From positions 2,764 through 66,763 of the forward strand of contig MFUV01000005.1 of the NCBI GenBank assembly GCA_001787005.1: 64,000 bases of DNA. Reading direction: 5' to 3'. This DNA is from Candidatus Nomurabacteria bacterium RIFCSPLOWO2_01_FULL_39_18. Its GTDB lineage: Bacteria > Patescibacteriota > Minisyncoccia > Phycocordibacterales > UBA9973. Under the pieces are notes generated by a model. That model searched no databases and was not told the DNA's origin. It worked only from the letters and a program-made list of their open reading frames with translations. Below, piece after piece: positions 1 through 64,000 of the stretch. Both the position numbers and the translations under genes were made by a program. Numbering within the stretch: the first letter of the stretch is position 1; each line of letters starts with the position of its first letter.

Positions 1-374
1 TTGAATTTACCGAGAAAGAAAATATAAATTGGGAAAAAGAATTTGAATCTACCAAAGAACTAACTGGAATAATAGCTAATGTTGGGAAAATCAGAGCAGT
101 ATGCAAAGTAATTAATAATACAAACGAATTTATAAAATTAAATAAAGGAGATATTTTAGTCGCAAGAACTACAAATCCGGCATGGACACCGTTATTTGCT
201 ATAGCAGGCGGAGTTATTACTGAAGTCGGAGGGCTTTTATCTCACGCAGCTATTGTAGCCAGAGAATATGGAATACCTGCCATGGTCAATGTAAAAGCCG
301 CAACAAAAATTTTAAAAGACGGTGGCTTAGTAGAAATGGATGCTAACAAGGGTGTTGTAAAAATTTTAACTTAA
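1..374 (+). CDS. C-terminal fragment of a PEP-utilising-enzyme mobile-domain protein (PEP synthase / pyruvate phosphate dikinase-like); 5' end lies outside the window
   Basis: The frame is open from the window edge to TAA at 372-374. The translation ...GDILVARTTNPAWTPLFAIAGGVITEVGGLLSHAAIVAREYGIPAMVNV... matches the phospho-histidine mobile domain signature of PEP-utilising enzymes. Confidence 0.6.
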   Translation, partial: EFTEKENINWEKEFESTKELTGIIANVGKIRAVCKVINNTNEFIKLNKGDILVARTTNPAWTPLFAIAGGVITEVGGLLSHAAIVAREYGIPAMVNVKAATKILKDGGLVEMDANKGVVKILT

Positions 375-404
375 TATTTTATTAAAATCGTCGCCGAAAA
401 TCCA

Positions 405-715
405 AAAGAAGCCCGCCCGCATTCATTCCCCAGACCCCTTTCTGCGGGCGGGAAATCCGCCGAGGTTTTGCCAAATCCTTTTCCCCAGAAAATAGTTTGG
501 CAAAACCGAGTCCGTTTTGAATTCCGTCAGTTTCTCCCTTAGGAGAAACCCGACCTCGCTCTCGCCACCACCATACCGAAAAATAAAAAAGGAAATCGCG
601 CCAAATCAAAACAGAATGCGTGGTGGCGAGGCGAGGGCGGAACGGAACAGCGGTAGCGGAGAGACACTGCTTCCGCAGTGTCTCGTAGCGGACGATGTAC
701 CGTGACGGAATTCAT
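405..715. other. GC-rich island of at least five strong hairpins plus a long-range 11-bp pairing; either a structured RNA or leader, or a nest of palindromic repeat elements
   Basis: Hairpins: gcccgcccgc/gcgggcggg; ggttttgccaaa/tttggcaaaacc; tttctcc-ctta-ggagaaa; ctcgctctcgccaccacc/ggtggtggcgaggcgagg; gagacactgc-ttcc-gcagtgtctc. In addition, gaattccgtca (519-529) pairs with tgacggaattc (703-713). GC content is far above the flanking DNA. The ORFs the track calls here have no coding character. Confidence 0.4.
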
Positions 716-765
716 TACCTCACTTTGTTTTGAAAATAGGTTCTAACTTGGTACAATAGAGACAC

Positions 766-1515
766 ATGATATCAACATATGTTTATGCCTTTGTGAGTGT
801 TGTGGTAGTCAGCCTTATTTCATTTGTGGGTGTCTTTGCGCTATCTCTTAAAGAAGAAGTCTTGCGAAAATATATTTTCATTTTTATCAGCATCGCCGTG
901 GGTGCACTTTTGGGTGACGCCTTGATCCATTTAATTCCTGAAGCATTGGAAACTTCTACCAACACTGTTTTAACAAGTGTTCTGGTCATTATTGGAATTC
1001 TTTTCTTTTTCGTTTTAGAAAAATTCCTTCATTGGCATCACCATGGTGAAGACAAGGAAAAATCAGGCGTCCATCCCGTGGGGAAGCTCATTTTACTTTC
1101 AGATGGTATCCATAATTTTCTAGACGGAATGATTATTGGGACAAGTTTTATGGTTAGTATTCCTGTGGGACTCGCTACAACCCTAGCTGTGATTTTACAC
1201 GAAATCCCACAGGAAATAGGGGATTTCGCGGTACTTCTGCACTCTGGGTACACAAAGAGACGCGCCTTGTGGTTAAATTTTTTATCGGCATTTACCGCGA
1301 TCTTAGGCGTTATTGTTCTCTTTGTTATTGGTAATATCGCCGAGTTATCTTCAAAATTTTTTCTACCAATCGCCGCCGGGGGGTTTATATATATTGCGGT
1401 GGCAGATTTAATTCCCGAACTTCAAAAAACAAAAGAGGTGAAATATTCCATCCTGCAAATAATGGCAGTTATAGCCGGAGTTTTGGCTATGGTTGCTTTG
1501 ACTTTTGCGGAATGA
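766..1515 (+). CDS. ZIP-family divalent metal (zinc) transporter, ZupT-like
   Basis: 249 aa with multiple TM helices. It has a His-rich cytoplasmic loop (HWHHHGEDKEKSGVH) and the ZIP signature HEIPQEIGDFAVLLHSG. Confidence 0.85.
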   Translation: MISTYVYAFVSVVVVSLISFVGVFALSLKEEVLRKYIFIFISIAVGALLGDALIHLIPEALETSTNTVLTSVLVIIGILFFFVLEKFLHWHHHGEDKEKSGVHPVGKLILLSDGIHNFLDGMIIGTSFMVSIPVGLATTLAVILHEIPQEIGDFAVLLHSGYTKRRALWLNFLSAFTAILGVIVLFVIGNIAELSSKFFLPIAAGGFIYIAVADLIPELQKTKEVKYSILQIMAVIAGVLAMVALTFAE

Positions 1516-1677
1516 TTATAAGGACTCATTGCAGGCGTACTTTTTAGAAAGCCTTGCGCAGGAGCTTAGAAAATAAAAGTGGTAATTCACTTATTATTTT
1601 CTTGAGTGACGAGCAGAGCAATCCGCCAGCTGGCGGATATGTGTGCTTTATAAAAAGTATGTCAAAAAAGAGTCCAG

Positions 1678-2823
1678 TTACTGCTTCCAGGACCAGTCAG
1701 CTCCTGGATTTTTAGCGTTGAAAACTTCGAAGTGTAGGTGTGGCCCAGTAGAGCGGCCAGTAGAACCGATGTATCCGATCAATTCTCCTTGTGCTACTGT
1801 TGCGCCTGTAGAGGTCGCTAATTTAGACATATGGGCGTAGAGCGTCTTTGTGCCATTCGGATGCTGAATGATAACCATGTTGCCATATCCTCCGTTATAT
1901 CCGCCTCGAGCCAGAAGCACCGTTCCAGATGCGGAAGCGTAGATTGGTGTGCCGGTCGGAGCGGCTAAATCTATTCCGCGACGACCTGGACCATGCAATC
2001 CTTGACTTTTTCTTTTCAAATCAGGAACTGGATTAATGAAATACCCAGCGGCATTCTTTAGTGTGCTGGTTGCATAATACCCTCCATTTTGAGAACTAGA
2101 TTTTGAACTTGTAGTAGAACCTTCGTCTAGGAGAATGCCGTCTGGGATCATAAGTCTATCGCCAATCGCGAGTTTGGCGTCTTCCGTAATATCATTATAA
2201 ATAAGGATATCATTCACATCCACTTTATACATTTTAGCTATACTTTGCAGTGTTTGCCCCTTTAGGACAGTATGCTCAATACCAGAAATCGGAAGAATAA
2301 AAAGCACATCGCCCTCCACAAGCTTATCCTCTTTTTTCATGTCATTGGCGGCCAGAATTGTGTCCACAGAAACACCAAACATTGAGGCTATGGCAGATAT
2401 TGAATCCCCCTTTCTCACCACATAAACACTCGCTTCGTCGTCAAACGAAGCGTCAAGGACATCAATACCGCCTACGTCTCTTAAGACATTGATGGGGCCG
2501 GCTGTCGGCAAAAGAGCATTGTCGGAGACAATATTTACATCAGTAGTTGCATCAATTTCACTATCTTTTGTTTTCTGATCTTGAGAAACTGGCATGGGTG
2601 AGACATTGGCCTCTAGAAGCGCCATGGTCTGGGAATTACCGATCGATCCTATATCCGTCCGTGCCTGAGCTTCATTGCCTAAAATAGAGGAGAAAAGGGA
2701 GGCATAAACCAAAAGGGGAGAAAATAAGAAGACAAAAAAGACCCCAAAAAATAGGGAAAATACAGAAATAGAGTTTAATATTTTAAATAGAGATTTTATA
2801 AAAAAACAAACTAAATATCGCAA
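1678..2823 (-). CDS. Membrane-anchored LysM-domain M23 family metallopeptidase (peptidoglycan endopeptidase)
   Basis: N-terminal TM segment. Two LysM-like repeats (YVVRKGDSISAIASMFGVSVDTILAAN; HTVLKGQTLQSIAKMYKVDVNDIL). C-terminal M23 motifs HxxxD (GIDLAAPTGTPIYA) and HLHFEV. Confidence 0.85.
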   Translation of the reverse strand: MRYLVCFFIKSLFKILNSISVFSLFFGVFFVFLFSPLLVYASLFSSILGNEAQARTDIGSIGNSQTMALLEANVSPMPVSQDQKTKDSEIDATTDVNIVSDNALLPTAGPINVLRDVGGIDVLDASFDDEASVYVVRKGDSISAIASMFGVSVDTILAANDMKKEDKLVEGDVLFILPISGIEHTVLKGQTLQSIAKMYKVDVNDILIYNDITEDAKLAIGDRLMIPDGILLDEGSTTSSKSSSQNGGYYATSTLKNAAGYFINPVPDLKRKSQGLHGPGRRGIDLAAPTGTPIYASASGTVLLARGGYNGGYGNMVIIQHPNGTKTLYAHMSKLATSTGATVAQGELIGYIGSTGRSTGPHLHFEVFNAKNPGADWSWKQ

Positions 2824-3175
2824 GATATCCTTTTCTAGCCTTTAAAAATAAGGGTAGAATCACAGAACGACCGAAGGCCTGCCCCGTAGTGAGCTCTGCT
2901 CCACTACTGGGGTGTCTGCAAACAAAGGTTCTCACGATGGTTACTATCAGGTCTCTCATTCTGTCATCTTGTGCCGTGCCTCTCTCCAGTACTATGTTTC
3001 CAGGATAACTCAAAAAGGGGTCAAAGTCAATCGGACAAGAAACCCCTGTGGAAAACTTTTTGTAGATAAAAGCCACCAAAAAATTGACAAGAAGGTTAAA
3101 AATATGCAGAATTATAAGAGTTTTTATCAAAAGTTAGGGATTAAAAGCTAAAAGTTTTATAATGGAAATGCAATT

Positions 3176-5329
3176 ATGGAGACACAAAAAGCAAAACCGG
3201 AGTTGAAATTTCACATTCATTACAATGACACGATCTTTTATGAAGGAAAAACTTACAAGGTGGTAGAACTTCCCAGCTGGGAGAATGACAATAGATATAG
3301 GCTGACAAGCCCAGGCTTGCCGGATTTTAAGCTTAAATATACAAAATTACAAGAGGCGTTGGAAAGTGGGAAAGCTGTTTTCGTTCAAACTATTCCACCC
3401 AAAGTACAAGAAGAGGTAGAAAAATACAAAAATCCTGAAACCTTTAGGGTAAAAACCGACAGAAAGAAAACAAAACCTAAAAACGAAGTTGCAAGGTTTG
3501 TTTCGCCTGAAATAAAAAAATTAGAGGAACGTCTTAGGGTAGACAGAGTTAGGCGCATACACCTTCAAGAAGAAGCAAGAGAGGCTTTTGATAGGGGTGA
3601 CTTGTCCAAAGCAAGAAGATTAAACAGCGAAAGCCTTACTCCAATGGAGAAAGATTTGTTTAATTTCTTTGACGATAGAAAACGAGAAATTCCAGCAGAT
3701 ATACTGTCTTTAAATGAAAAATTTAGCCAGATGAGCTATCGTCTTGAATATGATCTGAAACGAAAAGAAGAAGCTTTGGCCCAAGAGCCTACGTTAGTTA
3801 CACTAGAAACAAAAATTCCATGCGCTGTCGTGGAAGATCAGATTAGGCTTGCTCTTTCGTCTCACCTTGAAAACCATGGGAAAATAGAGGAGTTAAAAGT
3901 TAAGGGTGTAGGAGATAAAATAATAATAGGAGCAACAATAATTACACGTAGCTCGATGATGACCTTTAGTCGTGAAGTAAGGGTGACACTTGAGAACAAA
4001 GATACCGGCATTGAAGTGAAAAATGAGATGGAAAAGGAAGATTTTGTTTTTTTAATTAGATCAGCCATTGAAGGTTTGAGGGAAGAGATAGCAGAGAAAG
4101 TAATGTTGGAGGGTTTAGAAATTAAAAAAATAGAGATTAGGAATGGAGAATTAGTGGTAACTTCCGGCGCGCCAGAAACATCTGCTCCTACTCCAGAAAC
4201 AGCACCTGCTCCCGTAGAGTGGACAGAGGCAGATGAAGAAGAATTGCGGAGAATTGAAAAGAAACTTAAGGAGATAGAAGAGCAAGAGATGTTGGAAACC
4301 GGAATTTTTACACCGGAGTTTGTGGGAGAGAGAGTTAAATTTATCCTAGAGTCTTATGTCTTTGGACAGGGGTCAAAAGCAGTTATAAAAGTGGAGAGTC
4401 TAGCTACTGAAGGCAAAGATAATGCAATAAAATTGACTGGAAAGTTAACAATCTCGGATCATCGGGGCAGCCCAAATCAAAATACTGTTGAAAATATTGA
4501 CACAATTCTTGTGAATAATGTTAAAAAAGGTGAAATCCCTATTGTGGCAAGCGGCGATTTGGTATTTATCCTTGGCGACAGAGGTGAAGTCGTTCCCAAT
4601 GGAATAAAAAAATATATAGAGGAAAAAGGAGGGCGAGAAGTTGAGACAATGAAGATTGAAGATGGAAAGCTGGTGGTGGAGTTTAAGGTACCTACTGGAC
4701 CTGATACTGGAGTGCAAGAGGTAGAAATTCTTACGCCACCAACAGAAACAGGAGAAGGGGTGGGGCTTGATGCCTCGATTTCTCCACCCAGCGTTCCGGC
4801 AGAAACCGCCCCATCTTCCTCGCCTGTTCCACCGCCTGTGCCGGAAGTTAAAAGGGGGCCAGAGGTAGAAATTTTTCCAACGAAGTTTATAGAAGATACA
4901 ATTAAAAAACTTCTCGCCTTTAAAAAAGACAGCAAGCTTGAAGGTGGGGGGGAAGAGGAGAAAATAAAGGTTGGAGAAGTTAAGGGTTTAGAAATTAAAG
5001 GAAAAGGTGGTGAAATAATTCTAAATGCAAAAGTTAATGTGGAGATGAAGGTACCAGGGACAGAAAAAACTGTAACCAGTGATGTTGGAATAAAAGTAGT
5101 TCTTGGAAGTAAAAATAACATTATTGTGGTAAAAAATTGCGAGATTAAAGCAAATGTTAATATGATTATTGATCGGATTCTGAACCCACTTCTGGTCCAC
5201 TTCGTCAAACCACACCTTGAAAAAATTTCAGAGACATTAAAGTCTTACATTGAAGACAACGATCCGAAAAGAAGAAAAGTTGAAAAAATGGAAATTGAGA
5301 ATGGTCAATTGAAAGTTACGTTTAAATAA
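3176..5329 (+). CDS. Hypothetical Lys/Glu-rich protein containing two copies of a ~120-aa module shared with the next gene
   Basis: 717-aa ORF starting after a TATAAT at 3158. Internal repeated module ending ...RKVEKMEIENGQLKVTFK. A Pro/Ser/Thr-rich linker. Confidence 0.6.
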   Translation: METQKAKPELKFHIHYNDTIFYEGKTYKVVELPSWENDNRYRLTSPGLPDFKLKYTKLQEALESGKAVFVQTIPPKVQEEVEKYKNPETFRVKTDRKKTKPKNEVARFVSPEIKKLEERLRVDRVRRIHLQEEAREAFDRGDLSKARRLNSESLTPMEKDLFNFFDDRKREIPADILSLNEKFSQMSYRLEYDLKRKEEALAQEPTLVTLETKIPCAVVEDQIRLALSSHLENHGKIEELKVKGVGDKIIIGATIITRSSMMTFSREVRVTLENKDTGIEVKNEMEKEDFVFLIRSAIEGLREEIAEKVMLEGLEIKKIEIRNGELVVTSGAPETSAPTPETAPAPVEWTEADEEELRRIEKKLKEIEEQEMLETGIFTPEFVGERVKFILESYVFGQGSKAVIKVESLATEGKDNAIKLTGKLTISDHRGSPNQNTVENIDTILVNNVKKGEIPIVASGDLVFILGDRGEVVPNGIKKYIEEKGGREVETMKIEDGKLVVEFKVPTGPDTGVQEVEILTPPTETGEGVGLDASISPPSVPAETAPSSSPVPPPVPEVKRGPEVEIFPTKFIEDTIKKLLAFKKDSKLEGGGEEEKIKVGEVKGLEIKGKGGEIILNAKVNVEMKVPGTEKTVTSDVGIKVVLGSKNNIIVVKNCEIKANVNMIIDRILNPLLVHFVKPHLEKISETLKSYIEDNDPKRRKVEKMEIENGQLKVTFK

Positions 5330-5341
5330 TTTTTAAAATTT

Positions 5342-7102
5342 ATGGAAGAACCACCCTTAACAAAAGAACAAATAAAAGCACTCCGGGATGCACTTCTGGC
5401 AAAAAAATTAGCGGCACAAGCTACATCTGTGCCCCCTGCACCAGATACTGCGTCACCTCCTATGGAAACGCCACCTGCGAAACCTAAAACATTCAGGGAG
5501 GAAAGACTAGCTATGTTCGACAGACAATATGATGAGGGTAATTCTGATTACACAACCCCTGTTTTAGAACCGCCCACATCACCACTAACCCCAACTCAAA
5601 ATGAATCGGGGGCTGAATCAGAACCTGAAGTATCGCCCGCAAGACCTGCAGATACAGATACTCGCAGATATTATCCAAACGGTGAATTGGCGTGGGAAGC
5701 ACTTCCTGGTGGAAGAGAAAGAATGTATAGAGAAGATAAAACATTAAAGAGAGAACGTTTGCCTGATGGCACTCGAGTATATTACCGAGAGGATGGGAAA
5801 ACAAAAGAAGTGGAGTATCGTTCTAATGGAGACACAATATATTACCGATGGGATGGGGGAAGCATAATAAGCATAAGATATAACAGTGGAATTATAGAAG
5901 AATACGACAGAGAAGGAAGAAAAACTGGACGTTTTCGTTATGATGAAGAGGGAAGGAGAGTTGATGAACCCATTGTGCCTACTCCTGCACCGAAGGCCGA
6001 AAAGGCGTCTCAGGTAGAATTTTTTTCAGCTGAATTTATAAGACAACAAATTGGGAATCTTCTTGCTTCCAATGAAAACATTAAAGAAGTTGTAAATATT
6101 AAGATTGATGGTAGGGGCAATGAGATAATGTTAAATATAAGAGTAAAAGCTGGTCCTGTGGATTCAGACATTGGTATACAAGCAGTTCTTGAAAACAAAA
6201 AAAATGCGGTAGCGGTGAAAAGTTACAAAATTGATGCAGGTTGGCTTATAAAAAGTAGCGTGGAAGGTATGATAGCGCCAAAACTCAATGAAGTTTCAGA
6301 GATGCTAAAAGAATTTATAGAAAAAGAGGATAAAAAAGGTAGGAAAGTAGAAAAAATGGAAATTGAAAATGGGCAATTGAAAGTAACTTACGGCACTTCA
6401 GGGTCTACACAAGATGTTTCAAGGACTACTTCAAGAAAAGAAGGAGCAGGAAAAATACTTGTGCCAGAGCTTGGGCCGGTTAGAAAACCAACCTTGGAAA
6501 CAAAAATCGAAAAAGCTGAAGCAGTAGCTAGACTTAGAGAAGCTGTAGCAAGCGCCCAGACCATAATTCAAGAAGAAGGTGAGAGAATGGAAAAGAGAAA
6601 ACAGGTAAGGGAAACTTTGCTTGTGGAGCTTGAATTGGTCAAAGATAAAATAAAAAATCCTTTTAAGTATTTCATAATTGACCATATGAGCCCTAAAGCT
6701 TTTATTTGTTTGTACCAGAGAAGAAAAGAGGAAGTTACCTTGAAAGATATAAATTCTGTATCCGGCAACAATATAACTGGGGAAGATGGTAAGAAGATAT
6801 GTGTTTTCACTCCTGAATTTATTTTACCGGGAAGGAATGATTCAGTGTACTTTTCTTCTAATGGATTTTCTTTACAATTATTAAATAAAGATGAAATAAC
6901 AGTTAAAAAGGAGGGTAGAAAAATTGTAATGGTAGACAGCCCCAACGCAAAATATAGGTTGGTTCATCCGAACTGGACGCATGATCCAGATGATCGTGCG
7001 TCTGATCTGGAGGGGTGGAAGAAACTCTTGGACCAAAGAGCTCAACAATATCAAGCGTGGCAGATTAGTCTTTTTGAAAAACAAAGTAAGCAAGTTAAAT
7101 AA
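5342..7102 (+). CDS. Hypothetical protein with MORN/YwqK-like repeats (YYPNGEL.., YYREDGK.., YYRWDGG..) and one copy of the shared ~120-aa module
   Basis: 586-aa ORF. The block KKGRKVEKMEIENGQLKVTYG is about 90% identical at nucleotide level to the corresponding block in the previous gene (5270-5329 vs 6335-6395). Confidence 0.6.
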   Translation: MEEPPLTKEQIKALRDALLAKKLAAQATSVPPAPDTASPPMETPPAKPKTFREERLAMFDRQYDEGNSDYTTPVLEPPTSPLTPTQNESGAESEPEVSPARPADTDTRRYYPNGELAWEALPGGRERMYREDKTLKRERLPDGTRVYYREDGKTKEVEYRSNGDTIYYRWDGGSIISIRYNSGIIEEYDREGRKTGRFRYDEEGRRVDEPIVPTPAPKAEKASQVEFFSAEFIRQQIGNLLASNENIKEVVNIKIDGRGNEIMLNIRVKAGPVDSDIGIQAVLENKKNAVAVKSYKIDAGWLIKSSVEGMIAPKLNEVSEMLKEFIEKEDKKGRKVEKMEIENGQLKVTYGTSGSTQDVSRTTSRKEGAGKILVPELGPVRKPTLETKIEKAEAVARLREAVASAQTIIQEEGERMEKRKQVRETLLVELELVKDKIKNPFKYFIIDHMSPKAFICLYQRRKEEVTLKDINSVSGNNITGEDGKKICVFTPEFILPGRNDSVYFSSNGFSLQLLNKDEITVKKEGRKIVMVDSPNAKYRLVHPNWTHDPDDRASDLEGWKKLLDQRAQQYQAWQISLFEKQSKQVK

Positions 7103-7113
7103 ATTAAAATTTT

Positions 7114-8721
7114 ATGGAGCAAGATCCACTCATTAGACAAAAGCAAATAGAAGAAGAGCTCAAAAGACTGGCTGAAGAAGACAAGCTAGGGCAGGAGAGA
7201 ATAATAAATGCTGAAAGAGTTGTGAGAGAAGCTACGGAAGCTTTGCGGGCAGCTGGTGCGAGCCCAGAAGAAGAAAGAGATGTTTTTGGTGCGCCCTTGG
7301 GGCCAGAAGAAGAAAAATCAAAAGGTCCGCGGAGAAGATTAATTTCTGGAAGAGGACGAAGATTTTTGAGAACTGCGGCATTGGCGGGTGGACTTGCGGC
7401 ATCAACTAGCTATCTTATACGTACCGGACAAAAGAAGGGTATATGGAAAGATCTTGGTACCCAAGTGGTTGCGTTGAAAAATAGAGTAACTGGAAAGAGA
7501 GAGAGGGCATCAGTTTCTCCGGCCGCAATAAGGATTGCAAAATACATTGGTCTCGATGATGTTACAAAACTTCTTTCTGACGTTGTAAATGATAAAAAAA
7601 TCGGTTTAGATCGTATTGTGAAAGGAATTATTTATAACGAGGGTGGGTCTCCAGAAGGAGTAATAAACAATCGAGGGAATATCAAATATATTGGTGCACC
7701 GGGACAAAAAAATAGTAACGTTGAAGCGGCCGACGGAGGAACATTCGCTTCCTATGACACAGAACAAGATGGGGAAAATGCTATTAGTGCATTAGTTATA
7801 GCGGCAGCTGAAAGGGGAGAGACTTTTGCATACTTTATAGGTAGATATACTGGCACTGGGGGGGGAGAAAATATCGTGAGAACAGCACGAAGCCCCGTGC
7901 CAAAAACAACAATCCCGATCCCTAGCAGGGAAGAACCTGCACAAGAAGAAGAACAAAGACCTTCACCCCTTGTGACAAGAACTCAACCTGAAAAAAGCGA
8001 CACACCAGCTACGCCTACTCCAGAACAACAGCCACCGGCTGCGCCAGACACTCAACCGGTTATAACTGAAGATACTCCACCGCCTGAGCCAGAACAGCCA
8101 TCAGCTCCACCCGAGAAACCAAAAGAAGAACAAAAAAGAAAACCGAGACTAACCACTGCGCCAGTAAGAGTAACAACGGGGACAAGAGTACAAATGGGGA
8201 CGACTGTCCACCTTGGTGGTAGTCCAGATGCTGTCGAAGCATTGAGAAAAAAAATAAAGGAACAAATGGATGCTGGAGAAGAACCGACCGGAGCTGTAGA
8301 GGTCAGTAGAGGACAAGGTGGAAGCAATATTTATTTCGATACTGGCGCAGTGGATCGTGAGATTCTAGAGCGAGCAAACAAAATACTTAAGGAACACCCT
8401 GAATTCAGAGGAAATCCTTTTTTCCTTACACCAGCAGAATTGCTAAAAGTATATGGAATTTATCAAAAAGATATAGAGAAAATGTTTGAAAACCATGATG
8501 ATGGACTGAAGGCATGGGAAGAAATGAGAAAGTTAAAAGCAAATGAATTTATGGGAAGAGAAAAATCTGATCCAAACGATCGTATAATGAGATATTTACA
8601 AAAACTTCAAGAAGTAACCAATTCAAAACCAGACAAAAAAGAAACTGTTGATCAGTATATGGCGCATGCTTTGCAAAAAGCGATGAAAGGAGGAAAAATA
8701 GATGAAGTAATAATAAAATAA
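7114..8721 (+). CDS. Hypothetical protein with a Pro/Glu-rich central linker
   Basis: 535-aa ORF, same strand and tightly spaced with the two preceding genes, so probably one operon. Confidence 0.55.
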   Translation: MEQDPLIRQKQIEEELKRLAEEDKLGQERIINAERVVREATEALRAAGASPEEERDVFGAPLGPEEEKSKGPRRRLISGRGRRFLRTAALAGGLAASTSYLIRTGQKKGIWKDLGTQVVALKNRVTGKRERASVSPAAIRIAKYIGLDDVTKLLSDVVNDKKIGLDRIVKGIIYNEGGSPEGVINNRGNIKYIGAPGQKNSNVEAADGGTFASYDTEQDGENAISALVIAAAERGETFAYFIGRYTGTGGGENIVRTARSPVPKTTIPIPSREEPAQEEEQRPSPLVTRTQPEKSDTPATPTPEQQPPAAPDTQPVITEDTPPPEPEQPSAPPEKPKEEQKRKPRLTTAPVRVTTGTRVQMGTTVHLGGSPDAVEALRKKIKEQMDAGEEPTGAVEVSRGQGGSNIYFDTGAVDREILERANKILKEHPEFRGNPFFLTPAELLKVYGIYQKDIEKMFENHDDGLKAWEEMRKLKANEFMGREKSDPNDRIMRYLQKLQEVTNSKPDKKETVDQYMAHALQKAMKGGKIDEVIIK

Positions 8722-8734
8722 AAAATTCTGTGCT

Positions 8735-8811
8735 ACCCGGCAGTAGAGCTTGGCAATACTTATAAAGTAAATTTTTATTTTAAAAAAACTTTGCCAAGTC
8801 TCACTACCGGG
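8735..8811. repeat. REP-like hairpin element (ACCCGGtAGTAGAGCTTgG...CAAGTCTCACTACCGGGT), copy 1
   Basis: Imperfect long stem with conserved termini shared with copies at 12815-12854 and 37053-37122. Termini resemble the inverted repeats that flank the IS200/RAYT-like gene at 45576/46294. Confidence 0.5.
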
Positions 8812-10845
8812 TGCTATATTTCAGATGTGACAACAGAAGCTCAACATCTAGGAGGATTAAATAACGAACAAAAAGAAGCGGCGCTTCATATGAAGGGTCC
8901 TATGCTCATTATCGCGGGCGCGGGCGCGGGAAAGACTAAAACAATAACACACCGAATTGTGAATTTGATAAAGGAGGGTATCGTCCCAGATAAAATCCTG
9001 GCTGTAACATTCACCAACAAAGCGGCTAAAGAAATGCGAGAGAGGATTATCGCAGAAATTGAGAAAAATGCGGGAGAACAAGACTCCGTACCGTTTGTCA
9101 GCACTTTCCACTCATTGGGAGTTTTTATTATAAAAGAAAATGCCAGGGTTCTGGGACTAACAAAATATTTCACCATTTTGGACGAGTCAGATTCTACGAT
9201 ATTGATCAAAGAATCATTAAAAGAATTGGGGATAGATCCAAAACAGCATGACCCGAAAAAAATAAAAAACATTATCAGCCGAGAGAAGGGGAAGTTCGTG
9301 CATTTGCCTATGTTTACAGAAGAAAGAACGGATTATGTGGGCAAAATTGTGGCGCAAGTTTGGAATTTGTATGAAAAGAAAAAGGAAAAAGAAAATTCGC
9401 TGGACTTTGATGATCTGCTTTTGAAAGCAACGAAATTATTGCAAGAACGGGAAGAAATTAGGCAAATTTATCAAGAAAAATGGGAATATATTCACATCGA
9501 TGAGTATCAGGACACAAATGAAGTGCAATATTTAATGTCAAAATTGCTTTCTGAAAAGCATAAAAACATAGCTGTGGTAGGGGATGCCGATCAGAATATA
9601 TATTCTTGGCGCGGAGCAAATTTAAAAAATATTTTGAGTTTTGAAAAAGATTACCCTGACGCAAAGATAGTCTTGCTGGAGCAGAATTATAGATCAACAA
9701 AAAACATCTTGGAAGCCGCGAACGTAATAATTAAAAAAAATAAATACCGCCCAGATAAAAATTTATTTACGAAAAACGCCATGGGTGAAAAAATTGGTTT
9801 TTATGAAGCGCTTGATGAGACCGATGAAGCGGACTTTGTGGCAACAAAGATTTTGGAAATTTTGGACAGGGCTGGTGTTGCTTTTGAGAATGGTCTGGCT
9901 GGGGGAGGGACCCAGGAATCCGAGGACCTGAGCAAAAGCAACACCAGCCCTGTCCTCTCCAACATAGCAATTCTCTATCGCGCAAATTTTCAATCTAGGG
10001 CGCTGGAAGAAGCAATGCTAAGATACAACATTCCATATCAAGTTTTAGGTGTTAAATTTTTCGAAAGAAAAGAAATCAAAGATACTTTGGCATATCTGCG
10101 CGCGGCATTAAACAGAGACAGTCTTTCGGATATAAAAAGAATTATCAATTTCCCTGCGCGAGGCATAGGGAAAGTAACTTTGGTGAAAATTTTCGCGGAT
10201 GATATAGAGAACCTGCCAGTAAAAATGAAAATAAAAATTATTAATTTTTATGAAATATTGGAGGAGATAAAAGAAAAAATAAAAAGTGAAAAGGCAAGCC
10301 AGGTGATAAAATTCGTAGTGAAAAAGTCTGGCATTGAAAACGAATTATCGAGTGGCACCGAGGAAGACATGGAAAGACTTGAAAACATAAAAGAGCTTGT
10401 AACATTGGCCCTCAAATATGACAATCTGGCGCCAGGGCTAGGCATAGAAAAGCTTTTAGAAGATGCGTCGCTTGCTTCTGATCAGGATTCTTTGATTGAA
10501 AGAGGAGAGAAGAAAGAAGTAAAAAATTCAGTAAAATTAATGACAGTTCATGCATCAAAGGGGCTTGAATTCAAATATGTTTTCATCACTGGGCTAGAAG
10601 ATGGACTCTTCCCACACGAGAAACAAAATGAAGAAACTAGTATTGATAGCGAAGAGGAGCGCAGACTTTTCTATGTAGCGGTTACCCGGGCTCGGAATAA
10701 ATTGTTTTTGTCATTTGCAAATTTTCGCACTATCTTTGGTTCACGCTCCATTAATACTCCATCAGAATTTATTTCCGATATCCCAGCTGATTTATTAGAA
10801 AAAGAAGAAGAGAAAAATTTATTGAAAACAATTTATTTAGACTAG
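8791..10845 (+). CDS. pcrA: ATP-dependent DNA helicase PcrA/UvrD (SF1)
   Basis: Walker A IIAGAGAGKTKTITHRI, DEYQDTN, QNYRST, VKLMTVHASKGLEFKYVF, LFYVAVTRAR. The true start is probably the GTG at 8827 (MTTEAQHLGGLNNEQKEA..), just after the REP-like hairpin. The gene carries an 88-nt palindromic insert at 9866-9953. Confidence 0.9.
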   Translation: MPSLTTGCYISDVTTEAQHLGGLNNEQKEAALHMKGPMLIIAGAGAGKTKTITHRIVNLIKEGIVPDKILAVTFTNKAAKEMRERIIAEIEKNAGEQDSVPFVSTFHSLGVFIIKENARVLGLTKYFTILDESDSTILIKESLKELGIDPKQHDPKKIKNIISREKGKFVHLPMFTEERTDYVGKIVAQVWNLYEKKKEKENSLDFDDLLLKATKLLQEREEIRQIYQEKWEYIHIDEYQDTNEVQYLMSKLLSEKHKNIAVVGDADQNIYSWRGANLKNILSFEKDYPDAKIVLLEQNYRSTKNILEAANVIIKKNKYRPDKNLFTKNAMGEKIGFYEALDETDEADFVATKILEILDRAGVAFENGLAGGGTQESEDLSKSNTSPVLSNIAILYRANFQSRALEEAMLRYNIPYQVLGVKFFERKEIKDTLAYLRAALNRDSLSDIKRIINFPARGIGKVTLVKIFADDIENLPVKMKIKIINFYEILEEIKEKIKSEKASQVIKFVVKKSGIENELSSGTEEDMERLENIKELVTLALKYDNLAPGLGIEKLLEDASLASDQDSLIERGEKKEVKNSVKLMTVHASKGLEFKYVFITGLEDGLFPHEKQNEETSIDSEEERRLFYVAVTRARNKLFLSFANFRTIFGSRSINTPSEFISDIPADLLEKEEEKNLLKTIYLD
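9866..9953. repeat. Intragenic palindromic element inside pcrA, with 23-bp perfect terminal inverted repeats around a 37-nt GC-rich core
   Basis: ggacagggctggtgttgcttttg ... caaaagcaacaccagccctgtcc flank the core ggtctggctgggggagggacccaggaatccgaggacc. That core is the exact reverse complement of 11225-11261 in rsmA. It is translated in frame as ..AGVAFENGLAGGGTQESEDLSKSNTSPVLS.. Confidence 0.65.
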
Positions 10846-10882
10846 TTGAAAGTTATAAAGTTCATAAAGTTATAAAGTAAAA

Positions 10883-11851
10883 ATGCAAAAAGAAAGAAAA
10901 TACAAAGCAAAAAAGTCGTTAGGGCAAAATTTTTTAAAATCAGAACTGGCTTTAAAAAAAATTATTGAAGCAGGGGAGATAAAAAGGGGTGACATAATTT
11001 TAGAAATAGGACCAGGCAGAGGAGCATTGACCGAAAAACTTCTAGAAAAAGTTTACCTTGCTGGGGCGGGGCAGGGGTTGGTCATCGCAGTTGAAAAAGA
11101 CCGCGAGCTTTTTGAATTTTTAAAAACAAAATTTAAAAAAGAAATAGAGCAACGCTCTCTTGTACTAGTATATGGAGACATATTAAAATTTGATGCAAAA
11201 AAAACTGTTTTGAAGTTTTTTTCAGGTCCTCGGATTCCTGGGTCCCTCCCCCAGCCAGACCATTCAAAAAACTCAAAATCGTCTGATTTTAAAATAATTG
11301 CCAACATCCCCTACAACATCACTGGAGCGATTTTGAAAAAATTTTTAGGAGGGTTAAACCAACCGACAGACATGGTATTGATGGTTCAGCAAGAAGTCGC
11401 GAGGAGGATAATGGCCCGAGATAGTAAAGAAAGTATTCTTTCGATTTCTGTGAAGGCTTATGGTGAACCAAAAATTGTTATGAAGGTGCCAGCGCGATAT
11501 TTCAGGCCTGTGCCGAAAGTAGATTCAGCGATAATCATTATAAAAAATATTTCTCGCAAAATTTTTTCAGTATTACCCCCTCCGCCCAGAAAGTCTAATT
11601 GGGCACCTCCCCCTTATCAAGGGGGAGGTAGTAAAGAAGTTCAAGGTAAAACCTTGAACAGCCATGAATTTGAAGAGAAATTCTGGGAAATAGTGAAAGC
11701 GGGCTTTGCCCATAAGAGAAAAAAGCTCTCCAGTAATTTAAAAAATCTAAAAGACGGAAGCAAGGCTTCCGTCTCGAGCCTGGGAGATAGGAGAGCGGAA
11801 GATTTAACACTAGAAGACTGGATTGCGTTGTGTAAAAAGTGTTATAATTAA
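10883..11851 (+). CDS. rsmA: 16S rRNA (adenine1518/1519-N6)-dimethyltransferase RsmA/KsgA
   Basis: SLGQNFL, ILEIGPGRGALTEKLL, ANIPYNITGAIL. At 322 aa it is longer than typical RsmA because of two GC-rich in-frame inserts (11221-11268 and 11598-11634). Confidence 0.9.
   Translation: MQKERKYKAKKSLGQNFLKSELALKKIIEAGEIKRGDIILEIGPGRGALTEKLLEKVYLAGAGQGLVIAVEKDRELFEFLKTKFKKEIEQRSLVLVYGDILKFDAKKTVLKFFSGPRIPGSLPQPDHSKNSKSSDFKIIANIPYNITGAILKKFLGGLNQPTDMVLMVQQEVARRIMARDSKESILSISVKAYGEPKIVMKVPARYFRPVPKVDSAIIIIKNISRKIFSVLPPPPRKSNWAPPPYQGGGSKEVQGKTLNSHEFEEKFWEIVKAGFAHKRKKLSSNLKNLKDGSKASVSSLGDRRAEDLTLEDWIALCKKCYN
11221..11268. repeat. Intragenic GC-rich element in rsmA (tcaggtcctcggattcctgggtccctcccccagccagaccattc), inverted copy of the pcrA element core
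   Basis: 37 nt identical, and about 48 nt near-identical, to the reverse complement of 9891-9927. Flanked by an A/T-rich imperfect inverted repeat. Encodes FFSGPRIPGSLPQPDHSK in RsmA. Confidence 0.65.
11598..11634. repeat. GC-rich hairpin element cctccccc-ttatcaa-gggggagg inside rsmA
   Basis: 8-bp G/C stem with loop TTATCAA. The same loop and a near-identical stem (ccccctcc-ttatcaa-ggaggggg) occur at 19463-19485 inside another gene. Translated as PPPYQGGGS. Confidence 0.55.
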
Positions 11852-12004
11852 ACCATAATTAAATCAGATTGGTTAAAATACAAAAAAAGGATTCTTTTAA
11901 TCGTTTTTGCGGTTGTTTTTATTGTTGTACTTTTTTTTCTGAAAACAACCTCTGTATTCAAAAATGAAGAAAAACAAGAAAATCTAGCAGAACAACAAGA
12001 GGGG

Positions 12005-12799
12005 TTGGTTTATAATACTGAAACGCTCGGAGATATAATAAATAAAGACACCGATGGAGACGGAATACTGGACTGGGAAGAGAGTTTGTGGGGAACCAGC
12101 CCGATGGAGAGGGAAACTACTCCCGGAATATTAGATAGTGTGGCAATAGAAGAACTAAAGGCGCAAAAAGCAGAGGAAGCAGAATTGAACGGGGAATTAG
12201 AAAGTCTAGACACAGAAAATTTGACTCAAACAGACAGATTCTCAAGAGAACTTTTCTCTACAATCAGCGCACTCTCTCAAAATGGGTCTGTGGATCAGGT
12301 GGTTATTGACGAATTGAGCACTTCTCTGGCCGAACAAATAAAGAACTCCCCAGTTCAAAAGATATTTCTATTGTCTGATCTAAAAATCATACAAGATGAT
12401 AATTTCCAGAGTATAAAAAATTACGACGATACTCTAAATATTATTCACCAAAAACACCCCGCGGAACGAACTGTAATGGATGTATTGCAAGATTTCGCAG
12501 CTGATGAAGAAAATGTTGATACTGCTGTCCTGTCGGAACTTGACCCTATAAATGCACAGGTACGAGGGATAATAGGAGACATGGTTGAAATGAATGTCCC
12601 GCAATCCCTGGCAGTTTTGCATTTGGATATCGTGAATGGGCTCCAAAGACTATCCGAAAATATAGATAATATAAAATTTTTCGACACCGATGTCATTGTT
12701 GCGCTTGGCGCCATAAGTCAATATGAAGCAAACACCGATCTATTAGCAGAAGCAACCATAAACCTCACGGACGCCATTAATCAAAAATTGAGTAATTAA
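12005..12799 (+). CDS. Hypothetical membrane-anchored protein with a DTDGDGILDWEE calcium-binding-like motif; the N-terminus probably extends to a TTG at 11868 across a homopolymer frameshift
   Basis: ORF from the track. The reading frame stays open upstream to 11876 and there encodes a classic signal-anchor (KKRILLIVFAVVFIVVLFFL). It joins the TTG at 11868 only if the A7 run at 11882-11888 is really A8. Confidence 0.55.
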   Translation: MVYNTETLGDIINKDTDGDGILDWEESLWGTSPMERETTPGILDSVAIEELKAQKAEEAELNGELESLDTENLTQTDRFSRELFSTISALSQNGSVDQVVIDELSTSLAEQIKNSPVQKIFLLSDLKIIQDDNFQSIKNYDDTLNIIHQKHPAERTVMDVLQDFAADEENVDTAVLSELDPINAQVRGIIGDMVEMNVPQSLAVLHLDIVNGLQRLSENIDNIKFFDTDVIVALGAISQYEANTDLLAEATINLTDAINQKLSN

Positions 12800-12814
12800 A
12801 TAAAAAACGATATA

Positions 12815-12854
12815 ACCCGGTAGTAGATCTTTGGTAAAAGTCTCACTACCGGGT
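12815..12854. repeat. REP-like hairpin element, copy 2 (acccggtagtagatctttggtaaaagtctcactaccgggt)
   Basis: Same termini as copies 1 and 3. It directly abuts a TATAAT and the start of the 12869 gene. Confidence 0.5.
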
Positions 12855-12868
12855 ATAATATAAGGAAA

Positions 12869-15490
12869 ATGACAGAAAAAAATAGTAGAATGGTAAAATT
12901 TATTTCCTCGCTTTTAATTATCGCAACAATAGCACCGAGTATTTTACTGTCCAAACCGAAACAAGCGGAAGCCTTCGGCGCTACATGGTTAACGGATATA
13001 TTTACTGGCGCAAATGTAGTCCCCGCTACGGTAAGCGCAGGGCAAGAAACTACTCAAACCGCATTGAAGCTTAAAGATGTCGCCAAAGAAATTTTGAAGC
13101 AAATTGTCATGACCATTCAGAGAAGACTTCTGGCGGAGATGACTAAAGGCATGGTGAACTGGATAAATAGAGGCTTCCATGGATCACCGCTTTTCCTGGA
13201 AAATCCAAAATCTTTCTTCCAGGATATTGCGAAATATGAAGTTAAAACTTTAATAGACACCTTCGGCTACGATAGCCGGAGATTTCCTTTTGGCAGAGAC
13301 TTTGCTTTAAATACAATCAATAGTTATAAAAGGCAACTGGGAGATAATGCTGAATATACTTTAAGCAGGGTGATTAACGATCCTGCTTTATTAAATAATT
13401 ATAGAAACGACTTCGACTTCGGAGGCTGGAATGGATTTTTAATAAACACACAATACCAGCAAAATAATTATATCGGGTTTCAACTACTAGCGACAGAAGA
13501 ATTAGCTGGGAGATTACAAGGCACAGTTGAAAATAATGCGCAGAAAGTACAGACTACTCTTGATCAAGGGATGGGTTTCTTGTCTCCGCAAACTTGCGCG
13601 GATAATGGCGGGAATAATGAATACAATAAAATTGTCGCAAATCAGTTTAAGCGACCAAGCTTTAAACCTGTAACAAAATTCGACCCGACTCCCATGCTAT
13701 TAGAATGTGTGGATGGTGGTCCAAACCCACCACCATATTGTGAGGCTGCATTTCAAGGATATCAAGCCGAAGTGCAACTGTACCAGGAAAGACTAGCAAA
13801 AGAAAGAGCTGCCTGGGCAACAAAAAACACTTGTAAAAACTTAGTGGCAACTACTCCTGGTTCTGTAGTAGCGAATCAAATAACGAACGCCATGGGGTCA
13901 AATTTCAGGCAGACCGAACTTGGAGCGGCTTTGGGCAACAGCATGTCTGCTATTTTTGACGCTTTACTTAACCAGTTCTTGAGTAAGGGTTTGAATGCCT
14001 TGGCAACCACAAAAAATCCTCCAAAACCACCACCGGACGATTGGTCTTATGGCGGTCTGACCCTAGGCAGTCCGACAGATGAAACTAACGAGGAATGGGA
14101 TTCCGGACCGGATGAAGTTGTCATTTTGGATGATTTCGGGAAACAATTAGTTGGAGAAATAGTTCCAGGTAATTCTGCTAGCTCAATTTGTATTATGCAA
14201 ACTGGATTGGCGCTACCGGGTTTCACGCAAGCGGCTTGTATAGCAGCAGGCGGAATATGGGTACCTGCTAATTCGGTATACGTACCCGGCGATATAGCAA
14301 ATACGCAAAAAGAATTGGCATTGATGGATAATCTGGATCCAAATAATCCTTATGTCAACGCATCTGGCGCATTTCCTCCAGGATGTACATCAAATCTAGG
14401 ATTCAACGCAACGACTGGCCTGCCATGCAATAGCGGAATAACGCAAATAATAAGCGGCACTTGGCCCAAGATCAGAGAACTCGACATGTGTCTGCCAGGT
14501 CCAGACTTTGGTTGGAAAGACAGGTTGCTGGATGAAATGGTGAGAAACAGCAAAAAACTTCAGGAAAGAGCAAGTGACAGTGACGGGCAAAAAGCTGCGG
14601 AGGCCGACCTAGTTCTTAAGGAATTAAAATTTGCCGTAAATTCTTTCAGGGATTGGATAAATAATAAAATGATAACGGAACTCCCAAATTCTATAATTTA
14701 TATGGACGCGGTAGATGAAATTGAAGACTTATATCAGCAATCAGAGGAACTCACCGACAGAAAAAGGGGAAAGACCCAGGCTTTGATACGACTTCAGGTA
14801 ATAAAAACACAATTGCTTGAATTGAAAAATCTCCTAGCTTCGCAAAATCCACCCCTCATCCAACCAGCCGCGGGATCAGCCGAAGAAAAAACTTTAATTG
14901 CGCTAAAAAAACAATACAACGCCATTCGGACTTCAATCTCGAGCCCTGTTAGCGTGGATGAAATAAAAAATGAATTATTTTTCTCGGTAGATAAATTGGC
15001 CAGACTAAATTCATTGATTACACAATGCAAGACTGAAAAATCGGCTAAACCCGCCATCTCAGAACAAAATGTATTTTGTGAGGCACCGATTAAGGGTGGT
15101 TATTCCCATGGAACATTCATTGGTCCTGACACTACAACTCCTAAATTGCCAATGGTAAATGCAAAAAAGGTGTATACGTGGAGAAGCTGGCTGGGACTGA
15201 AGGGTAATCAGGTCAACATAGATCTGAAATGTGACATTATCTACAAAGCCACTTTGGTAGATTACAAAAAGGATTTGCCAGGTTTAAATAGTGGTCTCAC
15301 GGATCCATTACCAAGTACGGGTGGTACCACACAATTTGGTTCTTGCACTTATGAAGAAACAGGTATGACACAGGATGAATGTACCGCTAGCGGAGGATCA
15401 TGGAATATCTCAACCGATATTTGTACTCGCACGGACCAAAATGTAACAGAAGAAAACTGCACCGCAAATGGAGGAACGTGGGAACAATAA
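12869..15490 (+). CDS. Large secreted Cys-rich protein (signal peptide), hypothetical; T4SS-cluster associated
   Basis: 873 aa. N-terminal signal peptide MVKFISSLLIIATIAPSILLSKPKQAEA. Many paired cysteines. C-terminal CTASGGSW / CTANGGTW repeats. Confidence 0.6.
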   Translation: MTEKNSRMVKFISSLLIIATIAPSILLSKPKQAEAFGATWLTDIFTGANVVPATVSAGQETTQTALKLKDVAKEILKQIVMTIQRRLLAEMTKGMVNWINRGFHGSPLFLENPKSFFQDIAKYEVKTLIDTFGYDSRRFPFGRDFALNTINSYKRQLGDNAEYTLSRVINDPALLNNYRNDFDFGGWNGFLINTQYQQNNYIGFQLLATEELAGRLQGTVENNAQKVQTTLDQGMGFLSPQTCADNGGNNEYNKIVANQFKRPSFKPVTKFDPTPMLLECVDGGPNPPPYCEAAFQGYQAEVQLYQERLAKERAAWATKNTCKNLVATTPGSVVANQITNAMGSNFRQTELGAALGNSMSAIFDALLNQFLSKGLNALATTKNPPKPPPDDWSYGGLTLGSPTDETNEEWDSGPDEVVILDDFGKQLVGEIVPGNSASSICIMQTGLALPGFTQAACIAAGGIWVPANSVYVPGDIANTQKELALMDNLDPNNPYVNASGAFPPGCTSNLGFNATTGLPCNSGITQIISGTWPKIRELDMCLPGPDFGWKDRLLDEMVRNSKKLQERASDSDGQKAAEADLVLKELKFAVNSFRDWINNKMITELPNSIIYMDAVDEIEDLYQQSEELTDRKRGKTQALIRLQVIKTQLLELKNLLASQNPPLIQPAAGSAEEKTLIALKKQYNAIRTSISSPVSVDEIKNELFFSVDKLARLNSLITQCKTEKSAKPAISEQNVFCEAPIKGGYSHGTFIGPDTTTPKLPMVNAKKVYTWRSWLGLKGNQVNIDLKCDIIYKATLVDYKKDLPGLNSGLTDPLPSTGGTTQFGSCTYEETGMTQDECTASGGSWNISTDICTRTDQNVTEENCTANGGTWEQ

Positions 15491-15556
15491 GAAAGTTTTA
15501 AAGTGAAAAGTTATAAAGTTTGTAAAGTAAATGAACATAAAGTAGTGAAAAAAATT

Positions 15557-15949
15557 ATGACTAAAAAAGAAATAAAAAATGCTGTAAAATATTGGAAGGA
15601 AACATCTAAAAGAGATTATGGCACCATGCTTGGGCTTTTTAAGATTAAACGCTACCCAGAAAGCCTGTTCTTTGGGCATATTGTTTTGGAAAAAACTCTT
15701 AAAGGTCTAGTTGTTCAAGAAACAGGGGAACAAGCGCCTTATATACATGATTTGCTTCGATTGGCAAAATTAGCAGAAATCAATTTAAATAAAGAGGAGT
15801 TTAACTTATTAAAAATTGTTAGTACTTTCAACATTCGAGCTAGATACCCTGAGCAAAAGTTGAAACTATATAAAATATGCACAGAAAAATATACAAAAGA
15901 TAAATTGGATAAAATTATCACATTATATAAATTATTATGTCAAAATTAG
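15557..15949 (+). CDS. HEPN-like (nucleotidyltransferase substrate-binding-like) protein, partner of the downstream MNT
   Basis: The track ORF begins at 15503, but 15503-15556 matches a leader motif shared with the rsmA upstream region. An in-frame ATG at 15557 (MTKKEIKNAVKYWKE..) is the more likely start. The gene overlaps the next ORF by 13 nt. The canonical HEPN Rx4-6H motif is not obvious. Confidence 0.45.
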   Translation: MTKKEIKNAVKYWKETSKRDYGTMLGLFKIKRYPESLFFGHIVLEKTLKGLVVQETGEQAPYIHDLLRLAKLAEINLNKEEFNLLKIVSTFNIRARYPEQKLKLYKICTEKYTKDKLDKIITLYKLLCQN

Positions 15950-16251
15950 AAGCAAAGAAAATAATTAGAAACTATGTAAGAAAACTAAGATCTGAAAAAT
16001 ACCCTGTTTCGGCGGCTTATTTGTTCGGCTCCTATGCAAAAAATACCCAGCGCAAGTGGAGTGATATTGATGTGGCAATAATTTCTCCAAAATTTAAAAT
16101 TCGTTTTGGGAAAAGTTACATGAGACTTTGGGATTTTCGTGAAGAAGTGGACAGTCGCATTGAACCACATGGCTTCACAAAGACAGATTTTAAAAATTTG
16201 GCTGATCCTTTAGTTTATGAAATTAGAAAGACTGGGATAAGAGTGATTTAA
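15937..16251 (+). CDS. Minimal nucleotidyltransferase (MNT) domain protein
   Basis: LFGSYAKNTQRKWSDIDVAI carries the GS...DxD nucleotidyltransferase signature. 104 aa. Confidence 0.75.
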   Translation: MSKLEAKKIIRNYVRKLRSEKYPVSAAYLFGSYAKNTQRKWSDIDVAIISPKFKIRFGKSYMRLWDFREEVDSRIEPHGFTKTDFKNLADPLVYEIRKTGIRVI

Positions 16252-16260
16252 TGTAAATAA

Positions 16261-18645
16261 ATGAAAACGAAGGTTAAAAAAATAATCCCGTACTGCCTGA
16301 TACTCATCATCCTGATCGGACTTCTAAGCCCGATGATTGGCGTTAGAGATGCACGGGCACAGGAACCAGTAGCCCCGATAGGAAAATGCCTTTATGGTGA
16401 TGATGTTAACGGCTACAAATCAATAAATATAACAGAAAACGCTTGTAAAAAAACCCCTTACTTTGGGACTTGGGACCCCACACCCACACCAAATCCCACT
16501 GAAAAACCAAAAACAGATGACCAAACGCCATTCGACAAAGAATTACAAGAATATCAATGCGGATTCGCCGGGATTGGGGGTACTTTCTGGCCTGGATGTG
16601 TCTTATGGGTTGTTTACGGCCTCTTTTATGCTATCCCCACGTTTTTATTTGCAGTAAGCGCCTATTTTTTCAACGTTCTGGTATCCATAACACTAAGTGG
16701 TGGATTGGTGGGCGATTCTCCTTTTGTTTCTGCGGCCTGGGCAGTAGTTCGAGACCTTTCTAACATCTTCTTCATTCTTATTCTGCTCTACATCGCAATA
16801 AAAACAATCTTGGGGATGGGGGGTTCTGAAGTTAAAAAAATGATAGCCCACGTTGTGCTGACAGCGCTACTTATAAATTTCAGCATGTTCTTTACCAAGA
16901 TTATTATTGATACTACGAACATCTTGGCTCTGGTTTTCTATAATAAAGTAAATGTTGAAACGAGGGTAGATGGACAACCGAGACCCTACAAAAGCGCGAC
17001 GGGGGAAAAAGATATTTCTGGTGGTTTATATAAGGCTTTTGATCCTACAAAATTAGTATCAGCGGATTTCTTTAAGCAGGCTAGAGAAATAGATCCGTCA
17101 ACAGAAGGTAAAGTACCACCAAGTATATTGATCTCAATGCTTATCATAACCGGAGTAATTATGGGTTACGCGGCTTATTGTTTTTTCCAAGTTGGAGTAT
17201 TTTTCTTAAGCAGACTTATTGAACTTTGGGTTTTAATTATTTTTTCACCTTATGCTTTTATGTCTTCGTCTGTGCCAGTCTTAAGCAAGTCTGAGGGCAT
17301 AGGCTGGGACGACTGGTGGCATCGGCTCCTTCAAGTGTCTTTCTTGGCGCCGATTTTCATGTTCTTTTTATACATAATATTCAAACTAATAGAAGCTAAT
17401 CCATTCACGGGCGTTCTAAACTCGAGCGACAGCATGTTTGAAACAATATTATTCATTGTACTCCCTGCGCTGGTGATTTTGATAATCCTGAAAAAGGCAA
17501 CTGAAAAAGCCAAAAAGTTGTCGGGAGAATTGGGTACTGTGGTAATGGGAGCAGTAAAAGCATTGGCTGTGATAGGTGTCGGCGCAGCAGCAGGCGGAAC
17601 AGCTCTTTTGGCAAGAACTGCTTTTGCTAGAACTGCAGCAATAGCTTCGAGGACAGAGGGTGCGAAACATTATGGGAAAGCGAGAATCGAGCACAATAAG
17701 GCTTTAGAAAAGTGGGAAGGAGAGGAAAAAAAGGCACGTGGATCTGGTGGTGTCAAACCTACCTGGGAAAAATCTAAAGCAGATTATGAATCTAAAAGCG
17801 GGAAGAAAATTTACACAAGTAATCCACTTAAGAATCCATTCATTACTTTGGGTGGAAGAATTAATGCCGCTCAATCAAGGTCGGGTGAAATAGAACGCGC
17901 AAGACAAGGAGTAGACGAGATAAAGAAGAAAGCTGGATTAGAAGGAGTGGGAGATGCATTCATCACTGGTGCACAACAGGAGAATATAGAAAAAACATTT
18001 GTTAAAGACAAGGGATCCGATATTGAAAGGGATATTAGAAGAGGTCATGACGCTAAAGGTGAAGAAATAAAAGATGAAAATGGTGCTAGGATATTAAGTC
18101 AAGACGAGTACGAGTCAGCAAATCGTAGCAGGATAGCCGCTGGTATAGAGACAGCAGCAGCACCGGGAGATGTTGATGCAAGTGGAAAATTAACAAAGCA
18201 AGGAGACAACAAAGTCGAAAATGAATTGAGAAAAGAGTTTAATGAAAAATTAAAAGGTTTTGTGCAAGAAGTAGGGAAAATAAGATTTGCAAAACTTCAG
18301 GGAGAAGCTAAGGAAAAAATAGGAATGGCAACAAGGGTAGCATCTAGAACAACAAGCGGAACTTATGACATAAGAAACTTGTCAGGACTAAAAACAGATA
18401 AAAGAGAAGGAATCGGAGCCAAAGCAACGGTTGGTCTTATCGCCGCCGTAGCAATGGGCATGAGAATGGGATTAAAACAAGGAGCTGGAGTTGAAGTTGG
18501 TTCAGGTCAAGGAAATGCCCTTAAAGACATCGGTCAAATAGTTACGGAAGCATTAAAAAATGTAAAGTTAGATGTAAAATTAGAAGATGGGGGGGGGAAT
18601 AAAACAGCACATGGTCCAGCCCCAGGCGCGAATGCTCCAAAGTAG
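16261..18645 (+). CDS. Polytopic membrane protein, VirB6/TrbL-like, with a long hydrophilic Lys/Glu/Gly-rich C-terminal tail
   Basis: Signal peptide, about 100-aa periplasmic region, then at least six TM helices, then a roughly 370-aa low-complexity C-terminal extension. Located in the cluster with VirB4. Confidence 0.5.
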   Translation: MKTKVKKIIPYCLILIILIGLLSPMIGVRDARAQEPVAPIGKCLYGDDVNGYKSINITENACKKTPYFGTWDPTPTPNPTEKPKTDDQTPFDKELQEYQCGFAGIGGTFWPGCVLWVVYGLFYAIPTFLFAVSAYFFNVLVSITLSGGLVGDSPFVSAAWAVVRDLSNIFFILILLYIAIKTILGMGGSEVKKMIAHVVLTALLINFSMFFTKIIIDTTNILALVFYNKVNVETRVDGQPRPYKSATGEKDISGGLYKAFDPTKLVSADFFKQAREIDPSTEGKVPPSILISMLIITGVIMGYAAYCFFQVGVFFLSRLIELWVLIIFSPYAFMSSSVPVLSKSEGIGWDDWWHRLLQVSFLAPIFMFFLYIIFKLIEANPFTGVLNSSDSMFETILFIVLPALVILIILKKATEKAKKLSGELGTVVMGAVKALAVIGVGAAAGGTALLARTAFARTAAIASRTEGAKHYGKARIEHNKALEKWEGEEKKARGSGGVKPTWEKSKADYESKSGKKIYTSNPLKNPFITLGGRINAAQSRSGEIERARQGVDEIKKKAGLEGVGDAFITGAQQENIEKTFVKDKGSDIERDIRRGHDAKGEEIKDENGARILSQDEYESANRSRIAAGIETAAAPGDVDASGKLTKQGDNKVENELRKEFNEKLKGFVQEVGKIRFAKLQGEAKEKIGMATRVASRTTSGTYDIRNLSGLKTDKREGIGAKATVGLIAAVAMGMRMGLKQGAGVEVGSGQGNALKDIGQIVTEALKNVKLDVKLEDGGGNKTAHGPAPGANAPK

Positions 18646-18710
18646 TAGTGAAGTGGGAAGTTGAATAAGAGAGAAAGATAGGACATCATTAGAAAATGAA
18701 TTAAAAAAAA

Positions 18711-19697
18711 ATGGATAAAGAAGAATTACAACAGAAAATAGCATTGTACTACTCAAAGCTTCCACCAAAAGCGCAAGCGGTTTTTTCCAGTATGAAATGG
18801 CTTGAGACTATAAAGAGCATAAGTGAAAAGTACGGCTTAAATGACAAACAGAAAGAGATACTCGGCACGGAAACAACTTTGGTGCTTTTGGGCATAATCG
18901 ATATAATCAAGTATGAAGAAATATTGATAGAAGAACTAGCATTATCGAAAGAGTCTGTAGATAAGATGCTTTCAGAAATAAACGATCTAATTATAAATAA
19001 TATACGACCCGAACTCATTGATGCATTCAACGCAAATAAAAATTCTCTAGAAAAAGAAAACCCAGAAATTGAACCAGTCTTAGACACACGTTTTGGGAAA
19101 TTATCACCGGATTTGGAAAAGATAATTGACGAATCCAATTATCAAGACATTCTCTATGGTATTGGCAAAGAGAAAAATTTCAGCGTTACGAAGATGGGAG
19201 CGCTTGAAAGAGCAACCACTGATCTAATAATGGGTACTATTCATCCAGATGAATTCGAGAATGTGCTAGAGAATAATTTAGAATTACCGCTAGAAAAAGT
19301 CAGAGAACTAGTAAATATTATCAACGAAAGAATTTTCAAAAAAATACGGGAAGAATTGATAAAGAATGTTGAGAGAAAAAAGATATTCGCGAACAAAAAA
19401 GCTGAAGAAAAACAGGATACGCAAGTATTGGGCGCCCACGGCATCGAGATTGTCGAGAATCCCCCCCTCCTTATCAAGGAGGGGGCGGGGGGTGGTAATT
19501 CAGAAGAGAACCACCCCGCCTCTGGCACCCCTCCTCAACAAGGAGGGGAAGAAACGCATCCCATATTAGCGCAAAAGTTATCCGGCCCTTATCAGGCTCC
19601 AGTAGTCAAGACGGACCACTCCTTGCAAAATCTTCAGCCTTCTTCTGAACAACAAAATAAGCCTGTAATTGATCCTTACCGCGAAATTCCGGAGTAG
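18711..19697 (+). CDS. Hypothetical protein (T4SS cluster) carrying a GC-rich palindromic insert near its C-terminus
   Basis: 328-aa ORF. The region 19461-19560 is GC-rich and palindromic (ccccctcc-ttatcaa-ggaggggg ...) and is translated in frame as PPLLIKEGAGGGNSEENHPASGTPPQQGGEE. Confidence 0.55.
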   Translation: MDKEELQQKIALYYSKLPPKAQAVFSSMKWLETIKSISEKYGLNDKQKEILGTETTLVLLGIIDIIKYEEILIEELALSKESVDKMLSEINDLIINNIRPELIDAFNANKNSLEKENPEIEPVLDTRFGKLSPDLEKIIDESNYQDILYGIGKEKNFSVTKMGALERATTDLIMGTIHPDEFENVLENNLELPLEKVRELVNIINERIFKKIREELIKNVERKKIFANKKAEEKQDTQVLGAHGIEIVENPPLLIKEGAGGGNSEENHPASGTPPQQGGEETHPILAQKLSGPYQAPVVKTDHSLQNLQPSSEQQNKPVIDPYREIPE

Positions 19698-19826
19698 AAT
19701 CATGCATCCCGTTAGAGATTAATTAGTTAAAAGTAATAAAAAAGTAAAAATATTATGATAAGTTTAAATAAATTATTAATGGTTATTAAAAGAACGGAAG
19801 TCTAGAGACTTCCTATCTCTAACGGG

Positions 19827-20258
19827 ATGCAATTCAAAGTTCCACAATTTTTAGATATAGAAGACAAAATTTTTGGCCCCTTTACTTTTAAGGAATTTAT
19901 TTACTTAGCAGGTGGAGCCGGTCTTTGTTTTGTGCTTTATAAACTGCTGGGTTTCTTCCTAGGCATTATCCCAATGCTTGCGATAGCTGGGCTCTCCTTA
20001 GCGCTTACTTTCTATCGACCAAACAATAAACCTTTCAGCAACATGATCGAAGCAGGATTCAACTATTTTACACAAGATAAACTTTATATTTGGAAGAGAC
20101 GTAAAAATAAAATCGACAAAAACAAGCCAGAAACGAATGGAGTGGAAGAAAGAGAAAGAGAAATGTTGGAAAATGCGGTGAGGCTGGGTAGAAATAAATT
20201 ACGGGATTTGGCTTGGAGTTTGGATGTGCTTGATTTAAGTAAACATCAAGGAAATTAA
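19827..20258 (+). CDS. Small membrane protein, VirB3/PrgI-like
   Basis: 143 aa with a hydrophobic hairpin (LAGGAGLCFVLYKLLGFFLGIIPMLAIAGLSLALTFY). Sits just upstream of the VirB4 ORFs. Its ATG directly abuts the right arm of an inverted repeat (19814-19829). Confidence 0.45.
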   Translation: MQFKVPQFLDIEDKIFGPFTFKEFIYLAGGAGLCFVLYKLLGFFLGIIPMLAIAGLSLALTFYRPNNKPFSNMIEAGFNYFTQDKLYIWKRRKNKIDKNKPETNGVEEREREMLENAVRLGRNKLRDLAWSLDVLDLSKHQGN

Positions 20259-20392
20259 CAATTAAAAATATGGTCCCGTTAGAAGTCGCGGTCGCAGTTT
20301 AAAAAATATAAATATGTTAATCAAAAAAATGAAAATTAATAGTATAATAAAGCTAAATTGCGATGAATTGACCGCGACCTGCTTCTAACGGG

Positions 20393-21040
20393 ATGGCATT
20401 AAAAGCAAAAGCAACTCAAGAGTTCGTACCGATAAAAGAAGTCCGCGATGGAGTGATCGTGCTCAAAGACGGCGGACTGCGAGCTATCATACTTGCTAAT
20501 TCAGTTAATTTATCCCTGAAGTCTGATGACGAACAGAAAGCAACAATAATTCAATTCCAAAGTTTTTTGAATACCCTCGACTTCGCTATTCAGATATCAG
20601 TGCAGTCCAGAAGGTTGGATATCAGGCCCTATCTTTTGCTTCTAGAAGACAGGATGAAAGTTCAAACTGAATCTTTGCTTAAACTGCAGACAAGAGAATA
20701 TATTGAATTCATTAGAAACTTCACCGAATCAGTAAGTATAATGACCAAAAGTTTCTTCGTGATAATACCCTACACTCACACAGTTTTAAAATCAGACTCC
20801 GGAATTTTCGGCGGAATATCAAAAATATTCAACAGAAAAAACAAAGAAGAGGTGAAAATAGCGAAACAAGAAGACTTTGAGGAAAAGAGGTCCCAGCTAG
20901 AAGAGCGGGTGGGGGTGATTAAACAAGGGCTTAATCGCTGTGGCATAAAGTCTGCCGAGCTCGGCACGGAAGAAATCGTGGAAGTATTTTATAAAGTTTT
21001 TAACCCCGGAGAAGTAGAGGGGAAAATTAAGCTGGAATAA
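20393..21040 (+). CDS. VirB4/TrbE N-terminal domain (CagE_TrbE_VirB-like) encoded as a separate ORF
   Basis: VPIKEVRDGVIVLKDGGLRAIILANSVNLSLKSDDEQKATIIQFQSFLNTL.. resembles the N-terminal domain of VirB4. It ends 7 nt before the ATPase ORF, in a different frame. Confidence 0.55.
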   Translation: MALKAKATQEFVPIKEVRDGVIVLKDGGLRAIILANSVNLSLKSDDEQKATIIQFQSFLNTLDFAIQISVQSRRLDIRPYLLLLEDRMKVQTESLLKLQTREYIEFIRNFTESVSIMTKSFFVIIPYTHTVLKSDSGIFGGISKIFNRKNKEEVKIAKQEDFEEKRSQLEERVGVIKQGLNRCGIKSAELGTEEIVEVFYKVFNPGEVEGKIKLE

Positions 21041-21047
21041 AAATATT

Positions 21048-22901
21048 ATGGGAATTTTTGATAAATTATTAAATAGGAAAAAAGATAGCTCAGCTTTGAG
21101 TAATACAAATGCTTCACTCTTGGCTGTGCTTCCAGAAGAAATATATGAAGCGGCCAATCTGGAGCTTCAGGATATCATCGCGCCATCAGCGTTAAAGATT
21201 GAATCAAAGTCAATAAACTTGGGCGATAAAATCGCTCGTACTTTTTTCATAATATCTTACCCGAGGTTTTTGACCGACAATTGGTTTTCTCCAATAATCA
21301 ACCTAGATAAAGTTTTTGATATTTCAATTTTCATTCATCCGATAGACACATCATTGATGTTACGACAATTCCAGAAAAAGGTCGCTGAAGTGCAAAGCCA
21401 GATAAATGTGCGCGAGTCAAAAGGCATGGTGCGCGACCCAATGCTCGACACCGCCTATCAAGACCTAGAAGGGCTCCGTGATAATCTGATACAAGCGCAG
21501 GAAAAGATGTTTGATGTGGGTATCTACATTACAATTTACGCCGACAATGATCTGGAGCTTTTCAAAATTGAAAATGAGATAAAATCAATCCTCGAATCAA
21601 GATTGATCTATATCAAACCAGCGCTCTTCCAGCAAGAAGAAGGTTTCAAAAGCGTTATCCCGACAAATACTGATCTTTTAAATATTCATCAAAAATTAAA
21701 TTCGGAGCCACTCTCAAGTATTTTTCCTTTTATTTCTTTTGACCTGACTTCCGACAGAGGCATTCTCTACGGCATTAACAGGCACAACTCAAGTTTAGTC
21801 ATTTTTGATCGTTTTTCGCTGGAGAATTACAACTCAGTGACCTTCGCCAAATCCGGTTCAGGAAAATCTTATGCCACAAAGCTGGAAATTCTGAGATCCC
21901 TGATGTTTGACATTGAGGTTATGGTGATAGACCCAGAGCGAGAATACGAATTCCTAGCTGAAGCGGTTGGCGGAAGATATTTTAATATTTCTCTTTCTTC
22001 AGACCACCATATGAACCCTTTTGATCTACCCATGCCACGAGAAGATGAGACAGCCGAAGATGTTTTGCGCAGTAATATTATTAATTTAGTCGGACTTTTC
22101 CGATTAATGTTGGGCGGACTGACGCCAGAAGAAGATTCAATGGTTGATCGAGCTATTTCAGAAACTTACGCGATAAAAGATATCACCCCAGAAGCGGATT
22201 TCTCAAATATCGAGCCCCCGCTTCTTTCGGACTTCGAAATGGTTCTGGGCGGGATGGACGGCAGTGATTCGCTCGTGGCTCGCTTGGCAAAATACACCAA
22301 GGGTTCATGGGCAACATTTTTAAACAGACCTTCGAACGTGGACATTGATAAAAAATTTGTCGTATTTTCTATTCGTGATATGGAAGACGAACTGAAGCCT
22401 GTGGCAATGTATATCGTCATGCATTATATCTGGAACTCAATCCGTAAAAATTTAAAGAAGCGTCTGCTCGTGGTGGATGAAGCCTGGTGGATGATGAAGT
22501 CCGAAGATACCGCGTCATTTCTCTATTCCATCGCCAAACGGGGCAGAAAATATTATCTTGGGCTCGCAACCATTACTCAAGATGCGGCAGATTTCATGAA
22601 ATCTTCCTACGGCGTGCCAATCATTACCAACTCTTCTATCCAGCTTCTCTTGAAACAATCTCCCACTACGATGGATATTTTACAGCAAACATTCAACCTT
22701 ACTGATGAGGAAAAATATTTGCTTCTAGAGTCTGGGGTGGGAGAGGGAATATTTTTCGCGGGGCTGAAGCATGTCGCTATAAAAATTATTTCTTCTTATA
22801 CAGAAGATCAGATTATCACTTCTGATCCTTCACAAATATTATCAAATAGAAAAGCCAAAGAAGAGCATGAGGCCCTGGAGCTGGCGGGAGACAAATTATA
22901 A
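21048..22901 (+). CDS. VirB4-like type IV secretion ATPase (AAA-like domain)
   Basis: Walker A FAKSGSGKSY. Walker B/DE LLVVDEAWWMM. 617 aa. Combined with the preceding ORF it is about 830 aa, the size of a full VirB4. Confidence 0.85.
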   Translation: MGIFDKLLNRKKDSSALSNTNASLLAVLPEEIYEAANLELQDIIAPSALKIESKSINLGDKIARTFFIISYPRFLTDNWFSPIINLDKVFDISIFIHPIDTSLMLRQFQKKVAEVQSQINVRESKGMVRDPMLDTAYQDLEGLRDNLIQAQEKMFDVGIYITIYADNDLELFKIENEIKSILESRLIYIKPALFQQEEGFKSVIPTNTDLLNIHQKLNSEPLSSIFPFISFDLTSDRGILYGINRHNSSLVIFDRFSLENYNSVTFAKSGSGKSYATKLEILRSLMFDIEVMVIDPEREYEFLAEAVGGRYFNISLSSDHHMNPFDLPMPREDETAEDVLRSNIINLVGLFRLMLGGLTPEEDSMVDRAISETYAIKDITPEADFSNIEPPLLSDFEMVLGGMDGSDSLVARLAKYTKGSWATFLNRPSNVDIDKKFVVFSIRDMEDELKPVAMYIVMHYIWNSIRKNLKKRLLVVDEAWWMMKSEDTASFLYSIAKRGRKYYLGLATITQDAADFMKSSYGVPIITNSSIQLLLKQSPTTMDILQQTFNLTDEEKYLLLESGVGEGIFFAGLKHVAIKIISSYTEDQIITSDPSQILSNRKAKEEHEALELAGDKL

Positions 22902-22928
22902 AGCAAGGATAAATGGTATAATCGAATT

Positions 22929-23918
22929 ATGAAATTAAAATTTTTATTACTATCTTTGATCACTATGCTTGTAATATTTATGGTGATTTCTGCGTCGGGG
23001 GTAAATGCCGCCTCATCTAGTAGCATTTCGGTTGATATGATACCTTCTAGCCCGGCTCCAGGCGAGAATGTAAGCATTACTTTGAGCAGTTACGCCAATA
23101 ATCTAGATAGTGTTTTAATAACCTGGTCTCTTGATGGAAGAACCGTTTCATCTGGGATTGGCAAAAAATCATTTTCTCTGACGGCTCCAGGCGCTGGCTC
23201 TGAAGTTGTCGTTACAGCCATTATCTCCCTGCCAGAAGGTAGTGTGGAGAAAAGAATGATAATAAGATCAAGCCTAATGGTGCTACTCTGGCAGGCGAAT
23301 GATTCTTATGTCCCGCCTTTTTATAAAGGCAAGGCAATGCCCTCCGTAGGTAGTGAGATAAAAGTGGTAGCCATGCCAGAAATAAAAGTTGGTTCGGACG
23401 GGACGGTTAACCCCAAAAGCATGACCTATTCTTGGAAAGAAGATGACACCAACAACGTAGAGGGTTCGGGTTATGGCAAAAATTCTTTTGTTTTTATAAA
23501 TGATTATTTAGAGGATTCTAACAATATAGGAGTAACGGCATCGACCATAGACCAGACATATTCATCTGAAGCCAGCATAAATGTGGGAATAGTAGAACCG
23601 AAAATATTATTTTATAAATATGATAATAGCCTCGGGATATTATGGGAGAAAATACTCCCTGACTTCCACAGAATACAAGATACAGAGATAGTGGAAGCGA
23701 CGCCTTACTTTATTTCACCGAAAGATATCCGAAATCCAACATTGATATGGAGTTGGTTTATTAATGACACGCAAATAAATACTCCAATTTTTAGGAAAAA
23801 TGTAATGCCTCTCCGGGTAGAGAGTGGAACTTCCGGGATATCACGACTGCGACTTCGAATTGAGAATCAATACAAAATTTTCCAGACAACAGATGGGGAA
23901 ATAGATTTAGAATTTTGA
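22929..23918 (+). CDS. Secreted hypothetical protein (signal peptide)
   Basis: MKLKFLLLSLITMLVIFMVISASGVNA signal peptide, then a Ser/Thr/Val-rich region suggesting beta-rich structure. Confidence 0.55.
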   Translation: MKLKFLLLSLITMLVIFMVISASGVNAASSSSISVDMIPSSPAPGENVSITLSSYANNLDSVLITWSLDGRTVSSGIGKKSFSLTAPGAGSEVVVTAIISLPEGSVEKRMIIRSSLMVLLWQANDSYVPPFYKGKAMPSVGSEIKVVAMPEIKVGSDGTVNPKSMTYSWKEDDTNNVEGSGYGKNSFVFINDYLEDSNNIGVTASTIDQTYSSEASINVGIVEPKILFYKYDNSLGILWEKILPDFHRIQDTEIVEATPYFISPKDIRNPTLIWSWFINDTQINTPIFRKNVMPLRVESGTSGISRLRLRIENQYKIFQTTDGEIDLEF

Positions 23919-23996
23919 GTGAAATTTAATGAGTGAAATGAATATAAATTTCCTCATCCCGTACTAAATTTTAGATTAAATGATATTAAAATAAAA

Positions 23997-25049
23997 ATGA
24001 TTATAAAAGATGAAAATAAATTAAGATTGAGAACTACAAGTAAAATTTTAGTACTGGGATTTATTTTTATACTCATAGGATTTTTTAGTCCGAGTCTAGA
24101 TGTAAACGCTGTGGAACAATACGGAACTTGTAATTGGGTTGAAGCTGAACAGAAAAGGAAGGAAGAAAATTATCTACAAGCAAATTGTTTAGCAAAGGGC
24201 AATACCGCAACTTGGGTAGGTTACTACTATCCCTTGGCTCCATTGCCTGGCTTGGGGAACAGGGAAGATGGAGGAATTGACACCGCGCAAATAGACAGCA
24301 CCGGAAAAAGCATTGCCTTGGGTGCATACCTAAACACAATGATAAAAATAATCATCGGAATTGCCGCAATTTTGTCTGTGGTTATGATTGTGATAGGGGG
24401 GATAGAATACATGACCTCTGAATTAATATCTAGTAAGGAAGCGGGTAAAGAAACAATAAAGAACGCGCTCTTCGGACTTCTGGTAGCTCTTGGCGCTTAT
24501 GCGCTTTTGAATACAATAAATCCGGACTTGCTGAAATCCGACCTAGACGTCCCAGGTGTGACTGTCACAGTAGATCTTGAAGCTGATGTCCCACAGACTT
24601 ATGACCCAGCAACCAGAAAATATGCCAATGGAGCTCTCTTTAACGCGCCATGGAATGACACAGTTGGGGGAATTACCCCAGCATGTACAACAGAAACTGG
24701 TACAGGATGTTTGCCAAGATCAGTTACTGCAAAACAACCAGAATGTTCTACTATTGGTCAACAAAATTGCACTTCAACAAGAGGTCTAAATACTAGTAAT
24801 TTGAGAACAATACAATATGGTTGTGGATGTAACGTATTAATCACTGGTGGAACAGAATGGTGGCTACACGGCGGGCGAAGTGGAAGTACGACCCATCAGT
24901 CTGGAAGTACGACCGTCGACCTTAGAACAACACCTGAATTGACTAGATATCTAATGGGTGGGACAACAGCTCCGGTCGCAGGACGAAGATACCCAACACC
25001 AGTTGGATCGGCATTGTTTGAAGGAAATCATTGGCACATTGGTCCATAA
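23997..25049 (+). CDS. VirB2/TrbC-pilin-like domain (two adjacent hydrophobic helices) fused to a Cys-rich extracellular C-terminal domain
   Basis: Helices KIIIGIAAILSVVMIVIGGIEYM and ALFGLLVALGAYALLNTINP, separated by a short polar loop, as in T4SS pilins. The C-terminal 150 aa have 8 Cys. Confidence 0.45.
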   Translation: MIIKDENKLRLRTTSKILVLGFIFILIGFFSPSLDVNAVEQYGTCNWVEAEQKRKEENYLQANCLAKGNTATWVGYYYPLAPLPGLGNREDGGIDTAQIDSTGKSIALGAYLNTMIKIIIGIAAILSVVMIVIGGIEYMTSELISSKEAGKETIKNALFGLLVALGAYALLNTINPDLLKSDLDVPGVTVTVDLEADVPQTYDPATRKYANGALFNAPWNDTVGGITPACTTETGTGCLPRSVTAKQPECSTIGQQNCTSTRGLNTSNLRTIQYGCGCNVLITGGTEWWLHGGRSGSTTHQSGSTTVDLRTTPELTRYLMGGTTAPVAGRRYPTPVGSALFEGNHWHIGP

Positions 25050-25130
25050 AATAATTTTACTTGTCCCGTACTAAATTTTTGATTACGGGGTATAATGATA
25101 AAAATTAATAAATAAAATTTTAGTATCGGG

Positions 25131-26495
25131 ATGTCAAAAAGAAACTTCACACTTTTAATAATAATTTTAATTCTAGGAACAGTCGGGTTTTTTGTATTTC
25201 TATATTCTCGTGGAGAGACACCTAGAGGAGAGGGAGGCGAGGGCACTAATTTCATCGCAAGGTTTAATCCATTCAGCAACAAAAAACCAGCGCCGGAAGA
25301 CACAGGGCCCACAGAGGATACCTCTTCACCTATAGAAGATCCTGAAGAAAAAATGCTGGAAGTAGAACTAAAAAAAGTTTCAAGTATGGAAATCGCTGGG
25401 TTTGGAGTATTTACGAAAGAAAGATTGAAAGAGATGAACCCCTCTCCAGCCCTCCCCTTGTCAGGGGAGGAAGAGAATCCTGCCCCCCCTGCTAAGGGGG
25501 GTTCGGGGAGTCTGAAACCCACACCGCCACCGACTGAATTTGCAACAGCAGTAAGATATGTGGCGAGAGCTACTGGGAACATTTATCAGACTTTCGCAGA
25601 CAAAATAATTGAGCGAAAGTTTTCTGGAACATTAATACCTAAAGTATACGAAGCGCATTTCGGCAATCATGGGGGATCTGTGGTGATGCGATACTTAAAG
25701 GGGGATGAAAAGACCATAGAAACTTTTTTCAGTGTCCTCCCGAAAGAATATTTGGGCGGTGATGCAACGGAAAACAATGAGATAAAAGGATCATTCTTAC
25801 CTAATAACATAAAAGATATAAGCCTTTCATCTGATACTTCTAAAATATTCTACCTTTTTGAGAGTGAAAGTAATTTAGGAGAAAGCATCATAGGCACAAC
25901 CTTGAGCTTGTTGGACAATAAAAAGGTTCAGATATTTGATTCTCCTTTTACGGAATGGCTGTCATCCTGGCCAAATAATAAAATTATCACCCTTTCCACT
26001 AAGCCTTCTGCGAACACTCCAGGATACATGTACAGCATTGATGGAGTTGGTAAAAACTTAACTAAAATCTTGGGTGATATAAATGGATTAACTACGCTCA
26101 CAAGTCCGGACGGAAAGTTGGTTCTTTACAGTGATAATAATCTAACTTCATATATTTACCATACGGATACTAAAAGTTCGGATTTATTGGGGATAAAAAC
26201 TCTGCCAGAAAAATGTGTCTGGGGGGGCGGGAGTGATATTTTTTACTGCGCTGTACCGAAATTAATTGGCGCTAGCCAATATCCAGATACTTGGTACCAG
26301 GGAGAAGAGTCATTTTCTGACCAAATTTGGAAAATAGATGTTGAAACAGGAAATGCCACCATGATCGAAGACCCGATCATGGCTCTGGGGGGAGAGGATG
26401 TTGATGGCATTAAGCTTGCTTTAGACGAAGGAGAGAGTTATCTATTTTTTGTAAACAAAAAAGATTCTTTTTTGTGGGAACTAAAGCTGAAATAA
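25131..26495 (+). CDS. Membrane-anchored protein with TolB-like beta-propeller repeats; hypothetical
   Basis: N-terminal TM helix LLIIILILGTVGFFVFLY. A GC-rich in-frame insert at 25452-25510. Repeats such as SPDGKLVLYSDNN. Confidence 0.55.
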   Translation: MSKRNFTLLIIILILGTVGFFVFLYSRGETPRGEGGEGTNFIARFNPFSNKKPAPEDTGPTEDTSSPIEDPEEKMLEVELKKVSSMEIAGFGVFTKERLKEMNPSPALPLSGEEENPAPPAKGGSGSLKPTPPPTEFATAVRYVARATGNIYQTFADKIIERKFSGTLIPKVYEAHFGNHGGSVVMRYLKGDEKTIETFFSVLPKEYLGGDATENNEIKGSFLPNNIKDISLSSDTSKIFYLFESESNLGESIIGTTLSLLDNKKVQIFDSPFTEWLSSWPNNKIITLSTKPSANTPGYMYSIDGVGKNLTKILGDINGLTTLTSPDGKLVLYSDNNLTSYIYHTDTKSSDLLGIKTLPEKCVWGGGSDIFYCAVPKLIGASQYPDTWYQGEESFSDQIWKIDVETGNATMIEDPIMALGGEDVDGIKLALDEGESYLFFVNKKDSFLWELKLK

Positions 26496-26578
26496 ATCAC
26501 CACCCCTGACCCCTCCTCGAAAAGGAGGGGAGGTCCCCTCTCCCCCTGCGAAGGGGGAGAGCTTGAAAGGCGAGGGGG
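26496..26578. terminator. Pair of GC-rich hairpins between convergent genes (cccctcc-tcgaaaa-ggagggg and ctctccccc-tgcgaa-gggggagag)
   Basis: Perfect 7- and 9-bp G/C stems immediately after the stop codons of 25131..26495(+) and jag(-). They belong to the same GC-rich palindrome family found inside genes. Confidence 0.5.
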
Positions 26579-27073
26579 TTAGATAGCGCCAATGTATTTG
26601 ATCACTACTCGGCGAGACGGTCCGAAACCAACTGATTCAGTTTTTAGATCCGTGGCATCGGACAAAAATTCATGTACCACCCGTCGTTCGAAAGCTGACA
26701 TCGGATCCACTTCTATGTTTGATTTGAAATAGCGCGCTCGCTCCGACATCATATGTGCCACGGCACGAACATTATCAACACGTTTCTTTTGGAAACCATT
26801 AATGTCAATTAGAATTTCTGGCCACATGTCGGACTTGTGGGAATCCCACAAGTCCGACATGTGGTCTCTCTTGGCTTCAATCATTCTGCGAGCAAGATGG
26901 TTTAAGGCATTGAGCGCTTCACCATCGCGAGAGATGAAAAGATGCGGTTCATTTACCTCAACTGAAAACCATGTATTAGTACCATTGTCTTCAGTAATGG
27001 TAATTTTGTTGAGCATCGTTCCAGTTTTCTCAATCAATTCTTTTATTAAATTTTGTATTGTTTCCTTGTCCAT
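26579..27073 (-). CDS. jag: Jag/KhpB RNA-binding protein (KH + R3H domains)
   Basis: R3H motif RRVVHEFLSD. Position immediately downstream of yidC in the conserved rnpA-yidC-jag arrangement. Confidence 0.85.
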   Translation of the reverse strand: MDKETIQNLIKELIEKTGTMLNKITITEDNGTNTWFSVEVNEPHLFISRDGEALNALNHLARRMIEAKRDHMSDLWDSHKSDMWPEILIDINGFQKKRVDNVRAVAHMMSERARYFKSNIEVDPMSAFERRVVHEFLSDATDLKTESVGFGPSRRVVIKYIGAI

Positions 27074-27077
27074 AAGA

Positions 27078-27815
27078 TTATTTTACTATCATTGTCGTTT
27101 CCTTTTTCTTTCTACTCACATAAATCTGCTGACCTACTGTAAATATATTATTCGTAATCCAGTATAAAGCGATAGCTCCGGAAATAGTGTAAGAAATAAA
27201 AACCACAACAAATGGAAAAATATATTTCATCTGCATGTTCATGCTTTTACTAAAACTCTCCCCGAAAGAAGGGGTGGAAGAAGTAGTGGGAGGAGGAGAG
27301 GGTGGTTTGGGCATGAAGTGGGCCTGTAAGTATTGAGATACACCGGCTAAAATTGCCAAAACAAAACTCTTTTGACTTATATCAAGAACTCCCAAGAAAA
27401 GCATGTTGATCTTTTCTGGGACATGAACGAAGGAATAAAGCAACCCTCCTTGGAAATCTATCCCTTTCAAAAAAACATAGTACAGCGCGAAAATGATTGG
27501 AATTTGAATCAAAACCAAAAGACACCCGGAAAATGGATTAGTTTTGTGTTGCTTGTAAAGTTCGAAGGTCCTCCGTGCTTGTTCTTCTTTAGAGACCCCG
27601 CTACTTTTTATCTTATTTAATTCTGGGGCAAGCACATTCATGGCGGCCTGGCTTTCGATAGATTTCTGCGAAAGAGGGAAAAGGATAATTTTGACAATAA
27701 TAGTCAGAATAATGACAGCGATACCCACATCTCCTCCGGGGACAATAGAGACTAAAAAAGCCAGAGCATTCAATAATGGCTTATATAAAAGAAAATTCCA
27801 TAAATTTGAGAGCAT
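27078..27815 (-). CDS. yidC: Membrane protein insertase YidC (short, Oxa1-like form)
   Basis: MLSNLWNFLLYKPLLNALAFL...IVKIILFPLSQKSIESQAAM..., 5 TM segments. A GC-rich loop insert at 27235-27310 is translated as PPSPPPTTSSTPSFGE. Confidence 0.9.
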   Translation of the reverse strand: MLSNLWNFLLYKPLLNALAFLVSIVPGGDVGIAVIILTIIVKIILFPLSQKSIESQAAMNVLAPELNKIKSSGVSKEEQARRTFELYKQHKTNPFSGCLLVLIQIPIIFALYYVFLKGIDFQGGLLYSFVHVPEKINMLFLGVLDISQKSFVLAILAGVSQYLQAHFMPKPPSPPPTTSSTPSFGESFSKSMNMQMKYIFPFVVVFISYTISGAIALYWITNNIFTVGQQIYVSRKKKETTMIVK

Positions 27816-27869
27816 TGTTTCATTCTATACGAAAAGAGCTGAAAATCAAAATTTTGCTATAATTAAGAT

Positions 27870-29606
27870 ATGAAACCAATTTGTCAAAATTGCAAAGGTA
27901 AATTTACTATTGAACCAGATGATTTTGGTTTTTACGAAAAAATGAAGGTTCCGACGCCAACATTCTGTCTAGAATGCAGATTTGCTCGACGCATGTCCTG
28001 GAGAAATGAACGTTCATTATATAAAAGGAAATGTGATGCTACGGGAATCGATATAATTTCTATTTTCTCGCCTAATTCGGAGTATAAAGCATATGAAGAA
28101 AAATATTGGTGGAGTGATAATTGGAATCCACTTGATTATGGTATTGAATATGATTTTTCCAAATCATTTTTCGAGCAATATCAAGAATTATTAAAGCGGG
28201 TGCCGCATTTGGCTTTATTTAACATGTTGCATGTCAACAGTGAGTATTGCAACTATGCTTCCCACAACAAAGATTGTTATCTATTTACTGGTGGTGGGTG
28301 GAATGAAAAATTATCATATGTAAATCGCTCCACAAACTCAAGAGACTCAGTTGATTGCTACATCATCGAAAAAGATGAATTTTGCTACGATTGTTTATAT
28401 TGTTATGGATGTTACAAGCTTGCGCATTCCAATAACTGTGAAAATTGTTTGGAAAGTGCCTTCTTGTACAATTGCCGAAATTGCAGTTATTGTTTTGGCT
28501 GTACAAACCTTGTCAGTAAATCATATTGTATATGGAATAAGCAGTATTCTAAAGAGGAATATGAAGTGAAAATATCGGAAATGAACCTTGGAAGTTTTAA
28601 AGCCTTAGAAAAGTTGCGTAAAACTTTTGAAGAAGTTTATCTGAAATCAATACATAAATATGCGGATCTTATTAATTGTAAAAACGTGACAGGAAATCAC
28701 GTTCGTAATGCAAGAAACTGCACTCATTGTTTTGATTTTGGAGGAGACAATACTGAGAATTGTCATTACGCCACTTGGAGTGGATTCGGGGCCAAAGACT
28801 TGTTTGATGTCGGACCAGGTTCTGGATGGGTTTCTGAACTTGTCTATGAGTGTGTGGATACTATCGATGCTTCTAATTTATTGGGTTGTATGACCATACA
28901 TAATTCAAATAATATTTCTTATAGTATAAATTGCCATAGTTCTAGTAATCTTTTTGGTTGTTGCGGAGTAAAGAAAAAATCCTATTGTATTTTAAATAAA
29001 CAATATACCAAAGAACAGTATGAAGAACTGGTCCCCAAAATTATAAAACATATGGGAGATATGCCGTATATAGATAATAATAAAAAAGTATATAAATATG
29101 GAGAATTTTTACCAAGCAATTTATCATTCTTCGCCTACAATGAAACTATTGCTCAAGAATATTTCCCCTTAGCCGAAAAAGAGGCTGAAAAACAAGGCTA
29201 TAAATGGAAAAATCGGGAAGAAAGAAACCATTCTATAGACATTAAAAACGAAAATATTCCAGACAATATAAAAGACATGAGAGAAGATATTGTTGGCAAA
29301 GTCATCGAGTGCGCACATCGGGGAACTTGTAACGAACAATGCACAGAAGCCTTTAAAATTATTTCCTCGGAACTTCAATTTTATAAAAAAATGAACTTGC
29401 CAATACCACATCTATGCCCCAACTGTAGACATTATCAAAGATTAAAGAAAAGAAACCCATTAAAACTTTGGCATAGAATATGTATGTGCGAGAAAAAAAA
29501 TCATACACATAAAGGGAAATGCCCCGTAGAGTTTGAGACTAGTTATGCACCCGAACGCCCTGAAATTATTTATTGCGAGCAGTGTTACCAACAAGAAGTT
29601 TATTGA
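27870..29606 (+). CDS. Cys-rich zinc-ribbon protein, paralog A of a two-member family (unknown function)
   Basis: 578 aa with more than 40 Cys. N-terminal ribbon CQNCKGKFTIEPDDFGFYEKMKVPTPTFCLECRF. Central tandem CxxC arrays. C-terminal block LQFYKKMNLPIPHLCPNCRHYQRLKKRNP...YCEQCYQQEVY, shared nearly verbatim with the 56367..58121 ORF. Confidence 0.6.
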   Translation: MKPICQNCKGKFTIEPDDFGFYEKMKVPTPTFCLECRFARRMSWRNERSLYKRKCDATGIDIISIFSPNSEYKAYEEKYWWSDNWNPLDYGIEYDFSKSFFEQYQELLKRVPHLALFNMLHVNSEYCNYASHNKDCYLFTGGGWNEKLSYVNRSTNSRDSVDCYIIEKDEFCYDCLYCYGCYKLAHSNNCENCLESAFLYNCRNCSYCFGCTNLVSKSYCIWNKQYSKEEYEVKISEMNLGSFKALEKLRKTFEEVYLKSIHKYADLINCKNVTGNHVRNARNCTHCFDFGGDNTENCHYATWSGFGAKDLFDVGPGSGWVSELVYECVDTIDASNLLGCMTIHNSNNISYSINCHSSSNLFGCCGVKKKSYCILNKQYTKEQYEELVPKIIKHMGDMPYIDNNKKVYKYGEFLPSNLSFFAYNETIAQEYFPLAEKEAEKQGYKWKNREERNHSIDIKNENIPDNIKDMREDIVGKVIECAHRGTCNEQCTEAFKIISSELQFYKKMNLPIPHLCPNCRHYQRLKKRNPLKLWHRICMCEKKNHTHKGKCPVEFETSYAPERPEIIYCEQCYQQEVY

Positions 29607-29612
29607 AATAAA

Positions 29613-29822
29613 TTATTTAACGGGATCAATGTGATTTTTCTGCCATGGGTGGCAACGCAAGATCCGAAAAAATCCTAGACGAATTCCGTGAACTACCCCA
29701 TATTTTTCTATAGCTTGTTTTGTATATTCTGAACAAGACGGATAAAAAACACATTTGTTTGGAAGGGACAGAAATTTTTGGTAAAAATTAATTAATTTTA
29801 TTGAGTATGTTTTTAATTTCAT
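29613..29822 (-). CDS. yidD: Membrane protein insertion efficiency factor YidD
   Basis: [33 protein letters not shown]. The start is taken as the MKLKTY Met; the longer track ORF overlaps rnpA. Confidence 0.8.
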
Positions 29823-30114
29823 TTTCAATTGTCGGAACATCCTGCTGGTTCTTTTTAAAAAGAAAAACACCGATTAGGCCACGGGGGAAGCTTCTAATAT
29901 GTTTCCGGAGCGCGTCATAGCCCCGGCGTCTGAGAGAATTTCTTAGAACAGCCAGCTTTGCTATGTTTTTAGGCGCGATGAAAGAGATGCGAGGTAAGGT
30001 CGCATCAGTGGTTAGTATAAACTTAAAGCTTAAGTCGGAAGAATTAATAGAATTCCCTTTTTTGAAAAGAAAATCAATATCTCTTTTATCAACTCTATTC
30101 TCTTTGGGAAGCAT
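29788..30114 (-). CDS. rnpA: RNase P protein component
   Basis: 108 aa, basic, [19 protein letters not shown]... Located between rpmH and yidD. Confidence 0.8.
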
Positions 30115-30126
30115 GTTTAAACAAAG

Positions 30127-30261
30127 TTAAACACTGAGCTTTTTTCTGCCTTTTTGACGTCTTCGTAGCAAAACTTTGGAACCAGTTTTGGTCCTTGATC
30201 TAACCAAGAATCCGTGGGCTCTTGCTCTTTTTCTTTTTTTAGGCTGATATGTGAATGACAT
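30127..30261 (-). CDS. rpmH: 50S ribosomal protein L34
   Basis: [44 protein letters not shown], 44 aa. The track ORF is longer, but its N-terminal extension is upstream non-coding sequence. Confidence 0.9.
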
Positions 30262-30274
30262 GCAGAAAGTATAT

Positions 30275-30300
30275 AACATTATCCACAGATTATCAACATG
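30275..30300. promoter_or_regulatory. DnaA boxes in the rpmH-dnaA intergenic region (oriC / dnaA promoter region)
   Basis: Perfect TTATCCACA at 30279-30287 and a variant TTATCAACA at 30290-30298, immediately upstream of dnaA. Confidence 0.55.
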
Positions 30301-30354
30301 GTTAATAAGTTTTTGCAAGTATTGCAAATTTGATAAATAGTATAATATGAGACC

Positions 30355-31704
30355 ATGAATACAAAACAACTCTGGGAAAATTGCCTAGCAGAAATCGGGG
30401 CGGGTATATCAAAGGCCAATTTCAGCACTTGGTTCAAAAACACTTCTATTATCAAGGAGGACGCAGGTATTATTTATATTGGAGTGCCGAATGAATTTGT
30501 CCGCGACTGGCTGATGAATAAATATCATAAACTAATCACCAAAACCATAGCTGATGCATATGAAAATATGCGCGCTGTAGAATACGCCATTTCTAAAATA
30601 GAAAACAAAAAGCAAGAAATACTAACGGCAAGCGAAACCGAGCTTTATGTAAACAAAGAGCTACCCTTAAAAGATCTTTATATAAATCCAGAAGATAATT
30701 TAAACCCACGTTATCATTTTAATTCTTTTATCGTTGGAACCTTCAATGAGTTAGCATATGCTGCATCTCAGGCAATCATTGATAACCCAGGCACCAAGTA
30801 TAATCCCTTTTTTGTTTATGGGGGCACGGGCTTAGGTAAAACTCATTTAATCCAAGCGGTGGGGAATACAATAAAAGAAAAGTACCCAAATAAAAAGATG
30901 CATTACATGACCCTGGAAAAATTCGCCACTGACTTTGTGAATTCATTGCAGAGTAATAAAGCAAACTCTTTTAAAGAAAAGTATAGAAAGTATGATCTTC
31001 TAATCATCGATGATATTCAGTTCATTGGGAAAATGGAAAAAATTCAAGAAGAGCTCTTCCATACATTCAATACTTTTCATGAAAATAACAAACAAATCAT
31101 ATTTTCTTCGGATAAGCACCCTAACTATATACCAGAATTGGCTGAACGTTTAAAATCCCGTTTTGCCGCCGGTATGATAGTGGATATTTCTGAACCCGAA
31201 TATGAGTCCCGTCTGGCAATCTTGAAAGTAAAATTAAGAGAGCAAAACATTGATTTAGACCAAGAAATTATAGAGTATGTGGCAAGTGCGGTGGAGGGGA
31301 ATATTCGTGAACTAGAAGGGAGTTTAAATATTATTGTTTGCCAATATCGTTTGAAAAATAGGTCTTTAACACTAATGGAAGTTAAAAGTTTGTTAAAGAA
31401 CAGCATGAAGCCCAAGAAAAATATCGCGATAAAAGACGTTGTCAAACTGGTAAGTGAACATTATCAGCTAGAGGAAGCTTCTATTTATGAAAAAACCAGA
31501 AAAAAAGAGATCGTGAAGGCACGACAAATAGTGATGTATCTCTTACGAGAAGATTTCAATGTATCCTACCCACTAATTGGGCAAAAGTTGGGGGGAAAAG
31601 ATCACACAACAGTCATTCATTCTTGTTTAAAGATTAAAACTGACTTGAAAAACGACCCACAACTTCTGCAAGAATTGGAACAAATAAGAATTATGTTCAA
31701 ATAG
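30355..31704 (+). CDS. dnaA: Chromosomal replication initiator DnaA
   Basis: Walker [20 protein letters not shown], and C-terminal DNA-binding helix [13 protein letters not shown]. Confidence 0.95.
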
Positions 31705-31844
31705 TTAAAAGTTATGAATAATTATTAGACCTAAATTAAAAATAAACTAATAGAAACAGTCATATAAAACAATACAAAACCAACTTATCCACTTATTAAC
31801 ACACATATTAGTACTAATAAATTAAATATACAAAATATAAACAT
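31705..31844. promoter_or_regulatory. AT-rich dnaA-dnaN intergenic region with DnaA-box-like TTATCCACT; candidate oriC/DUE
   Basis: 140-nt, almost pure A/T spacer. One-mismatch DnaA box at about 31777-31785. Typical position for a bacterial origin. Confidence 0.45.
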
Positions 31845-32942
31845 ATGAAACTAGAATGCCAGGTTGAAAAGATAAAAAATGGAATTTTACAAGTTGAAAA
31901 AATTACTGGTAAAAATTTAACTTTGCCAATTTTAAATTCAATTCTTTTGGTTGCGTCATCTAAATCTTTAAAACTTAGGTCTACAAACCTTAGTCTTGGG
32001 ATTGAGATAGAAATCCCAGCAAAAGTAGAAAAAGAAGGAATTGTTGCTGTGTCTGGATCGGTATTAGGGGGTATTTTTTCTAATGTTTTTCAAAACGAGA
32101 GTGTTTCTCTTGAGGATTTTGGTGGGAATCTGTTAATAAAAACAAAAAAAAGCCAAATAAAACTAAAATGTCAACCACACGAAGATTTCCCCACAATACC
32201 CAAAGTTGCTGGAACAATTTTTGAGATAGAATCAAAAAAATTAACAGACGGAATAAAATCTGTGTATTACAGCTCCTCTCCATCTGATATAAAACCCGAA
32301 ATTTCAAGCGTTTTTATTTATTCAGTAGAAGATAATTTGATTTTTGTTTCGACCGACTCTTTTAGGCTGGCTGAAAAGAGAGTAAAAATAAAAAGACTTG
32401 AGGAGATAAGTGGCATTCTTATCCCATTTAAAAACGTTTCTGAGATATTGAGAATTTTTGGGGAATTAACTGGTACCGTAGAAGTTTGTTTTAATAAAAA
32501 CTTAATTTCCTTTTCAACAGGAGATATTTATTTGACTTCACGGGTGATTGATGGAATTTTCCCTGATTATCGCCAGATTATTCCTAAAGATTCAGAAACC
32601 AATGCGGTGGTTCTCAAGCAAGATTTATTAAACGCGCTTAAACTTTCAAATATTTTTTCAGACAAACTTAACCAAGTCAACCTTAAAATTTTGCCGAAAG
32701 AGAAAATTTTTGAATTGTCTTCTGCCAATAATGATGTGGGCGAGAATAAAACATATTTAGATGCTGCCCTGGAGGGGGAGAGTGTCTTGCTTGGTTTTAA
32801 TTATAAATATTTTTTAGATTGTTTACAATCAATCAATACTGACAGTGTGTCTATAAAACTCTCTGGAGCGACACGGCCCATAGTTATATCTCCCGTGAGT
32901 GATTCATCATTTACTTATCTTATAATGCCAATGAATAGGTAA
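31845..32942 (+). CDS. dnaN: DNA polymerase III beta subunit (sliding clamp)
   Basis: 365 aa directly downstream of dnaA with a three-domain beta-clamp layout (..RPIVISPVSD..YLIMPM C-terminus). Confidence 0.9.
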   Translation: MKLECQVEKIKNGILQVEKITGKNLTLPILNSILLVASSKSLKLRSTNLSLGIEIEIPAKVEKEGIVAVSGSVLGGIFSNVFQNESVSLEDFGGNLLIKTKKSQIKLKCQPHEDFPTIPKVAGTIFEIESKKLTDGIKSVYYSSSPSDIKPEISSVFIYSVEDNLIFVSTDSFRLAEKRVKIKRLEEISGILIPFKNVSEILRIFGELTGTVEVCFNKNLISFSTGDIYLTSRVIDGIFPDYRQIIPKDSETNAVVLKQDLLNALKLSNIFSDKLNQVNLKILPKEKIFELSSANNDVGENKTYLDAALEGESVLLGFNYKYFLDCLQSINTDSVSIKLSGATRPIVISPVSDSSFTYLIMPMNR

Positions 32943-32952
32943 CTGGGGGGAG

Positions 32953-35472
32953 CTAATAGTCCACTTCAAAGGCCGAAGTCGTTTCTCCGCGGTTAAAGAC
33001 ATTATCATAGAAGATTATCTTCAACTCATTATTTTTTTGTAAGTTTTCCAGCTCTTTAGGGATGAAAGAGAATGAAAAGGGGGCTTCCAAAGTTTCTAGA
33101 AAAACATCATTTACAAAAACATCAACTCTCTCCAACGGGAAACGCCCTGAACTTGAAATCTCCAGCTGTATCTTCTGGTCAGGCAAATAAGTTTTTGTTC
33201 CACTAGGTTCAATAATAAAGACTTCAGGCTTTGATTGATCGGTATGCACATCGTCCACTCTGTTTGGCTTATCATTCCAAGTGGTTATTGGGTACCTTCC
33301 TTTATTTTGTGCCCACCAGTTTTGTACAGGAATTTCCCAATGGCTGAATTGCTGGTTTCCAGATGGATTTTGAGGTGGTGGCCCCAAGATGTCATTCCTA
33401 TCCACCCAAAAAAGGATCGAGTGCACATTTGTTACCACTTTTTCTTCCATGGTTTCTTTTGGGGTAAACTCTCCAGCTAGTTTCCCGGATATTTTATCTT
33501 TAAAGAAATTTTCATTACCTTGCCAGAAACCTCGCAATATTGGCTTTATTGTTTGCGGGTCAGTTTCCAGATTTGGTTCCTCAAATTTTTCATTAGGCAG
33601 AACTTTTAAAGTCTCACTTATATATTTATTCCAGATCGGCCCCGCCAGAGCTACCCCGCCTTTTTTCATTGCTTTATTATCATTATTACCCGCCCAGACA
33701 CCCACCACGATCGAAGGGGTATAACCTATCGTCCAGGCATCCTTATTATTATTTGTTGTTCCGGTTTTTACAGCTACGTCCTTTCCAGGAACAAAAAGAG
33801 CCGAATGCGCCCCAAAAGTTGGAATGCGAGATTTTTCATCCGAAAGAATGTCTGAAATAATCAAAGCAGTGTTTTTCGGCAAAACTTCCCATGAATTTGG
33901 CTTAAATTCTTCTAAAATGTTTCCGTTCAAATCTTCAATTTTTAAAATTCCAGTGTAGGGACTTCTCATCCCATCATTTGCAAAGACTCCATACGAAGAT
34001 GTCATGTCGAGAAGGGATACTTCTCCACCTCCGATAACAAGGGTCAAGCCATACCTGCCGACATCAGTTAAAGTTTTAATACCCATATCTTCTGCTGTTT
34101 TTAAAGAATCAGATAGCCCGGCTAAATAGAAAAGTTTTACAGCAGGGATGTTGATTGATTGCGCTAGGGCGTTTCTTAAGCTGACGGGGCCTCGAAATTT
34201 CCCGTCATAATTGTCAGGCTTGTAACAATCTTTTTGATTGTGACCGGGCAATGCTCTGCCATAAGCGTCACAGGTAGTCTGAAATTCCGTGGACAGATCA
34301 AAGAGCACTGTGTCGGGAGTAAAGCCCTTGTTAAAGGCTGTGGCGTAGATAAAAGGCTTAAAAGAAGATCCTGGTTGTCTCACCGCTGTCGCGATATTGA
34401 AATTGCCATCAATTGTTTTGTCGAAATAATCTCTTGAACCGATCATCGTTAGAATTTGTCCTGTTTTGGGATCGATTGCCACCAATCCAGCATTTGATCC
34501 ACCCCAATCTTTTTCATTTTGCGATGCTCCCTCCTTCACTATTTGTTCTCCCTTTTCTTGTAAATTATAATCAAGCGTTGTTGTAACTTTTAGCCCGCCC
34601 TTTTCCACCATATCACTTCCATATTTTTCTTCAAGATAATCTTTAATGAAAAAAATAAAGTGTGGAGCTTTAATCCCCGTAGTATTCTGTGGAGCAAAGA
34701 CCACGGTCTCTTTTTTGGCTGTGTTATATTCTTCCTCGCTAATAAAATTAAGCTCCAACATTCGAGAGAGCACTAAATTTTTTCTTTCTTCTAATTTATT
34801 TCTATTTTTACCATAAGGCGAGAGGAAAGTTGGGGATTGCGGGATTGATGCTAAATAAGAAGCTTCGGCCAGAGTCAGATCAAGCGCTTTTTTATTGAAA
34901 TAAGTTTTGCTTGCTTCTTCGATTCCATAAACATTCCCGCCGTAGGGGGCTTCATTTAAATAGTATTCCAAGATTTTTTCTTTCGACATGGAATTATCTA
35001 TTTTAATTGCCAAAACCCATTCCTTTATTTTTCTAGTATAAGTCTTCTTTTGTGTTAAGAGCGTGTTTTTTACTAACTGCTGGGTTATAGTCGAACCGCC
35101 TTGAGTACGGCCAGTGCCAAAAAGATTGGACAACACGGCACGAATAATAGAAGTGATTCTTATTCCGCTATGATTGTAAAATTCAGAATCTTCAATGGCA
35201 ACAGTTGCGTTTTTAATGTTTGCGCCCATGTTTCCAAAGGCAATGTCAGTTCTTTTCGTGTCTCTATGCACATCATAGAGCAAGATTTCTCCCGTACGAT
35301 CATAAATTCTGATAGAATTTTCAACCTTCCTATCTTCAAAGGAATGGAAATCCGGTATCTGGAAAGAAGATATCCAGAGCATCCCTGTTCCAGCCATAAG
35401 TATAGAAATACTTATACAAAACAGGATTAAATTCTTCCGAAAACTTTTATTTATTCTAGGCTTCTCTATCAT
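32953..35472 (-). CDS. Bifunctional penicillin-binding protein 1A (GT51 transglycosylase + transpeptidase)
   Basis: N-terminal TM segment. GT51 motifs AIEDSEFYNHSGI and TITQQLVKN. Transpeptidase motifs SSFKP, SIN and KTGTT. 839 aa. Confidence 0.9.
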   Translation of the reverse strand: MIEKPRINKSFRKNLILFCISISILMAGTGMLWISSFQIPDFHSFEDRKVENSIRIYDRTGEILLYDVHRDTKRTDIAFGNMGANIKNATVAIEDSEFYNHSGIRITSIIRAVLSNLFGTGRTQGGSTITQQLVKNTLLTQKKTYTRKIKEWVLAIKIDNSMSKEKILEYYLNEAPYGGNVYGIEEASKTYFNKKALDLTLAEASYLASIPQSPTFLSPYGKNRNKLEERKNLVLSRMLELNFISEEEYNTAKKETVVFAPQNTTGIKAPHFIFFIKDYLEEKYGSDMVEKGGLKVTTTLDYNLQEKGEQIVKEGASQNEKDWGGSNAGLVAIDPKTGQILTMIGSRDYFDKTIDGNFNIATAVRQPGSSFKPFIYATAFNKGFTPDTVLFDLSTEFQTTCDAYGRALPGHNQKDCYKPDNYDGKFRGPVSLRNALAQSINIPAVKLFYLAGLSDSLKTAEDMGIKTLTDVGRYGLTLVIGGGEVSLLDMTSSYGVFANDGMRSPYTGILKIEDLNGNILEEFKPNSWEVLPKNTALIISDILSDEKSRIPTFGAHSALFVPGKDVAVKTGTTNNNKDAWTIGYTPSIVVGVWAGNNDNKAMKKGGVALAGPIWNKYISETLKVLPNEKFEEPNLETDPQTIKPILRGFWQGNENFFKDKISGKLAGEFTPKETMEEKVVTNVHSILFWVDRNDILGPPPQNPSGNQQFSHWEIPVQNWWAQNKGRYPITTWNDKPNRVDDVHTDQSKPEVFIIEPSGTKTYLPDQKIQLEISSSGRFPLERVDVFVNDVFLETLEAPFSFSFIPKELENLQKNNELKIIFYDNVFNRGETTSAFEVDY

Positions 35473-35546
35473 TGATAGATTATAACAGAAAATAGCCTGT
35501 CCCGTAGGAATTTTGAAAATTTCCTTTAAGATGTTATTATTCGAAT

Positions 35547-36731
35547 GTGAAAGTTATAACCAATAAAGAAAAAATAGATGAACTCTTAACTCGAGGGGTT
35601 GAAAGAATTTATCCATCTCGCGAAAAACTAGAAGAAGTTCTGCTTTCCGGCAAGAAGTTGAAACTCTATCAGGGCTTTGACCCGACAGGAGACAAACTGC
35701 ACCTTGGGCATATGGTGGGTCTAAGGAAATTGGCCGAATGGCAATCATTGGGACACCATGTTATTTTTTTAATTGGTGACTACACTGCGATGATCGGAGA
35801 TCCGTCGGGAAAGTTGTCATCCAGAAAAGTACTTACTCACGAAAAGACCATGGCTAACGCGAAAAATTATAAAGAACAAGCGTCTAAAATCCTTAATTTT
35901 AATGGTGATAACCCAGCCGAAGTGCTTTTTAATGGAGACTGGTTGGGTAAGTTAAGTGCAGTGGAGTTTCTAAGAATTGCTGGGAACTTAACTTATAGTC
36001 AGGTCATTGAACGAGACATGTTTCAAGAGAGGTTAAAACAAGGGCAGGATATAAACACAACTGAATTTTTATATCCAGTTATGCAGGCCTATGACAGTGT
36101 TGTTATGGATGTGGATCTGGAGTTGGGGGGAAGAGATCAAATGTTTAATATGATGATGGGACGCAAGCTCATGCGACAAATTCTTAAGAAAGAAAAGTTT
36201 GTTATGACCACGAAACTTTTAGAAGATAGTCAGGGCGTCAAGATAGGCAAAACTGAAGGCAACGCTATCGCTCTCGATGATAAACCAGAAGATCTGTTTG
36301 GTAAAATAATGGCTTTCCCGGATGAAGTAATCGTTCCTTGCTTTGAGGCTTTAACTACAATACCGATGAGAGAGATTCCAAACAAAAATCCATTGGAAGA
36401 CAAGAAGAGACTTGCATTCGAGATTGTAAAGGATCTAAATAATAAAAAAAATGCGCAAGCCGCACAAGAAAATTGGGAAAATACTTTTCAGAAAAGAGAA
36501 ATTCCCAAAGAAATAAAAGAAATAGAGGTTAAAGATGGCGAATCCTTGAGTGGGATTTTAGTAAAAATAAAAATCCTACCCTCAAAAAGCGAGTGGCGCA
36601 GGCTTGTCTTAAGCAATGCCATTCATGACTTAGCTAAAAATAGAAACATTACGGATGTAAATTTAAAAATAAAAGGAAATTTGATTCTTAAAATAGGTAA
36701 GAAAAAGTTTATCAAGATCAGGACTAAATAA
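35547..36731 (+). CDS. tyrS: Tyrosyl-tRNA synthetase
   Basis: YQGFDPTGDKLHLGHMV (HIGH), KIGKTEGNAIAL (KMSKS-type KFGKT motif), and a C-terminal S4-like domain. Confidence 0.9.
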   Translation: MKVITNKEKIDELLTRGVERIYPSREKLEEVLLSGKKLKLYQGFDPTGDKLHLGHMVGLRKLAEWQSLGHHVIFLIGDYTAMIGDPSGKLSSRKVLTHEKTMANAKNYKEQASKILNFNGDNPAEVLFNGDWLGKLSAVEFLRIAGNLTYSQVIERDMFQERLKQGQDINTTEFLYPVMQAYDSVVMDVDLELGGRDQMFNMMMGRKLMRQILKKEKFVMTTKLLEDSQGVKIGKTEGNAIALDDKPEDLFGKIMAFPDEVIVPCFEALTTIPMREIPNKNPLEDKKRLAFEIVKDLNNKKNAQAAQENWENTFQKREIPKEIKEIEVKDGESLSGILVKIKILPSKSEWRRLVLSNAIHDLAKNRNITDVNLKIKGNLILKIGKKKFIKIRTK

Positions 36732-36740
36732 ATACAAACT

Positions 36741-36768
36741 AAAACACCCCGAGCGGGGTGTTTTAGTT
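36741..36768. terminator. Intrinsic terminator hairpin after tyrS (cacccc-gagc-ggggtg + TTTTA)
   Basis: 6-bp G/C stem with a 4-nt loop followed by a T tract. Could work in both directions. Confidence 0.7.
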
Positions 36769-37052
36769 AGGTGTATCTACTTTCTGGATCATCATCTTCT
36801 GGTTCAAAGCCGGGCATTTCTTCGAGTGGGATATTTGGGTCGAATGACTCTTCATCACCGTCCACCTTAAACCCACTACTTATTTCTTCATCTTCATCGT
36901 AACTCATATAAAATTATTTTTTTCCGCCAGGGGCGGATCCGCCTTGGGCGGAAAATTTTTTAAACGACCAAATTATATTTATTTCCCAATTTCATACTTT
37001 GTAACAAAATATAAATCGCTTGGCAATAGCAAAAAGACCAAAAGTGTGGATA

Positions 37053-37122
37053 ACCCGGTAGTAGAGCTTTGCGATATGCGAAGCATGCATCGAAGATGCG
37101 TCGCAAAGTCTCACTACCGGGT
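37053..37122. repeat. REP-like hairpin element, copy 3
   Basis: acccggtagtagagctttgcga ... tcgcaaagtctcactaccgggt with an inner GCATGC-centred hairpin. Same termini as copies 1 and 2. Confidence 0.5.
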
Positions 37123-37128
37123 AACTCC

Positions 37129-37608
37129 CTATCCTCTCATATGTGCAAAGGCAGTCAAAGCGATCGCGATCGCGTCTAGCTCATCATCTGATGTTTTAAA
37201 TTTATCTACATCAACCAAAATTTTAACCATTTTCATCATTTGTATTTTGTCTGCTCGCCCAAAGCCGGTGGTGGCTATTTTTATTTGCAAAGGAGTTGCT
37301 TCAAAAATGCGAAGTCCTGCCTGGATGGCTTCGTAGATTACCACTCCCCGCGCTTCAGCCACGCGCATCACTGTTTTTTGATTGGTGTTTAAAAATAAAG
37401 TCTCGATTGAAAGAACTTCCGGCTTGTATTTTTTTATTATTTTTCTGACTTCTCGGCCGATTAGATGCAATCTCTCCGCAAAGTCTAGCGAACTCGAAGT
37501 CTTAAAACATTCGGAAAAAATCATACATTCTTTCGCTCCATTTTCTTTCTTTTCTAATACCGAGATTCCCAATCGTTCGAACCCCGGGTCTATTCCTAAA
37601 ATTCGCAT
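37129..37608 (-). CDS. ruvC: Holliday junction resolvase RuvC
   Basis: MRILGIDPGFERLGISVLE... and DDELDAIAIALTAFAHM. Confidence 0.9.
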   Translation of the reverse strand: MRILGIDPGFERLGISVLEKKENGAKECMIFSECFKTSSSLDFAERLHLIGREVRKIIKKYKPEVLSIETLFLNTNQKTVMRVAEARGVVIYEAIQAGLRIFEATPLQIKIATTGFGRADKIQMMKMVKILVDVDKFKTSDDELDAIAIALTAFAHMRG

Positions 37609-37680
37609 AAGTTAAGTTTAACACTTTTTAATTCGTAGACACACCACATTCTCTGATAATTATGTTAAAATTAAATCATT

Positions 37681-38313
37681 GTGAAAAAACTTTTTGCTAT
37701 TTTGCCACTCTTTGGGTCTCTCGGGTTCTTTTTTGGAGCTTACGTATCTTTAGAAACAGCGAAGCTCTCCCCTTGGGCGTATATTAGCGTGGTCATGTTT
37801 GGGCTCTGCGGTCTGGCATTTCTACTCTGGGGGTTCTGGGCGCTTCTAGAGACTAAAGATGAAAGTGTATCCTACCAAGACGGACAAGCACTAAAAAATT
37901 CAGGAATAAAGCTTACAGCCAATATCATTCATCTACAGCAAGTTACCAATGTTAAAATTAATGGCCGCTCGCCCTACATCATTCATGCCAGAGGGACGAA
38001 TCCGACAACTAAAGAAGAACAAATTTTCAAGAGCTTCTGGCTTTGGAGTGATCCGTTTGCAGAGGCTACGATGGGGCGTGAGATTGATGTCTATATTGGT
38101 AAGTACAATCCGCTAAAGTATTATCTAGACGTAGAAAGCATCGGCCTGCCTTCCGAGCAAACAAAAGTTAACAAGATTGTAAGCTTGGCAATAATTATCC
38201 CGATTATCATCCTATTTGCTGGCCTCATTATAGCCCTGGTGATGTATCAGAAAAATAAAAAATATATTAACCTTTTGGAACCTGTTCAAACATCTCTTCA
38301 AGTCTTTCCTTGA
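37681..38313 (+). CDS. Hypothetical membrane protein (GTG start)
   Basis: Two N-terminal TM helices, a soluble domain, and a C-terminal TM helix. 210 aa. Confidence 0.5.
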   Translation: MKKLFAILPLFGSLGFFFGAYVSLETAKLSPWAYISVVMFGLCGLAFLLWGFWALLETKDESVSYQDGQALKNSGIKLTANIIHLQQVTNVKINGRSPYIIHARGTNPTTKEEQIFKSFWLWSDPFAEATMGREIDVYIGKYNPLKYYLDVESIGLPSEQTKVNKIVSLAIIIPIIILFAGLIIALVMYQKNKKYINLLEPVQTSLQVFP

Positions 38314-38893
38314 ATTTTTCAATATACTCCAACGAGTCTGGGGTAGAAGCGAGATGAAGTGATTTCAGATCCATCGCAACTCTGCCCAAAATTTCCACTT
38401 CTGCGCAGTTTTCCGCAAGGTGTCTGAATTTTTCAAAAAGCACCCTAAGGTTAGTTTTCTCTTCTTCAAAAACTTGCGTAAATTCTTCCACTGCTTCGTT
38501 TAAGGGTGCTTCGTCTTCATATAGTTGAGCGTAAAGCGCCATACCTCCTAATCTGATTTCGGGTTCTTTTGGCACAAGCTGAGGTCCTTGCTGTTTATTT
38601 TTTATAGCCATACGTCGCTTGTATTCTTTATATTCACTCTCTCTAAACATTTCACGGGGCGTCACTTTTTCTTTTGTTGCAAAATATTTTTTTGCTACAG
38701 ATTGAATATCTCCCAGCGAATCCAAGCATATAGACTTGACAATATCTAAGACAACCAGAATTTCCATTCTAGCTTCTGTTGTCTTCTCTTCTCTCCTTCT
38801 GTCTTCTTTACTGATACTTACAACCTTTTTCCCGCTAATTCCGTTTTCCATAAAATTAATTATAAGTTTACCCGTACACCTAGCATAAGTCAA
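38267..38893 (-). CDS. Hypothetical protein (start probably the internal MENGISGKK Met at about 38852)
   Basis: ORF on the minus strand. A CCCGTAC-type hairpin overlies the first 14 codons of the track ORF, so these are probably 5' leader. Confidence 0.45.
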   Translation of the reverse strand: MTYARCTGKLIINFMENGISGKKVVSISKEDRRREEKTTEARMEILVVLDIVKSICLDSLGDIQSVAKKYFATKEKVTPREMFRESEYKEYKRRMAIKNKQQGPQLVPKEPEIRLGGMALYAQLYEDEAPLNEAVEEFTQVFEEEKTNLRVLFEKFRHLAENCAEVEILGRVAMDLKSLHLASTPDSLEYIEKFKERLEEMFEQVPKG

Positions 38894-39002
38894 AGTTAAG
38901 TGTGCGGGTTTGATGCATTTAACGGCTTTTTCTGTTACCTTGACTTTTGTACTGATTAAACATATACTATAAAAGTATTATAAGTTAATATTATATAATC
39001 AT

Positions 39003-39224
39003 ATGTCTACAATATCTGTGCCTTTAAATCCTAAACTAGAGGCGTCATTGGATAATTTAATAAGATCTGGCTTTAGAGACAATAAAGCCGCAGTTATGCG
39101 AGAAGCTCTGTCTCGTCTTGCTGAGGAGGAGGCAATTCAAGTTGTACTTCGGGCTGAACAGGAAATATCACAAGGTAAAGGATTACGAGGAGATTTAAGA
39201 GATCTGATGAAAAAAATAAAATAA
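39003..39224 (+). CDS. ParD/RHH-like type II antitoxin
   Basis: 73 aa. N-terminal beta-strand followed by helices (..AAVMREALSRLAEEE..). Directly precedes a RelE/ParE-like ORF. Confidence 0.6.
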   Translation: MSTISVPLNPKLEASLDNLIRSGFRDNKAAVMREALSRLAEEEAIQVVLRAEQEISQGKGLRGDLRDLMKKIK

Positions 39225-39225
39225 A

Positions 39226-39486
39226 ATGCTTGAGCTCACTTATGCCCCGATCTTTATTAAAGAATTCAAAAAACCAGAAGCATTTTTACAGGAGGAGGTT
39301 AAAGAAAAAATAGAATTATTTAAAGACTCATCGAACCATAAACAATTAAGAGTTCATAAACTAAAAGGTCCCATGAAAGACAGATACAGTTTTTCTGTAA
39401 GTTACAGTTTCCGAGTTGTTTTTTCCTATGCCTCAAAAACAAGAGTCAATATTTTATCACTTGGTGACCACGACATTTATGATTAA
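39226..39486 (+). CDS. RelE/ParE-family toxin
   Basis: 86 aa with QLRVHKLKG...YSFRV...ILSLGDHDIY, a pattern typical of RelE/ParE. Starts 2 nt after the antitoxin stop. Confidence 0.7.
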   Translation: MLELTYAPIFIKEFKKPEAFLQEEVKEKIELFKDSSNHKQLRVHKLKGPMKDRYSFSVSYSFRVVFSYASKTRVNILSLGDHDIYD

Positions 39487-39507
39487 GTGGCGGAAGTTTC
39501 TGCTTGC

Positions 39508-40581
39508 CTACAAAAGCTTACTTTGTTTTTCTTTCACCTTAACCCCCAGATGTTCGTACGCCTTCTTGGTAGCCACCCGGCCGCGAGCAGTGCGCTCGAG
39601 GAGTCCAAGCTGGATTAAATATGGCTCTATTACTTCTTCCACTGTCGCTTCTTCCTCAGACATCGCTGCTCCGATAGTTTTCAATCCCACCGGTCCGCCA
39701 CCGAATTTCTTAATTAATATTTCCAGAAATTTTCTATCAGAAGGATCTAAGCCGAGTTCATCAATCGCCAGCATGGCAAGGGCACTTTTCGTTGTTTCTT
39801 TACTTATGGTTTTTTTGCCTGCCCCGTAGGAAGCAAGATTCCCTTCGGGGTGAACTTGAGCAAAGTCTCGGACTCGTTTTAAGAAATAGTTAGCCGTGCG
39901 GGGAGTGAACCTGCTTCGTTTAGCTATCTCTTCCAGAGCGCCACTGTCTAATTTTGCCTTAAGTAATTTACTAGATCTTTCTATTATTTTTTCAATCTCT
40001 TTATTTGAGTAAAATTCCAGCCTGAAAACTCCACCAGAGAATCTTGATCGTAGCGGTGAAGAAATCAAAGCTACTCGGGTGGTAGCCGCTATCAAGGTGA
40101 AAGGGGGGAGATCTAATTGAATTGTTCTGGCAGATGGTCCCTTGCCGAGGATGATATCTAGAACTCCAGACTCCATGGCAGGGTAGAGTATTTCTTCAAC
40201 CATTTTATTGAGTCGATGGATTTCATCAATGAAAAGGATATCGCCCGGGGATAAATTTGTAAGAATGGAAGCCAAGTCACCCACTTTCACGATTGCTGGT
40301 CCGGAAGTGATTTTTATTTGTCGGTTGGTTTCCTTGGCAATCAGATGAGCCAAGGTGGTTTTACCTAGACCTGGGGGACCATAGAAAAGAATGTGTTCTG
40401 GTATATGTCCGCGCTCTTTGGCAGCTTGTAAAAGAATTTTGACGTTATCCTTTATGTGTTTTTGGCCTATATACTCATCAAAACGCGTAGGACGCAAGGT
40501 CTGGTCCAAAAAAGAATCTTCAGATTTACTTGCCCCGCCCTGGCTTCTGGCGCTTGTTTCTTTGGTTATTTTGCTTGACAT
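39508..40581 (-). CDS. ruvB: Holliday junction branch-migration helicase RuvB
   Basis: ILFYGPPGLGKTTLAHLIA and DILFIDEIHRL. Carries a 30-nt GC-rich palindromic insert at 39821-39850, translated as PEGNLASYGAGKK. Confidence 0.95.
   Translation of the reverse strand: MSSKITKETSARSQGGASKSEDSFLDQTLRPTRFDEYIGQKHIKDNVKILLQAAKERGHIPEHILFYGPPGLGKTTLAHLIAKETNRQIKITSGPAIVKVGDLASILTNLSPGDILFIDEIHRLNKMVEEILYPAMESGVLDIILGKGPSARTIQLDLPPFTLIAATTRVALISSPLRSRFSGGVFRLEFYSNKEIEKIIERSSKLLKAKLDSGALEEIAKRSRFTPRTANYFLKRVRDFAQVHPEGNLASYGAGKKTISKETTKSALAMLAIDELGLDPSDRKFLEILIKKFGGGPVGLKTIGAAMSEEEATVEEVIEPYLIQLGLLERTARGRVATKKAYEHLGVKVKEKQSKLL
39821..39850. repeat. CCCCGTAGGAAGC...TTCCcTTCGGGG palindromic element inside ruvB
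   Basis: Imperfect palindrome. Same family as 53858-53889 (uvrA), 56331-56360 (intergenic), and the degenerate copies at 2877-2908 and 35497-35527. Confidence 0.6.
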
Positions 40582-40866
40582 TGATTTAATAATATGTTAT
40601 ACTACTTGTATGGTACATTTATCAACAGGGTATCAACAAGGCTATCAACATTATAGCATTTGTCGCTCTTCCCATATAGTAAAATGTATTTAGGAAGTTA
40701 TTTGATGAAAGAAGGCATTAATCTCTAAGCAATCAGCCACCGGTTATACGAGTTTGCATAGGACGTTCTGGTACTTTTATTAGTTCTCTGGCGCTATCCT
40801 ATAATAATTTGTTACTCTTCTAGCACAGCTAGGAAAGGATTGTTTAGAGATTAATGCTTTTTCTTT

Positions 40867-40980
40867 GTGAGGAATAAAATATGAAAGTTTTAGAGCACGG
40901 ATATTTTTTTGCTAAAAAATTCCTCGTGCTCGCACCGTCGTGCTCCCAAGTCTCTAAAACTTTCATATTTTATTCCTCAC
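40867..40980. mobile_element. MITE-like element with 29-bp perfect terminal inverted repeats (GTGAGGAATAAAATATGAAAGTTTTAGAG)
   Basis: Left arm 40867-40895 and right arm 40952-40980 are exact reverse complements. A 56-nt GC-richer core has its own inverted repeats. The right arm encodes the last three codons (SEE) and the stop of pilB. Confidence 0.5.
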
Positions 40981-42691
40981 TTAGATCCACCACACTTCGC
41001 ACTTCTTCGAGTGAAGTAATTCCATTTAATACTTTTACCAAACCATCCTGGCGCATTGAAAGTATCCCTTGATTGCGCGCCACTCTCTTGATTTCATGTT
41101 CACTCGGATTTTCAGGCATTATTTTCTCAACCGCTTCATTGGTTATAATCGCCTCAAAAATTCCTATTCTTCCATTGTAACCAGTTTTATTACATTTCTC
41201 ACAGCCGACTGGAGCGAAAAATTTAACAGGCGCGTCTGGGTTTATATTATAGCTTGTGAGGCTTTTGCCCTCATCTTTGATGCTATCCATCACTAGTTTT
41301 ACAGTTTTCGATTCCTCTTCAGTCGGCGTATATTCTTTCCTACAAAATGTGCAAAGAATACGCACCAAGCGCTGAGCCATGGAAAGGGACAGCGCTGAGA
41401 CCAAAATTTTTGGGTTCACTCCAAGGTCAATAAGACGCGGGATGACACCGGCGGCGTTGTTGGTGTGAAGTGTTGAGAAAACCATGTGGCCGGTCAAAGA
41501 CGACTGCACTGCGATTTCCGCTGTATCCCCGTCACGGATTTCTCCAACCATTATTACGTCTGGATCTTGCCGGAGTGCCGAGCGTAGTCCTTCAGGGAAA
41601 GTATAGCCTCTTTTCAGATTTATTTGGGTTTGAGTTATGCCAACTAAATGATACTCCACCGGATCTTCAATGGTGATTATATTTATTTCCGGTGAATAAA
41701 TTTTTCGCAAAAATGCGTAGAGAGTCGTAGTTTTACCAGAGCCCGTTGGACCCGTGACCAGAATCAAGCCGTTTGGTTTTTTGATTTGATCTTGGACGAT
41801 TTTAAAAAGGTATGGTTCAATTCCTAATTTTTCAAATTCCACCTGGATGGATTTCGGATCCAATATACGCATAACAATTGCTTCACCGTATGCACCGGGG
41901 ATTAAGGAAACACGGATATTTATTTCCTCATCTTTTTCCATAATATTGAAGCGCCCATCTTGGGCTACTTTTGAAGTTAACTTCATTCCCGAGAGGAGTT
42001 TAATGCGAGAATTAAGTAAGCGATACACATCAGATCCAAAAAAGTTTATATCCTGAAGCACCCCATCAAGCCGCAACCGCAGTCTGCTCCTGTCTTTCTC
42101 TGGTTCTATGTGCACGTCAGAAGCGCGAATCGCTATTGCTCCAGCTAAAATTATTTCGAGCAGACGAGAAATTCTATGAGTTTTATTCGCTTCCAAAGTT
42201 TCTACTACTAATTTTTCAATATCTTGGATGTGATGTATGTTCTTCGCCGTATTTGTTAAAATTTCTCCGGAAATATCTAAACCCCCGATTCTAGAACTTT
42301 CAGCCATTGAAAGCTCCTTATATCTTTCCCAGACCTTGTTTAGACTTGCGCTAGATGTCATATAGAAAGTCGGATTCAGATTTTTTCTTTCCATATCTTC
42401 TTTTAGTTTTTTAAAAAGATCCTCTGAAGGCGCGCGGACAGCTATATAGACGTTATCTCCGAACAGTTTAAAAGGTGCGACTTTCATCGCGATGGCGTCA
42501 GCCTCCGGAATCGCTCTCAAGGCTTCATTATCCACACCAATACGATGGAGATCAATATAGGGGAGACCGTATTTTGATTCGGCCAAAGTTGCTACTAGTT
42601 GCTCTTCCTCTTGTTTATGCAATTCTTCTAGTTGCCTATTTTGTTTTTCCTCATTAAAATCCTTTGCCACACATAAAGTATACCCCCACAC
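40970..42691 (-). CDS. pilB: Type IV pilus / type II secretion assembly ATPase (PilB/GspE family)
   Basis: N-terminal GspE-N domain. Walker A LVTGPTGSGKTTTLYA. Asp box. C-terminal tetra-Cys CTFCRKEY...CEKCNKTGYNGRIGIFE. The true start is probably the internal GTG (..AKDFNEE), because the track start lies inside the 23-bp palindrome. Confidence 0.85.
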   Translation of the reverse strand: MWGYTLCVAKDFNEEKQNRQLEELHKQEEEQLVATLAESKYGLPYIDLHRIGVDNEALRAIPEADAIAMKVAPFKLFGDNVYIAVRAPSEDLFKKLKEDMERKNLNPTFYMTSSASLNKVWERYKELSMAESSRIGGLDISGEILTNTAKNIHHIQDIEKLVVETLEANKTHRISRLLEIILAGAIAIRASDVHIEPEKDRSRLRLRLDGVLQDINFFGSDVYRLLNSRIKLLSGMKLTSKVAQDGRFNIMEKDEEINIRVSLIPGAYGEAIVMRILDPKSIQVEFEKLGIEPYLFKIVQDQIKKPNGLILVTGPTGSGKTTTLYAFLRKIYSPEINIITIEDPVEYHLVGITQTQINLKRGYTFPEGLRSALRQDPDVIMVGEIRDGDTAEIAVQSSLTGHMVFSTLHTNNAAGVIPRLIDLGVNPKILVSALSLSMAQRLVRILCTFCRKEYTPTEEESKTVKLVMDSIKDEGKSLTSYNINPDAPVKFFAPVGCEKCNKTGYNGRIGIFEAIITNEAVEKIMPENPSEHEIKRVARNQGILSMRQDGLVKVLNGITSLEEVRSVVDLSEE

Positions 42692-42725
42692 TTATTTTAT
42701 TCAAAATAAGTGTGGGGGTATACTT
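42676..42725. promoter_or_regulatory. Perfect palindrome with 23-bp arms and a 4-nt loop in the divergent pilB/polA promoter region
   Basis: aagtatacccccacacttatttt-attc-aaaataagtgtgggggtatactt. Immediately followed by TATAAT (42732-42737) and the polA ATG at 42745. Confidence 0.5.
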
Positions 42726-42744
42726 AAGTGGTATAATTTTCACA

Positions 42745-45135
42745 ATGAATAAAGACAAGAAAACACTGGTCCTGCTCGATGCTCACGCTATCATACATCG
42801 TGCTTATCATGCCTTGCCAGAGTTCTTGTCGTCGAAGGGCGAGCCCACTGGGGCGCTCTATGGACTCTCTACCATGCTGATGAAGATAATTGCTGATCTA
42901 AAACCCGATTACATCGTGGCTTGCTATGATTTACCGGACAAAACTTTTAGGCATGAAGCATATGATGGCTATAAAGCAGGCAGGGCGAAAACAGATGATG
43001 CGCTCATTTTGCAATTAAAAAACTCTCATCAGATTTTCGAAGCATTTAATATACCCCTCTATAATGCGCCAGGATTTGAAGCGGATGATGTGCTGGGGAC
43101 GATAGTAGAGAGATTCAAGGGGGACAAAGATCTGAACATCATCATTGCTTCTGGCGATATGGACACGATGCAGTTAGTCGATGATAAAAAAGTGCAGGTT
43201 TATACTTTGAAGAAAGGCATCAATGATACAATTTTATATGATGAAGAAAAGGTGGTGGAGAGATTTGGTTTTAAGCCCAAATTTTTGCCGGACTACAAGG
43301 GGCTACGTGGCGACCCATCGGATAACATCAAAGGCATTAAGGGAATCGGAGAAAAAACAGCGCAGACCCTGATAGTAAACTTCGGCACGATTGAAGAGAT
43401 TTATAAAAAAATAAAAAAAGATGAAAAATCTTTCACCATAGCCGGGGTTAGTCCTCGAATGATCGAGTTGGTAAAAAATAACGAAGAAGAAGCTTTATTT
43501 TCGAAAACTCTGGCGACAATCCGGACTAATGTGCCGATAGATTTTAAAATACCGGGAAAAACTTTTTGGGACAACGCTGATCTAAAAAAGATTGAACAAG
43601 TTTTCATATTATTTGAATTTCGTTCTTTATTTGCGCGTTTGAAAAGCTTTTTTAGAAAAAGTGGGAACGAAAACAGCTCTAACCAGCTTCTTTTTGTCGA
43701 AGAAAATAAGACGAACGAGAAAGATGTAGATCCGATTAAACTTCAAGAAGCTTCTATCGCGCTTTGGCTTATCAACTCGGATATCTCAAATCCAAGCTTA
43801 GAAGATATTTTACAATTTGCCAATACGGATGATTTTATTGTGGCATATGAGTATATTTTAAAAGAGCTAAAGGAGAAAAAACTAGATTTAGTATTCTCCG
43901 AAATAGAGAAACCCATTATGCACACAGTAAAAGAGATGGAAGACTACGGGATTCTGATAGATAAAAAATATTTTAAAAAATTATCTGATGAATATCATAG
44001 AGAATTAGATATATTGACGAAAAAAATTTACAAAATGGCTGGCATGGAATTTAATATAAATTCACCGAAACAATTAGGCGAAATTCTTTTCGATAAATTG
44101 GGCATGAAGTCAAGCAAAAAGAAAAACGCAAGTGGATCTTTCTCCACTAAGGTTTCTATTTTGGAAGAATTAGAAGATGAAAATGAGATCATAAAAGAGA
44201 TACTAGCCTATCGCGAACTCCAGAAATTGCTTTCTACTTACATTGATGTAATACCCAAGATGGTGGGGGAGGATGGCCGTCTACATGCGAAATTTCTGCA
44301 AAATGGGGCGACGACGGGTAGATTCTCTTCACAAGATCCAAATTTACAGAATCTGCCGATAAAAACTGAACTAGGCAGAAGGATCAGAAGCGGATTTGTA
44401 GCGACGCCTGGGCACAAACTTTGCGCTTTCGATTACAGTCAGATAGAGCTGCGGGTGGTGGCAATGCTCTCGGGAGATAAAAAGATGACGCAAATATTCC
44501 GTGAGGGGAAGGATATTCACGCGGGCGTAGCGTCTTTTGTATTCGGAGTACCTATTGAGAAGGTTGATAGTGAAATGCGCCGCAAAGCAAAAATAATAAA
44601 TTTTGGCATTATTTATGGCATGGGGATTTCTGCCCTGAAGAAGAACCTCAAAGGCACGCGCGAAGAAGCGCAAAAATTTCATAATAATTATTTTAATCAA
44701 TTCTCCGGCGTACGAGATTATTTAGAAGAGGTGAAAGCTTTCGCCCTTAAAAATCTCCACACTGAAACCCTATTCGGTCGGCGTCGATATTTCCCTAATA
44801 TAAATTCCAGAATCCCATTTTTGAAAAATATAGCAGAACGTACAGCTACCAATGCTCCGATTCAGGGCACAGCCACGGCTGACATCATTAAGCTTGCCAT
44901 TCGATATGCCGATGAAGATTTAGAGGCGGCAGGAATAAAAGATCGAGTTCATCTCATTCTCCAGATACACGATGAACTGGTATATGAAATACATGAAAGC
45001 GCGACAGAAAAAGCTTCCAAGATAATAAAAAAAGCGATGGAAGGGGTGCTGGAACGTTCATATCTTCATTTTAAAACAGACATCCCGCTAGTTGTTCATT
45101 CTAGTTCAGGGAATAATTTCGGAGAGGTGAAATAA
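42745..45135 (+). CDS. polA: DNA polymerase I (5'-3' exonuclease + polymerase domains)
   Basis: 5'-nuclease motifs in the N-terminal 250 aa. Polymerase motifs DYSQIELR, RRKAKIINFGIIYGM and QIHDELVYE. The start is taken as the MNKDKK Met; the track ORF begins upstream inside the palindrome. Confidence 0.9.
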   Translation: MNKDKKTLVLLDAHAIIHRAYHALPEFLSSKGEPTGALYGLSTMLMKIIADLKPDYIVACYDLPDKTFRHEAYDGYKAGRAKTDDALILQLKNSHQIFEAFNIPLYNAPGFEADDVLGTIVERFKGDKDLNIIIASGDMDTMQLVDDKKVQVYTLKKGINDTILYDEEKVVERFGFKPKFLPDYKGLRGDPSDNIKGIKGIGEKTAQTLIVNFGTIEEIYKKIKKDEKSFTIAGVSPRMIELVKNNEEEALFSKTLATIRTNVPIDFKIPGKTFWDNADLKKIEQVFILFEFRSLFARLKSFFRKSGNENSSNQLLFVEENKTNEKDVDPIKLQEASIALWLINSDISNPSLEDILQFANTDDFIVAYEYILKELKEKKLDLVFSEIEKPIMHTVKEMEDYGILIDKKYFKKLSDEYHRELDILTKKIYKMAGMEFNINSPKQLGEILFDKLGMKSSKKKNASGSFSTKVSILEELEDENEIIKEILAYRELQKLLSTYIDVIPKMVGEDGRLHAKFLQNGATTGRFSSQDPNLQNLPIKTELGRRIRSGFVATPGHKLCAFDYSQIELRVVAMLSGDKKMTQIFREGKDIHAGVASFVFGVPIEKVDSEMRRKAKIINFGIIYGMGISALKKNLKGTREEAQKFHNNYFNQFSGVRDYLEEVKAFALKNLHTETLFGRRRYFPNINSRIPFLKNIAERTATNAPIQGTATADIIKLAIRYADEDLEAAGIKDRVHLILQIHDELVYEIHESATEKASKIIKKAMEGVLERSYLHFKTDIPLVVHSSSGNNFGEVK

Positions 45136-45159
45136 ATATTTTTATAATATAATAAAGAA

Positions 45160-45549
45160 ATGGAAAAAGAAAATAAAAAACATGGCGTGTTATTAACAGT
45201 GTGGGTAGTTCTGATAATAATCATTAATGTTATTATCAGCGCAGGTTGGTTGTGGGAATCAATACATCCATATACGCCAGAGTCTACATCACTTTGGCTA
45301 ATATATGTTTATGTAATATCAGGATTCGTCAATGTTGTGTTTATAGTATTTTTATTCAGGTGGAAAAAATGGGCATTTTTTGCTTATTTTGGGAGTGTGG
45401 TTGTTGTTTTTATCTTGAATGTGATTAGTGGAAGGATAGAACTCATTAGTCTTCCATTTAGTCTTCCGTACGCGCTAGTTGGACCAGCCGTTCTTTATTG
45501 GATACTTCATTCCAAGACATTTTATTCTAAGTGGGACTTACTTGAATAA
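45160..45549 (+). CDS. Small integral membrane protein, hypothetical
   Basis: 129 aa with four predicted TM helices. Confidence 0.45.
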   Translation: MEKENKKHGVLLTVWVVLIIIINVIISAGWLWESIHPYTPESTSLWLIYVYVISGFVNVVFIVFLFRWKKWAFFAYFGSVVVVFILNVISGRIELISLPFSLPYALVGPAVLYWILHSKTFYSKWDLLE

Positions 45550-45575
45550 TTTTGGATAGGTAAAGTAACCAATAA

Positions 45576-46318
45576 GAGCTTTAGACTCTCACTGCGAGTT
45601 ATGATATAGTAAGATACATGCGGAAGGAACCACTAATAACGGGAGAGTATTACCATATTTATAATAGAGGCGTAGATAAGCGAGATATTTTTAATAATCT
45701 GAAAGATCTCGAGCGTTTTAAAGAAAGCATAAAACAATTTAATCAAATTGAAGGCATTGGTAGTTTAGAAATGTACAATAAATCAATAAGAGCTTTAGGC
45801 TCTCACCCCGACAGTTATCTGAAATTAAAATCAGAACCACTTGTGGCTATCATTGCTTTTTGTATCAACCCCAATCATTTTCATTTTCTTATTAAACAAC
45901 TTGTCGACGGCGGGATAGCTAAATTTTTTCAAAAACTTCAGGGTGGGTATACTTATTATTTTAATCAAAAAAACCAGAGATCGGGGGCACTACTTCAGGG
46001 GACTTTTAAATCTAAATTAATTAAAAATGATGATTATTTCAGAAAAACATTTGCATATGTAAATCAAAATTATTCTGTTCACAATATTCCTAAAAGCAAA
46101 CTTCCTTTTATTTTTGCAAGTGACACGGAATATGAAAGCGAGCTTTTTAATTTAGTGTCAAAGTCTGAAGGACAAAAGATGCTAGACATTTTTGAAGGTA
46201 AGAATAATCTTAAAAAACATTGTAAAGAAATTATATCAATTATTCGAGAAGAACGGGGGAAAACTTCCCTAGAAGAACCGGATGAATTATTTCAGTGAGA
46301 GTCTAAAGCTCTCACTGG
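45576..46318. mobile_element. IS200/IS605-type (RAYT-like) unit: Y1 HUH transposase gene flanked by 20-bp perfect inverted repeats
   Basis: Left AGAGCTTTAGACTCTCACTG (45576-45595) and right CAGTGAGAGTCTAAAGCTCT (46294-46313) are exact reverse complements. The right flank itself forms a 9-bp-stem hairpin. Confidence 0.6.
45618..46298 (+). CDS. IS200-like / REP-associated tyrosine transposase (HUH Y1 family)
   Basis: YHIYNRGVDKRDIF..ERF, HuH motif NPNHFHFLIK, and YFNQKNQRSGALLQGTFKSKLIKNDDYFRKTFAYVNQN (catalytic Tyr region). These align closely with IS200 TnpA blocks. Confidence 0.8.
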   Translation: MRKEPLITGEYYHIYNRGVDKRDIFNNLKDLERFKESIKQFNQIEGIGSLEMYNKSIRALGSHPDSYLKLKSEPLVAIIAFCINPNHFHFLIKQLVDGGIAKFFQKLQGGYTYYFNQKNQRSGALLQGTFKSKLIKNDDYFRKTFAYVNQNYSVHNIPKSKLPFIFASDTEYESELFNLVSKSEGQKMLDIFEGKNNLKKHCKEIISIIREERGKTSLEEPDELFQ

Positions 46319-46340
46319 GTGATCTTAAAGTTCTTGGGAG

Positions 46341-46835
46341 ATGTTTTTGTGGTACAATACGAAAATGGAAGTAGAAAATAAGAATCTCAATAAACACAAC
46401 ATACACAAGGTTCTGGCACATTCATACACAGCTTATTTCATCTTACTTTTAATAGGTGTTTATTTAGATTTTGTTTTCCAATTTAAAATTTTCCAAGACC
46501 CCGTAATGATACCCGTGGGCTTCCTTTTTTTAGTGTTTGCTACTGTCGTAATAATCTGGGCGCAAAAGACTGGGCGTGATTTAAGAAAAGTTGAGGAAGT
46601 AAAAACAGAGCATTTTTGCCGAGGACCATATTGTTATACCAGAACTCCGACACATTGGGGGCTCTTCTTCTTAGTATTAGGATTTGGGATTATCGCCAAT
46701 GCTCTATTCGTTATTTTATCTACGATTGTTTCTTTTATTATTTCTAAATTCATTTTTATAAAAAAACACGATGAAATTCTTGTAGAAAAATACGGGGATG
46801 CTTATTCAGAATATAAAAAGCTAGTTAAATTCTAA
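46341..46835 (+). CDS. Isoprenylcysteine carboxyl methyltransferase (ICMT/PEMT)-family membrane protein
   Basis: Four TM helices and the motif CRGPYCYTRTPTHWGLFFLVLG, resembling the ICMT signature G.Y..VRHP.Y.G. Confidence 0.55.
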   Translation: MFLWYNTKMEVENKNLNKHNIHKVLAHSYTAYFILLLIGVYLDFVFQFKIFQDPVMIPVGFLFLVFATVVIIWAQKTGRDLRKVEEVKTEHFCRGPYCYTRTPTHWGLFFLVLGFGIIANALFVILSTIVSFIISKFIFIKKHDEILVEKYGDAYSEYKKLVKF

Positions 46836-46911
46836 AATACTTGTCCCGTACTAAATTTTTGATTATGACACATGACCATTATTAATAAAAACTTAAAATT
46901 TTAGTACCGGG

Positions 46912-47607
46912 ATGATTTATCTTTTTTCTGGCGATGATGTGAAGAATAAACACCTCTCTTACGAGAAGTTTATAAAATCCCTGCCTGCGCAGGCAGGTAT
47001 TCCAGCGAATACTGAAACCTTTTTTATAAACAGAAATGATTTTAATAGGAATCAGATAGAAAGTCTTTATTCTGGGTCAGGTCTTTTTTTCGAAGATTGC
47101 GTAGTGGTATTCCAAGATGTTTTCGAGAGAGAAGAAACTCGAGAATTTGTTTTAGAGAAGTTGGATTTAATGGGCAAATCTTCCAGCTCTTTTGTTTTTC
47201 TAGAAGGTAAATTAAATAAACCGATTCTAGATGCTTTCAAGAAAATCGAGCCAAAAAAACTCCAGATTAATATTTTCGAATTACCGAAAGAAAAAAAGGA
47301 GAAATTCAATAATTTTCTTCTAGCCAATGCTTTTGGAGTTAGAGATAAATTAAATCTTTGGATTTATTTCCGGCAAGCTGTCGACCTCGGGGTGGGGATG
47401 GAGGAGTTGATCGGAGTACTTTTCTGGAAAATCAAGGATATGCTAATAAAAAAAGATTTCCGCAAATTCTCCGAAGCAGAACTTAAAAATTCCGCCTCTC
47501 GCCTCTCCTACCTTTTACCAGAAGCCCGCAAGGCTAGTCGTGACGCCGAAGCAGTCTTTGAGCAGTTTTTGCTTGAAGCTTTTTTAAAGAGTACTATAAT
47601 TAAGTAG
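46912..47607 (+). CDS. Hypothetical protein, possibly a short DNA polymerase III delta-subunit-like (HolA-like) protein
   Basis: N-terminus MIYLFSGDDVKNKHL resembles HolA starts. Contains the in-frame 18-nt palindrome CCTGCCTGCGCAGGCAGG (LPAQAG) at 46980-46997. The ATG abuts an inverted-repeat right arm. Confidence 0.35.
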   Translation: MIYLFSGDDVKNKHLSYEKFIKSLPAQAGIPANTETFFINRNDFNRNQIESLYSGSGLFFEDCVVVFQDVFEREETREFVLEKLDLMGKSSSSFVFLEGKLNKPILDAFKKIEPKKLQINIFELPKEKKEKFNNFLLANAFGVRDKLNLWIYFRQAVDLGVGMEELIGVLFWKIKDMLIKKDFRKFSEAELKNSASRLSYLLPEARKASRDAEAVFEQFLLEAFLKSTIIK

Positions 47608-47632
47608 TCGGTATCGGGGGGTGTAAAAATCA

Positions 47633-48239
47633 ATGCCTCAACTATATTTTTTGATTTACTGGGCACTTTCGGTTTTTCTGTTTTGGGTGCTTACGCAGCG
47701 GAGAAAAGGGGCTTCGACATTTTTGGTGTTTTTGTCTGCGCTTTTATTAGCGGTGTTGGGGGTGGTACAGTAAGGGAATTCTTCCTAAATGGTTTACCGG
47801 CCTACTTTATTAATTATGATTATCTGCTTGTAATATCTCTTGCTACGATTTTTACTATAGTATTTTTAGAAAGTTTGAGAAAATAAAATATTGGATATTG
47901 GTGATGGATGCGGTTGGTTTAGCAACTTTTGCTTATGTCGGTGCCGCACGGGCTATGGCAGAAAACCTAGGATTTTTGGGGGTTGTGATGTTTGCCATAA
48001 TAACTCCCGCTGGTGGTGATGCCATACGATCAGTTATATCAAGGGAAGTTCCTGCCATTATGTATCGAGACGTATATGCCACCCTGGCGATGCTGTTTGG
48101 TATCGCCTATTTTCTATTGAGGGATTTTAAAGACAATGTATGGGTAGTTTATATTTTGCTTTTAATTATTTTCATTTTGCGTTTATTGGCAATTAAATTT
48201 AATTGGCAGTTATGGGAGCCAAAGAAAAGTTATAAGTGA
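47633..48239 (+). pseudogene. TRIC/UPF0126 (YadS-like, two Gly_transporter repeats) membrane protein gene interrupted by two 1-nt frameshifts in homopolymer runs
   Basis: Three frames together encode MPQLYF|FDLLGTFGFSVLGAYAAEKRGFDIFGVFVCAFISGVGGGTVREF...ESLRK|IKYWILVMDAVGLATFAYVGAARA..GGDAIRS, which is collinear with YadS-type proteins. The frame shifts fall in the T6 run at 47647-47652 and the A4 run at 47880-47883. Confidence 0.6.
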
Positions 48240-48248
48240 TCAGAACTG

Positions 48249-48321
48249 TGCGCCCGGTTGGGATCGAACCAACGACCTTATCCTTAAAAGGGATCTGCTC
48301 TACCGACTGAGCTACGGGCGC
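48249..48321 (-). tRNA. tRNA-Lys (anticodon UUU)
   Basis: Cloverleaf: acceptor GCGCCCG/CGGGCGC; D-arm GCTC-AGTCGGTA-GAGC; anticodon loop CTTTTAA; T-arm GTTGG-TTCGATC-CCAAC. No encoded CCA. Confidence 0.9.
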
Positions 48322-48578
48322 ATGTGTTTTATTAAATTTTTAACAAATTCTCTACCCCTAAAACTTTTTAATTGTCGCTCCCTTTTTATGGCTTCAGTTC
48401 TCGTGGGGAATGCTTCTTTATGGATCAATGCCCACGGACCCCTATTTTGCAAAGTGAACTTACCTAAATGATCACCCCCGTTACTATTATGCTGTTTTAG
48501 TCTGCTATCTATATCGATAGTTTGACCTATATATATCTTATCAGAGGTCTGACTATAAATTGCATAAACTGTGAACAT
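48312..48578 (-). CDS. Small GIY-YIG nuclease-domain protein (UPF0213/YhbQ-like)
   Basis: VYAIYSQTSDKIYIGQTIDIDSRLKQHNS matches the GIY-YIG motif. 88 aa. Its last 10 nt, including the TAG stop, are nt 1-10 of tRNA-Lys. Confidence 0.75.
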   Translation of the reverse strand: MFTVYAIYSQTSDKIYIGQTIDIDSRLKQHNSNGGDHLGKFTLQNRGPWALIHKEAFPTRTEAIKRERQLKSFRGREFVKNLIKHMRP

Positions 48579-48585
48579 AAATTTT

Positions 48586-48628
48586 TCTGCTCTACCTCTG
48601 CCAGCTGGCGGATGAGCTACGGGCGCAT
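48586..48628 (-). repeat. Partial duplicate of the tRNA-Lys 5' end (nt 1-14 and 18-28), with a 17-nt palindromic insert in the D-loop position
   Basis: gatgagctacgggcgcat and tctgctctacc match the tRNA. They are interrupted by tctgccagctggcggat, which is related to the 18-bp palindrome at 1623-1640. The copy lies 7 nt upstream of the GIY-YIG ATG. Confidence 0.5.
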
Positions 48629-48829
48629 CTTGTGATAGTATAAGAAATAAGGCTAAAAATCAAGAAAAATGGTAATATATTAGTATGTTTAAGATCAGCA
48701 AAACGTTGTTGTGCTTTCTAATTTTAACGATAGTAAGTTCTTTGTTTGCTTACACTATTATAGTAAAAGCATACGAAAATGCATATCCCGACTATTTAAT
48801 CCAATAAATTTTCGTGTTAAGGTGTAACT

Positions 48830-51112
48830 ATGACTCAAGGTATTTTCAAGTTGCATAGCCCATTTAAACCAGCTGGCGATCAGCCTGTGGCTATTTTAAA
48901 GCTCCTTGATGGATTAGAGAAGGGCATGCAAAAACAAACTCTGCTCGGGGCAACTGGCACAGGCAAGACTTTTACCATGGCAAATGTGATAGTAGAATAC
49001 AATAAGCCGACATTGGTAATAGCGCACAACAAAACCCTTGCGGCTCAACTAGCTCAGGAATTCAGAGAATTTTTCCCAGATTCCGCGGTGCACTATTTTG
49101 TTTCCTACTATGATTATTACCAACCAGAAGCTTATATGCCGACAACGGACACTTATATAGAAAAGGATGCGCAGATAAACAAAGAAATAGATCGTCTTCG
49201 TCATGCTTCAACCCAAGCGCTTTTGACTAGACGAGATGTTATCATTGTCGCTTCCGTGTCTTGTATTTATGGTTTAGGTTCTCCAGAAGAATATGAAAAA
49301 GTTAATTTAAAAATTAAACTTGGTATGAAAATGGAGAGGCTGACTCTGATGAAACGTCTGATTGAAATTCATTTCGAACGCACAAATGCTGATCTTACCC
49401 CAGGGACTTTCCGATCTATCGGCTCTTGGGTAGAATTTATGCCAGTGTCAGAGACAATAATGTACCAGATTGAAATAGATGATGGGGCTGTCTCAAAAAT
49501 AACCAAAATTGATCCAATTTCTTCTCAGATAATAAAAGAAGAGAAAGATGTTTTTATTTTTCCGGCCAAGCATTTCATCACAGAAGATACGAAAAAGAAC
49601 AAAGCCCTGATTGAAATTAAGAAAGAACTCGCATTGCAATTAAAAAAGTTTCAGAAAGAAGGCAAGTTGCTTGAGGCAGAGCGGATAAAGCGCCGGACCA
49701 ATTACGATCTCGCCATGATCAAGGAAGTTGGTTATTGCAGTGGCATCGAAAATTATTCGCGACATTTATCAGGTAAACAAAAAGGCGAACCGCCAGAAAC
49801 CTTGCTCTCTTATTTCCCCCATACTGGAGATGGCGAACCTGATTTTCTTACCATCATTGATGAATCCCACGTAACTCTGCCTCAACTAGAAGGTATGTAT
49901 GCGGGCGATGCTTCACGCAAAAAAACCCTTGTAGAATATGGTTTTCGCCTGCCTTCAGCTAAGGATAACCGGCCTCTTAAATATGAGGAATTTCAGAAGC
50001 GCATCGGTCCAGTAGTTTATACCAGTGCGACGCCCGGAAAATACGAAATAGAAGAAAGTAAAAAAGAATGTGAACAAACTTGCCCCGCACGAAGTACTCT
50101 TTCGTGCGGGGTCGTAGAGCAAATAATCCGACCAACCGGGCTTGTCGATCCAGAGACAATAGTTCGACCAGTGAGTGCAAATTCTCCTCTTGAGGAGTAC
50201 CCGAAGGGGGAGGTGGATGAATTTTCCACCCCGTCTCGCAAGCGATCCACTCCTCAAGAGGGGAATAAATACCCCGGCCAGATTCAAGATTTTATAAGTG
50301 AAGCAGAGAAAACAATTAAAAAGGGTTTTCGAGTTCTAGCCACCACACTAACAAAAAAAATGGCCGAAGATCTGTCTCTTTATCTCAAAGACCTGCCTGC
50401 GCAGGCAGGCAAGAAAATAAAATCAGAGTATCTGCATAGTGATATAAAAACTTTGGAAAGAATCCAAATACTTTCAAAGTTTCGCAAAGGTGATTTTGAT
50501 GTTTTGGTGGGAGTAAACTTGCTTCGCGAAGGGCTTGATTTGCCCGAAGTGGCGTTAATTGGGATTCTCGATGCAGACAAAGAGGGATTTTTGCGCTCAG
50601 AAACATCTCTTATCCAAACCATCGGGCGTGCCGCGCGCAACAGTGAAGGGAAGGTAATTCTCTATGCAGATGTTATCACTGGCTCGATGAATAAAGCGCT
50701 AGCCGAAACTGCTCGTCGTCGGGATATTCAGCTCACCTATAATAAAAAGCACGGCATCACCCCCAAGACGATAATAAAAAAGATAAAAGATATTACCGAA
50801 GAATTCGAAAGTGAACATGGAAAAGCTGTAAATGCAGAATTAAAACTTGATGTGGAAATATTCCGTAGAGCTTACAAAAAAGAACTGACTAGACCACTTA
50901 AACCAAAAGGTTTAGGCGAATCGCATCTCTCTGATCAAGAAATAGAGGCATTAACCTATGAGAAAATAATAAAAATAAAAGAAAAAGAAATGAATCGAGC
51001 CGTGAAAGAGCTGGATTTCGAAACAGCGGCCATACTTCGTGATGAAATTAGAGTTTTGTCTCAAAAAACTGTTTACGGTACCGGCAATAAAACAAAAAAT
51101 GTAGTTCCTTGA
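48830..51112 (+). CDS. uvrB: Excinuclease ABC subunit B
   Basis: Walker A GATGTGKTFT, beta-hairpin region, helicase motifs, and a C-terminal UvrB/UvrC interaction domain (EIEALTYEKIIKIKEKEMNRAVKELDFETAAILRDEI). At 760 aa it carries about 90 aa of GC-rich in-frame inserts (50082-50116, 50176-50281, 50392-50409). Confidence 0.95.
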   Translation: MTQGIFKLHSPFKPAGDQPVAILKLLDGLEKGMQKQTLLGATGTGKTFTMANVIVEYNKPTLVIAHNKTLAAQLAQEFREFFPDSAVHYFVSYYDYYQPEAYMPTTDTYIEKDAQINKEIDRLRHASTQALLTRRDVIIVASVSCIYGLGSPEEYEKVNLKIKLGMKMERLTLMKRLIEIHFERTNADLTPGTFRSIGSWVEFMPVSETIMYQIEIDDGAVSKITKIDPISSQIIKEEKDVFIFPAKHFITEDTKKNKALIEIKKELALQLKKFQKEGKLLEAERIKRRTNYDLAMIKEVGYCSGIENYSRHLSGKQKGEPPETLLSYFPHTGDGEPDFLTIIDESHVTLPQLEGMYAGDASRKKTLVEYGFRLPSAKDNRPLKYEEFQKRIGPVVYTSATPGKYEIEESKKECEQTCPARSTLSCGVVEQIIRPTGLVDPETIVRPVSANSPLEEYPKGEVDEFSTPSRKRSTPQEGNKYPGQIQDFISEAEKTIKKGFRVLATTLTKKMAEDLSLYLKDLPAQAGKKIKSEYLHSDIKTLERIQILSKFRKGDFDVLVGVNLLREGLDLPEVALIGILDADKEGFLRSETSLIQTIGRAARNSEGKVILYADVITGSMNKALAETARRRDIQLTYNKKHGITPKTIIKKIKDITEEFESEHGKAVNAELKLDVEIFRRAYKKELTRPLKPKGLGESHLSDQEIEALTYEKIIKIKEKEMNRAVKELDFETAAILRDEIRVLSQKTVYGTGNKTKNVVP
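50082..50116. repeat. Perfect 11-bp-stem GC hairpin (ccccgcacgaa-gtactct-ttcgtgcgggg) inside uvrB
   Basis: Translated as TCPARSTLSCGV, between conserved blocks where other UvrB proteins have no such segment. Confidence 0.55.
50176..50281. repeat. About 105-nt GC-rich element with inverted terminal repeats inside uvrB
   Basis: tcctcttgaggagt (50177-50190) and actcctcaagaggg (50264-50277) are inverted copies of each other. The element encodes NSPLEEYPKGEVDEFSTPSRKRSTPQEGNKYP between the conserved IVRP and GQIQD.. blocks. Confidence 0.55.
50392..50409. repeat. 18-nt self-complementary element CCTGCCTGCGCAGGCAGG inside uvrB (LPAQAG)
   Basis: Identical 18-mer at 46980-46997 in an unrelated gene, where it also reads LPAQAG. 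Degenerate copy at 55495-55512 in uvrC (LPTQAS). Confidence 0.6.
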
Positions 51113-51798
51113 TTTTCCTTTGACTCAAACCATATCTTGCCCTGGTGTTGCTCGATGATATTTTTACTTACGTATAGTCCCAAACCAGTTCCATCAGCAT
51201 GATGATGCAACGCGCGAGACGATCTGAAAAATTTTGTAAATATTTTCCCGAATTCTTCCTTAGGGATGCCAATACCCATATCCTTGATTGAAATAACGAG
51301 CTCATGGTCATTACAAGCGACTTCCAGCTCCACCCTGTCTCCCGAGGAAGAATATTTGATAGCATTATCAAAAATATTATTTATAGCCATCTCCATTTTT
51401 TCTATATCTACATTAAGCGGAGGTAGGTCAGGGGGGATTTCAAACTTAAAAACAACCTTCTTTTCATCTCCAATATTTTTAAATGAATCCTTAAGATTTT
51501 TAAATACTGGCAAAATGGATTGTTTCTTCAAAATAACTCCGAAAGATCCCTCCGCAATCTGGCCTACATTCAGAAGATCATTCACCAAGCTGAGCATGTG
51601 GCTCGTGGCTACAGAGGCTTTAGATATAATTTGCTTCTGATCAGGGTTCAATTTACCCGCTTCTCCGGAAGAAAGAATTTCCAAAGACCATTTCAATCCA
51701 ATTAATGGGGTTCTTAACTGATGGGCGGCAATAGTGACAAATTCGGCATTTGGCAAGATTTTTCTTACTTTTTTATGAGATTTTGCCTGTTTCATCAA
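51073..51798 (-). CDS. Cytoplasmic sensor histidine kinase (HisKA + HATPase_c, no TM region)
   Basis: H-box AAHQLRTPL; N-box IFDNAIKYS; G-boxes DMGIGIPKEEFGKIF and GTGLGLYVSKNII. Overlaps the uvrB 3' end by 40 nt on the opposite strand. Confidence 0.85.
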   Translation of the reverse strand: MMKQAKSHKKVRKILPNAEFVTIAAHQLRTPLIGLKWSLEILSSGEAGKLNPDQKQIISKASVATSHMLSLVNDLLNVGQIAEGSFGVILKKQSILPVFKNLKDSFKNIGDEKKVVFKFEIPPDLPPLNVDIEKMEMAINNIFDNAIKYSSSGDRVELEVACNDHELVISIKDMGIGIPKEEFGKIFTKFFRSSRALHHHADGTGLGLYVSKNIIEQHQGKIWFESKENQGTTFFVLLPVP

Positions 51799-51904
51799 TA
51801 TTTGTAATTTTACTAAAATTTGCCAAATAAGTCCAAAATGTATTCACATTTGTGTTCATTGTATATTTGCGCATTTCCCCCACAAATGATATAATTCTAC
51901 CGTT

Positions 51905-52327
51905 ATGGCATCTGACGACAAACAAAAAACTATTGATGGACTTTCCAAGAAAAGAGTGTTGTTAGTTGAAGATGATGTTTTTCTAAGCGACATTATTGCC
52001 CGCAAACTTGTTGCTCAAGGCTGCGTTTTCCTCTACGCGCAAGATGGTGAGAAAGCGCTGCTCCTAGTGGAGAGAGAAGTACCAGATATTATTTTACTCG
52101 ACATTCTTCTTCCTGGCATTAATGGTTTTGATCTGCTTAAAAAATTCAAAGAAAATCCAAAGACTAAAGATATCCCAGTCATCATTCTTTCCAATTTAAG
52201 CCAGCCTAGTGATATAGAGAAAGGCAAAAGCCTAAAAGCTGCCCGTTTCTTAATAAAAGCTACCACCTCGACCGATGGAATAATGTTGAAACTAAAAGAA
52301 GTCCTGGAAGAGAAGAAAAAATCCTAA
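51905..52327 (+). CDS. Single-domain response regulator (CheY-like receiver)
   Basis: VLLVEDDVFL, phospho-acceptor Asp in IILLDILLPG, and the conserved Lys region. 140 aa. Divergent from the histidine kinase. Confidence 0.85.
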   Translation: MASDDKQKTIDGLSKKRVLLVEDDVFLSDIIARKLVAQGCVFLYAQDGEKALLLVEREVPDIILLDILLPGINGFDLLKKFKENPKTKDIPVIILSNLSQPSDIEKGKSLKAARFLIKATTSTDGIMLKLKEVLEEKKKS

Positions 52328-52406
52328 AAAGAAGACTTTTGTATTTTTTCTGCTATACTAAATTTATATACACCCCCTATGAATAAAGTGGGGTGCGGTT
52401 GTATTT

Positions 52407-54977
52407 ATGGCAAAACAAGAAAAAGAATCAAATAAAATAATAATAAAAGGGGCGCGAACACACAACCTTAAGAATATTACGGTTGAAATACCACGAGATA
52501 AGATGACAGTCATTACCGGAGTTTCTGGAAGTGGCAAATCTTCTCTCGCCTTCGATACAATTTTTGCCGAAGGGCAGAGGCGATACGTAGAGTCGTTGTC
52601 TTCTTATGCCCGGCAATTTCTGAATCAAATGCCCAAGCCGGACGTGGATGAAATCACGGGGCTTTCACCCGCTATTTCCATTGACCAAAAATCCCGATCG
52701 AACAATCCTCGCTCCACCGTAGCGACCATTACAGAAATTTATGATTATCTCCGGGTAATGTACGCGCGTATTGGGCACCCGCACTGCCCGGAATGCGGAG
52801 AAGAGATAAAGAAACTTTCTAATGAAGAAATTTTGAATTTTATTCAAAATAAAATCAAAACTCATTCTTCTGTTTCTATTTTTTCTCCAGTCGTTAGAGG
52901 GAGAAAAGGAGAATATTACCAGTTATTGTACGACTTGCTGGGCAAAGGTTTTTCCGAGATTCGGCTGGATGGAACGATGAAAAAGCTTCGGGAGCAAATC
53001 ACCCTCTCAAAATACAAAGCTCACAACATCGAGGTCTTGGTGGATGGTTTTTCGATTGATGGATTAAAAAAAGAAGAATTGCGCATGCGCTTGTCTGAAG
53101 CGATCGAGCGAGCTCTGATTGAATCTGACGGACTAGTCACAACTAAAATTAATGATGAAGAATTTATTATGTCTGCAAAATTTGCCTGCAAAAATGACGG
53201 CTTTTCTTTTCCAGAGATTGAGCCTCGTTTATTTTCTTTTAATTCTCCCTATGGCGCATGCCCAGCTTGTAATGGCCTTGGTTCGAAGTATTTTATGGGA
53301 GACGAACCCTGTGATGTTTGTCATGGTGCGCGCCTTCGCACCGAAGCCCTAAATGTTTTTTTGGAAACTAAAAATAAAAAAGTTAATATTTTAGATCTCG
53401 CTTCTCTCTCCATTGCCGATGCGCATGATTTTTTCAAGAACCTTAAGCTCTCAAGCCAAGAGAAAGAAATATCCATGCCAGTAGTGAGGGAGATAGAAGC
53501 GCGGCTACAATTCATGCTCGACGTTGGGCTCAACTACCTTCAGCTTTCTCGTAAAGCCAATACTCTCTCCGGCGGAGAGGCTCAGCGCATTCGCCTGGCT
53601 TCACAGCTCGGCTCCAGGCTTGTGGGAGCTCTCTATGTGCTCGATGAGCCGACGATAGGGCTTCATCAACGAGACAATGACCGTTTAATCAGAACATTGC
53701 AGAATCTGCGCGATCTAGGCAATACGATTTTAATTGTTGAACACGATGAAGACACTATTTATGCATCAGATTATATCGTAGATATTGGACCGAAGGCTGG
53801 GGTGCATGGCGGGGAAATTATTGTTTCTGGTTTTCTCGAGGATTTATTGACTGCTAACCCCGAACGAAAGCCTACGGCTTCATACGGGGCAGGGAAAAAC
53901 ACGAAGTCCAGAACACTTGGCTATTTAAGAGGTGAGTTAAAAATAGAAATTCCCAAGAAGCGTCGCGGCGGTAAAGGCGCGCTTCGCATCAGCGGGGGAA
54001 AAATTTTTAATATAAATAATTTGAATGTAGAAATTCCGCTTGGCGTCATGACCTCTATCACCGGTGTGTCCGGGAGCGGTAAAAGTTCCTTAATGTATGA
54101 AATTCTTTACAAGAATTTACAGGCGAGGTATGAACGCAAATATCGTACTGCTAAAGTTTACAATTGCTCTTCTTTTTCTGGTACTGAATACCTATCTCGA
54201 GCGATTTTAATTGACCAATCACCCATTGGTCGAACTCCGCGTTCTAATTTGGCAACTTATACGGGCGCTTTTACTCATATTCGAGACCTTTTTGCCACCA
54301 CCGAAGAGGCTCGTCTGCGTGGCTGGAAGGCAAACCGCTTTTCTTTCAACGTCAAAGGCGGCCGCTGTGAAGCTTGTGAAGGCAACGGCGAGATCGCTGT
54401 GGAAATGCACTTTTTGCCGACAGTTTACGTGACTTGCGATGTATGCAACGGCAAAAGATTTGATAAAGAAACACTTACTGTAAAATATAAGAAAAAAAAT
54501 ATTTATGAAGTGCTCCACATGACGGTCGAAGTTGGACTCTCATTCTTCAAGGACATTCCTGCGATTTCTGATCGACTGGAAACTCTGATGGATGTGGGAC
54601 TAGGGTATCTAGAGCTTGGTCAGTCGGCCACCACACTCTCTGGCGGGGAAGCGCAACGGGTAAAAATATCGAGTGAGCTATATCGTCCGCATGCAGATAT
54701 GACCATCTATCTTCTTGATGAACCTACTGTGGGGTTGCACTATGATGATGTGCATAAACTATTGGAAGTGTTAAATAAACTTGTAAGTAAAGGCAACACC
54801 GTCATTCTAATAGAGCACAATCTGGACATTATAAAGAGTTCAGACTACATAATAGATATTGGGCCAGAAGGGGGAATGAATGGGGGTAATTTAGTGGCGA
54901 AGGGCACACCAGAAGAAGTGGCGAATAATACAAAAAGCTACACTGGGAAATATTTAAAGAGGGCTTTACGCAAATGA
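52407..54977 (+). CDS. uvrA: Excinuclease ABC subunit A
   Basis: Two ABC modules ([15 protein letters not shown] and [15 protein letters not shown]), LSGGEAQR x2, and zinc-finger Cys clusters. Carries a 32-nt palindromic insert at 53858-53889 translated as [13 protein letters not shown]. Confidence 0.95.
53858..53889. repeat. CCCCGAACGAAAGC..GCTTCATACGGGG palindromic element inside uvrA, same family as the ruvB insert
   Basis: Its reverse complement, ccccgtatgaagc...ttcgttcgggg, matches the CCCCGTAGGAAGC/TTCCTTCGGGG termini. Both intragenic copies read ASYGAGK in the host frame. Confidence 0.6.
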
Positions 54978-56260
54978 AAATTGAATTAATAAAAAAAATA
55001 CCTGATAAATCTGGAGTCTACTTTTTCAAAAAAGGTAAAGAAATTCTTTACATTGGCAAAGCAACATCACTGAAAGATAGAATAAAAAGTTATTTTGGCA
55101 AGGACTTGATACAAACTAGGGGGCCACTTCTGGTGGATATGATCGTTCGTGCAAATAAAATAGATTGGCAAGAGACAGACAATGTTCTGGAGGCTATAAT
55201 TCTCGAAGCCAACTTGATTAGAAAGCACCAACCCTATTACAACACCAAAGAAAAAGACGACAAAAGTTTCAACTTCGTTTGTATCACAAGAGAAAAGTTG
55301 CCTAGAGTAATTACTGTGCGGGGGAGTAGTGTTAAACACCGAGTGTTTAACAAAATCTACGGACCATATACGAGTGGCGTACATCTTCGTGAAGCGCTCA
55401 AGATAATCAGGAAGATTTTTCCATTTTTAGATGATAAAAGTAAAAATTATATTGAATTTTATCGACAAATAAATTTAATTCCTGACCTAAATGACCTACC
55501 GACGCAGGCAAGTCGTAAACTATATTTGCAAAATATCAAAAATATCAAATTGTTTTTGGGTGGCAAGAAAAAACAAATTTTCAAAAACTTGAAAAAAGAA
55601 ATGCATGAATACGCGAAGAAGCATGAATTTGAAAAAGCCGGAGAAATTAAAAGACAGCTTTTTGCTCTACAACACATCAATGACATTGCTTTATTAAAGG
55701 CTAATAGCTTCGCAGACAGTAAAATTTTTGATCCTGCGCCCTTCTTTGGGCGCAGGATAGGGAACAAAGCGGAACCCTCGGATACAAAAATTTCATTGTC
55801 TGCTTCGCCGATTCGCATTGAGGCCTACGACATAGCTCACATGGGTGGCAAAAATATGGTAGGAGTGATGATAGTAGTTGAAGAAGGTGAACTGGTGAAA
55901 AGTGAGTATAAAAAATTCAGGATAAAAACTCAAGCTGGAGCAAATGATACTGGTGCGCTTGCGGAGATTCTAGAGAGGCGTTTGGCGCACAGAGAATGGG
56001 CATATCCTGATTTAATCGTAGTTGATGGCGGAATAGCCCAAATAAATATGGCTAAAAAAAATTTATCAAGGATTCACCTTGATATTCCCGCAGTGTCGGT
56101 TGTAAAAGACGAAAGACACAAGCCAAAAAGCATTATGGGTGAGAGAGAAATTGTGGCAAAATATAAAAGGGAGATCTTGCTTGCGAACAGCGAAGCGCAT
56201 AGATTTGCCATCGCATACCACAAAAAAATGCGTAATAAAAATTTCCTTAAAATTTATTGA
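54974..56260 (+). CDS. uvrC: Excinuclease ABC subunit C (short form lacking the C-terminal HhH region)
   Basis: N-terminal GIY-YIG (SGVYFFKKGKEILYIGKATSLKDR), UvrBC-binding region (EKAGEIKRQLFALQHI), and an RNase H-like endonuclease domain. 428 aa. Start overlaps the uvrA stop (ATGA). Confidence 0.9.
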   Translation: MKIELIKKIPDKSGVYFFKKGKEILYIGKATSLKDRIKSYFGKDLIQTRGPLLVDMIVRANKIDWQETDNVLEAIILEANLIRKHQPYYNTKEKDDKSFNFVCITREKLPRVITVRGSSVKHRVFNKIYGPYTSGVHLREALKIIRKIFPFLDDKSKNYIEFYRQINLIPDLNDLPTQASRKLYLQNIKNIKLFLGGKKKQIFKNLKKEMHEYAKKHEFEKAGEIKRQLFALQHINDIALLKANSFADSKIFDPAPFFGRRIGNKAEPSDTKISLSASPIRIEAYDIAHMGGKNMVGVMIVVEEGELVKSEYKKFRIKTQAGANDTGALAEILERRLAHREWAYPDLIVVDGGIAQINMAKKNLSRIHLDIPAVSVVKDERHKPKSIMGEREIVAKYKREILLANSEAHRFAIAYHKKMRNKNFLKIY

Positions 56261-56330
56261 TTTAAACTGCAAAAGGCATACTATATAAAAATGAAGTTCG
56301 AAACAAGAATCTGCCAGAACCCCGAAGGAA

Positions 56331-56360
56331 AGTAAAGCTTCCTACGGGGCAGGTTGCAAA
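56331..56360. repeat. Intergenic copy of the CCCCGTAGGAAGC...TTCCTTCGGGG palindromic element (reverse orientation)
   Basis: ccccgaaggaaagtaaagcttcctacgggg. Sits 7 nt upstream of the ATG of the Cys-rich paralog B. Confidence 0.55.
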
Positions 56361-56366
56361 AAAGTT

Positions 56367-58121
56367 ATGGAATATAAATCAAAAAATGTAGTGTGCCAGA
56401 ACTGTAAAAGTAGCTTCACGATAGAGTCGGAAGATTTTAATTTTTATGAAAAACTCAAAGTTCCTCCGCCAACTTGGTGCCCACATTGTAGATTTATAAG
56501 AAGATTAACATTTATTAATCATCGCTCTCTTTATAAGCGTGTTTGTGAACACTGTAATGCATCTACAATATCTATGTATCATCCCGATACACCTATTCCC
56601 GTTTGGTGTGTAAAATGCCATATTAGTGATGCTTGGGACGCTAGAGATTATGCAAAAGAATATGATTTCTCAAAACCCTTTTTTGAGCAATTCAATGATT
56701 TAAAGATTAACGTACCTCACCGGGCACTTGACCAAAATGAAAAGAATGGCACAGGATGTGAATATTCAAATTATTGCTTTGGGTCTAAGGATACCTACTT
56801 GTCTTTTAGTGTGGGTGGTTCCGAGAATGTTAAGTATTCGGCTCATGTTTTTAAGGGGAATAAAAATTGCTTTGATAGTTTGAGTGTTAAAAACAGCGAC
56901 CGAGTTTATGAACTAGTCCAATCCAGCGGTAGTTACAATTCATCTTTTTTAATAGAGAGTGATCAATGCATTGAATCACATTTCCTTTTTGATTGCTCTA
57001 ATTGCACAAATTGTTGCCTATCTTTAAATCTTAGAAACAAGAGTAATGTTTTTAGAAATAAACAGCTTTCAAAAGAAGAATATCAAAAAGCTTTTTCCAA
57101 ACTTAAGCTTGACACATACTCTGGTCAACTAAAAGCCAAAGAAGAATTTTATAAAATTGCACAAAATGCCATCCACAGAGATGCGCACATAAAAAATTCA
57201 GTGAACACGATAGGAGATTTTATTGAGAATTCAAAAAACGTTTACCATTGTTATGGTCTCATTGGTGCTGAAAATATAAAGCATATATTTTTCGCAATGA
57301 ATATGATTAAAGATTCTCAAAACATCGCGTTTTGCGGTCTCAATGAGGAATGCTATGAATTTACTTACGGCGGACGTGACGCAAATAAAGCAATTTTTGC
57401 TATAAGTTGTGGAGGAGGATGTAAAAATATTTTTTATTGCGATAGCTGTCGTGAATGTTCTGACTGCTTCGGCTGTGTTGGTCTTAGTAAAAAACAATAC
57501 TGTATTTTAAATAAACAATACTCGAAGGAAAAGTATTTTGAAATGATTAAAAAAATACAAGCTCATATGAATAATAATCCATATATAGACAGAATCAACC
57601 GAAAATACTCCTTTGGTGAATTTTTTCCTACTGAAATTTCCCCATTTGCTTACAATGAAACTGTAGCATTTGAAGAACAACCTCTTTCCCAGAAAGAAGC
57701 CATATCTCTGGGATATAAATGGCGAGAACCGGAATTAAAATCTTATAAACCGACAATAAAAGGGGATGATATTCAAGATAGCATTAATGATGTTGCTGAT
57801 TCTATATGTAACGAGATCATTGAATGTCCCAATCAAGGCAAAGTGAAAACACAATGTACTTCTGCATACAGAATATTACCTGATGAATTGTCATTTTATC
57901 GCCAGATGAATTTACCAATCCCGAGATATTGCCCCAATTGCAGATATCATGCCCGCTTGGTCTGGAAAAACCCCTTTCGTTTTTATGAGCGAGAATGTAT
58001 GTGTGAGCTGTCGAATCACGAACATCAACAAAAGTGCTCAAATAAATTTGAAACGATATACGCGCCCGATAGGCCGGAACTAATTTATTGTAAAGAATGT
58101 TATCAAAAAGAAGTGTACTAA
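56367..58121 (+). CDS. Cys-rich zinc-ribbon protein, paralog B
   Basis: 584 aa. N-terminus CQNCKSSFTIESEDFNFYEKLKVPPPTWCPHCRF and C-terminus LSFYRQMNLPIPRYCPNCRYHARL...YCKECYQKEVY are collinear with the 27870..29606 ORF throughout. Confidence 0.6.
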   Translation: MEYKSKNVVCQNCKSSFTIESEDFNFYEKLKVPPPTWCPHCRFIRRLTFINHRSLYKRVCEHCNASTISMYHPDTPIPVWCVKCHISDAWDARDYAKEYDFSKPFFEQFNDLKINVPHRALDQNEKNGTGCEYSNYCFGSKDTYLSFSVGGSENVKYSAHVFKGNKNCFDSLSVKNSDRVYELVQSSGSYNSSFLIESDQCIESHFLFDCSNCTNCCLSLNLRNKSNVFRNKQLSKEEYQKAFSKLKLDTYSGQLKAKEEFYKIAQNAIHRDAHIKNSVNTIGDFIENSKNVYHCYGLIGAENIKHIFFAMNMIKDSQNIAFCGLNEECYEFTYGGRDANKAIFAISCGGGCKNIFYCDSCRECSDCFGCVGLSKKQYCILNKQYSKEKYFEMIKKIQAHMNNNPYIDRINRKYSFGEFFPTEISPFAYNETVAFEEQPLSQKEAISLGYKWREPELKSYKPTIKGDDIQDSINDVADSICNEIIECPNQGKVKTQCTSAYRILPDELSFYRQMNLPIPRYCPNCRYHARLVWKNPFRFYERECMCELSNHEHQQKCSNKFETIYAPDRPELIYCKECYQKEVY

Positions 58122-58163
58122 TACCCATTGTCACATTCGTACGAATAGGTAAATAGATAAAAT

Positions 58164-58649
58164 ATGATTAAATCAAAAAAAGACCAAGAAAATATTTTAA
58201 TATTGCACAATATCAGAAGCGTCGAAAATGTCGGGGCGATGTTTCGCACTGCTGATGCGGCGGGGGTGGATAAAATTTATCTGACAGGCTACACACCTTG
58301 CCCACTCGACCGTTTCGGGCGGATTCGTAAAGATTTAGCAAAGTCGGCGCTCGGCGCGGAGAAGTTTGTTGGGTGGGAACAGAGGAAAAATATTATATCT
58401 TTGATCTCAAATCTAAAAAGTTCAGGGCACCAAATTATCGCCATAGAACAGGATAAAAATTCGATTGATTACAAAAAACTGAAATTAAAATCAAGGAATG
58501 CTTTCATTGTCGGCGCAGAGGTGACAGGAATACCCAAAAATGTACTGAAGAAATGTGATGTGATTGCCGAAATCCCAATGAAGGGCAAAAAAGAATCTCT
58601 AAATGTTTCTGTGGCTCTGGGGATTGCTTTGTTTGGGATATTGCGATAA
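58164..58649 (+). CDS. SpoU/TrmH-family (SPOUT) RNA 2'-O-methyltransferase, TrmL-like
   Basis: VGAMFRTADAAGV, IAIEQDKNS, NAFIVGAEVTGI, and ESLNVSVALGIALFGI (SPOUT motifs I-III). 161 aa. Confidence 0.8.
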   Translation: MIKSKKDQENILILHNIRSVENVGAMFRTADAAGVDKIYLTGYTPCPLDRFGRIRKDLAKSALGAEKFVGWEQRKNIISLISNLKSSGHQIIAIEQDKNSIDYKKLKLKSRNAFIVGAEVTGIPKNVLKKCDVIAEIPMKGKKESLNVSVALGIALFGILR

Positions 58650-58687
58650 TTTTGACAAAAATTTAGTTTTTGTAATAATACATCTAT

Positions 58688-59362
58688 ATGTCAATGGAAA
58701 CGAAAGGAACACCTCCTCTGGATCCAATGCTTGCTGGTCTGGTAGAACTTTATCGTAATAGAAACCGTAATATAAACAACGAAAAATGGTTAGCCATTCC
58801 TGACCGTAATTTGCTTAAATGTGCGATAGAATTGGATTTAGATTATAATGAAATAGAAGGGAAAAAGGTTTTAGATATCGGCTCTAGGTTGTTAAGAGAG
58901 AAATTTTCGATACAAGCTAAAAAACAATTACAAGCGGAGGTTTTTTCTGTTAATCCTGCATTGAAGGGATGGATTTATAGAAAAATACTTAAATTTAAAA
59001 ATCCTGGCTGGCAGAGAAAATCAATTGCCGCCACTGGGGGGAAGCTACCATTTATTGATAATTATTTTGATACAGCGATCTCATCATCGGAAATTACGGT
59101 TTTTTACCCAGAAGGAGAACAGCGCCTTCAAGCAATCAAAGAAATTATTAGAACTCTAAAACCAGGTGGAAGATTACACATGGCTCCGCGAGGGATAGAA
59201 AGTATTTCTGGTAATCCTGTAAGTGTGGAAAAAGTACTGGGCGAAGATTTTGTAGATTGGCTAATTGAAAATAATCACACGCTAGAAAGTGACGGAGATC
59301 CTAAAAGTGGCGGGTACGGTCCAATTATTATTAAAAAAAATCCGAACCAAACAGAGAAATAG
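58688..59362 (+). CDS. Hypothetical protein, possibly a degenerate class I SAM-methyltransferase fold
   Basis: KKVLDIGS (motif I-like) and LKPGGRLHMAP (post-II-like). Weak evidence. Confidence 0.4.
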   Translation: MSMETKGTPPLDPMLAGLVELYRNRNRNINNEKWLAIPDRNLLKCAIELDLDYNEIEGKKVLDIGSRLLREKFSIQAKKQLQAEVFSVNPALKGWIYRKILKFKNPGWQRKSIAATGGKLPFIDNYFDTAISSSEITVFYPEGEQRLQAIKEIIRTLKPGGRLHMAPRGIESISGNPVSVEKVLGEDFVDWLIENNHTLESDGDPKSGGYGPIIIKKNPNQTEK

Positions 59363-59377
59363 GATTTGTTGAAAATT

Positions 59378-60277
59378 TTATCTCTGGCAACGAGAACAAA
59401 AAATAGTTGTGCGACCACCTATAATTATTTTTTGAAGTGGTTTGCCACAGGTAATGCACATTTTGCCTGCCTTACCGTAGACTTTATGCTCTCTTGCATA
59501 ATTACCTCTCGTGTTGTCGAGAAGCCTGTAAGTAGCAACGGAAGAACCACCAACTTTAATTGCGCGTTCCATAATTCTTTTTATTGCTTTATACAGTTTT
59601 TCAATTTCTGATTTAGATAAAGAAGAGGCCCTACGGTCTGGGCGTATTCTTGCTTCAAAGAGACTTTCGTCCACATAAATATTCCCCAGCCCTGTCACTA
59701 TTTTTTGATCCATCAAAACTGATTTGATTTTTCCATTCTTTTCTTTTAGAGAGTCCCAAAAATATTTAGAAGTAAAGTTTTTTGCCAGAGGCTCTAAGCC
59801 ATAAGAAGCAAAATAATTTTCAGCATCTAACGCACCCTCATTTTTATAGTAGAGTAGATAGCCAAACATGCGTGTGTCGTTGTAGTAGAGAGTTCCTCGC
59901 TCAAGCTCGAAAATAATATGGCTGTGTTTGTTAGGTAGTTTGTATTCCGAAACCTCAATAGGGTGCCCGCCCATTACGGTTTTTCTTTTATTCTTGTCTT
60001 TATAAACAAACTGGCCGGACATCTTCAAGTGAGCCAGAATTATTTTTCCATGACTTAATTTAAAAATAAGATTTTTTGCTCTGCGTTCAACGCCGACAAA
60101 GTGCTCACCCCGTATTCCTTTTATGAATTCAACCCTCTTGGGCAGGGATGCGATGCGCTTGGTTCCTTTTCCAGAAATTAGTTTTGGTTTTTGAACTGTA
60201 ACTTTGCGAATTATTTGACCGACAATGGTGCTCATGAGTCCTAGACGCAAATTTTCAACTTCTGGTAATTCCGGCAT
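59378..60277 (-). CDS. mutM: Formamidopyrimidine-DNA glycosylase (Fpg/MutM/Nei family)
   Basis: N-terminal MPELPEVE (catalytic Pro2/Glu3), H2TH region, and a C-terminal zinc finger CITCGKPLQKIIIGGRTTIFCSRCQ. Confidence 0.9.
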   Translation of the reverse strand: MPELPEVENLRLGLMSTIVGQIIRKVTVQKPKLISGKGTKRIASLPKRVEFIKGIRGEHFVGVERRAKNLIFKLSHGKIILAHLKMSGQFVYKDKNKRKTVMGGHPIEVSEYKLPNKHSHIIFELERGTLYYNDTRMFGYLLYYKNEGALDAENYFASYGLEPLAKNFTSKYFWDSLKEKNGKIKSVLMDQKIVTGLGNIYVDESLFEARIRPDRRASSLSKSEIEKLYKAIKRIMERAIKVGGSSVATYRLLDNTRGNYAREHKVYGKAGKMCITCGKPLQKIIIGGRTTIFCSRCQR

Positions 60278-60287
60278 ATATTTAGAT

Positions 60288-60400
60288 AAACATACGAATA
60301 TGCGAATAATGCAAATCTGCGAATGGATGCGAATGAGTCTTGTTTAACATACGAATTAGCGAATAATACTAATCTACGAATGAATACGAATAATTCTAGA
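60288..60400. repeat. Two roughly 50-nt direct repeats built from reiterated (A/G)CGAAT(A/G) heptamers
   Basis: aacatacgaatatgcgaataatgcaaatctgcgaatggatgcgaatga versus aacatacgaattagcgaataatactaatctacgaatgaatacgaataa. Lies upstream of fpg and overlaps the 3' end of the GxxExxY ORF. A related cluster occurs at 60745-60775. Confidence 0.5.
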
Positions 60401-60763
60401 TGGTTTTAGATATTTATTTCGAAAATTTATCAACAAACCTAAATCCAATTTAGTTTGTTGCAAATAGTTTTGTATTTGTCTATAGTGCCCCCTGGTTAAA
60501 ACCCTTACTGCTTTTAGTTCTAATATTATTTTTTTATCTACGACAAAATCTAAAATATTTCCACCATCTCCAATACCTACTTCTCTTTCATAAGGCAAAC
60601 TAGATTCTTTTAATTTTTCTTCTATCAAGTTACCGTATTGTTTTTCCTTTGCATACGGGCCTAGTTCGTTATGAACACTAAACAATAATCCAGTAATTTG
60701 GTAGGATAATTCAGGATACAAAACTTTTTCACCAACTTTATTATTCGTAGACATTCGCATCAT
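60374..60763 (-). CDS. GxxExxY-family protein (PD-(D/E)XK-like)
   Basis: VLYPELSYQITGLLFSVHNELG...ILELKAVRVLTRGHYRQIQNYLQQTKLDLGLLINF. The start is probably the MSTNNK Met. Confidence 0.6.
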   Translation of the reverse strand: MMRMSTNNKVGEKVLYPELSYQITGLLFSVHNELGPYAKEKQYGNLIEEKLKESSLPYEREVGIGDGGNILDFVVDKKIILELKAVRVLTRGHYRQIQNYLQQTKLDLGLLINFRNKYLKPSRIIRIHS

Positions 60764-60785
60764 TCGTTACATTAGTAGTTTCGCA

Positions 60786-61364
60786 TCATTTCATTGCAAG
60801 TATTTTCAGCGCTTCACGAATTTTCGCGTTTGTGTTTCCTTCATGGGAGACCTTCTTCATTGCTTCCCGAGCTTCATTTTGAGAATAGCCCAGAGACTTC
60901 AATGCCTCTAACACATCAAGCTCTCCCTGCAGGGAACCGCCCTCCTTCTCTCCCTTCATTTTCTCCGAGATTTTGTCGCGCAATTCGAGGATAATTTTCT
61001 CTGCTGTTTTTTTGCCGATGCCGGAAATTTTCGTCAGATATGCTGTGTCACCTGTGCCCACAGCCCTCTTCAATGTTTCAATCGTCGTAACTCCCAAAAT
61101 AGCGATTGCCCCTTTTGGCCCAATGCCAGAGACATTAATCAGCATTTCAAAGAATTCCAGTTCTGGATATTCTAGGAATCCATATAAATCTAAGACATCC
61201 TCGCGGACATGGGTATGAATAAACAGAAAAATTTCGGCATCTGTTTTGTGAGTTTTAGAAAGTCCGTCAGGCAGGATACTGATTTTATATCCCACGCCCC
61301 CCGCCTCAACGATCAAGAATTTCTCCTTTTTAAGTATTATTTTCCCTCTGATACTTCCGATCAT
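60786..61364 (-). CDS. ruvA: Holliday junction DNA helicase subunit RuvA
   Basis: MIGSIRGKI..VGYKISI (OB domain), two HhH motifs (GIGPKGAIAILG and GIGKKTAEKIILEL), and a C-terminal domain III. Confidence 0.9.
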   Translation of the reverse strand: MIGSIRGKIILKKEKFLIVEAGGVGYKISILPDGLSKTHKTDAEIFLFIHTHVREDVLDLYGFLEYPELEFFEMLINVSGIGPKGAIAILGVTTIETLKRAVGTGDTAYLTKISGIGKKTAEKIILELRDKISEKMKGEKEGGSLQGELDVLEALKSLGYSQNEAREAMKKVSHEGNTNAKIREALKILAMK

Positions 61365-61437
61365 GAATTAATAATAGCATATCATGCCAAAGAACAGACA
61401 ATTTGCGTTTTATAGTTATTTTTGATATGTTTACACC

Positions 61438-61689
61438 ATGCCAATTACGCAATCAGCTAAAAAAGCAGTCAGAGGGTCTCTCCGCAAGAAGGCTTTTAAT
61501 GATGCTCGCAAGAAGTCGATGAAGGAGATAATGAAGAAAATTGAGAAATTGTCCAAAACAGACAAGGCTAAAGCAGCCGAAATGCTTCCAAGCGCATTCA
61601 AGGCGATAGATAAGGCCGCACAGAAGGGTGTGATCAAAAAGAACAATGCTGCTCGCAAGAAATCCCGCTTGTCACGAATATTGAAATAA
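61438..61689 (+). CDS. rpsT: 30S ribosomal protein S20
   Basis: MPITQSAKKAVRGSLRKKAFNDARKKSMKE...AARKKSRLSRIL. 83 aa. Confidence 0.9.
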   Translation: MPITQSAKKAVRGSLRKKAFNDARKKSMKEIMKKIEKLSKTDKAKAAEMLPSAFKAIDKAAQKGVIKKNNAARKKSRLSRILK

Positions 61690-61808
61690 TTTCCAGAGAA
61701 ATCTTTTCTAAAAGGGTACGGATTTTTTGAAGCTAAAAAAATCCTGAAGTTCTCGGCTCGTCAGCCTCGAAACCCCCTTTTAGTAAAATTTCTCTTTCAA
61801 TTAAAAAC

Positions 61809-62069
61809 ATGAGTCATTTATTAGAATTTTATGGAACCGAATGCCCGCATTGCGAGCGGATGCATGAGCTCGTGGAGAGATTAGAGAAGGAGGAGGGGGT
61901 CAAGGTGGAGAGTTTAGAAGTCTGGCATAATAAAGAAAATGAAAAGCGCCTCTTGGAACTCGACAAGGATTTCTGCGGTGGTGTGCCTTTTTTCTATAAT
62001 ACAAAAACTGACAAGTGGATTTGCGGGGAAGATAGCTACAAGGCGTTGAAGGAGTGGGCCAAGGATTAG
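61809..62069 (+). CDS. Thioredoxin-fold protein (CPHC active site), glutaredoxin/thioredoxin-like
   Basis: 86 aa. FYGTECPHCERM near the N-terminus. A downstream cis-Pro-like GGVPFF motif. Confidence 0.75.
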   Translation: MSHLLEFYGTECPHCERMHELVERLEKEEGVKVESLEVWHNKENEKRLLELDKDFCGGVPFFYNTKTDKWICGEDSYKALKEWAKD

Positions 62070-62077
62070 GCAGAAAA

Positions 62078-62110
62078 ACAAAAACACCCGATAAGGGTGT
62101 TTTTGTTTTA
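62078..62110. terminator. Intrinsic terminator (acaccc-gataa-gggtgt + TTTTGTTTT), possibly bidirectional for the thioredoxin and cspA genes
   Basis: 6-bp stem and 5-nt loop, flanked by an A tract upstream and a T tract downstream. Confidence 0.7.
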
Positions 62111-62161
62111 AGAGAATGTCCCGACTCTAGTGAGTCGTGGATCCTCGATCTTATGTCGGGA

Positions 62162-62371
62162 TTATGCTCGTTGCACGTTTACCGCATTCAATCTTTTTTC
62201 ACCGTTCTTTTCAGTTTCTTCTGTCTCAAAAGAAAGTGTATCACCTTCTTTTAATTCATCGAAGCTTACTCCAACAAGGGAATTGGTGTGAAAGAATACA
62301 TCTTTCACAAGTTCTTCTGCGGTGATGAAGCCGAAACCTTTATCAGTGAGTCTTTTTATTGTACCAGTCAT
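62162..62371 (-). CDS. cspA: Cold-shock protein (CspA family)
   Basis: MTGTIKRLTDKGFGFITAEE carries RNP1 (KGFGFI) and RNP2-like (VFFH) motifs. 69 aa. Confidence 0.9.
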   Translation of the reverse strand: MTGTIKRLTDKGFGFITAEELVKDVFFHTNSLVGVSFDELKEGDTLSFETEETEKNGEKRLNAVNVQRA

Positions 62372-62493
62372 TGATTTTGATTTTTAAATTAGATTTTTAA
62401 ATTACAAATAGATAAAATTAAGAAATCGACTCTTTTCGCACCTACTTTGTCTTTTAAGTATAGCACACTTGATGTCTTTTTGTCAAGCCTTTT

Positions 62494-63525
62494 TTATTTT
62501 TGAGATTTGGAAGAATGATCCCAAATGTATTTGAATAGCATCACAGCCATCAAGACAAGAATAAGAAGCAGAAGCCACCCCAGAAGGCTTCCTGGCAGAA
62601 AGCCAGCTCCATAGACATTTGCTCCGATGGGAGACGTTCTAGTTGTCTCTGGTTGATCCTCCACAGAATTATCTTTTTTTTCATTTTCCTCAACTGCTGT
62701 GGCAGGAGCGGGGATTTCCACTATCACAGGTTCCCGGATAATAATTGTATTTACATTTTGTTCTACAGTGCCTTCATTTGTAACAAAACTCAAAACCGAG
62801 CCATAATTTCTCCAATAAGAATTCTCTGCCACCGCGCGGAAGTAATAAATTCTCCCAGGCGTAAGCCCCAAGAGAGTATGAGCGTGTCTTACAGCTGGAA
62901 GCGATCCGACCGACATCTCCGCAGTTCTATTGCCTAGACTTGGAGTTGTGCCCCATTCAAACCACGCATTAGTAGGACTATCTACCGAACTTATAATGAG
63001 AGAATTAAGCTGTGCGCTAGTGTTCCCCACCTCTGTTGCGCCATCGGTGATAGCTGTTAAATCATCCGAAGTTATTCGCCCATCATTATTTGAATAATAG
63101 TAATCATCTTCATCATAATAAAAATTTGAATACCTGTCCGTTCTAAATGAAAGAATACTTCCGCGATCGATGCCCTCGTCATTTTCGGCAATAGCGCGGA
63201 AATAATAAGTAGTATTTTCACGAAGTCCTGTAATCCGGATGTCGAAGTTTTTTGTTCCCGAGCCAATCACTACGTCAAAGGTGGAATCATCCAGGTCTCT
63301 ATCTCTACCCCATTCAAACCAAGCGTAAGTATAAGCGCCGTTTCCATCTACTCGTCCATTCAAGACGGCGCTCTCATCGGTGACATTAGTTGCACTTCTA
63401 GTCGTTGTGTCTGGCTCATCAGCCGCTTTAGCCACTATAGGGAAAGATAAAACACCCAAAAAGGTCATAAAAAGCATGGCTGAAATAAAAAAGTTTCCGG
63501 CAGATTTAATTAGTTTACTAACCAT
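62494..63525 (-). CDS. Surface protein with an N-terminal signal/TM segment, two fibronectin-III-like repeats and a C-terminal TM anchor
   Basis: Repeats ..AWFEWGRD..TYYFRAIAEN..GSILSF and ..AWFEWGTTPSLG..IYYFRAVAEN..GSVLSF. C-terminal hydrophobic LLGWLLLLILVLMAVMLF. Confidence 0.5.
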   Translation of the reverse strand: MVSKLIKSAGNFFISAMLFMTFLGVLSFPIVAKAADEPDTTTRSATNVTDESAVLNGRVDGNGAYTYAWFEWGRDRDLDDSTFDVVIGSGTKNFDIRITGLRENTTYYFRAIAENDEGIDRGSILSFRTDRYSNFYYDEDDYYYSNNDGRITSDDLTAITDGATEVGNTSAQLNSLIISSVDSPTNAWFEWGTTPSLGNRTAEMSVGSLPAVRHAHTLLGLTPGRIYYFRAVAENSYWRNYGSVLSFVTNEGTVEQNVNTIIIREPVIVEIPAPATAVEENEKKDNSVEDQPETTRTSPIGANVYGAGFLPGSLLGWLLLLILVLMAVMLFKYIWDHSSKSQK

Positions 63526-63564
63526 TCTTGTATTATATCACCTTATGACATAAAAGTCAAATTC

Positions 63565-63640
63565 TGGTGCGCGCTGAGGGGCTCGAACCCCCGACCTTTC
63601 GCGTGTAAAGCGATTGCTCTACCAACTGAGCTAAGCGCGC
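63565..63640 (-). tRNA. tRNA-Val (anticodon UAC) with encoded CCA
   Basis: Acceptor GCGCGCT/AGCGCGC; D-arm GCTC-AGTTGGTA-GAGC; anticodon loop TTTACAC; T-arm GGGGG-TTCGAGC-CCCCT; 3' ACCA. Confidence 0.9.
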
Positions 63641-63662
63641 AGACAAATTCAAATTACCATTT

Positions 63663-63971
63663 TTACAATGATGGGTCAATTATGGGCGAGGGAGAATTTA
63701 AAATACTTTCGGATTTATTTTTTCGATCAGAAAAATATTCCAATGCTTTGTCGATTCTTTCTTTGCTGATTGTTTCAGCTTGCTTATGGGTGTTTTCGGC
63801 TGATGAGATAAACTCTTTGTTTATTTTCCTGAAAAGCAAAAAGCCAAAAACGAAAGATCCAAGGATTAAAAAGAAAGTTATTCCCTGAATGACATTCCAA
63901 TAAATACTCGGATTCGTGTGGAAGCCCCCCTTGGTGAATTTTTTCTTAATTTTAAAAATTTTTATTTCCAT
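63663..63971 (-). CDS. Small hypothetical membrane protein
   Basis: 102-aa ORF with one central TM helix (ITFFLILGSFVFGFLLF). No recognisable motif. Confidence 0.35.
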   Translation of the reverse strand: MEIKIFKIKKKFTKGGFHTNPSIYWNVIQGITFFLILGSFVFGFLLFRKINKEFISSAENTHKQAETISKERIDKALEYFSDRKNKSESILNSPSPIIDPSL

Positions 63972-64000
63972 AATTTAATTTTATTGGATAAAGTTCACAA

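Follow-up and report, generated by a model that had tools for sequence, protein, structure and literature searches.

The pilB locus and its hairpin

The locus lies in a 64-kb stretch of DNA (hereafter the window; G+C ~39%) from a bacterium of the candidate phyla radiation (CPR), Nomurabacteria. Homologues of its PilB and PcrA point to Candidatus Nomurabacteria (Parcubacteria/Paceibacterota), and the proteins identical to these two are from RIFCSPLOWO2_01_FULL_39_18 (GCA_001785325.1). Locally, polA lies on the plus strand and diverges from pilB; pilB is followed by a spacer of ~390 nt and by ruvB, these two genes being encoded on the minus strand. Relatives share the arrangement polA/pilB/.../ruvB/ruvC. 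The pilB reading frame (40970-42691, minus strand; Pfam T2SSE, 1e-116) encodes a PilB/GspE-type ATPase and closes with a TAA at 40972-40970, which is enclosed by one arm of a long palindrome. The sequence GTGAGGAATAAAATATGAAAGTTTTAGAG at 40867-40895 on the plus strand recurs as its exact reverse complement at 40952-40980, and the two arms flank a core of 56 nt (40896-40951), for a total of 114 bases. The inverted repeat extends to 34 nt at 94% identity (40862-40895 and 40952-40985), and no further match to the arm with up to three mismatches occurs in the 64-kb window or arose in 100 shuffles.

A sequence-only reading of this stretch had described perfect 29-bp arms around a core with its own inverted repeat, a large hairpin directly after pilB, and an ATG in each arm, all of which our analysis bears out. 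The core, for which no homologue was detectable, contains an imperfect inner hairpin (40893-40910 and 40914-40931) together with a slipped 11-nt direct repeat (40924-40934 and 40938-40948) whose copies are spaced 14 nt apart. Both arms carry GAGGA followed after 7 nt by ATG; the arm proximal to pilB (40952-40980, minus strand) spans most of the last serine codon, two glutamate codons, the TAA and the GAGGA-N7-ATG. The fold is very stable both as RNA on the pilB-sense strand (−59 kcal/mol, z = −9.3) and as DNA (−36.5 kcal/mol, z = −12.5), and in neither case was it equalled by any shuffle.

The locus is real, because its sequence is the same base for base across at least seven samples and several assemblies (ENA megahit, JGI, the NCBI metagenome-assembled genome GCA_001785325.1, and Logan), which rules out an assembly artefact. 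All available copies represent one clonal population with 100% nucleotide identity. Three contigs stop within the hairpin, L004 at 40895 and L038 and L039 in the inner A/T run. Population heterogeneity was considered as the cause of these contig ends and set aside; assembly-graph breaks at inverted repeats fit them, and no alternative junction was seen.

The native end of pilB and the empty sites of relatives

According to the sequence-only reading, the element supplies the last three residues of PilB (SEE) and its stop codon, and the native end of the protein might have been replaced. The arm at 40952-40980 does cover both glutamate codons and the greater part of the serine codon; the overlap therefore stands, whereas the codons are not a property of the element. 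In a comparison with the 120 top-ranking homologues of PilB, which are 77-85% identical to it, the C-terminus ends in EE in 108, reads DL-x-EE in 106 and is SEE in 19. At the nucleotide level, the pilB stop in relatives reads ...GAGGAATAA, ...GAAGAATAA or ...GAGGAGTAA, and the DNA of nine relatives aligns to the stop and beyond it, with no displaced native pilB end downstream in that alignment. Because the C-termini are conserved and the relatives' DNA aligns through the stop, SEE and TAA are native rather than element-supplied, and the PilB protein is unchanged by the insertion.

The multiple alignment with the nine relatives delimits the insertion closely. Both flanks align around one clean gap, in which the window has ~101 additional bases (40867-40967). 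The empty site is exemplified by L006, which reads ...GGAGGAATAA | AAAACAAAAAAGCATTAATC, whereas the window on the pilB strand reads ...GTGAGGAATAAAA | TATGAAAGTTTTAGAG, core of 56 nt, CTCTAAAACTTTCATA | TTTTATTCCTCAC | AAAGAAAAAGCATTAATC, the native post-stop spacer resuming right after the distal arm. The hairpin can thus be partitioned into parts of different provenance. The outermost 13 nt of the proximal arm, GTGAGGAATAAAA (40968-40980, minus strand), are the conserved 3′ end of pilB, comprising S-E-E-stop plus AA. The distal arm consists of an outer 13 nt (40867-40879) that are an exact inverted copy of this native end, and an inner 16 nt, TATGAAAGTTTTAGAG (40880-40895), which include GAAAGTTTTAGAG(C), a string also present in the polA element of L005/L022. 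The chance of a 13-nt extension of this kind is ~4^-13.

What has been copied at the far side is therefore an inverted, not a direct, duplicate of the flank. No direct target-site duplication, for which comparison with the relatives' empty sites had been proposed as a check, was found; the 29-nt arms are flanked by TTCTTT and TTAGAT, and the sequences bordering the inner unit with its 16-nt ends are copies in inverted rather than direct orientation, with only a trivial TA that could be parsed as a duplication. As the outer 13 nt are native and neither a direct duplication nor a displaced end of pilB is present, a miniature inverted-repeat transposable element (MITE) with 29-bp ends of its own, inserted into or replacing the gene end, is excluded. 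The hairpin occurs in one strain and is missing from every relative compared. The nearest PilB outside the clone that includes its 3′ end is 85% identical; a fragment in L034 is 98% identical and lacks the 3′ end. No intermediate allele was found in closer relatives, the 90% PilB cluster holding the same clone only.

Copy number and relation to known mobile elements

The 64-kb window holds no second copy of the hairpin, the other ~90% of the genome lying outside it. The search for other copies of the arm that the sequence-only reading had called for also came back empty at a larger scale: a 25-mer of the arm has no other copy among 185,579 species genomes (GTDB, one per species), a set that takes in the metagenome-assembled genome with the 98%-identical PilB fragment (L034; JBBUFT01, H43-bin091_1). 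As this query held 11 flank-specific bases, it bears on the 29-mer model only. The inner unit was modelled separately, as gapped inner repeats AAAGTTTTAGAG N40-70 CTCTAAAACTTT, and searched for in metagenome and viral scans as well as locally; JGI metagenomes, in a collection that excluded the JGI contig holding the hairpin locus, gave 11 matches, all unrelated, and viral contigs gave none. Plasmids, phages and all fetched loci of relatives likewise contain no further copy of the hairpin. No source of the core emerged from blastn-short against the window and the fetched loci or from the plasmid and phage searches, and its six-frame peptides match none of the PcrA insert variants described below.

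MITEs, as reviewed in PMC10969869, share with the pilB hairpin a length of ~100 nt, terminal inverted repeats, non-coding and AT-rich sequence, hairpin formation and a position at a gene end. However, the pilB hairpin has no direct duplication, no other copies and no cognate insertion sequence, and 13 of its 29 arm bases belong to the host gene, such that an inverted repeat of the element's own could be 14-16 nt at most. The description of the locus as a MITE-like element is accordingly half right, in that there is a real insertion forming a hairpin of MITE size, whereas the direct duplication, second copy and cognate element that would go with it were not found. It is an orphan insertion, not a demonstrated MITE, and it illustrates that the term ‘terminal inverted repeats’ should not be taken at face value.

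The window contains no transposase with matching ends. Its sole transposase-like gene is a RAYT-like Y1 transposase gene at 45618-46298, 4.6 kb from the hairpin, which scores 29.5 against an NCBIfam cut-off of 80 bits. This gene is flanked by GTGAGAGTCTAAAGCTCTCAC, whose three matches are all at that gene. REP/REPIN elements, which are mobilised by RAYT/Y1 transposases, resemble the pilB hairpin in having two inverted arms that form a long extragenic hairpin, with a RAYT-like gene 4.6 kb off; they differ in that the pilB hairpin belongs to no multi-copy family and is unrelated to the hairpins at the RAYT-like gene. A link to that gene was dismissed, its flanking hairpins (GTGAGAGTCTAAAGCTCTCAC) being unrelated to the pilB arms.

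An adjacent small RNA and a variable junction

Immediately beyond the hairpin lies what we consider a candidate for an unannotated structured RNA (about 40706-40866, plus strand), convergent with pilB and with its terminal U-run abutting the hairpin. A conserved element of ~144 nt, GCATTAATCTCTAAACAATCC...GATTGCTTAGAGATTAATGCC, is found in at least nine relatives, 7-20 A-rich bases after the pilB stop, and corresponds to 40712-40860 of the window. A 26-bp stem closes the structure, which encloses three inner hairpins and ends in a U-run. The fraction of paired cells over 15 genomes is 99.6%, compared with 39-54% in slid controls; seven pairs have changed on both sides, and the covariation score of the real alignment was attained by 0 of 500 shuffles. 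Many G-U pairs exist on the plus strand only, and Rfam gives no match at E<=10. The small RNA always lies just upstream of ruvB and antisense to it, even with other genes between it and pilB. Its stem, with the accompanying A/U runs, is the only terminator-like structure after pilB in relatives, in most of which it lies 7-20 nt from the pilB stop. The hairpin is wedged between these two convergent transcription units, and the site is hence a neutral landing zone.

The junction between the pilB stop and the small RNA is a hotspot, as comparison of the related loci shows. L005/L022 have 29 extra nt here and a RelE/ParD-like toxin-antitoxin pair flanked by a duplicated arm of the small RNA; an insert of 52 nt occupies the site in L032, and a DUF559 gene together with GC-rich hairpins in L009; and in L008, L027, L028 and L033 a gene starts 1-8 nt after the stop, with the GA(G/A)GAA codons of pilB as its ribosome-binding site.

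Palindromic elements within coding genes

Palindromes of comparable size are also found inside genes of the window. In pcrA, a perfect inverted repeat with 23-nt arms and a 46-nt spacer (9864-9955) lies within the gene and corresponds to an insert of ~25 aa relative to Geobacillus PcrA (1pjr), query residues 18-361 and 391-672 aligning to 7-347 and 353-649 of 1pjr. Among PcrA homologues, the repeat site is a hypervariable insert of 0 to ~60 aa, one homologue (P0163, ILEITELTPLSDIAILYR) having none; in L042 and L043 the hairpin is kept through compensatory changes in the arms. The core of this element, GAATGGTCTGGCTGGGGGAGGGACCCAGGAATCCGAGGACCTGAG (peptide ENGLAGGGTQESEDLS), defines a family that we call type 1; further copies of this core lie in the linker of polA in L005 and L006. 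The core is also found reverse-complemented (peptide FSQVLGSPGP) in polA of L009, L024, L027 and L032 and in other PcrAs. A type-1 hidden Markov model built from nine sequences recovers the pcrA copy at E = 4e-21, a copy in ksgA (11214-11274) at E = 9e-16 and those of relatives at 1e-17 to 1e-22. The ksgA copy, with the peptide FFSGPRIPGSLPQPD, is an insert of ~17 aa relative to B. subtilis KsgA. A second family, type 2 (NSPLEEYPKGEV.EFSTP...TPQEGN), is represented by an inverted repeat at 50181-50198 and 50249-50266 that forms a 34-aa insert in UvrB; this insert is ~90% identical in DNA to the polA insert of L031, and the flanks are unrelated.

Types 1 and 2 are genuine multi-locus palindromic elements that are accommodated in frame in either orientation. 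The elements they most resemble are the Rickettsia palindromic elements (RPEs), summarised in PMC10969869, with which they share a length of ~90-130 nt, a distribution over unrelated loci and in-frame translation, here in pcrA, ksgA, uvrB and polA. The host is a CPR bacterium (Nomurabacteria) as opposed to Rickettsia, and no report of in-frame palindromic elements in CPR was found in the searchable literature. A general rule by which in-frame elements would derive their arms from the flanks of their targets found no support, for polA elements at one and the same site have unrelated outer arms and conserved flanks.

Whether the pilB hairpin belongs with these elements can be judged from its arms and its core. 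A 14-nt stretch of the inner arm, GAAAGTTTTAGAGC, is matched exactly by the inner arm of the polA element of L005/L022, at the same arm/core junction. The type-1 inner-arm motif adjoining the core reads AAAGTTTT(A/G)GAGC, for which L006 and L032 have AAAGTTTTGGAGC. Shuffled sequences scored as high as the 14-nt match in 1 of 300 and 2 of 300 cases (p ~0.005, to be read in light of the post hoc choice of the comparison). The pilB hairpin has the size, architecture and 14-nt inner-arm motif of one host family; it differs in being extragenic save for the native codons in its arm, in not being matched by the family model and in having an unrelated core. With the nine-sequence model, nhmmer gave no match to the ~46-nt type-1 core (GGTCTGGCTGGGGGAGGGAC...CCGAGGACC) at 40862-40985 at E<=100, and the core of the hairpin is indeed unrelated to that of the family. 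By our assessment, the likeness raises the prior of a mobile-palindrome origin for the inner unit and falls short of establishing membership. The fuller proposition, that RPE-like families populate essential DNA-repair and rRNA-modification genes of Nomurabacteria, in frame and in either orientation, with stems kept by compensation, and that the pilB hairpin is an extragenic member whose stem has newly grown through copying of the end of pilB, is a tentative one that we regard as possible and somewhat doubtful.

This context outweighs the hairpin itself: palindromes common to different essential genes and to different genomes appear to be translated in both orientations. If confirmed genome-wide, this would extend selfish DNA inside coding genes, as in Rickettsia, to ultra-small CPR genomes and would help explain the hypervariable loops of CPR core proteins. 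If the pilB hairpin is an extragenic member of the class, it would provide a direct view of how locus-specific arms arise.

Origin of the hairpin

Our leading account, held with evenly balanced confidence, is a lineage-specific palindromic insertion in a recombination-prone spacer, followed by arm lengthening through a replication template switch, with a probably neutral outcome. The inserted unit proper would consist of the 56-nt core and its inverted ends of ~16 nt (TATGAAAGTTTTAGAG); alternatively, the starting unit after the pilB stop may have been the stump of a lost downstream gene. The nascent strand would then have folded onto the inner hairpin, a pairing for which GAG/CTC triplets provide two registers, and a template switch would have added an inverted copy of the neighbouring native end of pilB (GTGAGGAATAAAA) at the distal side, yielding the perfect 29-bp stem. 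The resulting stem would reach 11 nt into pilB. The element would be transcribed within the 3′ end of the pilB mRNA, with a large stem-loop beginning 9 nt before the stop codon. Its status is most likely that of selfish or neutral DNA.

We infer the template switch from a feature of such events, namely, that the new arm is the exact reverse complement of nearby native sequence and is missing in nine relatives. The arms are perfect, and the imperfect inner hairpin of the core and its direct repeat are further scars of the slippage or quasi-palindrome type. The context is also favourable, in that the genome hosts mobile palindromic elements (pcrA, ksgA, uvrB) and the junction is a hotspot. Published work shows that template switching creates perfect stems in a single event and lengthens inverted-repeat arms (PMC8794818, PMC13100816, PMC7202029). 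The hairpins described there are paralleled by the pilB distal arm, which is an exact reverse complement of adjacent sequence including coding bases; the pilB stem is likewise perfect, single-copy and free of a target duplication, with slippage scars nearby. On the other hand, the ~72 nt of the insert made up of inner arm and core are not explained by switching alone, and the pilB case has no ancestral sequence for a four-point reconstruction.

Several observations weigh against this account. No second copy of the inner unit turned up in any of the sequences searched, so that mobility of the pilB element is unproven. The type-1 model does not match the hairpin, whose core is unrelated to that of the family, and the likeness of the arms is limited to 14 nt chosen post hoc. 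Every copy of the locus stems from one clonal population. No intermediate was found, whether with the inner unit and no 13-nt extension or with the extension and no unit, such that the order of events and the mechanism are deduced from the end product. Finally, the outer arms of the in-frame polA elements are not copies of conserved flanks, so flank copying is not general to the class. Taken alone, the hairpin is a minor scar and probably a neutral one. It is nonetheless a clean natural example of how the inverted copying of a host gene's end can carry a repeat arm over a stop codon while the protein stays unchanged.

A purely local origin, with no mobile element at all, is the strongest competitor, and we consider it rather unlikely. 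A single fold-back or template-switch event would have deleted a translationally coupled gene after pilB, one that began ATGAAAGTTTTAGAG and for which the GAGGAA codons served as Shine-Dalgarno sequence, leaving its first ~24 codons and an inverted copy of the upstream 29 nt. Such a layout has precedent in L008, L027, L028 and L033, where a gene 1-8 nt past the pilB stop follows the arrangement GA(G/A)GAATAA-ATG, and it would account for the well-spaced Shine-Dalgarno-ATG in the arm, for the element being single-copy in the data searched, and, by one event, for both the perfect 29-nt arms and the missing target duplication. However, the peptide of the supposed gene, MKVLETWEHDGASTRNFLAKKYPC, has no homologue other than itself in 5.8 billion protein clusters, no relative has such a gene, and an inner-arm motif common to the polA palindromes of sister species would not be expected.

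Standard transposition alone would also explain the inverted flanks, if the target had been a palindrome already. A TA-targeting MITE of 84 nt with 14-nt repeats, TGAAAGTTTTAGAG...CTCTAAAACTTTCA, would have entered the central TA of a 28-nt palindrome, GTGAGGAATAAAA TA TTTTATTCCTCAC (pre-existing GTGAGGAATAAAATATTTTATTCCTCAC), in which the stop codon of pilB was included, and would have duplicated the TA. The sequence can be divided exactly along these lines, the 14-nt repeats being bordered by TA at either side. Mobile-element insertion into hairpin loops has a precedent in IS1397, which inserts into the hairpin loops of REP/BIME units. Yet no relative has the postulated palindrome after pilB, and that palindrome itself needs an origin; the window contains no transposase of the IS630/mariner type, and the gapped inner-repeat search returned only unrelated sequences from JGI metagenomes and nothing from viral contigs. 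Together, these points make the scheme distinctly improbable.

Regulatory and coding readings

The insertion-plus-template-switch account leaves room for a possible secondary role, in which the stem-loop might protect the mRNA 3′ end or might buffer the convergent pilB and small RNA transcripts. That the hairpin is instead a selected regulatory structure in RNA or DNA, be it a terminator, attenuator, RNase target or invertible switch, we judge very improbable. Its very stable fold sits exactly at a stop codon between convergent units, and the pcrA hairpin kept by compensatory changes in relatives indicates that the lineage can maintain long hairpins. Against this, the structure is confined to one strain and missing from every relative. 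It lacks a U-tract: the stem is followed by AAAGAAAAAGC on the pilB strand and by TTAGATCCACC / TTAGATCC on the plus strand, and a consensus scan found no terminator-like or promoter-like site in the hairpin. The ‘de facto terminator’ of the sequence-only reading accordingly receives no support. Intrinsic terminators and SPRITE-type repeats share with the pilB hairpin a stem-loop directly 3′ of a stop codon, whereas its stem is AT-rich and without a U-tract on either strand; the terminator-like perfect palindromes in related loci have a compact layout of A-run, GC-stem and T-run. That reading had also anticipated that a single copy and conserved PilB codons would point to an ordinary, unusually long terminator hairpin. 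Both were found, and yet the hairpin is an insertion and not a terminator of this kind.

An invertible switch fares no better, as a single core orientation was found in all contigs read (at least seven samples), with no promoter-like site in the core; no recombinase gene was noticed near the hairpin. A known RNA family was considered and rejected as well, the only Rfam matches being weak, generic noise from hairpins of the plant-miRNA type. Integron attC sites have a GTTRRRY core, which is absent here; a repeat array is likewise missing, and neither integrase nor cas genes were seen. The hairpin was therefore discarded as an integron attC or a CRISPR repeat (GTTTTAGAG).

Least credible of all is the original proposal that a MITE with 29-bp repeats of its own replaced the pilB end, supplies SEE and the stop, and terminates pilB: its perfect 29-bp inverted repeats, MITE-like size, stop-codon overlap and stable hairpin all agree with it, but the C-terminal codons are native and conserved, the sequence after the distal arm aligns straight to the relatives' spacer and leaves no room for a displaced end, there is neither a direct duplication nor another copy (window; 25-mer in 185,579 species genomes), and a U-tract is missing on both strands, with a negative terminator scan.

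Two short reading frames could in principle give the hairpin a coding function. One, of 40 aa (40844-40966, minus strand), starts at the arm ATG and, later on, runs through the reverse complement of its own beginning, which codes for its second half; this frame is unlikely to be a gene. Neither this frame nor another of 63 aa has a Pfam match, and the 40-aa peptide finds only the identical frame at the same locus in a protein set of 5.8 billion clusters. A real small protein was rejected on these grounds. As to pilB itself, the encoded protein of 573 aa exceeds the 565-566 aa of relatives, and the difference is N-terminal. The GTG at 42691 that opens the reading frame falls within a conserved palindrome; translation probably begins instead at the GTG at 42670, which gives 566 aa as in relatives.

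Palindromic elements within coding sequences

The type-1 element, one of two palindromic element families defined here, is a multi-locus family within a CPR genome, akin to the Rickettsia palindromic element (RPE). In pcrA (ORF 8791-10845, plus strand), an in-frame inverted repeat with perfect 23-nt arms and a 46-nt spacer (9864-9955) coincides with an insert of ~25 aa relative to the Geobacillus PcrA structure 1pjr. PcrA homologues carry hypervariable inserts at this site, ranging from 0 to about 60 aa, and the hairpin is retained in two loci from relatives (L042 and L043) through compensatory changes in its arms. A second type-1 copy occupies 11194-11290 within ksgA/rsmA (ORF 10883-11851, plus strand), also in frame and in reverse orientation to the pcrA copy, where its core encodes the peptide FFSGPRIPGSLPQPD. 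The same core recurs, in either orientation, in the polA linkers of six relatives (loci L005, L006, L009, L024, L027, and L032), and a type-1 HMM recovers the window's ksgA copy at E = 9e-16 and the copies in relatives at 1e-17 to 1e-22. KsgA harbors a further insert of ~31 aa at residues 220-261.

The second family, type-2, is represented at 50181-50266 in uvrB (ORF 48830-51112, plus strand), encoding the peptide NSPLEEYPKGEVDEFSTP...TPQEGN, which constitutes a 34-aa in-frame insert when UvrB from the PDB serves as the reference. At the DNA level this element is about 90% identical to an insert in the polA gene of a relative (locus L031), the flanks of the two being unrelated; a target duplication is absent from this uvrB-polA pair. 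Another UvrB insert, of ~12 aa, falls at residues 404-416.

An R3H-domain (Jag-like) gene on the minus strand (ORF 26579-27073) may hold an additional in-frame palindromic insert, the candidate being a palindrome (26822-26864) whose 21-nt arms pair perfectly around a 1-nt loop and which lies upstream of the R3H domain.

Palindromes and repeats near gene boundaries

Between the divergent starts of polA and pilB lies a palindrome (42676-42725) whose perfect 23-nt arms enclose a 4-nt loop; it is conserved among relatives, in a 20-nt form in loci L006-L008, and may act as an operator or bidirectional element. The 'MWGYTLCV' N-termini of several database PilB entries are spurious, having arisen from translation of this palindrome. 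At the opposite end of pilB, just past its stop codon, another relative (loci L009/L010, 4731-4859) displays several repeats of a GC-rich palindrome, TCCCCCTGCGAAGGGGGA or a variant of it; a DUF559 endonuclease-like gene comes next, and together they occupy the same junction as the pilB hairpin of the window.

An inverted-repeat pair, TCCCGTACTAAATTTT ... AAAATTTTAGTA(C/T)CGGGATG, occurs three times, at 23951-24060, 25058-25132, and 46838-46913. Two are positioned directly upstream of genes and end at the ATG (ORFs 25131-26495 and 46912-47607), and the remaining copy overlaps the beginning of ORF 23997-25049, which matches T4SS_pilin at a sub-threshold score; together these pairs look like a common operator or leader. 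A separate 17-20-nt motif, AAGTCTCACTACCGGGT, occurs three times (8793-8812, 12835-12854, and 37103-37122), its last copy belonging to a 22-nt inverted repeat at 37053-37122.

A conserved structured RNA, a toxin-antitoxin pair, and a RAYT-like gene

A conserved structured RNA of ~155 nt (~40706-40866, plus strand) is closed by a 26-bp stem, contains three inner hairpins, and includes a U-run. In 15 Paceibacterota genomes it is always situated just upstream of ruvB, in antisense, with 99.6% of cells paired and compensatory changes in 7 pairs. Its G-U pairs are plus-strand-specific; its closing stem is almost invariant in sequence, whereas pilB synonymous sites vary across the same genomes. Searched against Rfam 15, it gave no match at E<=10.

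In the window, ruvB is followed by a toxin-antitoxin pair (39003-39486, plus strand) made up of a RelE/HigB-like toxin and a ParD-like antitoxin. In two loci from relatives (L005/L022, 4762-5218), such a pair instead sits between pilB and the structured RNA, flanked by a duplicate of the RNA's 3′ arm, which suggests integration of the toxin-antitoxin pair at the end of this RNA.

A RAYT-like Y1 transposase gene with an HFH motif (45618-46298, plus strand) matches PF01797 at 30.8 bits and NF047646 at 29.5 bits, the latter under that family's own cut-off, and is bracketed by the hairpin GTGAGAGTCTAAAGCTCTCAC on both sides (45572-45592 and 46295-46315). Together with a 129-aa ORF, it forms a lineage-specific insertion, because both are missing from the polA-PEMT interval of relatives.

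Follow-up and report, generated by a model that had tools for sequence, protein, structure and literature searches.

A palindrome-bounded Y1 HuH nuclease gene in a Patescibacteria genome and a separate MITE-like family of intergenic hairpins

The HuH gene and its three palindromes

The window, by which we mean the whole 64-kb stretch of DNA that was analysed, from a Nomurabacteria (CPR) genome, carries on its forward strand a gene for a RAYT/TIRYT-like Y1 HuH nuclease of 226 aa (45618..46298), recognised by Pfam, motif and fold matches. An earlier note on this DNA had read Y1 HUH transposase blocks in this ORF, and this was borne out both by Pfam, in which Y1_Tnp matched residues 76-150 above its cut-off (E=3.4e-7; 30.8 bits, cut-off 23), and by the AF2 model (pLDDT 76.8), which shares its fold with IS608 TnpA and TnpA_REP. 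The best Foldseek matches of the model in the PDB were IS608 TnpA (2a6m, E=1.4e-4), a TnpA_REP/REP-hairpin complex (4er8, E=2.3e-4) and IS200 (2f4f), and the top 12 were all IS608, TnpA_REP or IS200 transposases (probability 1.00; target-normalised TM 0.5-0.6). It was the comparison of folds alone that succeeded here, with 0 transposase matches obtained when PDB sequences were searched with a profile of the family alignment. At the level of fold, the 226-aa protein is a member of the Y1 HUH superfamily of the IS200/RAYT type.

The HuH motif of the protein corresponds to N86-H87-F88-H89 and the Tyr motif to Y147-VNQNY, with H87, H89 and Y147 invariant in the alignment of 34 homologs. The Tyr motif of class-2 RAYTs, Y---NP, was not found as such: the window protein reads YVNQNY and the family consensus is YVN[KQ]NY, i.e., the N is retained and the P is replaced by Y. 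The NCBIfam model REP_Tyr_transpos (NF047646) gave 29.5 bits, below its curated cut-off of 80. Towards the C-terminus, a helical extension of ~70 aa is conserved according to both the alignment and the model. No Pfam match to an HTH was obtained for this domain among 34 members, and a DnaA domain IV-like (Bac_DnaA_C) character was discarded upon comparison with the window's own DnaA by hhalign (probability 0.3%). Within Patescibacteria, the family comprises more than 2000 clusters.

Three copies of one palindrome accompany the gene. The 5' copy (45569..45594; CCAATAAGAG-CTTTAGA-CTCTCACTG) overlaps the -35 region of the putative promoter; the internal copy (45783..45808; TCAATAAGAG-CTTTAGG-CTCTCACCC) is in frame and encodes S56-P64 (SIRALGSHP); the 3' copy (46293..46318; CAGTGAGAG-TCTAAAG-CTCTCACTG) has a perfect 9-bp stem, and the TGA stop codon (46296-46298) falls within its left arm. 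As the earlier note had claimed, exact inverted 20-mers lie at the two ends of the gene (AGAGCTTTAGACTCTCACTG; 45575-45594 on the plus strand and 46293-46312 on the minus strand), the start of the 5' one being shifted by one base, to 45575; the number of such matches expected by chance is zero. This inverted repeat extends to 26 nt with a complementarity of 92%. The third, partial copy reported inside the gene was also recovered, as a match to the 20-mer with 3 mismatches at 45789-45808 (45783-45808 with the shared left flank), oriented like the 5' copy. In the AF2 model, the peptide encoded by the internal palindrome lies in a low-confidence, disordered loop that joins a helix to the strand before the HuH strand (pLDDT<50, residues 58-70).

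When folded as DNA, the 3' copy reached -9.0 kcal/mol (z=-5.0) and was the sole strong hairpin of the three copies in the window, the 5' and internal copies folding weakly on either strand (-1.2 to -4 kcal/mol). The left arms of these two copies share a pair of G>A substitutions, to which the weakness of the 5' hairpin is due. No T-run was found 3' of the 3' copy, and no dispersed extra copies of the palindrome were found in the 64-kb window. The guide tetranucleotide that the earlier note had suggested looking for did not appear either, with no GTAG/GTGG in the window stem, starting CAGTGAGAG. A promoter-like site was recognised by its match to the consensus at 45582..45610 on the plus strand, with a -35-like TAGACT inside the palindrome, separated by 17 nt from an extended -10 (TG-A-TATAGT). 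The ATG lies 8 nt downstream of this predicted -10, and the mRNA would therefore be nearly leaderless. Other related loci, among them L005, L007 and L080-L087, have a conserved TGnTAtaaT box immediately 3' of their 5' palindrome, where it would likewise belong to a putative promoter.

Related loci and the reading of the unit

The window gene was compared with about 60 related loci (40-88% identity). Nearly every related gene harbored three copies of one locus-specific palindrome, at the promoter -35, in frame at codons ~56-70 and at the stop codon. In 36 of these loci, all three palindromes were found automatically, at ~-60..-17 relative to the ATG, at +166..+210 and at -15..+25 around the stop; in the remaining loci, mostly two were detected, and L111, L115 and L125 were the only ones with none. 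At least 12 unrelated stem sequences were distinguished between clades, the stem being identical within a locus, and the palindromes therefore co-evolve with the gene. The internal copy at +166..+210 encodes unrelated peptides in other clades; throughout, the peptide depends on the palindrome and its orientation (RALGSH, ESKAL/APKAL, EVKPL, SGVGHP, SDVGRP, VDVRRL). More distant CPR RAYT-like genes have end palindromes too. Both the inverted repeats at the gene's ends and the copy inside it represent a real, family-wide trait that co-evolves with the gene, in the manner predicted for cognate REP-like sites.

The palindromes are near-perfect, with centres of 3-7 nt whose orientation flips freely. 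Loop orientation was discarded as a marker of the functional strand: all four orientation combinations occur, and the strand that carries the G·T-compatible mismatches is not the same in the window as in L007. Near-perfect, short-centred palindromes of free orientation fit a symmetric double-stranded operator equally well as a hairpin. DnaA-box-like motifs are 4-fold enriched beside the palindromes in some clades. A double-foot GTAG was present in the TGTAGACG..CGTCTACA clade only, and no GT[AG]G guide was evident in the clade of the window gene. Extra REP-like copies near the gene were observed in ~6/58 loci (e.g., L117, L116, L121, L123), and most 10-kb flanks of related loci contained no dispersed copies. 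As these copies are absent both from the 64-kb window and from most 10-kb flanks, the REP spreading that defines RAYTs was not seen.

With regard to the history of the unit, in four relatives (L151-L154) polA is followed directly by the PEMT-like gene, with no RAYT in between, and hence the unit in the window is an insertion. A degenerate duplicate of the polA 3' end (45545..45568, plus strand; AATAATTTTGGATAGGTAAAGTAA; original at 45112-45135) marks the old junction between polA and the RAYT unit, and orf129 (45160-45549) looks like a later insertion. Synteny around the gene is preserved in L072-L074 (76-78% identity), and the 64-kb window contains a single gene copy. Homologs in L005 and L007 are located in different genomic contexts, and in L114 the DNA has been rearranged, the breakpoints being at the 5' palindrome and the internal one.

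Our preferred reading, to which we assign a probability of about 0.68, is that 45569-46318 constitutes a REPtron/TIRtron-like palindrome-gene-palindrome unit encoding a class-2 Y1 HuH nuclease, that the palindromes are the recognition sites of this protein, and that the ACCCGG hairpins described below are separate from it. By analogy, the three copies are most likely the protein's own sites: the enzyme would bind the palindromes folded as ssDNA hairpins and would cut and rejoin DNA adjacent to them, as do IS608 TnpA and E. coli TnpA_REP. The outer two copies would bound a unit that once entered the interval between polA and its PEMT-like neighbour. The 5' copy, placed on the -35 region, might also permit autoregulation, and the internal copy would be an in-frame cognate REP, tolerated, as we propose, since the peptide it specifies is a surface loop. 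The copies could be kept identical by repeated strand exchange or gene conversion between them, while the sequence drifts between lineages; in the source genome, the 5' and internal copies are weakened, and the unit would be fixed and passed on vertically. In short, we infer that the protein binds and cleaves the palindromes, that the gene is autoregulated and that the copies are homogenised. Three palindromes on a HUH gene represent a known kind of arrangement, here in a new form.

A unit of ~750 bp with hairpins at both ends is IS200-like, and it might be an ordinary autonomous insertion sequence of that type, with the outer hairpins as its ends and transposing as a single-stranded circle; yet its ends are one near-perfect palindrome of variable orientation, whereas those of IS200 are distinct, imperfect, one-strand subterminal hairpins, and the 5' hairpin is degraded in the window. 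The discrete insertion as compared to the empty polA/PEMT sites, the varied genomic contexts of the homologs in L005 and L007, and the palindromic breakpoints of the L114 rearrangement would all be in line with such mobility, but only one copy is present in 64 kb, no duplicates were found in the 10-kb flanks, and the unit has apparently been retained vertically at one site in relatives of 76-78% identity. Furthermore, the protein departs from TnpA_IS200 in its Tyr motif (Y---N, class 2, vs Y---Q) and in its length (226 aa with the C-terminal extension vs ~150 aa), and no tnpB is associated with it. Hence, we consider an autonomous insertion sequence unlikely.

Alternatively, the palindromes could act as double-stranded DNA or RNA signals, such as operators of a dimeric regulator, insulating terminators or elements of mRNA stability or translation. 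Perfect palindromes with short centres and free orientation, a 5' copy exactly over the -35 region and the enrichment of DnaA-box-like motifs in some clades are compatible with such signals, and a 3' copy on the stop codon is where a terminator or stabiliser would be expected, but no T-run follows that copy, and terminators need match neither one another nor an internal in-frame copy. Similarly, the conserved C-terminal helical domain of ~70 aa would leave room for a regulatory role, but it has no detectable similarity to an HTH or to Bac_DnaA_C, and structurally related proteins recognise hairpin ssDNA. A dimeric regulator, if there is one, could possibly be this C-terminal domain of the protein itself. 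As a full account of the three copies we regard signals of this kind as quite improbable; as regards the 5' copy, they are compatible with the recognition-site reading that we prefer.

The ACCCGG intergenic hairpins are a separate MITE-like family

The earlier note had also described three intergenic hairpins with shared arms, and their existence was confirmed (8735-8812, 12815-12854 and 37053-37122): 3 left arms were found against an expectation of 0.03, and all three hairpins share an exact right-arm 14-mer. All three elements are annotated on the plus strand. Copy 1, a long form (8731..8816; element 8736-8811), is flanked by the direct repeat TGCTA at 8731-8735 and 8812-8816 and folds with -20.7 kcal/mol (z=-6.4). 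Copy 2, a short form (12811..12858; element 12816-12853; direct repeat TATAA; z=-7.4), is inserted in the -10 box (TATAAT) that precedes the gene with its start at 12869. Copy 3, a long Y-shaped form (37051..37124; element 37054-37121; direct repeat TAA; -27 kcal/mol, z=-9.6), is located between tyrS and ruvC, where it adjoins a DnaA box (TGTGGATAA); orthologous filled sites of this copy were found in L017 and L023, and an empty site in L032 (about 1195-1225). L064, considered as an empty site for copy 1, has a different palindrome and different neighbours and was uninformative. No Rfam family was found for any hairpin, either in the whole window at gathering thresholds or in 36950-37250 at E<=10.

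A search with the right-arm 17-mer yielded 63 matches, of which ~10 were non-CPR, were devoid of the left arm and were taken as chance. The ACCCGG arms are identical across many Patescibacteria MAGs with different lineage labels, and several MAGs contain 3-5 exact copies per genome. Target-site duplications of 3-5 bp were present in at least 53/56 ACCCGG copies; in particular, flanking direct repeats were identical over 4-mers in 29/56 copies vs 4.9 in shuffles, and over 5-mers in 15. The stem contains single-base bulges, and the long forms fold as Y-shaped three-way junctions, which are kept through compensatory changes. With terminal inverted repeats, target-site duplication, multiple copies and an empty site, the three window elements have the features of MITEs, and they belong to a transposon family of their own that is in all likelihood not mobilised by the HUH protein. 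ACCCGG elements sit in -10 boxes and at gene ends and provide the rny stop codon in several genomes; therefore, they have consequences for how CPR genes are annotated and expressed.

This contrasts with the REP/RAYT system envisaged in the earlier note, in which the three hairpins were REPs copied or moved in trans by the HUH protein, a proposal that is now largely refuted and that we hold to be very improbable. The blocks AGAGCTTT and TCTCACT on which it was built are literally common to both hairpin types, but the relatedness drawn from them did not stand, since 12% of composition-matched random palindromes score equally high against the intergenic hairpins, i.e., the similarity is at chance level; the palindromic ends of the gene are unrelated to these hairpins, an outcome that the earlier note had itself set against its proposal. 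A bulged stem and Y/T-shaped long forms are structures of the sort that HUH proteins such as IS608 TnpA and AAV Rep recognise, but the target-site duplications and the empty site argue against mobilisation by such an enzyme, and we know of no target-site duplications of this kind in the single-strand HUH transposition of IS200/IS605. Moreover, the arms are constant, whereas RAYT palindromes change between clades. In ~450 kb of loci selected for their ACCCGG elements, four RAYT-like genes were found at a distance of 1-3 kb from an element, but these genes have their own, different palindromes. The elements are not linked to RAYT loci, with only ~2 related hairpins in the 481 kb that flank RAYT genes.

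A further point against this proposal is that, in 10 loci elsewhere, the same ACCCGG arms enclose a gene of their own, encoding a GIY-YIG nuclease of ~88 aa. No larger IS with ACCCGG arms was found across all fetched loci. Tentatively, the ACCCGG elements could be non-autonomous forms of an undescribed transposon, a possibility that we consider doubtful at present, in which the GIY-YIG nuclease would recognise the hairpin or three-way junction and mobilise the element with 3-5 bp duplications. The sole gene of such a transposon would be this minimal ~88-aa nuclease, inside the same ~20-bp bulged inverted arms, and the mobiliser would be kin to structure-specific SLX1/YhbQ-type enzymes, rather than a DDE, serine, tyrosine or HUH transposase. 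Our literature search for GIY-YIG elements with TIR and TSD yielded nothing relevant. If the nuclease does mobilise the ACCCGG elements, this would be a new transposition chemistry for bacteria.

Significance and relation to known systems

Patescibacteria have tiny genomes that are thought to be poor in mobile DNA, and our literature search for RAYT or HUH in this phylum found nothing relevant. Under our preferred reading, HUH systems of the REPtron/TIRtron type are extended to Patescibacteria. Dozens of lineages in which three palindrome copies, one of them translated, change together with a conserved enzyme provide an unusually clean natural experiment, so that the determinants of Y1 HuH specificity and the reason for a cognate site within a RAYT's own frame become directly testable. 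Once the three intergenic hairpins are set apart from the HUH gene, a wrong annotation is averted and a pan-Patescibacteria miniature element comes to light, whose structure is maintained through compensatory changes and which has a relative that codes for a GIY-YIG nuclease.

The unit resembles REPtrons (E. coli yafM, PDB 4ER8) in the Y1 HuH fold, in a gene flanked by one gene-specific, co-evolving and usually inverted palindrome, and in low copy number with what appears to be vertical inheritance within a clade. It differs from them in that its palindromes are near-perfect and have no evident GT[AG]G guide, in that no dispersed REP/REPIN population accompanies it in 64 kb, in its protein (Tyr motif Y---NY; 226 aa with a C-terminal domain; NCBIfam RAYT model below cut-off) and in its host phylum, Patescibacteria.

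In-frame REPs inside the gene have been described for tnpA_REP of TnpA_Y1 subclass 2.4 (RAYT group 4) from Cyanobacteria and Bacteroidetes (Quentin et al. 2018, PMC6006769). In that subclass, the insertions differ in number and length and are situated downstream of the HuH motif and upstream of the Tyr motif. As in that subclass, a cognate REP resides within a peripheral variable region of the transposase gene and leaves the frame intact, more copies are found on either side of the gene, the palindromes belong to the 'double-foot' type and the HuH motif fits NH[IFV]H. Here, however, the insert is located at residues 56-64, upstream of the HuH motif (86-89) and not in the HuH-Tyr interval, and a single internal copy is present at a fixed position in almost all members, even at an identity of ~45%; further differences concern the Tyr motif, the C-terminal extension and the taxa.

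TIR-flanked TIRYTs (TIRtron, TnpA_Y1 subclass 2.1) have also been described (Di Nocera et al. 2013, PMC3733652). Like these, the window family has proteins of ~230 aa with a C-terminal extension and the NH[YF]H and FQ (for WQ) signatures, as well as a gene with inverted repeats at its borders, part of which are self-complementary, and few or no dispersed copies. In particular, NHFH, (L/F)Q and the length (~238 aa in the subclass) fit, whereas the repeats lack the TIR motif GGGGWSAS, Y[IV]HLNP is replaced by YVN[QK]NY, HTH/Bac_DnaA_C similarity is not detectable and an internal copy is present.

With regard to IS200/IS605, IS608 TnpA (PDB 2A6M) is the best structural match, and the small unit, the hairpins at both ends and the discrete insertion are shared. 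However, the traits that would place the unit in this family, i.e., Y---Q, a core of ~150 aa only, imperfect one-strand subterminal hairpins with guide tetranucleotides, and a high number of near-identical copies, are all lacking.

Finally, the ACCCGG elements are similar to bacterial MITEs (Correia/NEMIS, RUP, ERIC) in their size of 40-80 bp, terminal inverted repeats, short target duplications and empty sites, and in being present in several copies per genome, inserted in promoters and gene ends. They are set apart from these by a sole coding relative that has an ~88-aa GIY-YIG gene instead of a DDE transposase, by arms that are identical across many Patescibacteria MAGs and by a Y-junction kept by compensatory changes.

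The HUH gene and its three palindromes

The gene at 45618-46298 (+) encodes a 226-aa protein that matched the Pfam Y1_Tnp family above its gathering score (E=3.4e-7) and reached 29.5 bits against the NCBIfam RAYT model, well under the 80-bit cut-off. Its AlphaFold2 model (pLDDT 76.8) displayed the Y1-transposase beta-alpha core, in line with the Y1 HUH identity proposed in the earlier note, and the top PDB matches of this model were IS608 TnpA (2a6m), E. coli TnpA_REP with a REP hairpin (4er8) and IS200 (2f4f); no solved structure was reached by sequence profiles alone in a PDB search with the family. A homolog search with the protein yielded 2278 clusters at E<=1e-3; the top 120 were 61-88% identical to it, and the hosts of those with names were Nomurabacteria, Yonathbacteria, Paceibacterota and Minisyncoccia. 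In a 34-member alignment, the HuH motif (N86-H87-F88-H89) and Y147-x-N-x-N-Y were invariant, and a C-terminal extension of ~70 aa was conserved.

The 20-mer AGAGCTTTAGACTCTCACTG was present exactly at 45575-45594 (+) and 46293-46312 (-), and with 3 mismatches within the gene at 45789-45808 (+), with none expected by chance in either case; both the flanking inverted copies and the third, internal one were thus found as had been claimed. Strong folding within the window was confined to the hairpin of the 3' copy (-9.0 kcal/mol, z=-5). Two G>A changes of the left arm, CAATAAGAG replacing CAGTGAGAG, are common to the 5' and internal copies, which folded weakly on both strands.

Homolog loci came from two sources, an exact look-up of the protein (L005-L007) and a scan of metagenomes (L071-L150, 40-78% identity). 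Nearly every homolog gene carried one palindrome in triplicate, its stem 7-20 bp long and its centre 3-7 nt. The first copy ended 17-30 nt ahead of the ATG, directly 5' of an extended -10 box (TGnTAtaaT) that the ATG followed by ~8-12 nt or less; the second lay in frame at +166..+210, and the third overlapped the stop codon. Automatic recovery retrieved all three palindromes in 36 loci and two in most others, and none only in three divergent loci (L111, L115 and L125). The stem sequence was common to the three copies of each locus and wholly different between clades (e.g., GTGAGAGC, CAGATAGCGCC, CAGATAGAGG, AGATAGGGG, CAGAAAGGGCC and AAACTCAGACG, and further TTCGGACG, GTCGGGTG, TGTAGACG, ACTTGGAAACC, CCAGAGGC and CACTTGGCGG). 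The orientation of the short asymmetric centre was free, all four combinations of the three copies occurring, in 13, 9, 7 and 6 loci. The internal copy codes for part of a segment with pLDDT<50 in the window model (residues 58-70), and the resulting peptide (RALGSH, ESKAL/APKAL, EVKPL, SGVGHP, SDVGRP or VDVRRL) simply tracks the palindrome and its orientation; the constraint therefore acts on the DNA and not on the protein. Judged from these sequence comparisons, the three palindromes are a family-wide feature co-evolving with the HUH gene.

Distant CPR RAYT-like subfamilies of the YIHLNP type (33-38% identity) also possessed their own end palindromes (e.g., TGCGTTAGG..CCTAACGCA), which bounded the genes at L025 4082-4777, L058 3856-4515 and L047 about 3080-3800; the internal third copy of L047, at +287, is positioned unlike that of the window family. 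In some clades, DnaA-box-like motifs (TTWTNCACA, often GAGTTTTCCACA) were observed 8-12 nt from cognate RAYT palindromes (L117 4939 and 5686, L121 3027; L113, L118, L119 and L084/L120), and such motifs were ~4-fold enriched within 30 nt of RAYT palindromes (9 observed versus about 2 expected).

Insertion, inheritance and proposed mechanism of the unit

Four relatives (L151-L154) kept the gene order T2SSE, polA, PEMT-like gene and holA, with polA leading directly to the PEMT promoter and the HUH gene absent. In the window, this interval holds orf129 and the palindrome-bounded unit, which occupied the same site in L072-L074 (76-78% identity) and other sites in L005 and L007. Thus, the unit is a discrete insertion that probably moves rarely and is then inherited vertically. 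The polA 3' end (45112-45135) recurs in degenerate form at 45545-45568, after orf129 and immediately 5' of the 5' palindrome, which suggests that the unit landed first directly behind polA and that orf129 arrived later. As the relatives are devoid of orf129 and the duplicate lies beyond it, orf129 has the look of a small insertion in its own right, lodged between polA and the unit. This ORF (45160-45549) encodes a membrane-like product of 129 aa with no Pfam match.

No extra cognate palindromes were found elsewhere in the 64-kb window or in most homolog flanks, and small clusters beside the HUH gene were seen in a few genomes (L117, with four more, L116, L121 and L123). At L114 1517-2260, a family member has decayed: both outer palindromes (5' and 3') and the part of the gene for the C-terminal two thirds remain, and the stretch from the 5' palindrome to the internal one has given way to foreign DNA with an endonuclease/exonuclease/phosphatase-like ORF fragment.

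By analogy with IS608 TnpA and TnpA_REP, the most likely mechanism is that the protein would recognise its own palindromes as hairpins on single-stranded DNA and would cleave and religate the strand next to them, with the outer two delimiting the mobile unit. The 5' palindrome lies on the -35-like region and so would offer autoregulation, and the internal one would be an in-frame cognate site that the gene tolerates. If the copies exchanged strands or underwent gene conversion, this would account for their identity within a locus despite drift between lineages. Alternatively, the palindromes may constitute a symmetric double-stranded operator.

Intergenic ACCCGG hairpins and GIY-YIG genes

Three intergenic hairpins with the common arms ACCCGGYAGTAGAKCTT and AAGTCTCACTACCGGGT were found at 8735-8812, 12815-12854 and 37053-37122. 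The ORF, the 20-mers and these arms were all recovered, and the factual claims of the earlier note are therefore confirmed; its interpretation was supported in part only, as the view that the hairpins are REPs mobilised in trans did not hold. Their similarity to the RAYT palindrome was equalled by 12% of composition-matched random palindromes, and only about two related hairpins occurred across 481 kb of sequence flanking RAYT genes.

Searching 185,579 species-representative genomes for the 17-mer AAGTCTCACTACCGGGT returned 63 loci, ~50 of them in MAGs of Patescibacteria that bear the labels Nomurabacteria, Paceibacterota or Saccharibacteria, with 3-5 exact copies in each of several MAGs. The elements occurred in a short form (~40 nt), a long form (70-84 nt) and a form of ~315 nt with a GIY-YIG gene between the arms. 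A Y-shaped three-way junction was predicted for 22 of 27 distinct long forms, in which the two small hairpins vary in sequence among copies and the inner pairs of the outer stem covary; the stem bears two conserved single-base bulges. Direct repeats of 3-5 bp flanked the element proper (CCCGG...CCGGG) in nearly all of 56 two-armed copies, 29 of which had identical flanking 4-mers (4.9 in shuffles; inverted matches, 1 only). In the window, the repeats were TGCTA, TATAA (splitting a TATAAT box) and TAA. The orthologous tyrS-ruvC spacer of L032 represents an empty site (TGTGGATAAC|TATCC, compared with TGTGGATAA[element]TAAC..TATCC in the window), and L017 and L023 carried the element there. Target duplications are not made by single-strand HUH transposition, and the direct repeats together with the empty site speak against movement by the HUH protein. 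The three hairpins are a MITE family unrelated to the HUH gene; neither a matching Rfam family nor, in a literature search, a published account of these elements was found.

A perfect DnaA box (37045-37053) abuts the third window copy and is also present in the empty site. Hairpins of the type CCTGCCCCGTAG..AGC..CTACGGGGCAGG were noted at 2878-2911, 39809-39834, 53877-53902 and 56320-56353, and similarly at L120 5778 (CCCCGATAGTAGAGC..GCTCACTACGGGG); these may be related to the ACCCGG arms by divergence, or may form a family of their own. A GC-rich palindromic element within the UvrD-like helicase ORF (9860-9960) had an inverted copy within the ksgA/RrnaAD methyltransferase ORF (11216-11271), with 56-nt arms and 93% complementarity between the two sites, and apparently represents a further family of intragenic repeats.

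A GIY-YIG ORF of ~85-88 aa was enclosed by bulged ~20-bp ACCCGG arms in L026, L035, L040 (3820-4137), L052, L027, L055, L060, L155 (about 1470-1800), L158 and L160, with direct repeats of 3-4 bp. Six such elements were located at the rny (RNase Y) 3' end, where the last codons and stop (GCC CGG TAG) come from the element arm and the flanking repeat fits the local codon (TACG, TTCG or TTTG). When GIY-YIG homolog loci were chosen independently of the 17-mer, arms and duplications appeared again in L155 and L158 (both at the rny 3' end) and in L160 (after glyA), L163 had the left arm only, and the ATG lay 4-5 nt past the stem in all. The arm asymmetry (AGAG/GAGA) faced either way with respect to the gene. 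The GIY-YIG protein may mobilise ACCCGG elements; alternatively, it could be a homing gene residing in their loop. The window's own GIY-YIG gene, at 48312-48578 (-), was devoid of ACCCGG arms; its neighbours were tRNA-Lys (48248-48321) on one side and, on the other, a duplicate of the tRNA 5' half (48588-48629; GCGCCCGTAGCTCA..GGTAGAGCAG). The left arm of the MITE, GCCCGGTAGTAGAGC, is similar to that 5' tRNA part minus the D-loop.

Comparison with known HUH systems

In its motifs, the window protein most closely resembles class 2 in the TnpA_Y1 classification (Quentin et al., PMC6006769); it carries NHFH, (L/F)Q replacing WQ, and Y---N. It matched subclass 2.1 (TIRYT) in length and some signatures, but the Y[IV]HLNP motif was missing and, unlike in that subclass, no HTH was detectable in its family. 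REPtrons are RAYT genes with cognate REPs on their flanks, TIRtrons are TIRYT genes flanked by inverted repeats, and subclass 2.4 RAYTs contain REPs inserted in frame within the gene (PMC6006769, PMC3733652). The window family probably works along the lines of these systems but differs in several features: essentially all members carry a single internal copy whose position ahead of the HuH strand is fixed; their palindromes are near-perfect, without an evident GTAG guide, and show slight or no dispersal, and the proteins have a different Tyr motif plus a C-terminal domain. The host phylum was not included in either survey (PMC6006769, PMC3733652), and no description of RAYT or HUH systems in Patescibacteria was found in our literature search. 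Together, the HUH gene and its palindromes represent a distinct variant of the REPtron/TIRtron kind.

Follow-up and report, generated by a model that had tools for sequence, protein, structure and literature searches.

The window analysed here, a stretch of 64,000 nt on contig MFUV01000005.1, belongs to the metagenome-assembled genome (MAG) of Candidatus Nomurabacteria bacterium RIFCSPLOWO2_01_FULL_39_18. Three of its genes carry exact or decayed copies of a perfect palindrome of 18 nt, CCTGCCTGCGCAGGCAGG, which we call P18 (Table 1). The product of the first gene gave no match in profile searches of Pfam and NCBIfam, and its label, "holA-like", derives from a single homologue to which JGI gives the name DNA polymerase III delta. 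The other two genes are uvrB, which contains two more lineage-specific, GC-rich hairpin inserts, and uvrC, which has an additional insert of 26 residues that includes a hairpin. The window as a whole contains 16 GC-rich perfect hairpins, compared to about one expected, and the majority of these are within ORFs. No Rfam family was found at P18; only two tRNAs in the window reached the gathering score.

Table 1. Positions of P18, its host genes and neighbouring features in the window.
Feature	Position	Strand	Remarks
Left hairpin beside RAYT-like gene	45569-45594		Inverted partner of 46293-46318; unrelated to P18 sequence
RAYT-like Y1 (HUH) transposase gene	45618-46298	+	0.7 kb upstream of P18 copy 1; candidate mobiliser
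Right hairpin beside RAYT-like gene	46293-46318		CAGTGAGAGTCTAAAGCTCTCACTG
holA-like ORF (host gene 1)	46912-47607	+	231 aa
P18 copy 1	46980-46997		Exact match; LPAQAG in holA-like ORF
GIY-YIG/tRNA cassette	48248-48626	-	Between the two exact P18 copies
Cassette: intact tRNA-Lys	48248-48321	-	
Cassette: GIY-YIG ORF	48312-48578	-	
Cassette: tRNA-Lys 5' pseudo-fragment	48587-48626	-	
Mini-palindrome in pseudo-tRNA-Lys	48597-48612		TCCGCCAGCTGGCAGA
uvrB (host gene 2)	48830-51112	+	760 aa; carries P18 copy 2
GC-rich hairpin insert in uvrB	50084-50110		
GC-rich hairpin insert in uvrB	~50184-50262		
P18 copy 2	50392-50409		Exact match; LPAQAG in UvrB, between YLKD and KKIKSEYLHSDI
uvrC (host gene 3)	54974-56260	+	428 aa; carries decayed P18 copy
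Decayed P18 copy	55495-55512	+	CCTACCGACGCAGGCAAG; 14/18 match; LPTQAS in UvrC
Hairpin in 26-aa insert of uvrC	55731-55758		

An earlier note on this DNA had described an identical 18-mer in two unrelated genes, in frame in both, and a third, partial copy in uvrC. All of this was confirmed. Both exact copies are read in the same way: the first base, C, ends one host codon, CTG, CCT, GCG, CAG and GCA follow, and the last two bases begin a codon (GGN) that the host completes. The contrast in composition that the note had pointed out is also real, with a G+C content of 78% in P18 against 38.7% in the window. As DNA, P18 folds into a hairpin with a 7-bp stem (-6.5 to -8 kcal/mol), an ability that the uvrC copy has lost.

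Empty and filled sites in orthologous genes

Relative to orthologues of UvrB, the holA-like protein and UvrC, all three copies in the window are clean insertions of 18 nt, or six residues. The holA-like insertion was evident against three syntenic orthologues, and among 120 homologues about one third have the insert and about two thirds, including the nearest ones, lack it. The UvrB site is empty in 102 of 120 close orthologues, the closest (84% identity) among them, and at the DNA level P18 is inserted cleanly between GA and Y. All UvrBs in the PDB are six residues shorter at this site, in line with the claim that the segment is shorter elsewhere. In UvrC, LPTQAS is an exact six-residue insertion compared to two orthologues. 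Clean insertions were also found in tRNA-Gln and tRNA-Lys sequences.

The filled sites are irregularly distributed. P18 carriers are dispersed through the UvrB tree, and a 21-nt variant of the palindrome occupies the same UvrB position in one locus (L347) and a position 6 nt downstream in another (L344). Three homologues of superoxide dismutase (SOD) have the element at three different positions. In the P18 codons of four carrier lineages, two synonymous changes were observed where 7.5 were expected (P = 0.02); judged by this comparison, the synonymous sites of P18 are younger than the surrounding gene. The scattered UvrB carriers, the SOD positions, the patchiness of the holA-like insert, the 21-nt variant in UvrB and the small number of synonymous changes thus suggest repeated events, although recurrence at the same site could reflect recombination or precise loss instead of new insertion.

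Occurrence in genomes and phages, and the reading frame

A collection of genomes totalling 596 Gb contained at least 124 exact copies of P18 in at least 119 contigs or loci with unrelated flanks; in these loci, only five copies had one mismatch and none had two or three. Among the matches listed, the carriers are mostly Patescibacteria, with some Bacteroidota and others. The G+C content was below 0.45 in 76 of the 119 loci listed, where less than one copy would be expected in the whole collection. Viral contigs contained 25 stretches with P18, compared to one for a composition-matched palindrome. In the GC-rich phages, the copies occupy one intergenic gap after another among the structural genes; in Bacteroidota and phages, the palindrome lies between genes, is nested with other hairpins and sometimes follows GTAG. 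Among the matches listed, many large contigs apparently have only one to three copies, a poor fit with a proliferating copy-and-paste repeat. No P18 was found in 1.07 Mb of related CPR DNA.

The earlier note had connected the element with DNA-repair genes that carry inserts. The connection to repair is incidental, because P18 is found elsewhere in SOD, EF-Ts, NusB-like proteins, pilins, HsdR, tRNAs and intergenic DNA. A special tie to DNA repair was therefore rejected.

P18 is stop-free in every frame, and with its length of 18 nt it never breaks the reading frame. Within ORFs of at least 150 aa, which hold 79 of 126 copies, the frame was LPAQAG in 57 cases, PACAGR in 14 and CLRRQ in 8 (chi-square P = 2e-12), as against 18, 13 and 16, respectively, in short ORFs. 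The strong preference for the LPAQAG frame inside genes indicates that the copies are translated and filtered by selection.

These data bear on three alternative explanations. The first, coincidence or an error of sequencing or assembly, might be entertained because nearly all carriers are MAGs. However, isolate genomes also carry P18, and an identical UvrB was found on 15 contigs, which come from independent assemblies and different assemblers. Base composition predicts 6e-8 copies per 64 kb, and 100 dinucleotide shuffles of the window yielded no exact match; matches with up to four mismatches, the class that includes the uvrC site, averaged 0.03 per shuffle. Matched control palindromes were essentially absent, so that P18 far exceeds its chance frequency in the window, the genomes and the viral contigs alike. 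Neither the strong frame bias nor the synonymous or heavier decay of orthologous copies would be expected from chance or artefact, and we reject this explanation as having a negligible probability.

The second alternative places the cause in the protein: LPAQAG would be an ancient linker, inherited vertically in both UvrB and the holA-like proteins, and the DNA would be identical only incidentally. Many orthologues of both proteins do have, at the same site, the peptide or a variant of it (LPAKEG, LPAQTG, LSAQAG). This idea is nevertheless contradicted by the unrelated flanks, by the occurrence of identical DNA in unrelated genes, tRNA genes and non-coding DNA and in all three frames, and by the conservation of synonymous sites, which are less diverged in P18 than in the gene; the scatter of carriers in the tree also opposes it. 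Furthermore, LPAQAG, which was looked for in UvrB of more distant bacteria, was absent from the UvrB sites recovered from 80 metagenome loci, as it was from all solved structures. We consider such inheritance very improbable.

Third, the hairpin might be kept by selection as a cis-acting signal, such as a protein-binding site, a DNA-uptake signal (these bacteria being competence-dependent), a terminator or an mRNA stabiliser; it would then have spread by virtue of its function and not through selfish mobility. That nearly all copies are perfect and that the synonymous sites of P18 are conserved relative to the gene would suit a function of this kind, as would the terminator- or REP-like placement in the GC-rich phages. 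On the other hand, P18 arrives by insertion, whereas uptake signals arise by substitution; its density is low, it is missing from the related CPR DNA and most orthologues, and it is present in unrelated phyla and phages. The persistence of decayed copies (LPTQAS, LPAKEG) further indicates that the palindrome is dispensable. A selected signal is accordingly an improbable explanation.

Form of the palindrome, its junctions and candidate enzymes

P18 has a sister of 20/21 nt, CCTGCCTGCCGGCAGGCAGG, that behaves similarly; it was found in 35 stretches of viral contigs, compared to none for a composition-matched palindrome, and GTAG precedes a few of these viral copies. The arms of the family, CCTGCCTG and CAGGCAGG, are constant, while the centre varies (none, CG or CCGG). 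There are 16-, 18- and 20-mers, as well as 17-, 19- and 21-mers with one odd base. Each genome has a single variant: the window and locus L345 have P18 only, and locus L204 has the 20-mer only. No 20-mer was found in 872 kb of P18 loci. The constant arms, the variable centre and the stability of the hairpin suggest that the element is handled as a hairpin.

At the junctions, the base at -1 was a purine in 100 of 126 copies and that at +1 a pyrimidine in 97, a preference that also holds for non-coding copies. No motif was detected from -15 to -2 or from +2 to +15 in the 126 copies. There was no flanking direct repeat, and hence no sign of target-site duplication, in 90 of the 126; the rest mostly had repeats of 1-2 nt, at the level of chance. 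Empty sites did not differ from random ones in folding energy or in pairing across the point of insertion (mean z -0.25, P = 0.34), giving no evidence of a preference for structured targets. Even so, there are individual striking cases of the palindrome nested within other hairpins. In 8-kb P18 loci, no neighbouring gene recurred other than housekeeping families, and no transposase recurred beside the copies.

Two features of the window are candidate mobilisers, to be taken as leads only. The RAYT-like gene was found through Pfam (PF01797, 30.8 bits; cut-off 23) and its product scored 29.5 bits against the NCBIfam model REP_Tyr_transpos, under the cut-off of 80. The PNHFH motif and the tyrosine of YIHxNP are conserved, and homologues have been named RayT by JGI. 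In two other phyla-level lineages, the gene has homologues at 149 and 183 nt from P18, making the distance 149-684 nt in three lineages (Poisson P ~0.002-0.03). Against a role as the mobiliser, the hairpins on either side of the RAYT-like genes are lineage-specific ones of their own and differ from P18, and no P18 was present within 10 kb of four further RAYT loci. Viral contigs contained no relatives of the protein. A search of P18 loci with approximate sequences of E. coli RAYT, IS200 and IS608 gave almost no matches.

The second candidate is the GIY-YIG/tRNA cassette, in which the D-loop of the pseudo-tRNA-Lys is replaced by a different mini-palindrome that substitutes 3 nt. The same architecture was found in other genomes, with P18, the 20-mer or other mini-palindromes in the pseudo-tRNA fragment, and at least four independent arrangements have palindromes of this type in a pseudo-tRNA D-arm beside GIY-YIG or HNH genes. 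P18 also has a GIY-YIG gene within 2 kb in more cases than chance would predict (P ~0.01).

Such associations would also suit an origin in break repair, by which P18 is written or captured at DNA breaks, as a scar or footprint, and not copied from a resident copy. The breaks could be those of homing endonucleases, or an excising element could leave termini of 8-10 nt joined head to head, which would explain both the perfect symmetry and the variation of the centre, the sole variable part of the 16-21-mers. The absence of target-site duplications fits, as do the 9-nt loss that accompanies the UvrB copy in L204, the 3 nt replaced in the window pseudo-tRNA-Lys, and the low copy number in many of the genomes listed of a sequence that is yet identical across phyla and phages. 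However, most copies are joined exactly to the host DNA, which is unlike end-joining, and 3.4 Mb of loci contained neither an excess of solo half-sites nor a full-length element bounded by CCTGCCTG and CAGGCAGG. A large element in essential genes (holA, uvrB) would kill before it was excised, and a single variant per genome suggests a heritable template. We regard a break-repair origin as unlikely.

Interpretation and comparison with known systems

The best reading of P18 is that of a new ultra-short palindromic mobile insertion, similar to REPs and RPEs. Judging from the comparative data, it is probably a member of an undescribed family of GC-rich perfect palindromes of 16-21 nt that behave as non-autonomous mobile DNA; the earlier note's notion of a mobile palindrome embedded in proteins is thereby the best supported. 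Since the identical 18 bases stand at unrelated places in many bacteria and phages, P18 seems to behave like the smallest mobile DNA insert so far seen in proteins. The element arrives by clean insertion, preferably at a purine-pyrimidine step and without target-site duplication. In genes it is translated, with selection retaining chiefly the LPAQAG-reading copies in permissive surface loops, and old copies, such as that in uvrC, decay through point substitution. We infer that it may be processed as a single-stranded hairpin, with a conserved stem and a free loop, by a structure-specific enzyme acting in trans; a RAYT-type Y1/HUH transposase is the leading candidate, followed by the small GIY-YIG nucleases. 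Filled alleles may also spread by recombination between related genomes and phages. Against mobility, we know of no precedent for a free transposition intermediate of 18 nt.

A further-reaching proposal, which we offer as a tentative possibility, is that P18 and its sisters, at 16-21 nt, represent the smallest known transposable units: bare hairpins that HUH (RAYT-like) or GIY-YIG nucleases mobilise in trans and that move as single-stranded DNA from site to site as well as between genomes, phyla and phages. They would be tolerated in the gene-dense Patescibacteria because they are stop-free in all frames and, for P18, a multiple of three in length. If so, they are a hidden source of many lineage-specific loop insertions in CPR proteins. 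Should P18 prove to be mobile, the smallest size known for a mobile DNA element would fall to 16-21 nt, a bare hairpin would be able to spread across phyla and phages, and some unexplained short insertions in conserved CPR proteins would have a concrete origin at the DNA level. P18 also provides a tag by which recombination and horizontal exchange can be followed in uncultured lineages, and a simple substrate for probing the role of the abundant RAYT-like and small GIY-YIG nucleases in these organisms.

No description of the P18 sequence or the peptide LPAQAG was found in the searchable literature, where broader searches led to nothing but REP, RPE and mitochondrial analogues. The cyanobacterial motif HIP1 (GCGATCGC), like DNA uptake sequences, reaches very high density and accumulates by substitution. 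P18 resembles these palindromic or oligomer motifs in being short and over-represented and in also occurring inside genes in tolerated frames, but it was inserted in every copy checked, has few copies per genome and is missing from most relatives. MITEs, of 50-500 bp, derive from identifiable IS and make target-site duplications. P18 is likewise non-autonomous, essentially an inverted-repeat sequence and polymorphic for presence and absence; however, it consists of two abutted 9-nt inverted arms, lacks the duplication, and no parent IS was found.

Closer in setting are two kinds of mitochondrial palindromes, the GC clusters of yeast and the 18-nt PstI palindromes of Neurospora. These GC-rich palindromes, mostly of 30-60 nt, are scattered in AT-rich compact genomes and optional between strains; some are in frame in var1, and they lie near tRNA and free-standing endonuclease genes, all of which recalls P18. 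To our knowledge, the mechanism of their mobilisation is not known. They are organellar, eukaryotic and of other sequences, whereas P18 is borne by bacteria and phages and common to several phyla.

REPs are defined as short, extragenic palindromic repeats of 20-40 nt (PMC3733652). In REP/RAYT systems generally, the repeats are imperfect, species-specific, tagged with GTAG or CGTC and present in hundreds of copies, and REPs of the same kind stand in inverted orientation on either side of a RAYT gene. P18 shares with this system the short GC-rich hairpin, the intergenic setting of copies of the palindrome in Bacteroidota and phages, and a RAYT-like gene with inverted flanking hairpins 0.7 kb away, although the local gene is flanked by another hairpin. 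P18 is shorter and perfect, identical across phyla, and apparently of low to moderate copy number (two exact copies and one decayed in the 64 kb of the window). It lacks a conserved GTAG/CGTC tag, having only the preference for a purine at -1 and a pyrimidine at +1. Its copies are all intragenic in the window and mostly so in CPR, and intergenic in GC-rich phages. The RPEs, palindromic selfish repeats of about 100-150 bp known from Rickettsia only, are found in frame within unrelated genes (PMC10969869). P18 differs in being 18 nt long, perfect, dissimilar in sequence and identical across Patescibacteria lineages, other phyla and phage contigs; it resembles RPEs as a palindrome that lies in frame in unrelated ORFs of a small AT-rich genome and adds a conserved translated peptide to their products.

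P18 copies in the window and their host genes

The 18-nt perfect palindrome P18 is present twice in the window, once in the holA-like ORF (a label that rests on one JGI homologue name) and once in uvrB, as the earlier note had claimed (Table). From base composition, 6e-8 exact copies would be expected per 64 kb. No further copy with up to three mismatches was found in the whole window; dinucleotide shuffles of the window gave no P18 match (0/100), with a mean of 0.03 hits at up to four mismatches. Both exact copies are in frame and translate as C|CTG CCT GCG CAG GCA GG|N, or LPAQAG. The near-match in uvrC reads LPTQAS, again in agreement with the note. P18 folds as a 7-bp hairpin (-6.5 kcal/mol as DNA), while the uvrC copy no longer folds.

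The note placed the segment where E. coli UvrB has a shorter linker, and other UvrBs are indeed shorter here. The insert-free YLK[DE]-KKIK.EYLHSD was found in 102 of 120 close orthologues (73-84% identity), including the closest (P0001, 84%), and every solved UvrB structure is exactly six residues shorter at this position. Among 80 more distant metagenome loci, no recovered UvrB site had LPAQAG. In the DNA, the insertion turns the empty sequence AAA GAT AAA AAA into AAA GA[P18]Y AAR AAA: 18 nt are placed between GA and Y with zero duplication and zero loss. The holA-like protein exceeds three syntenic orthologues by exactly LPAQAG, and UvrC exceeds two orthologues by exactly LPTQAS, indicating that the uvrC site is a genuine, older, decayed P18 copy. 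Since an identical UvrB protein is encoded by 15 contigs that were assembled independently and with different assemblers, an assembly artefact is excluded for the UvrB insert; as explanations of P18, both chance and artefact are weak or excluded. That P18 clusters in repair genes is incidental: the host genes lie next to one another in this genome, and the hosts elsewhere have no relation to them.

Table. Positions of P18 copies, host genes, candidate machinery and other repeats in the window
Feature	Position	Remarks
P18, exact copy 1, CCTGCCTGCGCAGGCAGG	46980-46997	within 231-aa ORF
P18, exact copy 2, CCTGCCTGCGCAGGCAGG	50392-50409	within uvrB
P18, decayed copy, CCTACCGACGCAGGCAAG	55495-55512	14/18 match, within uvrC
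holA-like ORF	46912-47607	231 aa
uvrB	48830-51112	
uvrA	52407-54977	
uvrC	54974-56260	
RAYT-like Y1/HUH transposase ORF	45618-46298	0.7 kb upstream of P18 copy 1; Pfam PF01797, 30.8 bits (cut-off 23)
Inverted hairpins, CAGTGAGAGTCTAAAGCTCTCACTG	45569-45594, 46293-46318	tightly flank RAYT-like gene
GIY-YIG/tRNA-Lys cassette	48248-48626	minus strand; between the two exact P18 copies
GIY-YIG ORF	48312-48578	minus strand; overlaps start of the tRNA-Lys that follows
UvrB 15-aa insert	50084-50110	GC-rich hairpin, lineage-specific; in 14/121 orthologues
UvrB variable insert, ~27 aa	about 50184-50262	GC-rich hairpin, lineage-specific
UvrC 26-aa insert	hairpin 55731-55758	GC-rich hairpin within a lineage-specific insert
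Second recurrent mini-palindrome, (A)TCCGCCAGCTGGCGGA(T)	1621-1638	also in loci L066, L081, L096, L104, L106, L111, L150
36-nt compound palindrome, TTTTCCGCCnnGGGCGGATCCGCCnnnGGCGGAAAA	36920-36955	built around GGCGGATCCGCC; also L203 4542-4581, L020 about 4636-4675
CCCCTCC...GGAGGGG hairpins	11605-11629, 19463-19485, 19528-19548, 25451-25470, 26510-26530, 26538-26561	mostly inside long ORFs
~75-110-nt unit, three times	23941-24060, 25048-25132, 46838-46913	inverted arms CCCGTACTAAATTTT ... AAAATTTTAGTACCGGG
56-nt inverted repeats	9882-9937, 11216-11271	93% complementary, bracketing 1278 nt
Additional 23-nt inverted repeat	9864-9886/9933-9955	perfect
GCGATCGCGATCGC	37160-37173	two overlapping cyanobacterial HIP1 octamers, single occurrence

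Anatomy, distribution and age of the palindrome family

The arms are fixed as CCTGCCTG...CAGGCAGG, and the centres in viral contigs are mainly CCGG, giving the 20-nt sister palindrome P20 (CCTGCCTGCCGGCAGGCAGG), and CG, giving P18. Rarer viral forms are 21-mers with one extra base, a centre-less 16-mer and a few 17- and 19-mers. A constant stem with a variable loop fits hairpin recognition better than the duplex site of a rigid dimer, and the family may thus be recognised as a hairpin. The flanking base is a purine at -1 in 100/126 and a pyrimidine at +1 in 97/126 copies, non-coding ones too; no further flank motif or target-site duplication was found among the 126. Because GGN always encodes Gly, coding cannot explain the +1 pyrimidine, which therefore belongs to the element itself or to the target. 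Only one variant was present per genome at the loci examined: the window and L345 each have two P18, and L204 has two P20, one in uvrB and one in uvrC. There was no P20 in 872 kb of P18 loci, where secondary copies were exact or one mismatch off. Within coding DNA, P20 takes the form of a 21-nt insert translated as LPAGRQG, or comes with a compensating deletion.

P18 is stop-free in all frames (PACAGR, LPAQAG and CLRRQ), alike on both strands. ORFs of at least 150 aa contained 57 LPAQAG, 14 PACAGR and 8 CLRRQ (P = 2e-12), and short, presumably non-coding ORFs contained 18, 13 and 16, respectively (P = 0.67). Excision from mRNA would leave no frame preference. Inside genes, P18 is translated, filtered by frame and position, and decays with age.

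An exact search of a collection with a single genome for each species (596 Gb) returned at least 119 stretches. Among the matches listed there were 124 P18 copies, with flanks that had no sequence in common, P18 being a self-contained unit across unrelated genomes, and 76/119 loci had a G+C below 0.45, a composition at which the entire 596-Gb collection should contain fewer than one copy. Named Patescibacteria lineages made up 46/80 records by our count (WWE3, Microgenomates, Woese-, Gottesman-, Beckwith-, Shapiro-, Dojka-, Saccharibacteria, Kaiser-, Nomura-, Yonath-, Zambryski-, Uhr- and Wildermuthbacteria and Paceibacterota) and Bacteroidota ~10/80, again among the matches listed; other carriers listed were labelled uncultured Gammaproteobacteria, Terriglobia, WOR-3 etc., and a few were isolates. 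P18 was absent from 1.07 Mb of mostly CPR DNA, from loci picked solely for encoding UvrB, and is therefore patchy rather than a general CPR feature. The IMG/VR viral contigs had P18 in 25 stretches and P20 in 35, compared to 1 and 0 for composition-matched control palindromes. P18 is a real, recurrent insertion at the DNA level, with a defined anatomy, and is shared with phages; a cis-signal function and a purely protein-level origin are also weak or excluded.

On GC-rich phage contigs (L215/L216 5704-6377; L230/L259 10596-11753), P18 or P20 lies in one intergenic gap after another around small ORFs of the structural module, with a spacing of ~656-658 nt. This arrangement resembles terminators or cassette boundaries.

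P18 represents repeated insertion events rather than a single ancient one. In UvrB, the carriers are dispersed through the tree. The UvrB site has a perfect P18 in the window and L345, one synonymous change each in L202 and L346, and seven changes in L203, which reads LPAKEG. A decayed 21-mer lies at the identical position in L347 and 6 nt downstream in L344, which together with the P18 copies gives at least three independent events in one UvrB loop. LPAQAG or decayed forms occupy the same site in ~1/3 of 120 holA-like homologues, the nearest relatives (81-82% identity) having no insert, and three superoxide dismutase homologues have three different insertion positions. In the four LPAQAG carriers, uvrB third positions (conserved Leu, Pro, Ala and Gln codons outside P18) show a mean of 1.5 changes per site, and the five P18 codons show 2 changes vs 7.5 expected (P = 0.02). 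Thus, the perfect copies are younger than the carrier lineages, or homogenised, or constrained at the DNA level.

Candidate machinery and neighbouring repeats

The RAYT-like gene, a candidate mobiliser, scored 29.5 bits with NCBIfam REP_Tyr_transpos, short of the cut-off for that model. Conserved motifs in its product are PNHFH and YIHxNP, and JGI names its homologues RayT. The gene is found at different genomic places among Nomurabacteria: several syntenic relatives do not have it at this position, whereas L407-L410 do. RAYT homologues are close to P18 in three loci, at distances of 149 and 183 nt (one Kaiserbacteria and one Saccharibacteria locus) and of 2.2 kb; chance would give ~0.25 proximities of this kind (P about 0.002-0.03). 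Two observations speak against the link. Within 10 kb of four further RAYT loci there was no P18, and the hairpins flanking the gene, in which stems co-vary among relatives around a constant CTTTAGA/TCTAAAG loop, are lineage-specific and unrelated to P18. In L407-L410, a relative that shares the PolA-RAYT-PEMT-holA-uvrB synteny of the window, LAGLIDADG and reverse-transcriptase ORFs adjoin uvrB (about 13141-13980 and 18759-19760), and the holA-uvrB and uvrB-uvrA spacers are mobile-gene hot spots across this clade.

In the GIY-YIG cassette, the ORF is preceded by a duplicated 5' tRNA-Lys pseudo-fragment with the palindrome TCCGCCAGCTGGCAGA in place of the D-loop. This layout of pseudo-tRNA with palindrome, endonuclease gene and intact tRNA recurs with tRNA-Gln, tRNA-Ser and tRNA-Lys (L027, L109, L038, L037, L009, L261). 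P18 itself occupies the same position of a tRNA-Gln pseudo-fragment in each of five Paceibacteria loci, accompanied by GIY-YIG in L027, L109 and L038, HNH in L037 and neither in L042. P20 occurs in a tRNA-Lys fragment in one viral contig, and a different mini-palindrome in a tRNA-Ser fragment. A 92-nt tRNA-Met on another viral contig (L254 2239-2330) has P20 as its long variable arm and is still called by ARAGORN. The RAYT-like and GIY-YIG/tRNA associations (P about 0.01 for the latter) are suggestive leads to the P18 machinery, not proof of a mechanism.

The main rival explanation sees P18 as a scar, written at DNA breaks that homing endonucleases or an excising element would make. Such a scar explains why the centre varies and why copy number is low, but the exact junctions and the single variant per genome stay unexplained. 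We infer instead that P18 is mobilised in trans as a hairpin, and that filled alleles also spread via recombination.

Several GC-rich hairpin inserts, P18 among them, are present in this genome: 16 perfect GC-rich hairpins with a stem of 8 bp or more were counted in the window, most of them within long ORFs, vs about 1 expected and 0-2 in Markov controls. The second mini-palindrome is often nested at the centre of a larger hairpin, and its 16-mer TCCGCCAGCTGGCGGA was found in 55 viral-contig stretches (raw count). The 36-nt palindrome is in frame within the L203 PolA (…FSALGGSAPGGK…) and lies within a 162-aa ORF in the window. The third ~75-110-nt unit ends on the holA-like start codon; the repeat may have a regulatory role, or may be a small MITE.

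Comparison with known palindromic elements

Neither the P18 sequence nor its peptide was found in the searchable literature. The closest functional analogue is provided by the Rickettsia palindromic elements (RPEs), about 150 bp long and in frame in many genes (PMC10969869), from which P18 differs in that the size and homology tests failed. REP/RAYT systems come next (PMC3733652), but P18 is not confined to extragenic DNA, has no GTAG/CGTC tag and does not flank the RAYT gene. Unlike MITEs, P18 has neither a target-site duplication nor a parent IS. Mitochondrial GC clusters and PstI palindromes form a third analogue. Since P18 fails the defining tests of REPs, MITEs and RPEs, we file it among "selfish palindromic mini-insertions", where it is unusual in its 16-21-nt size, perfect symmetry, stop-free sequence and distribution across phyla and phages.
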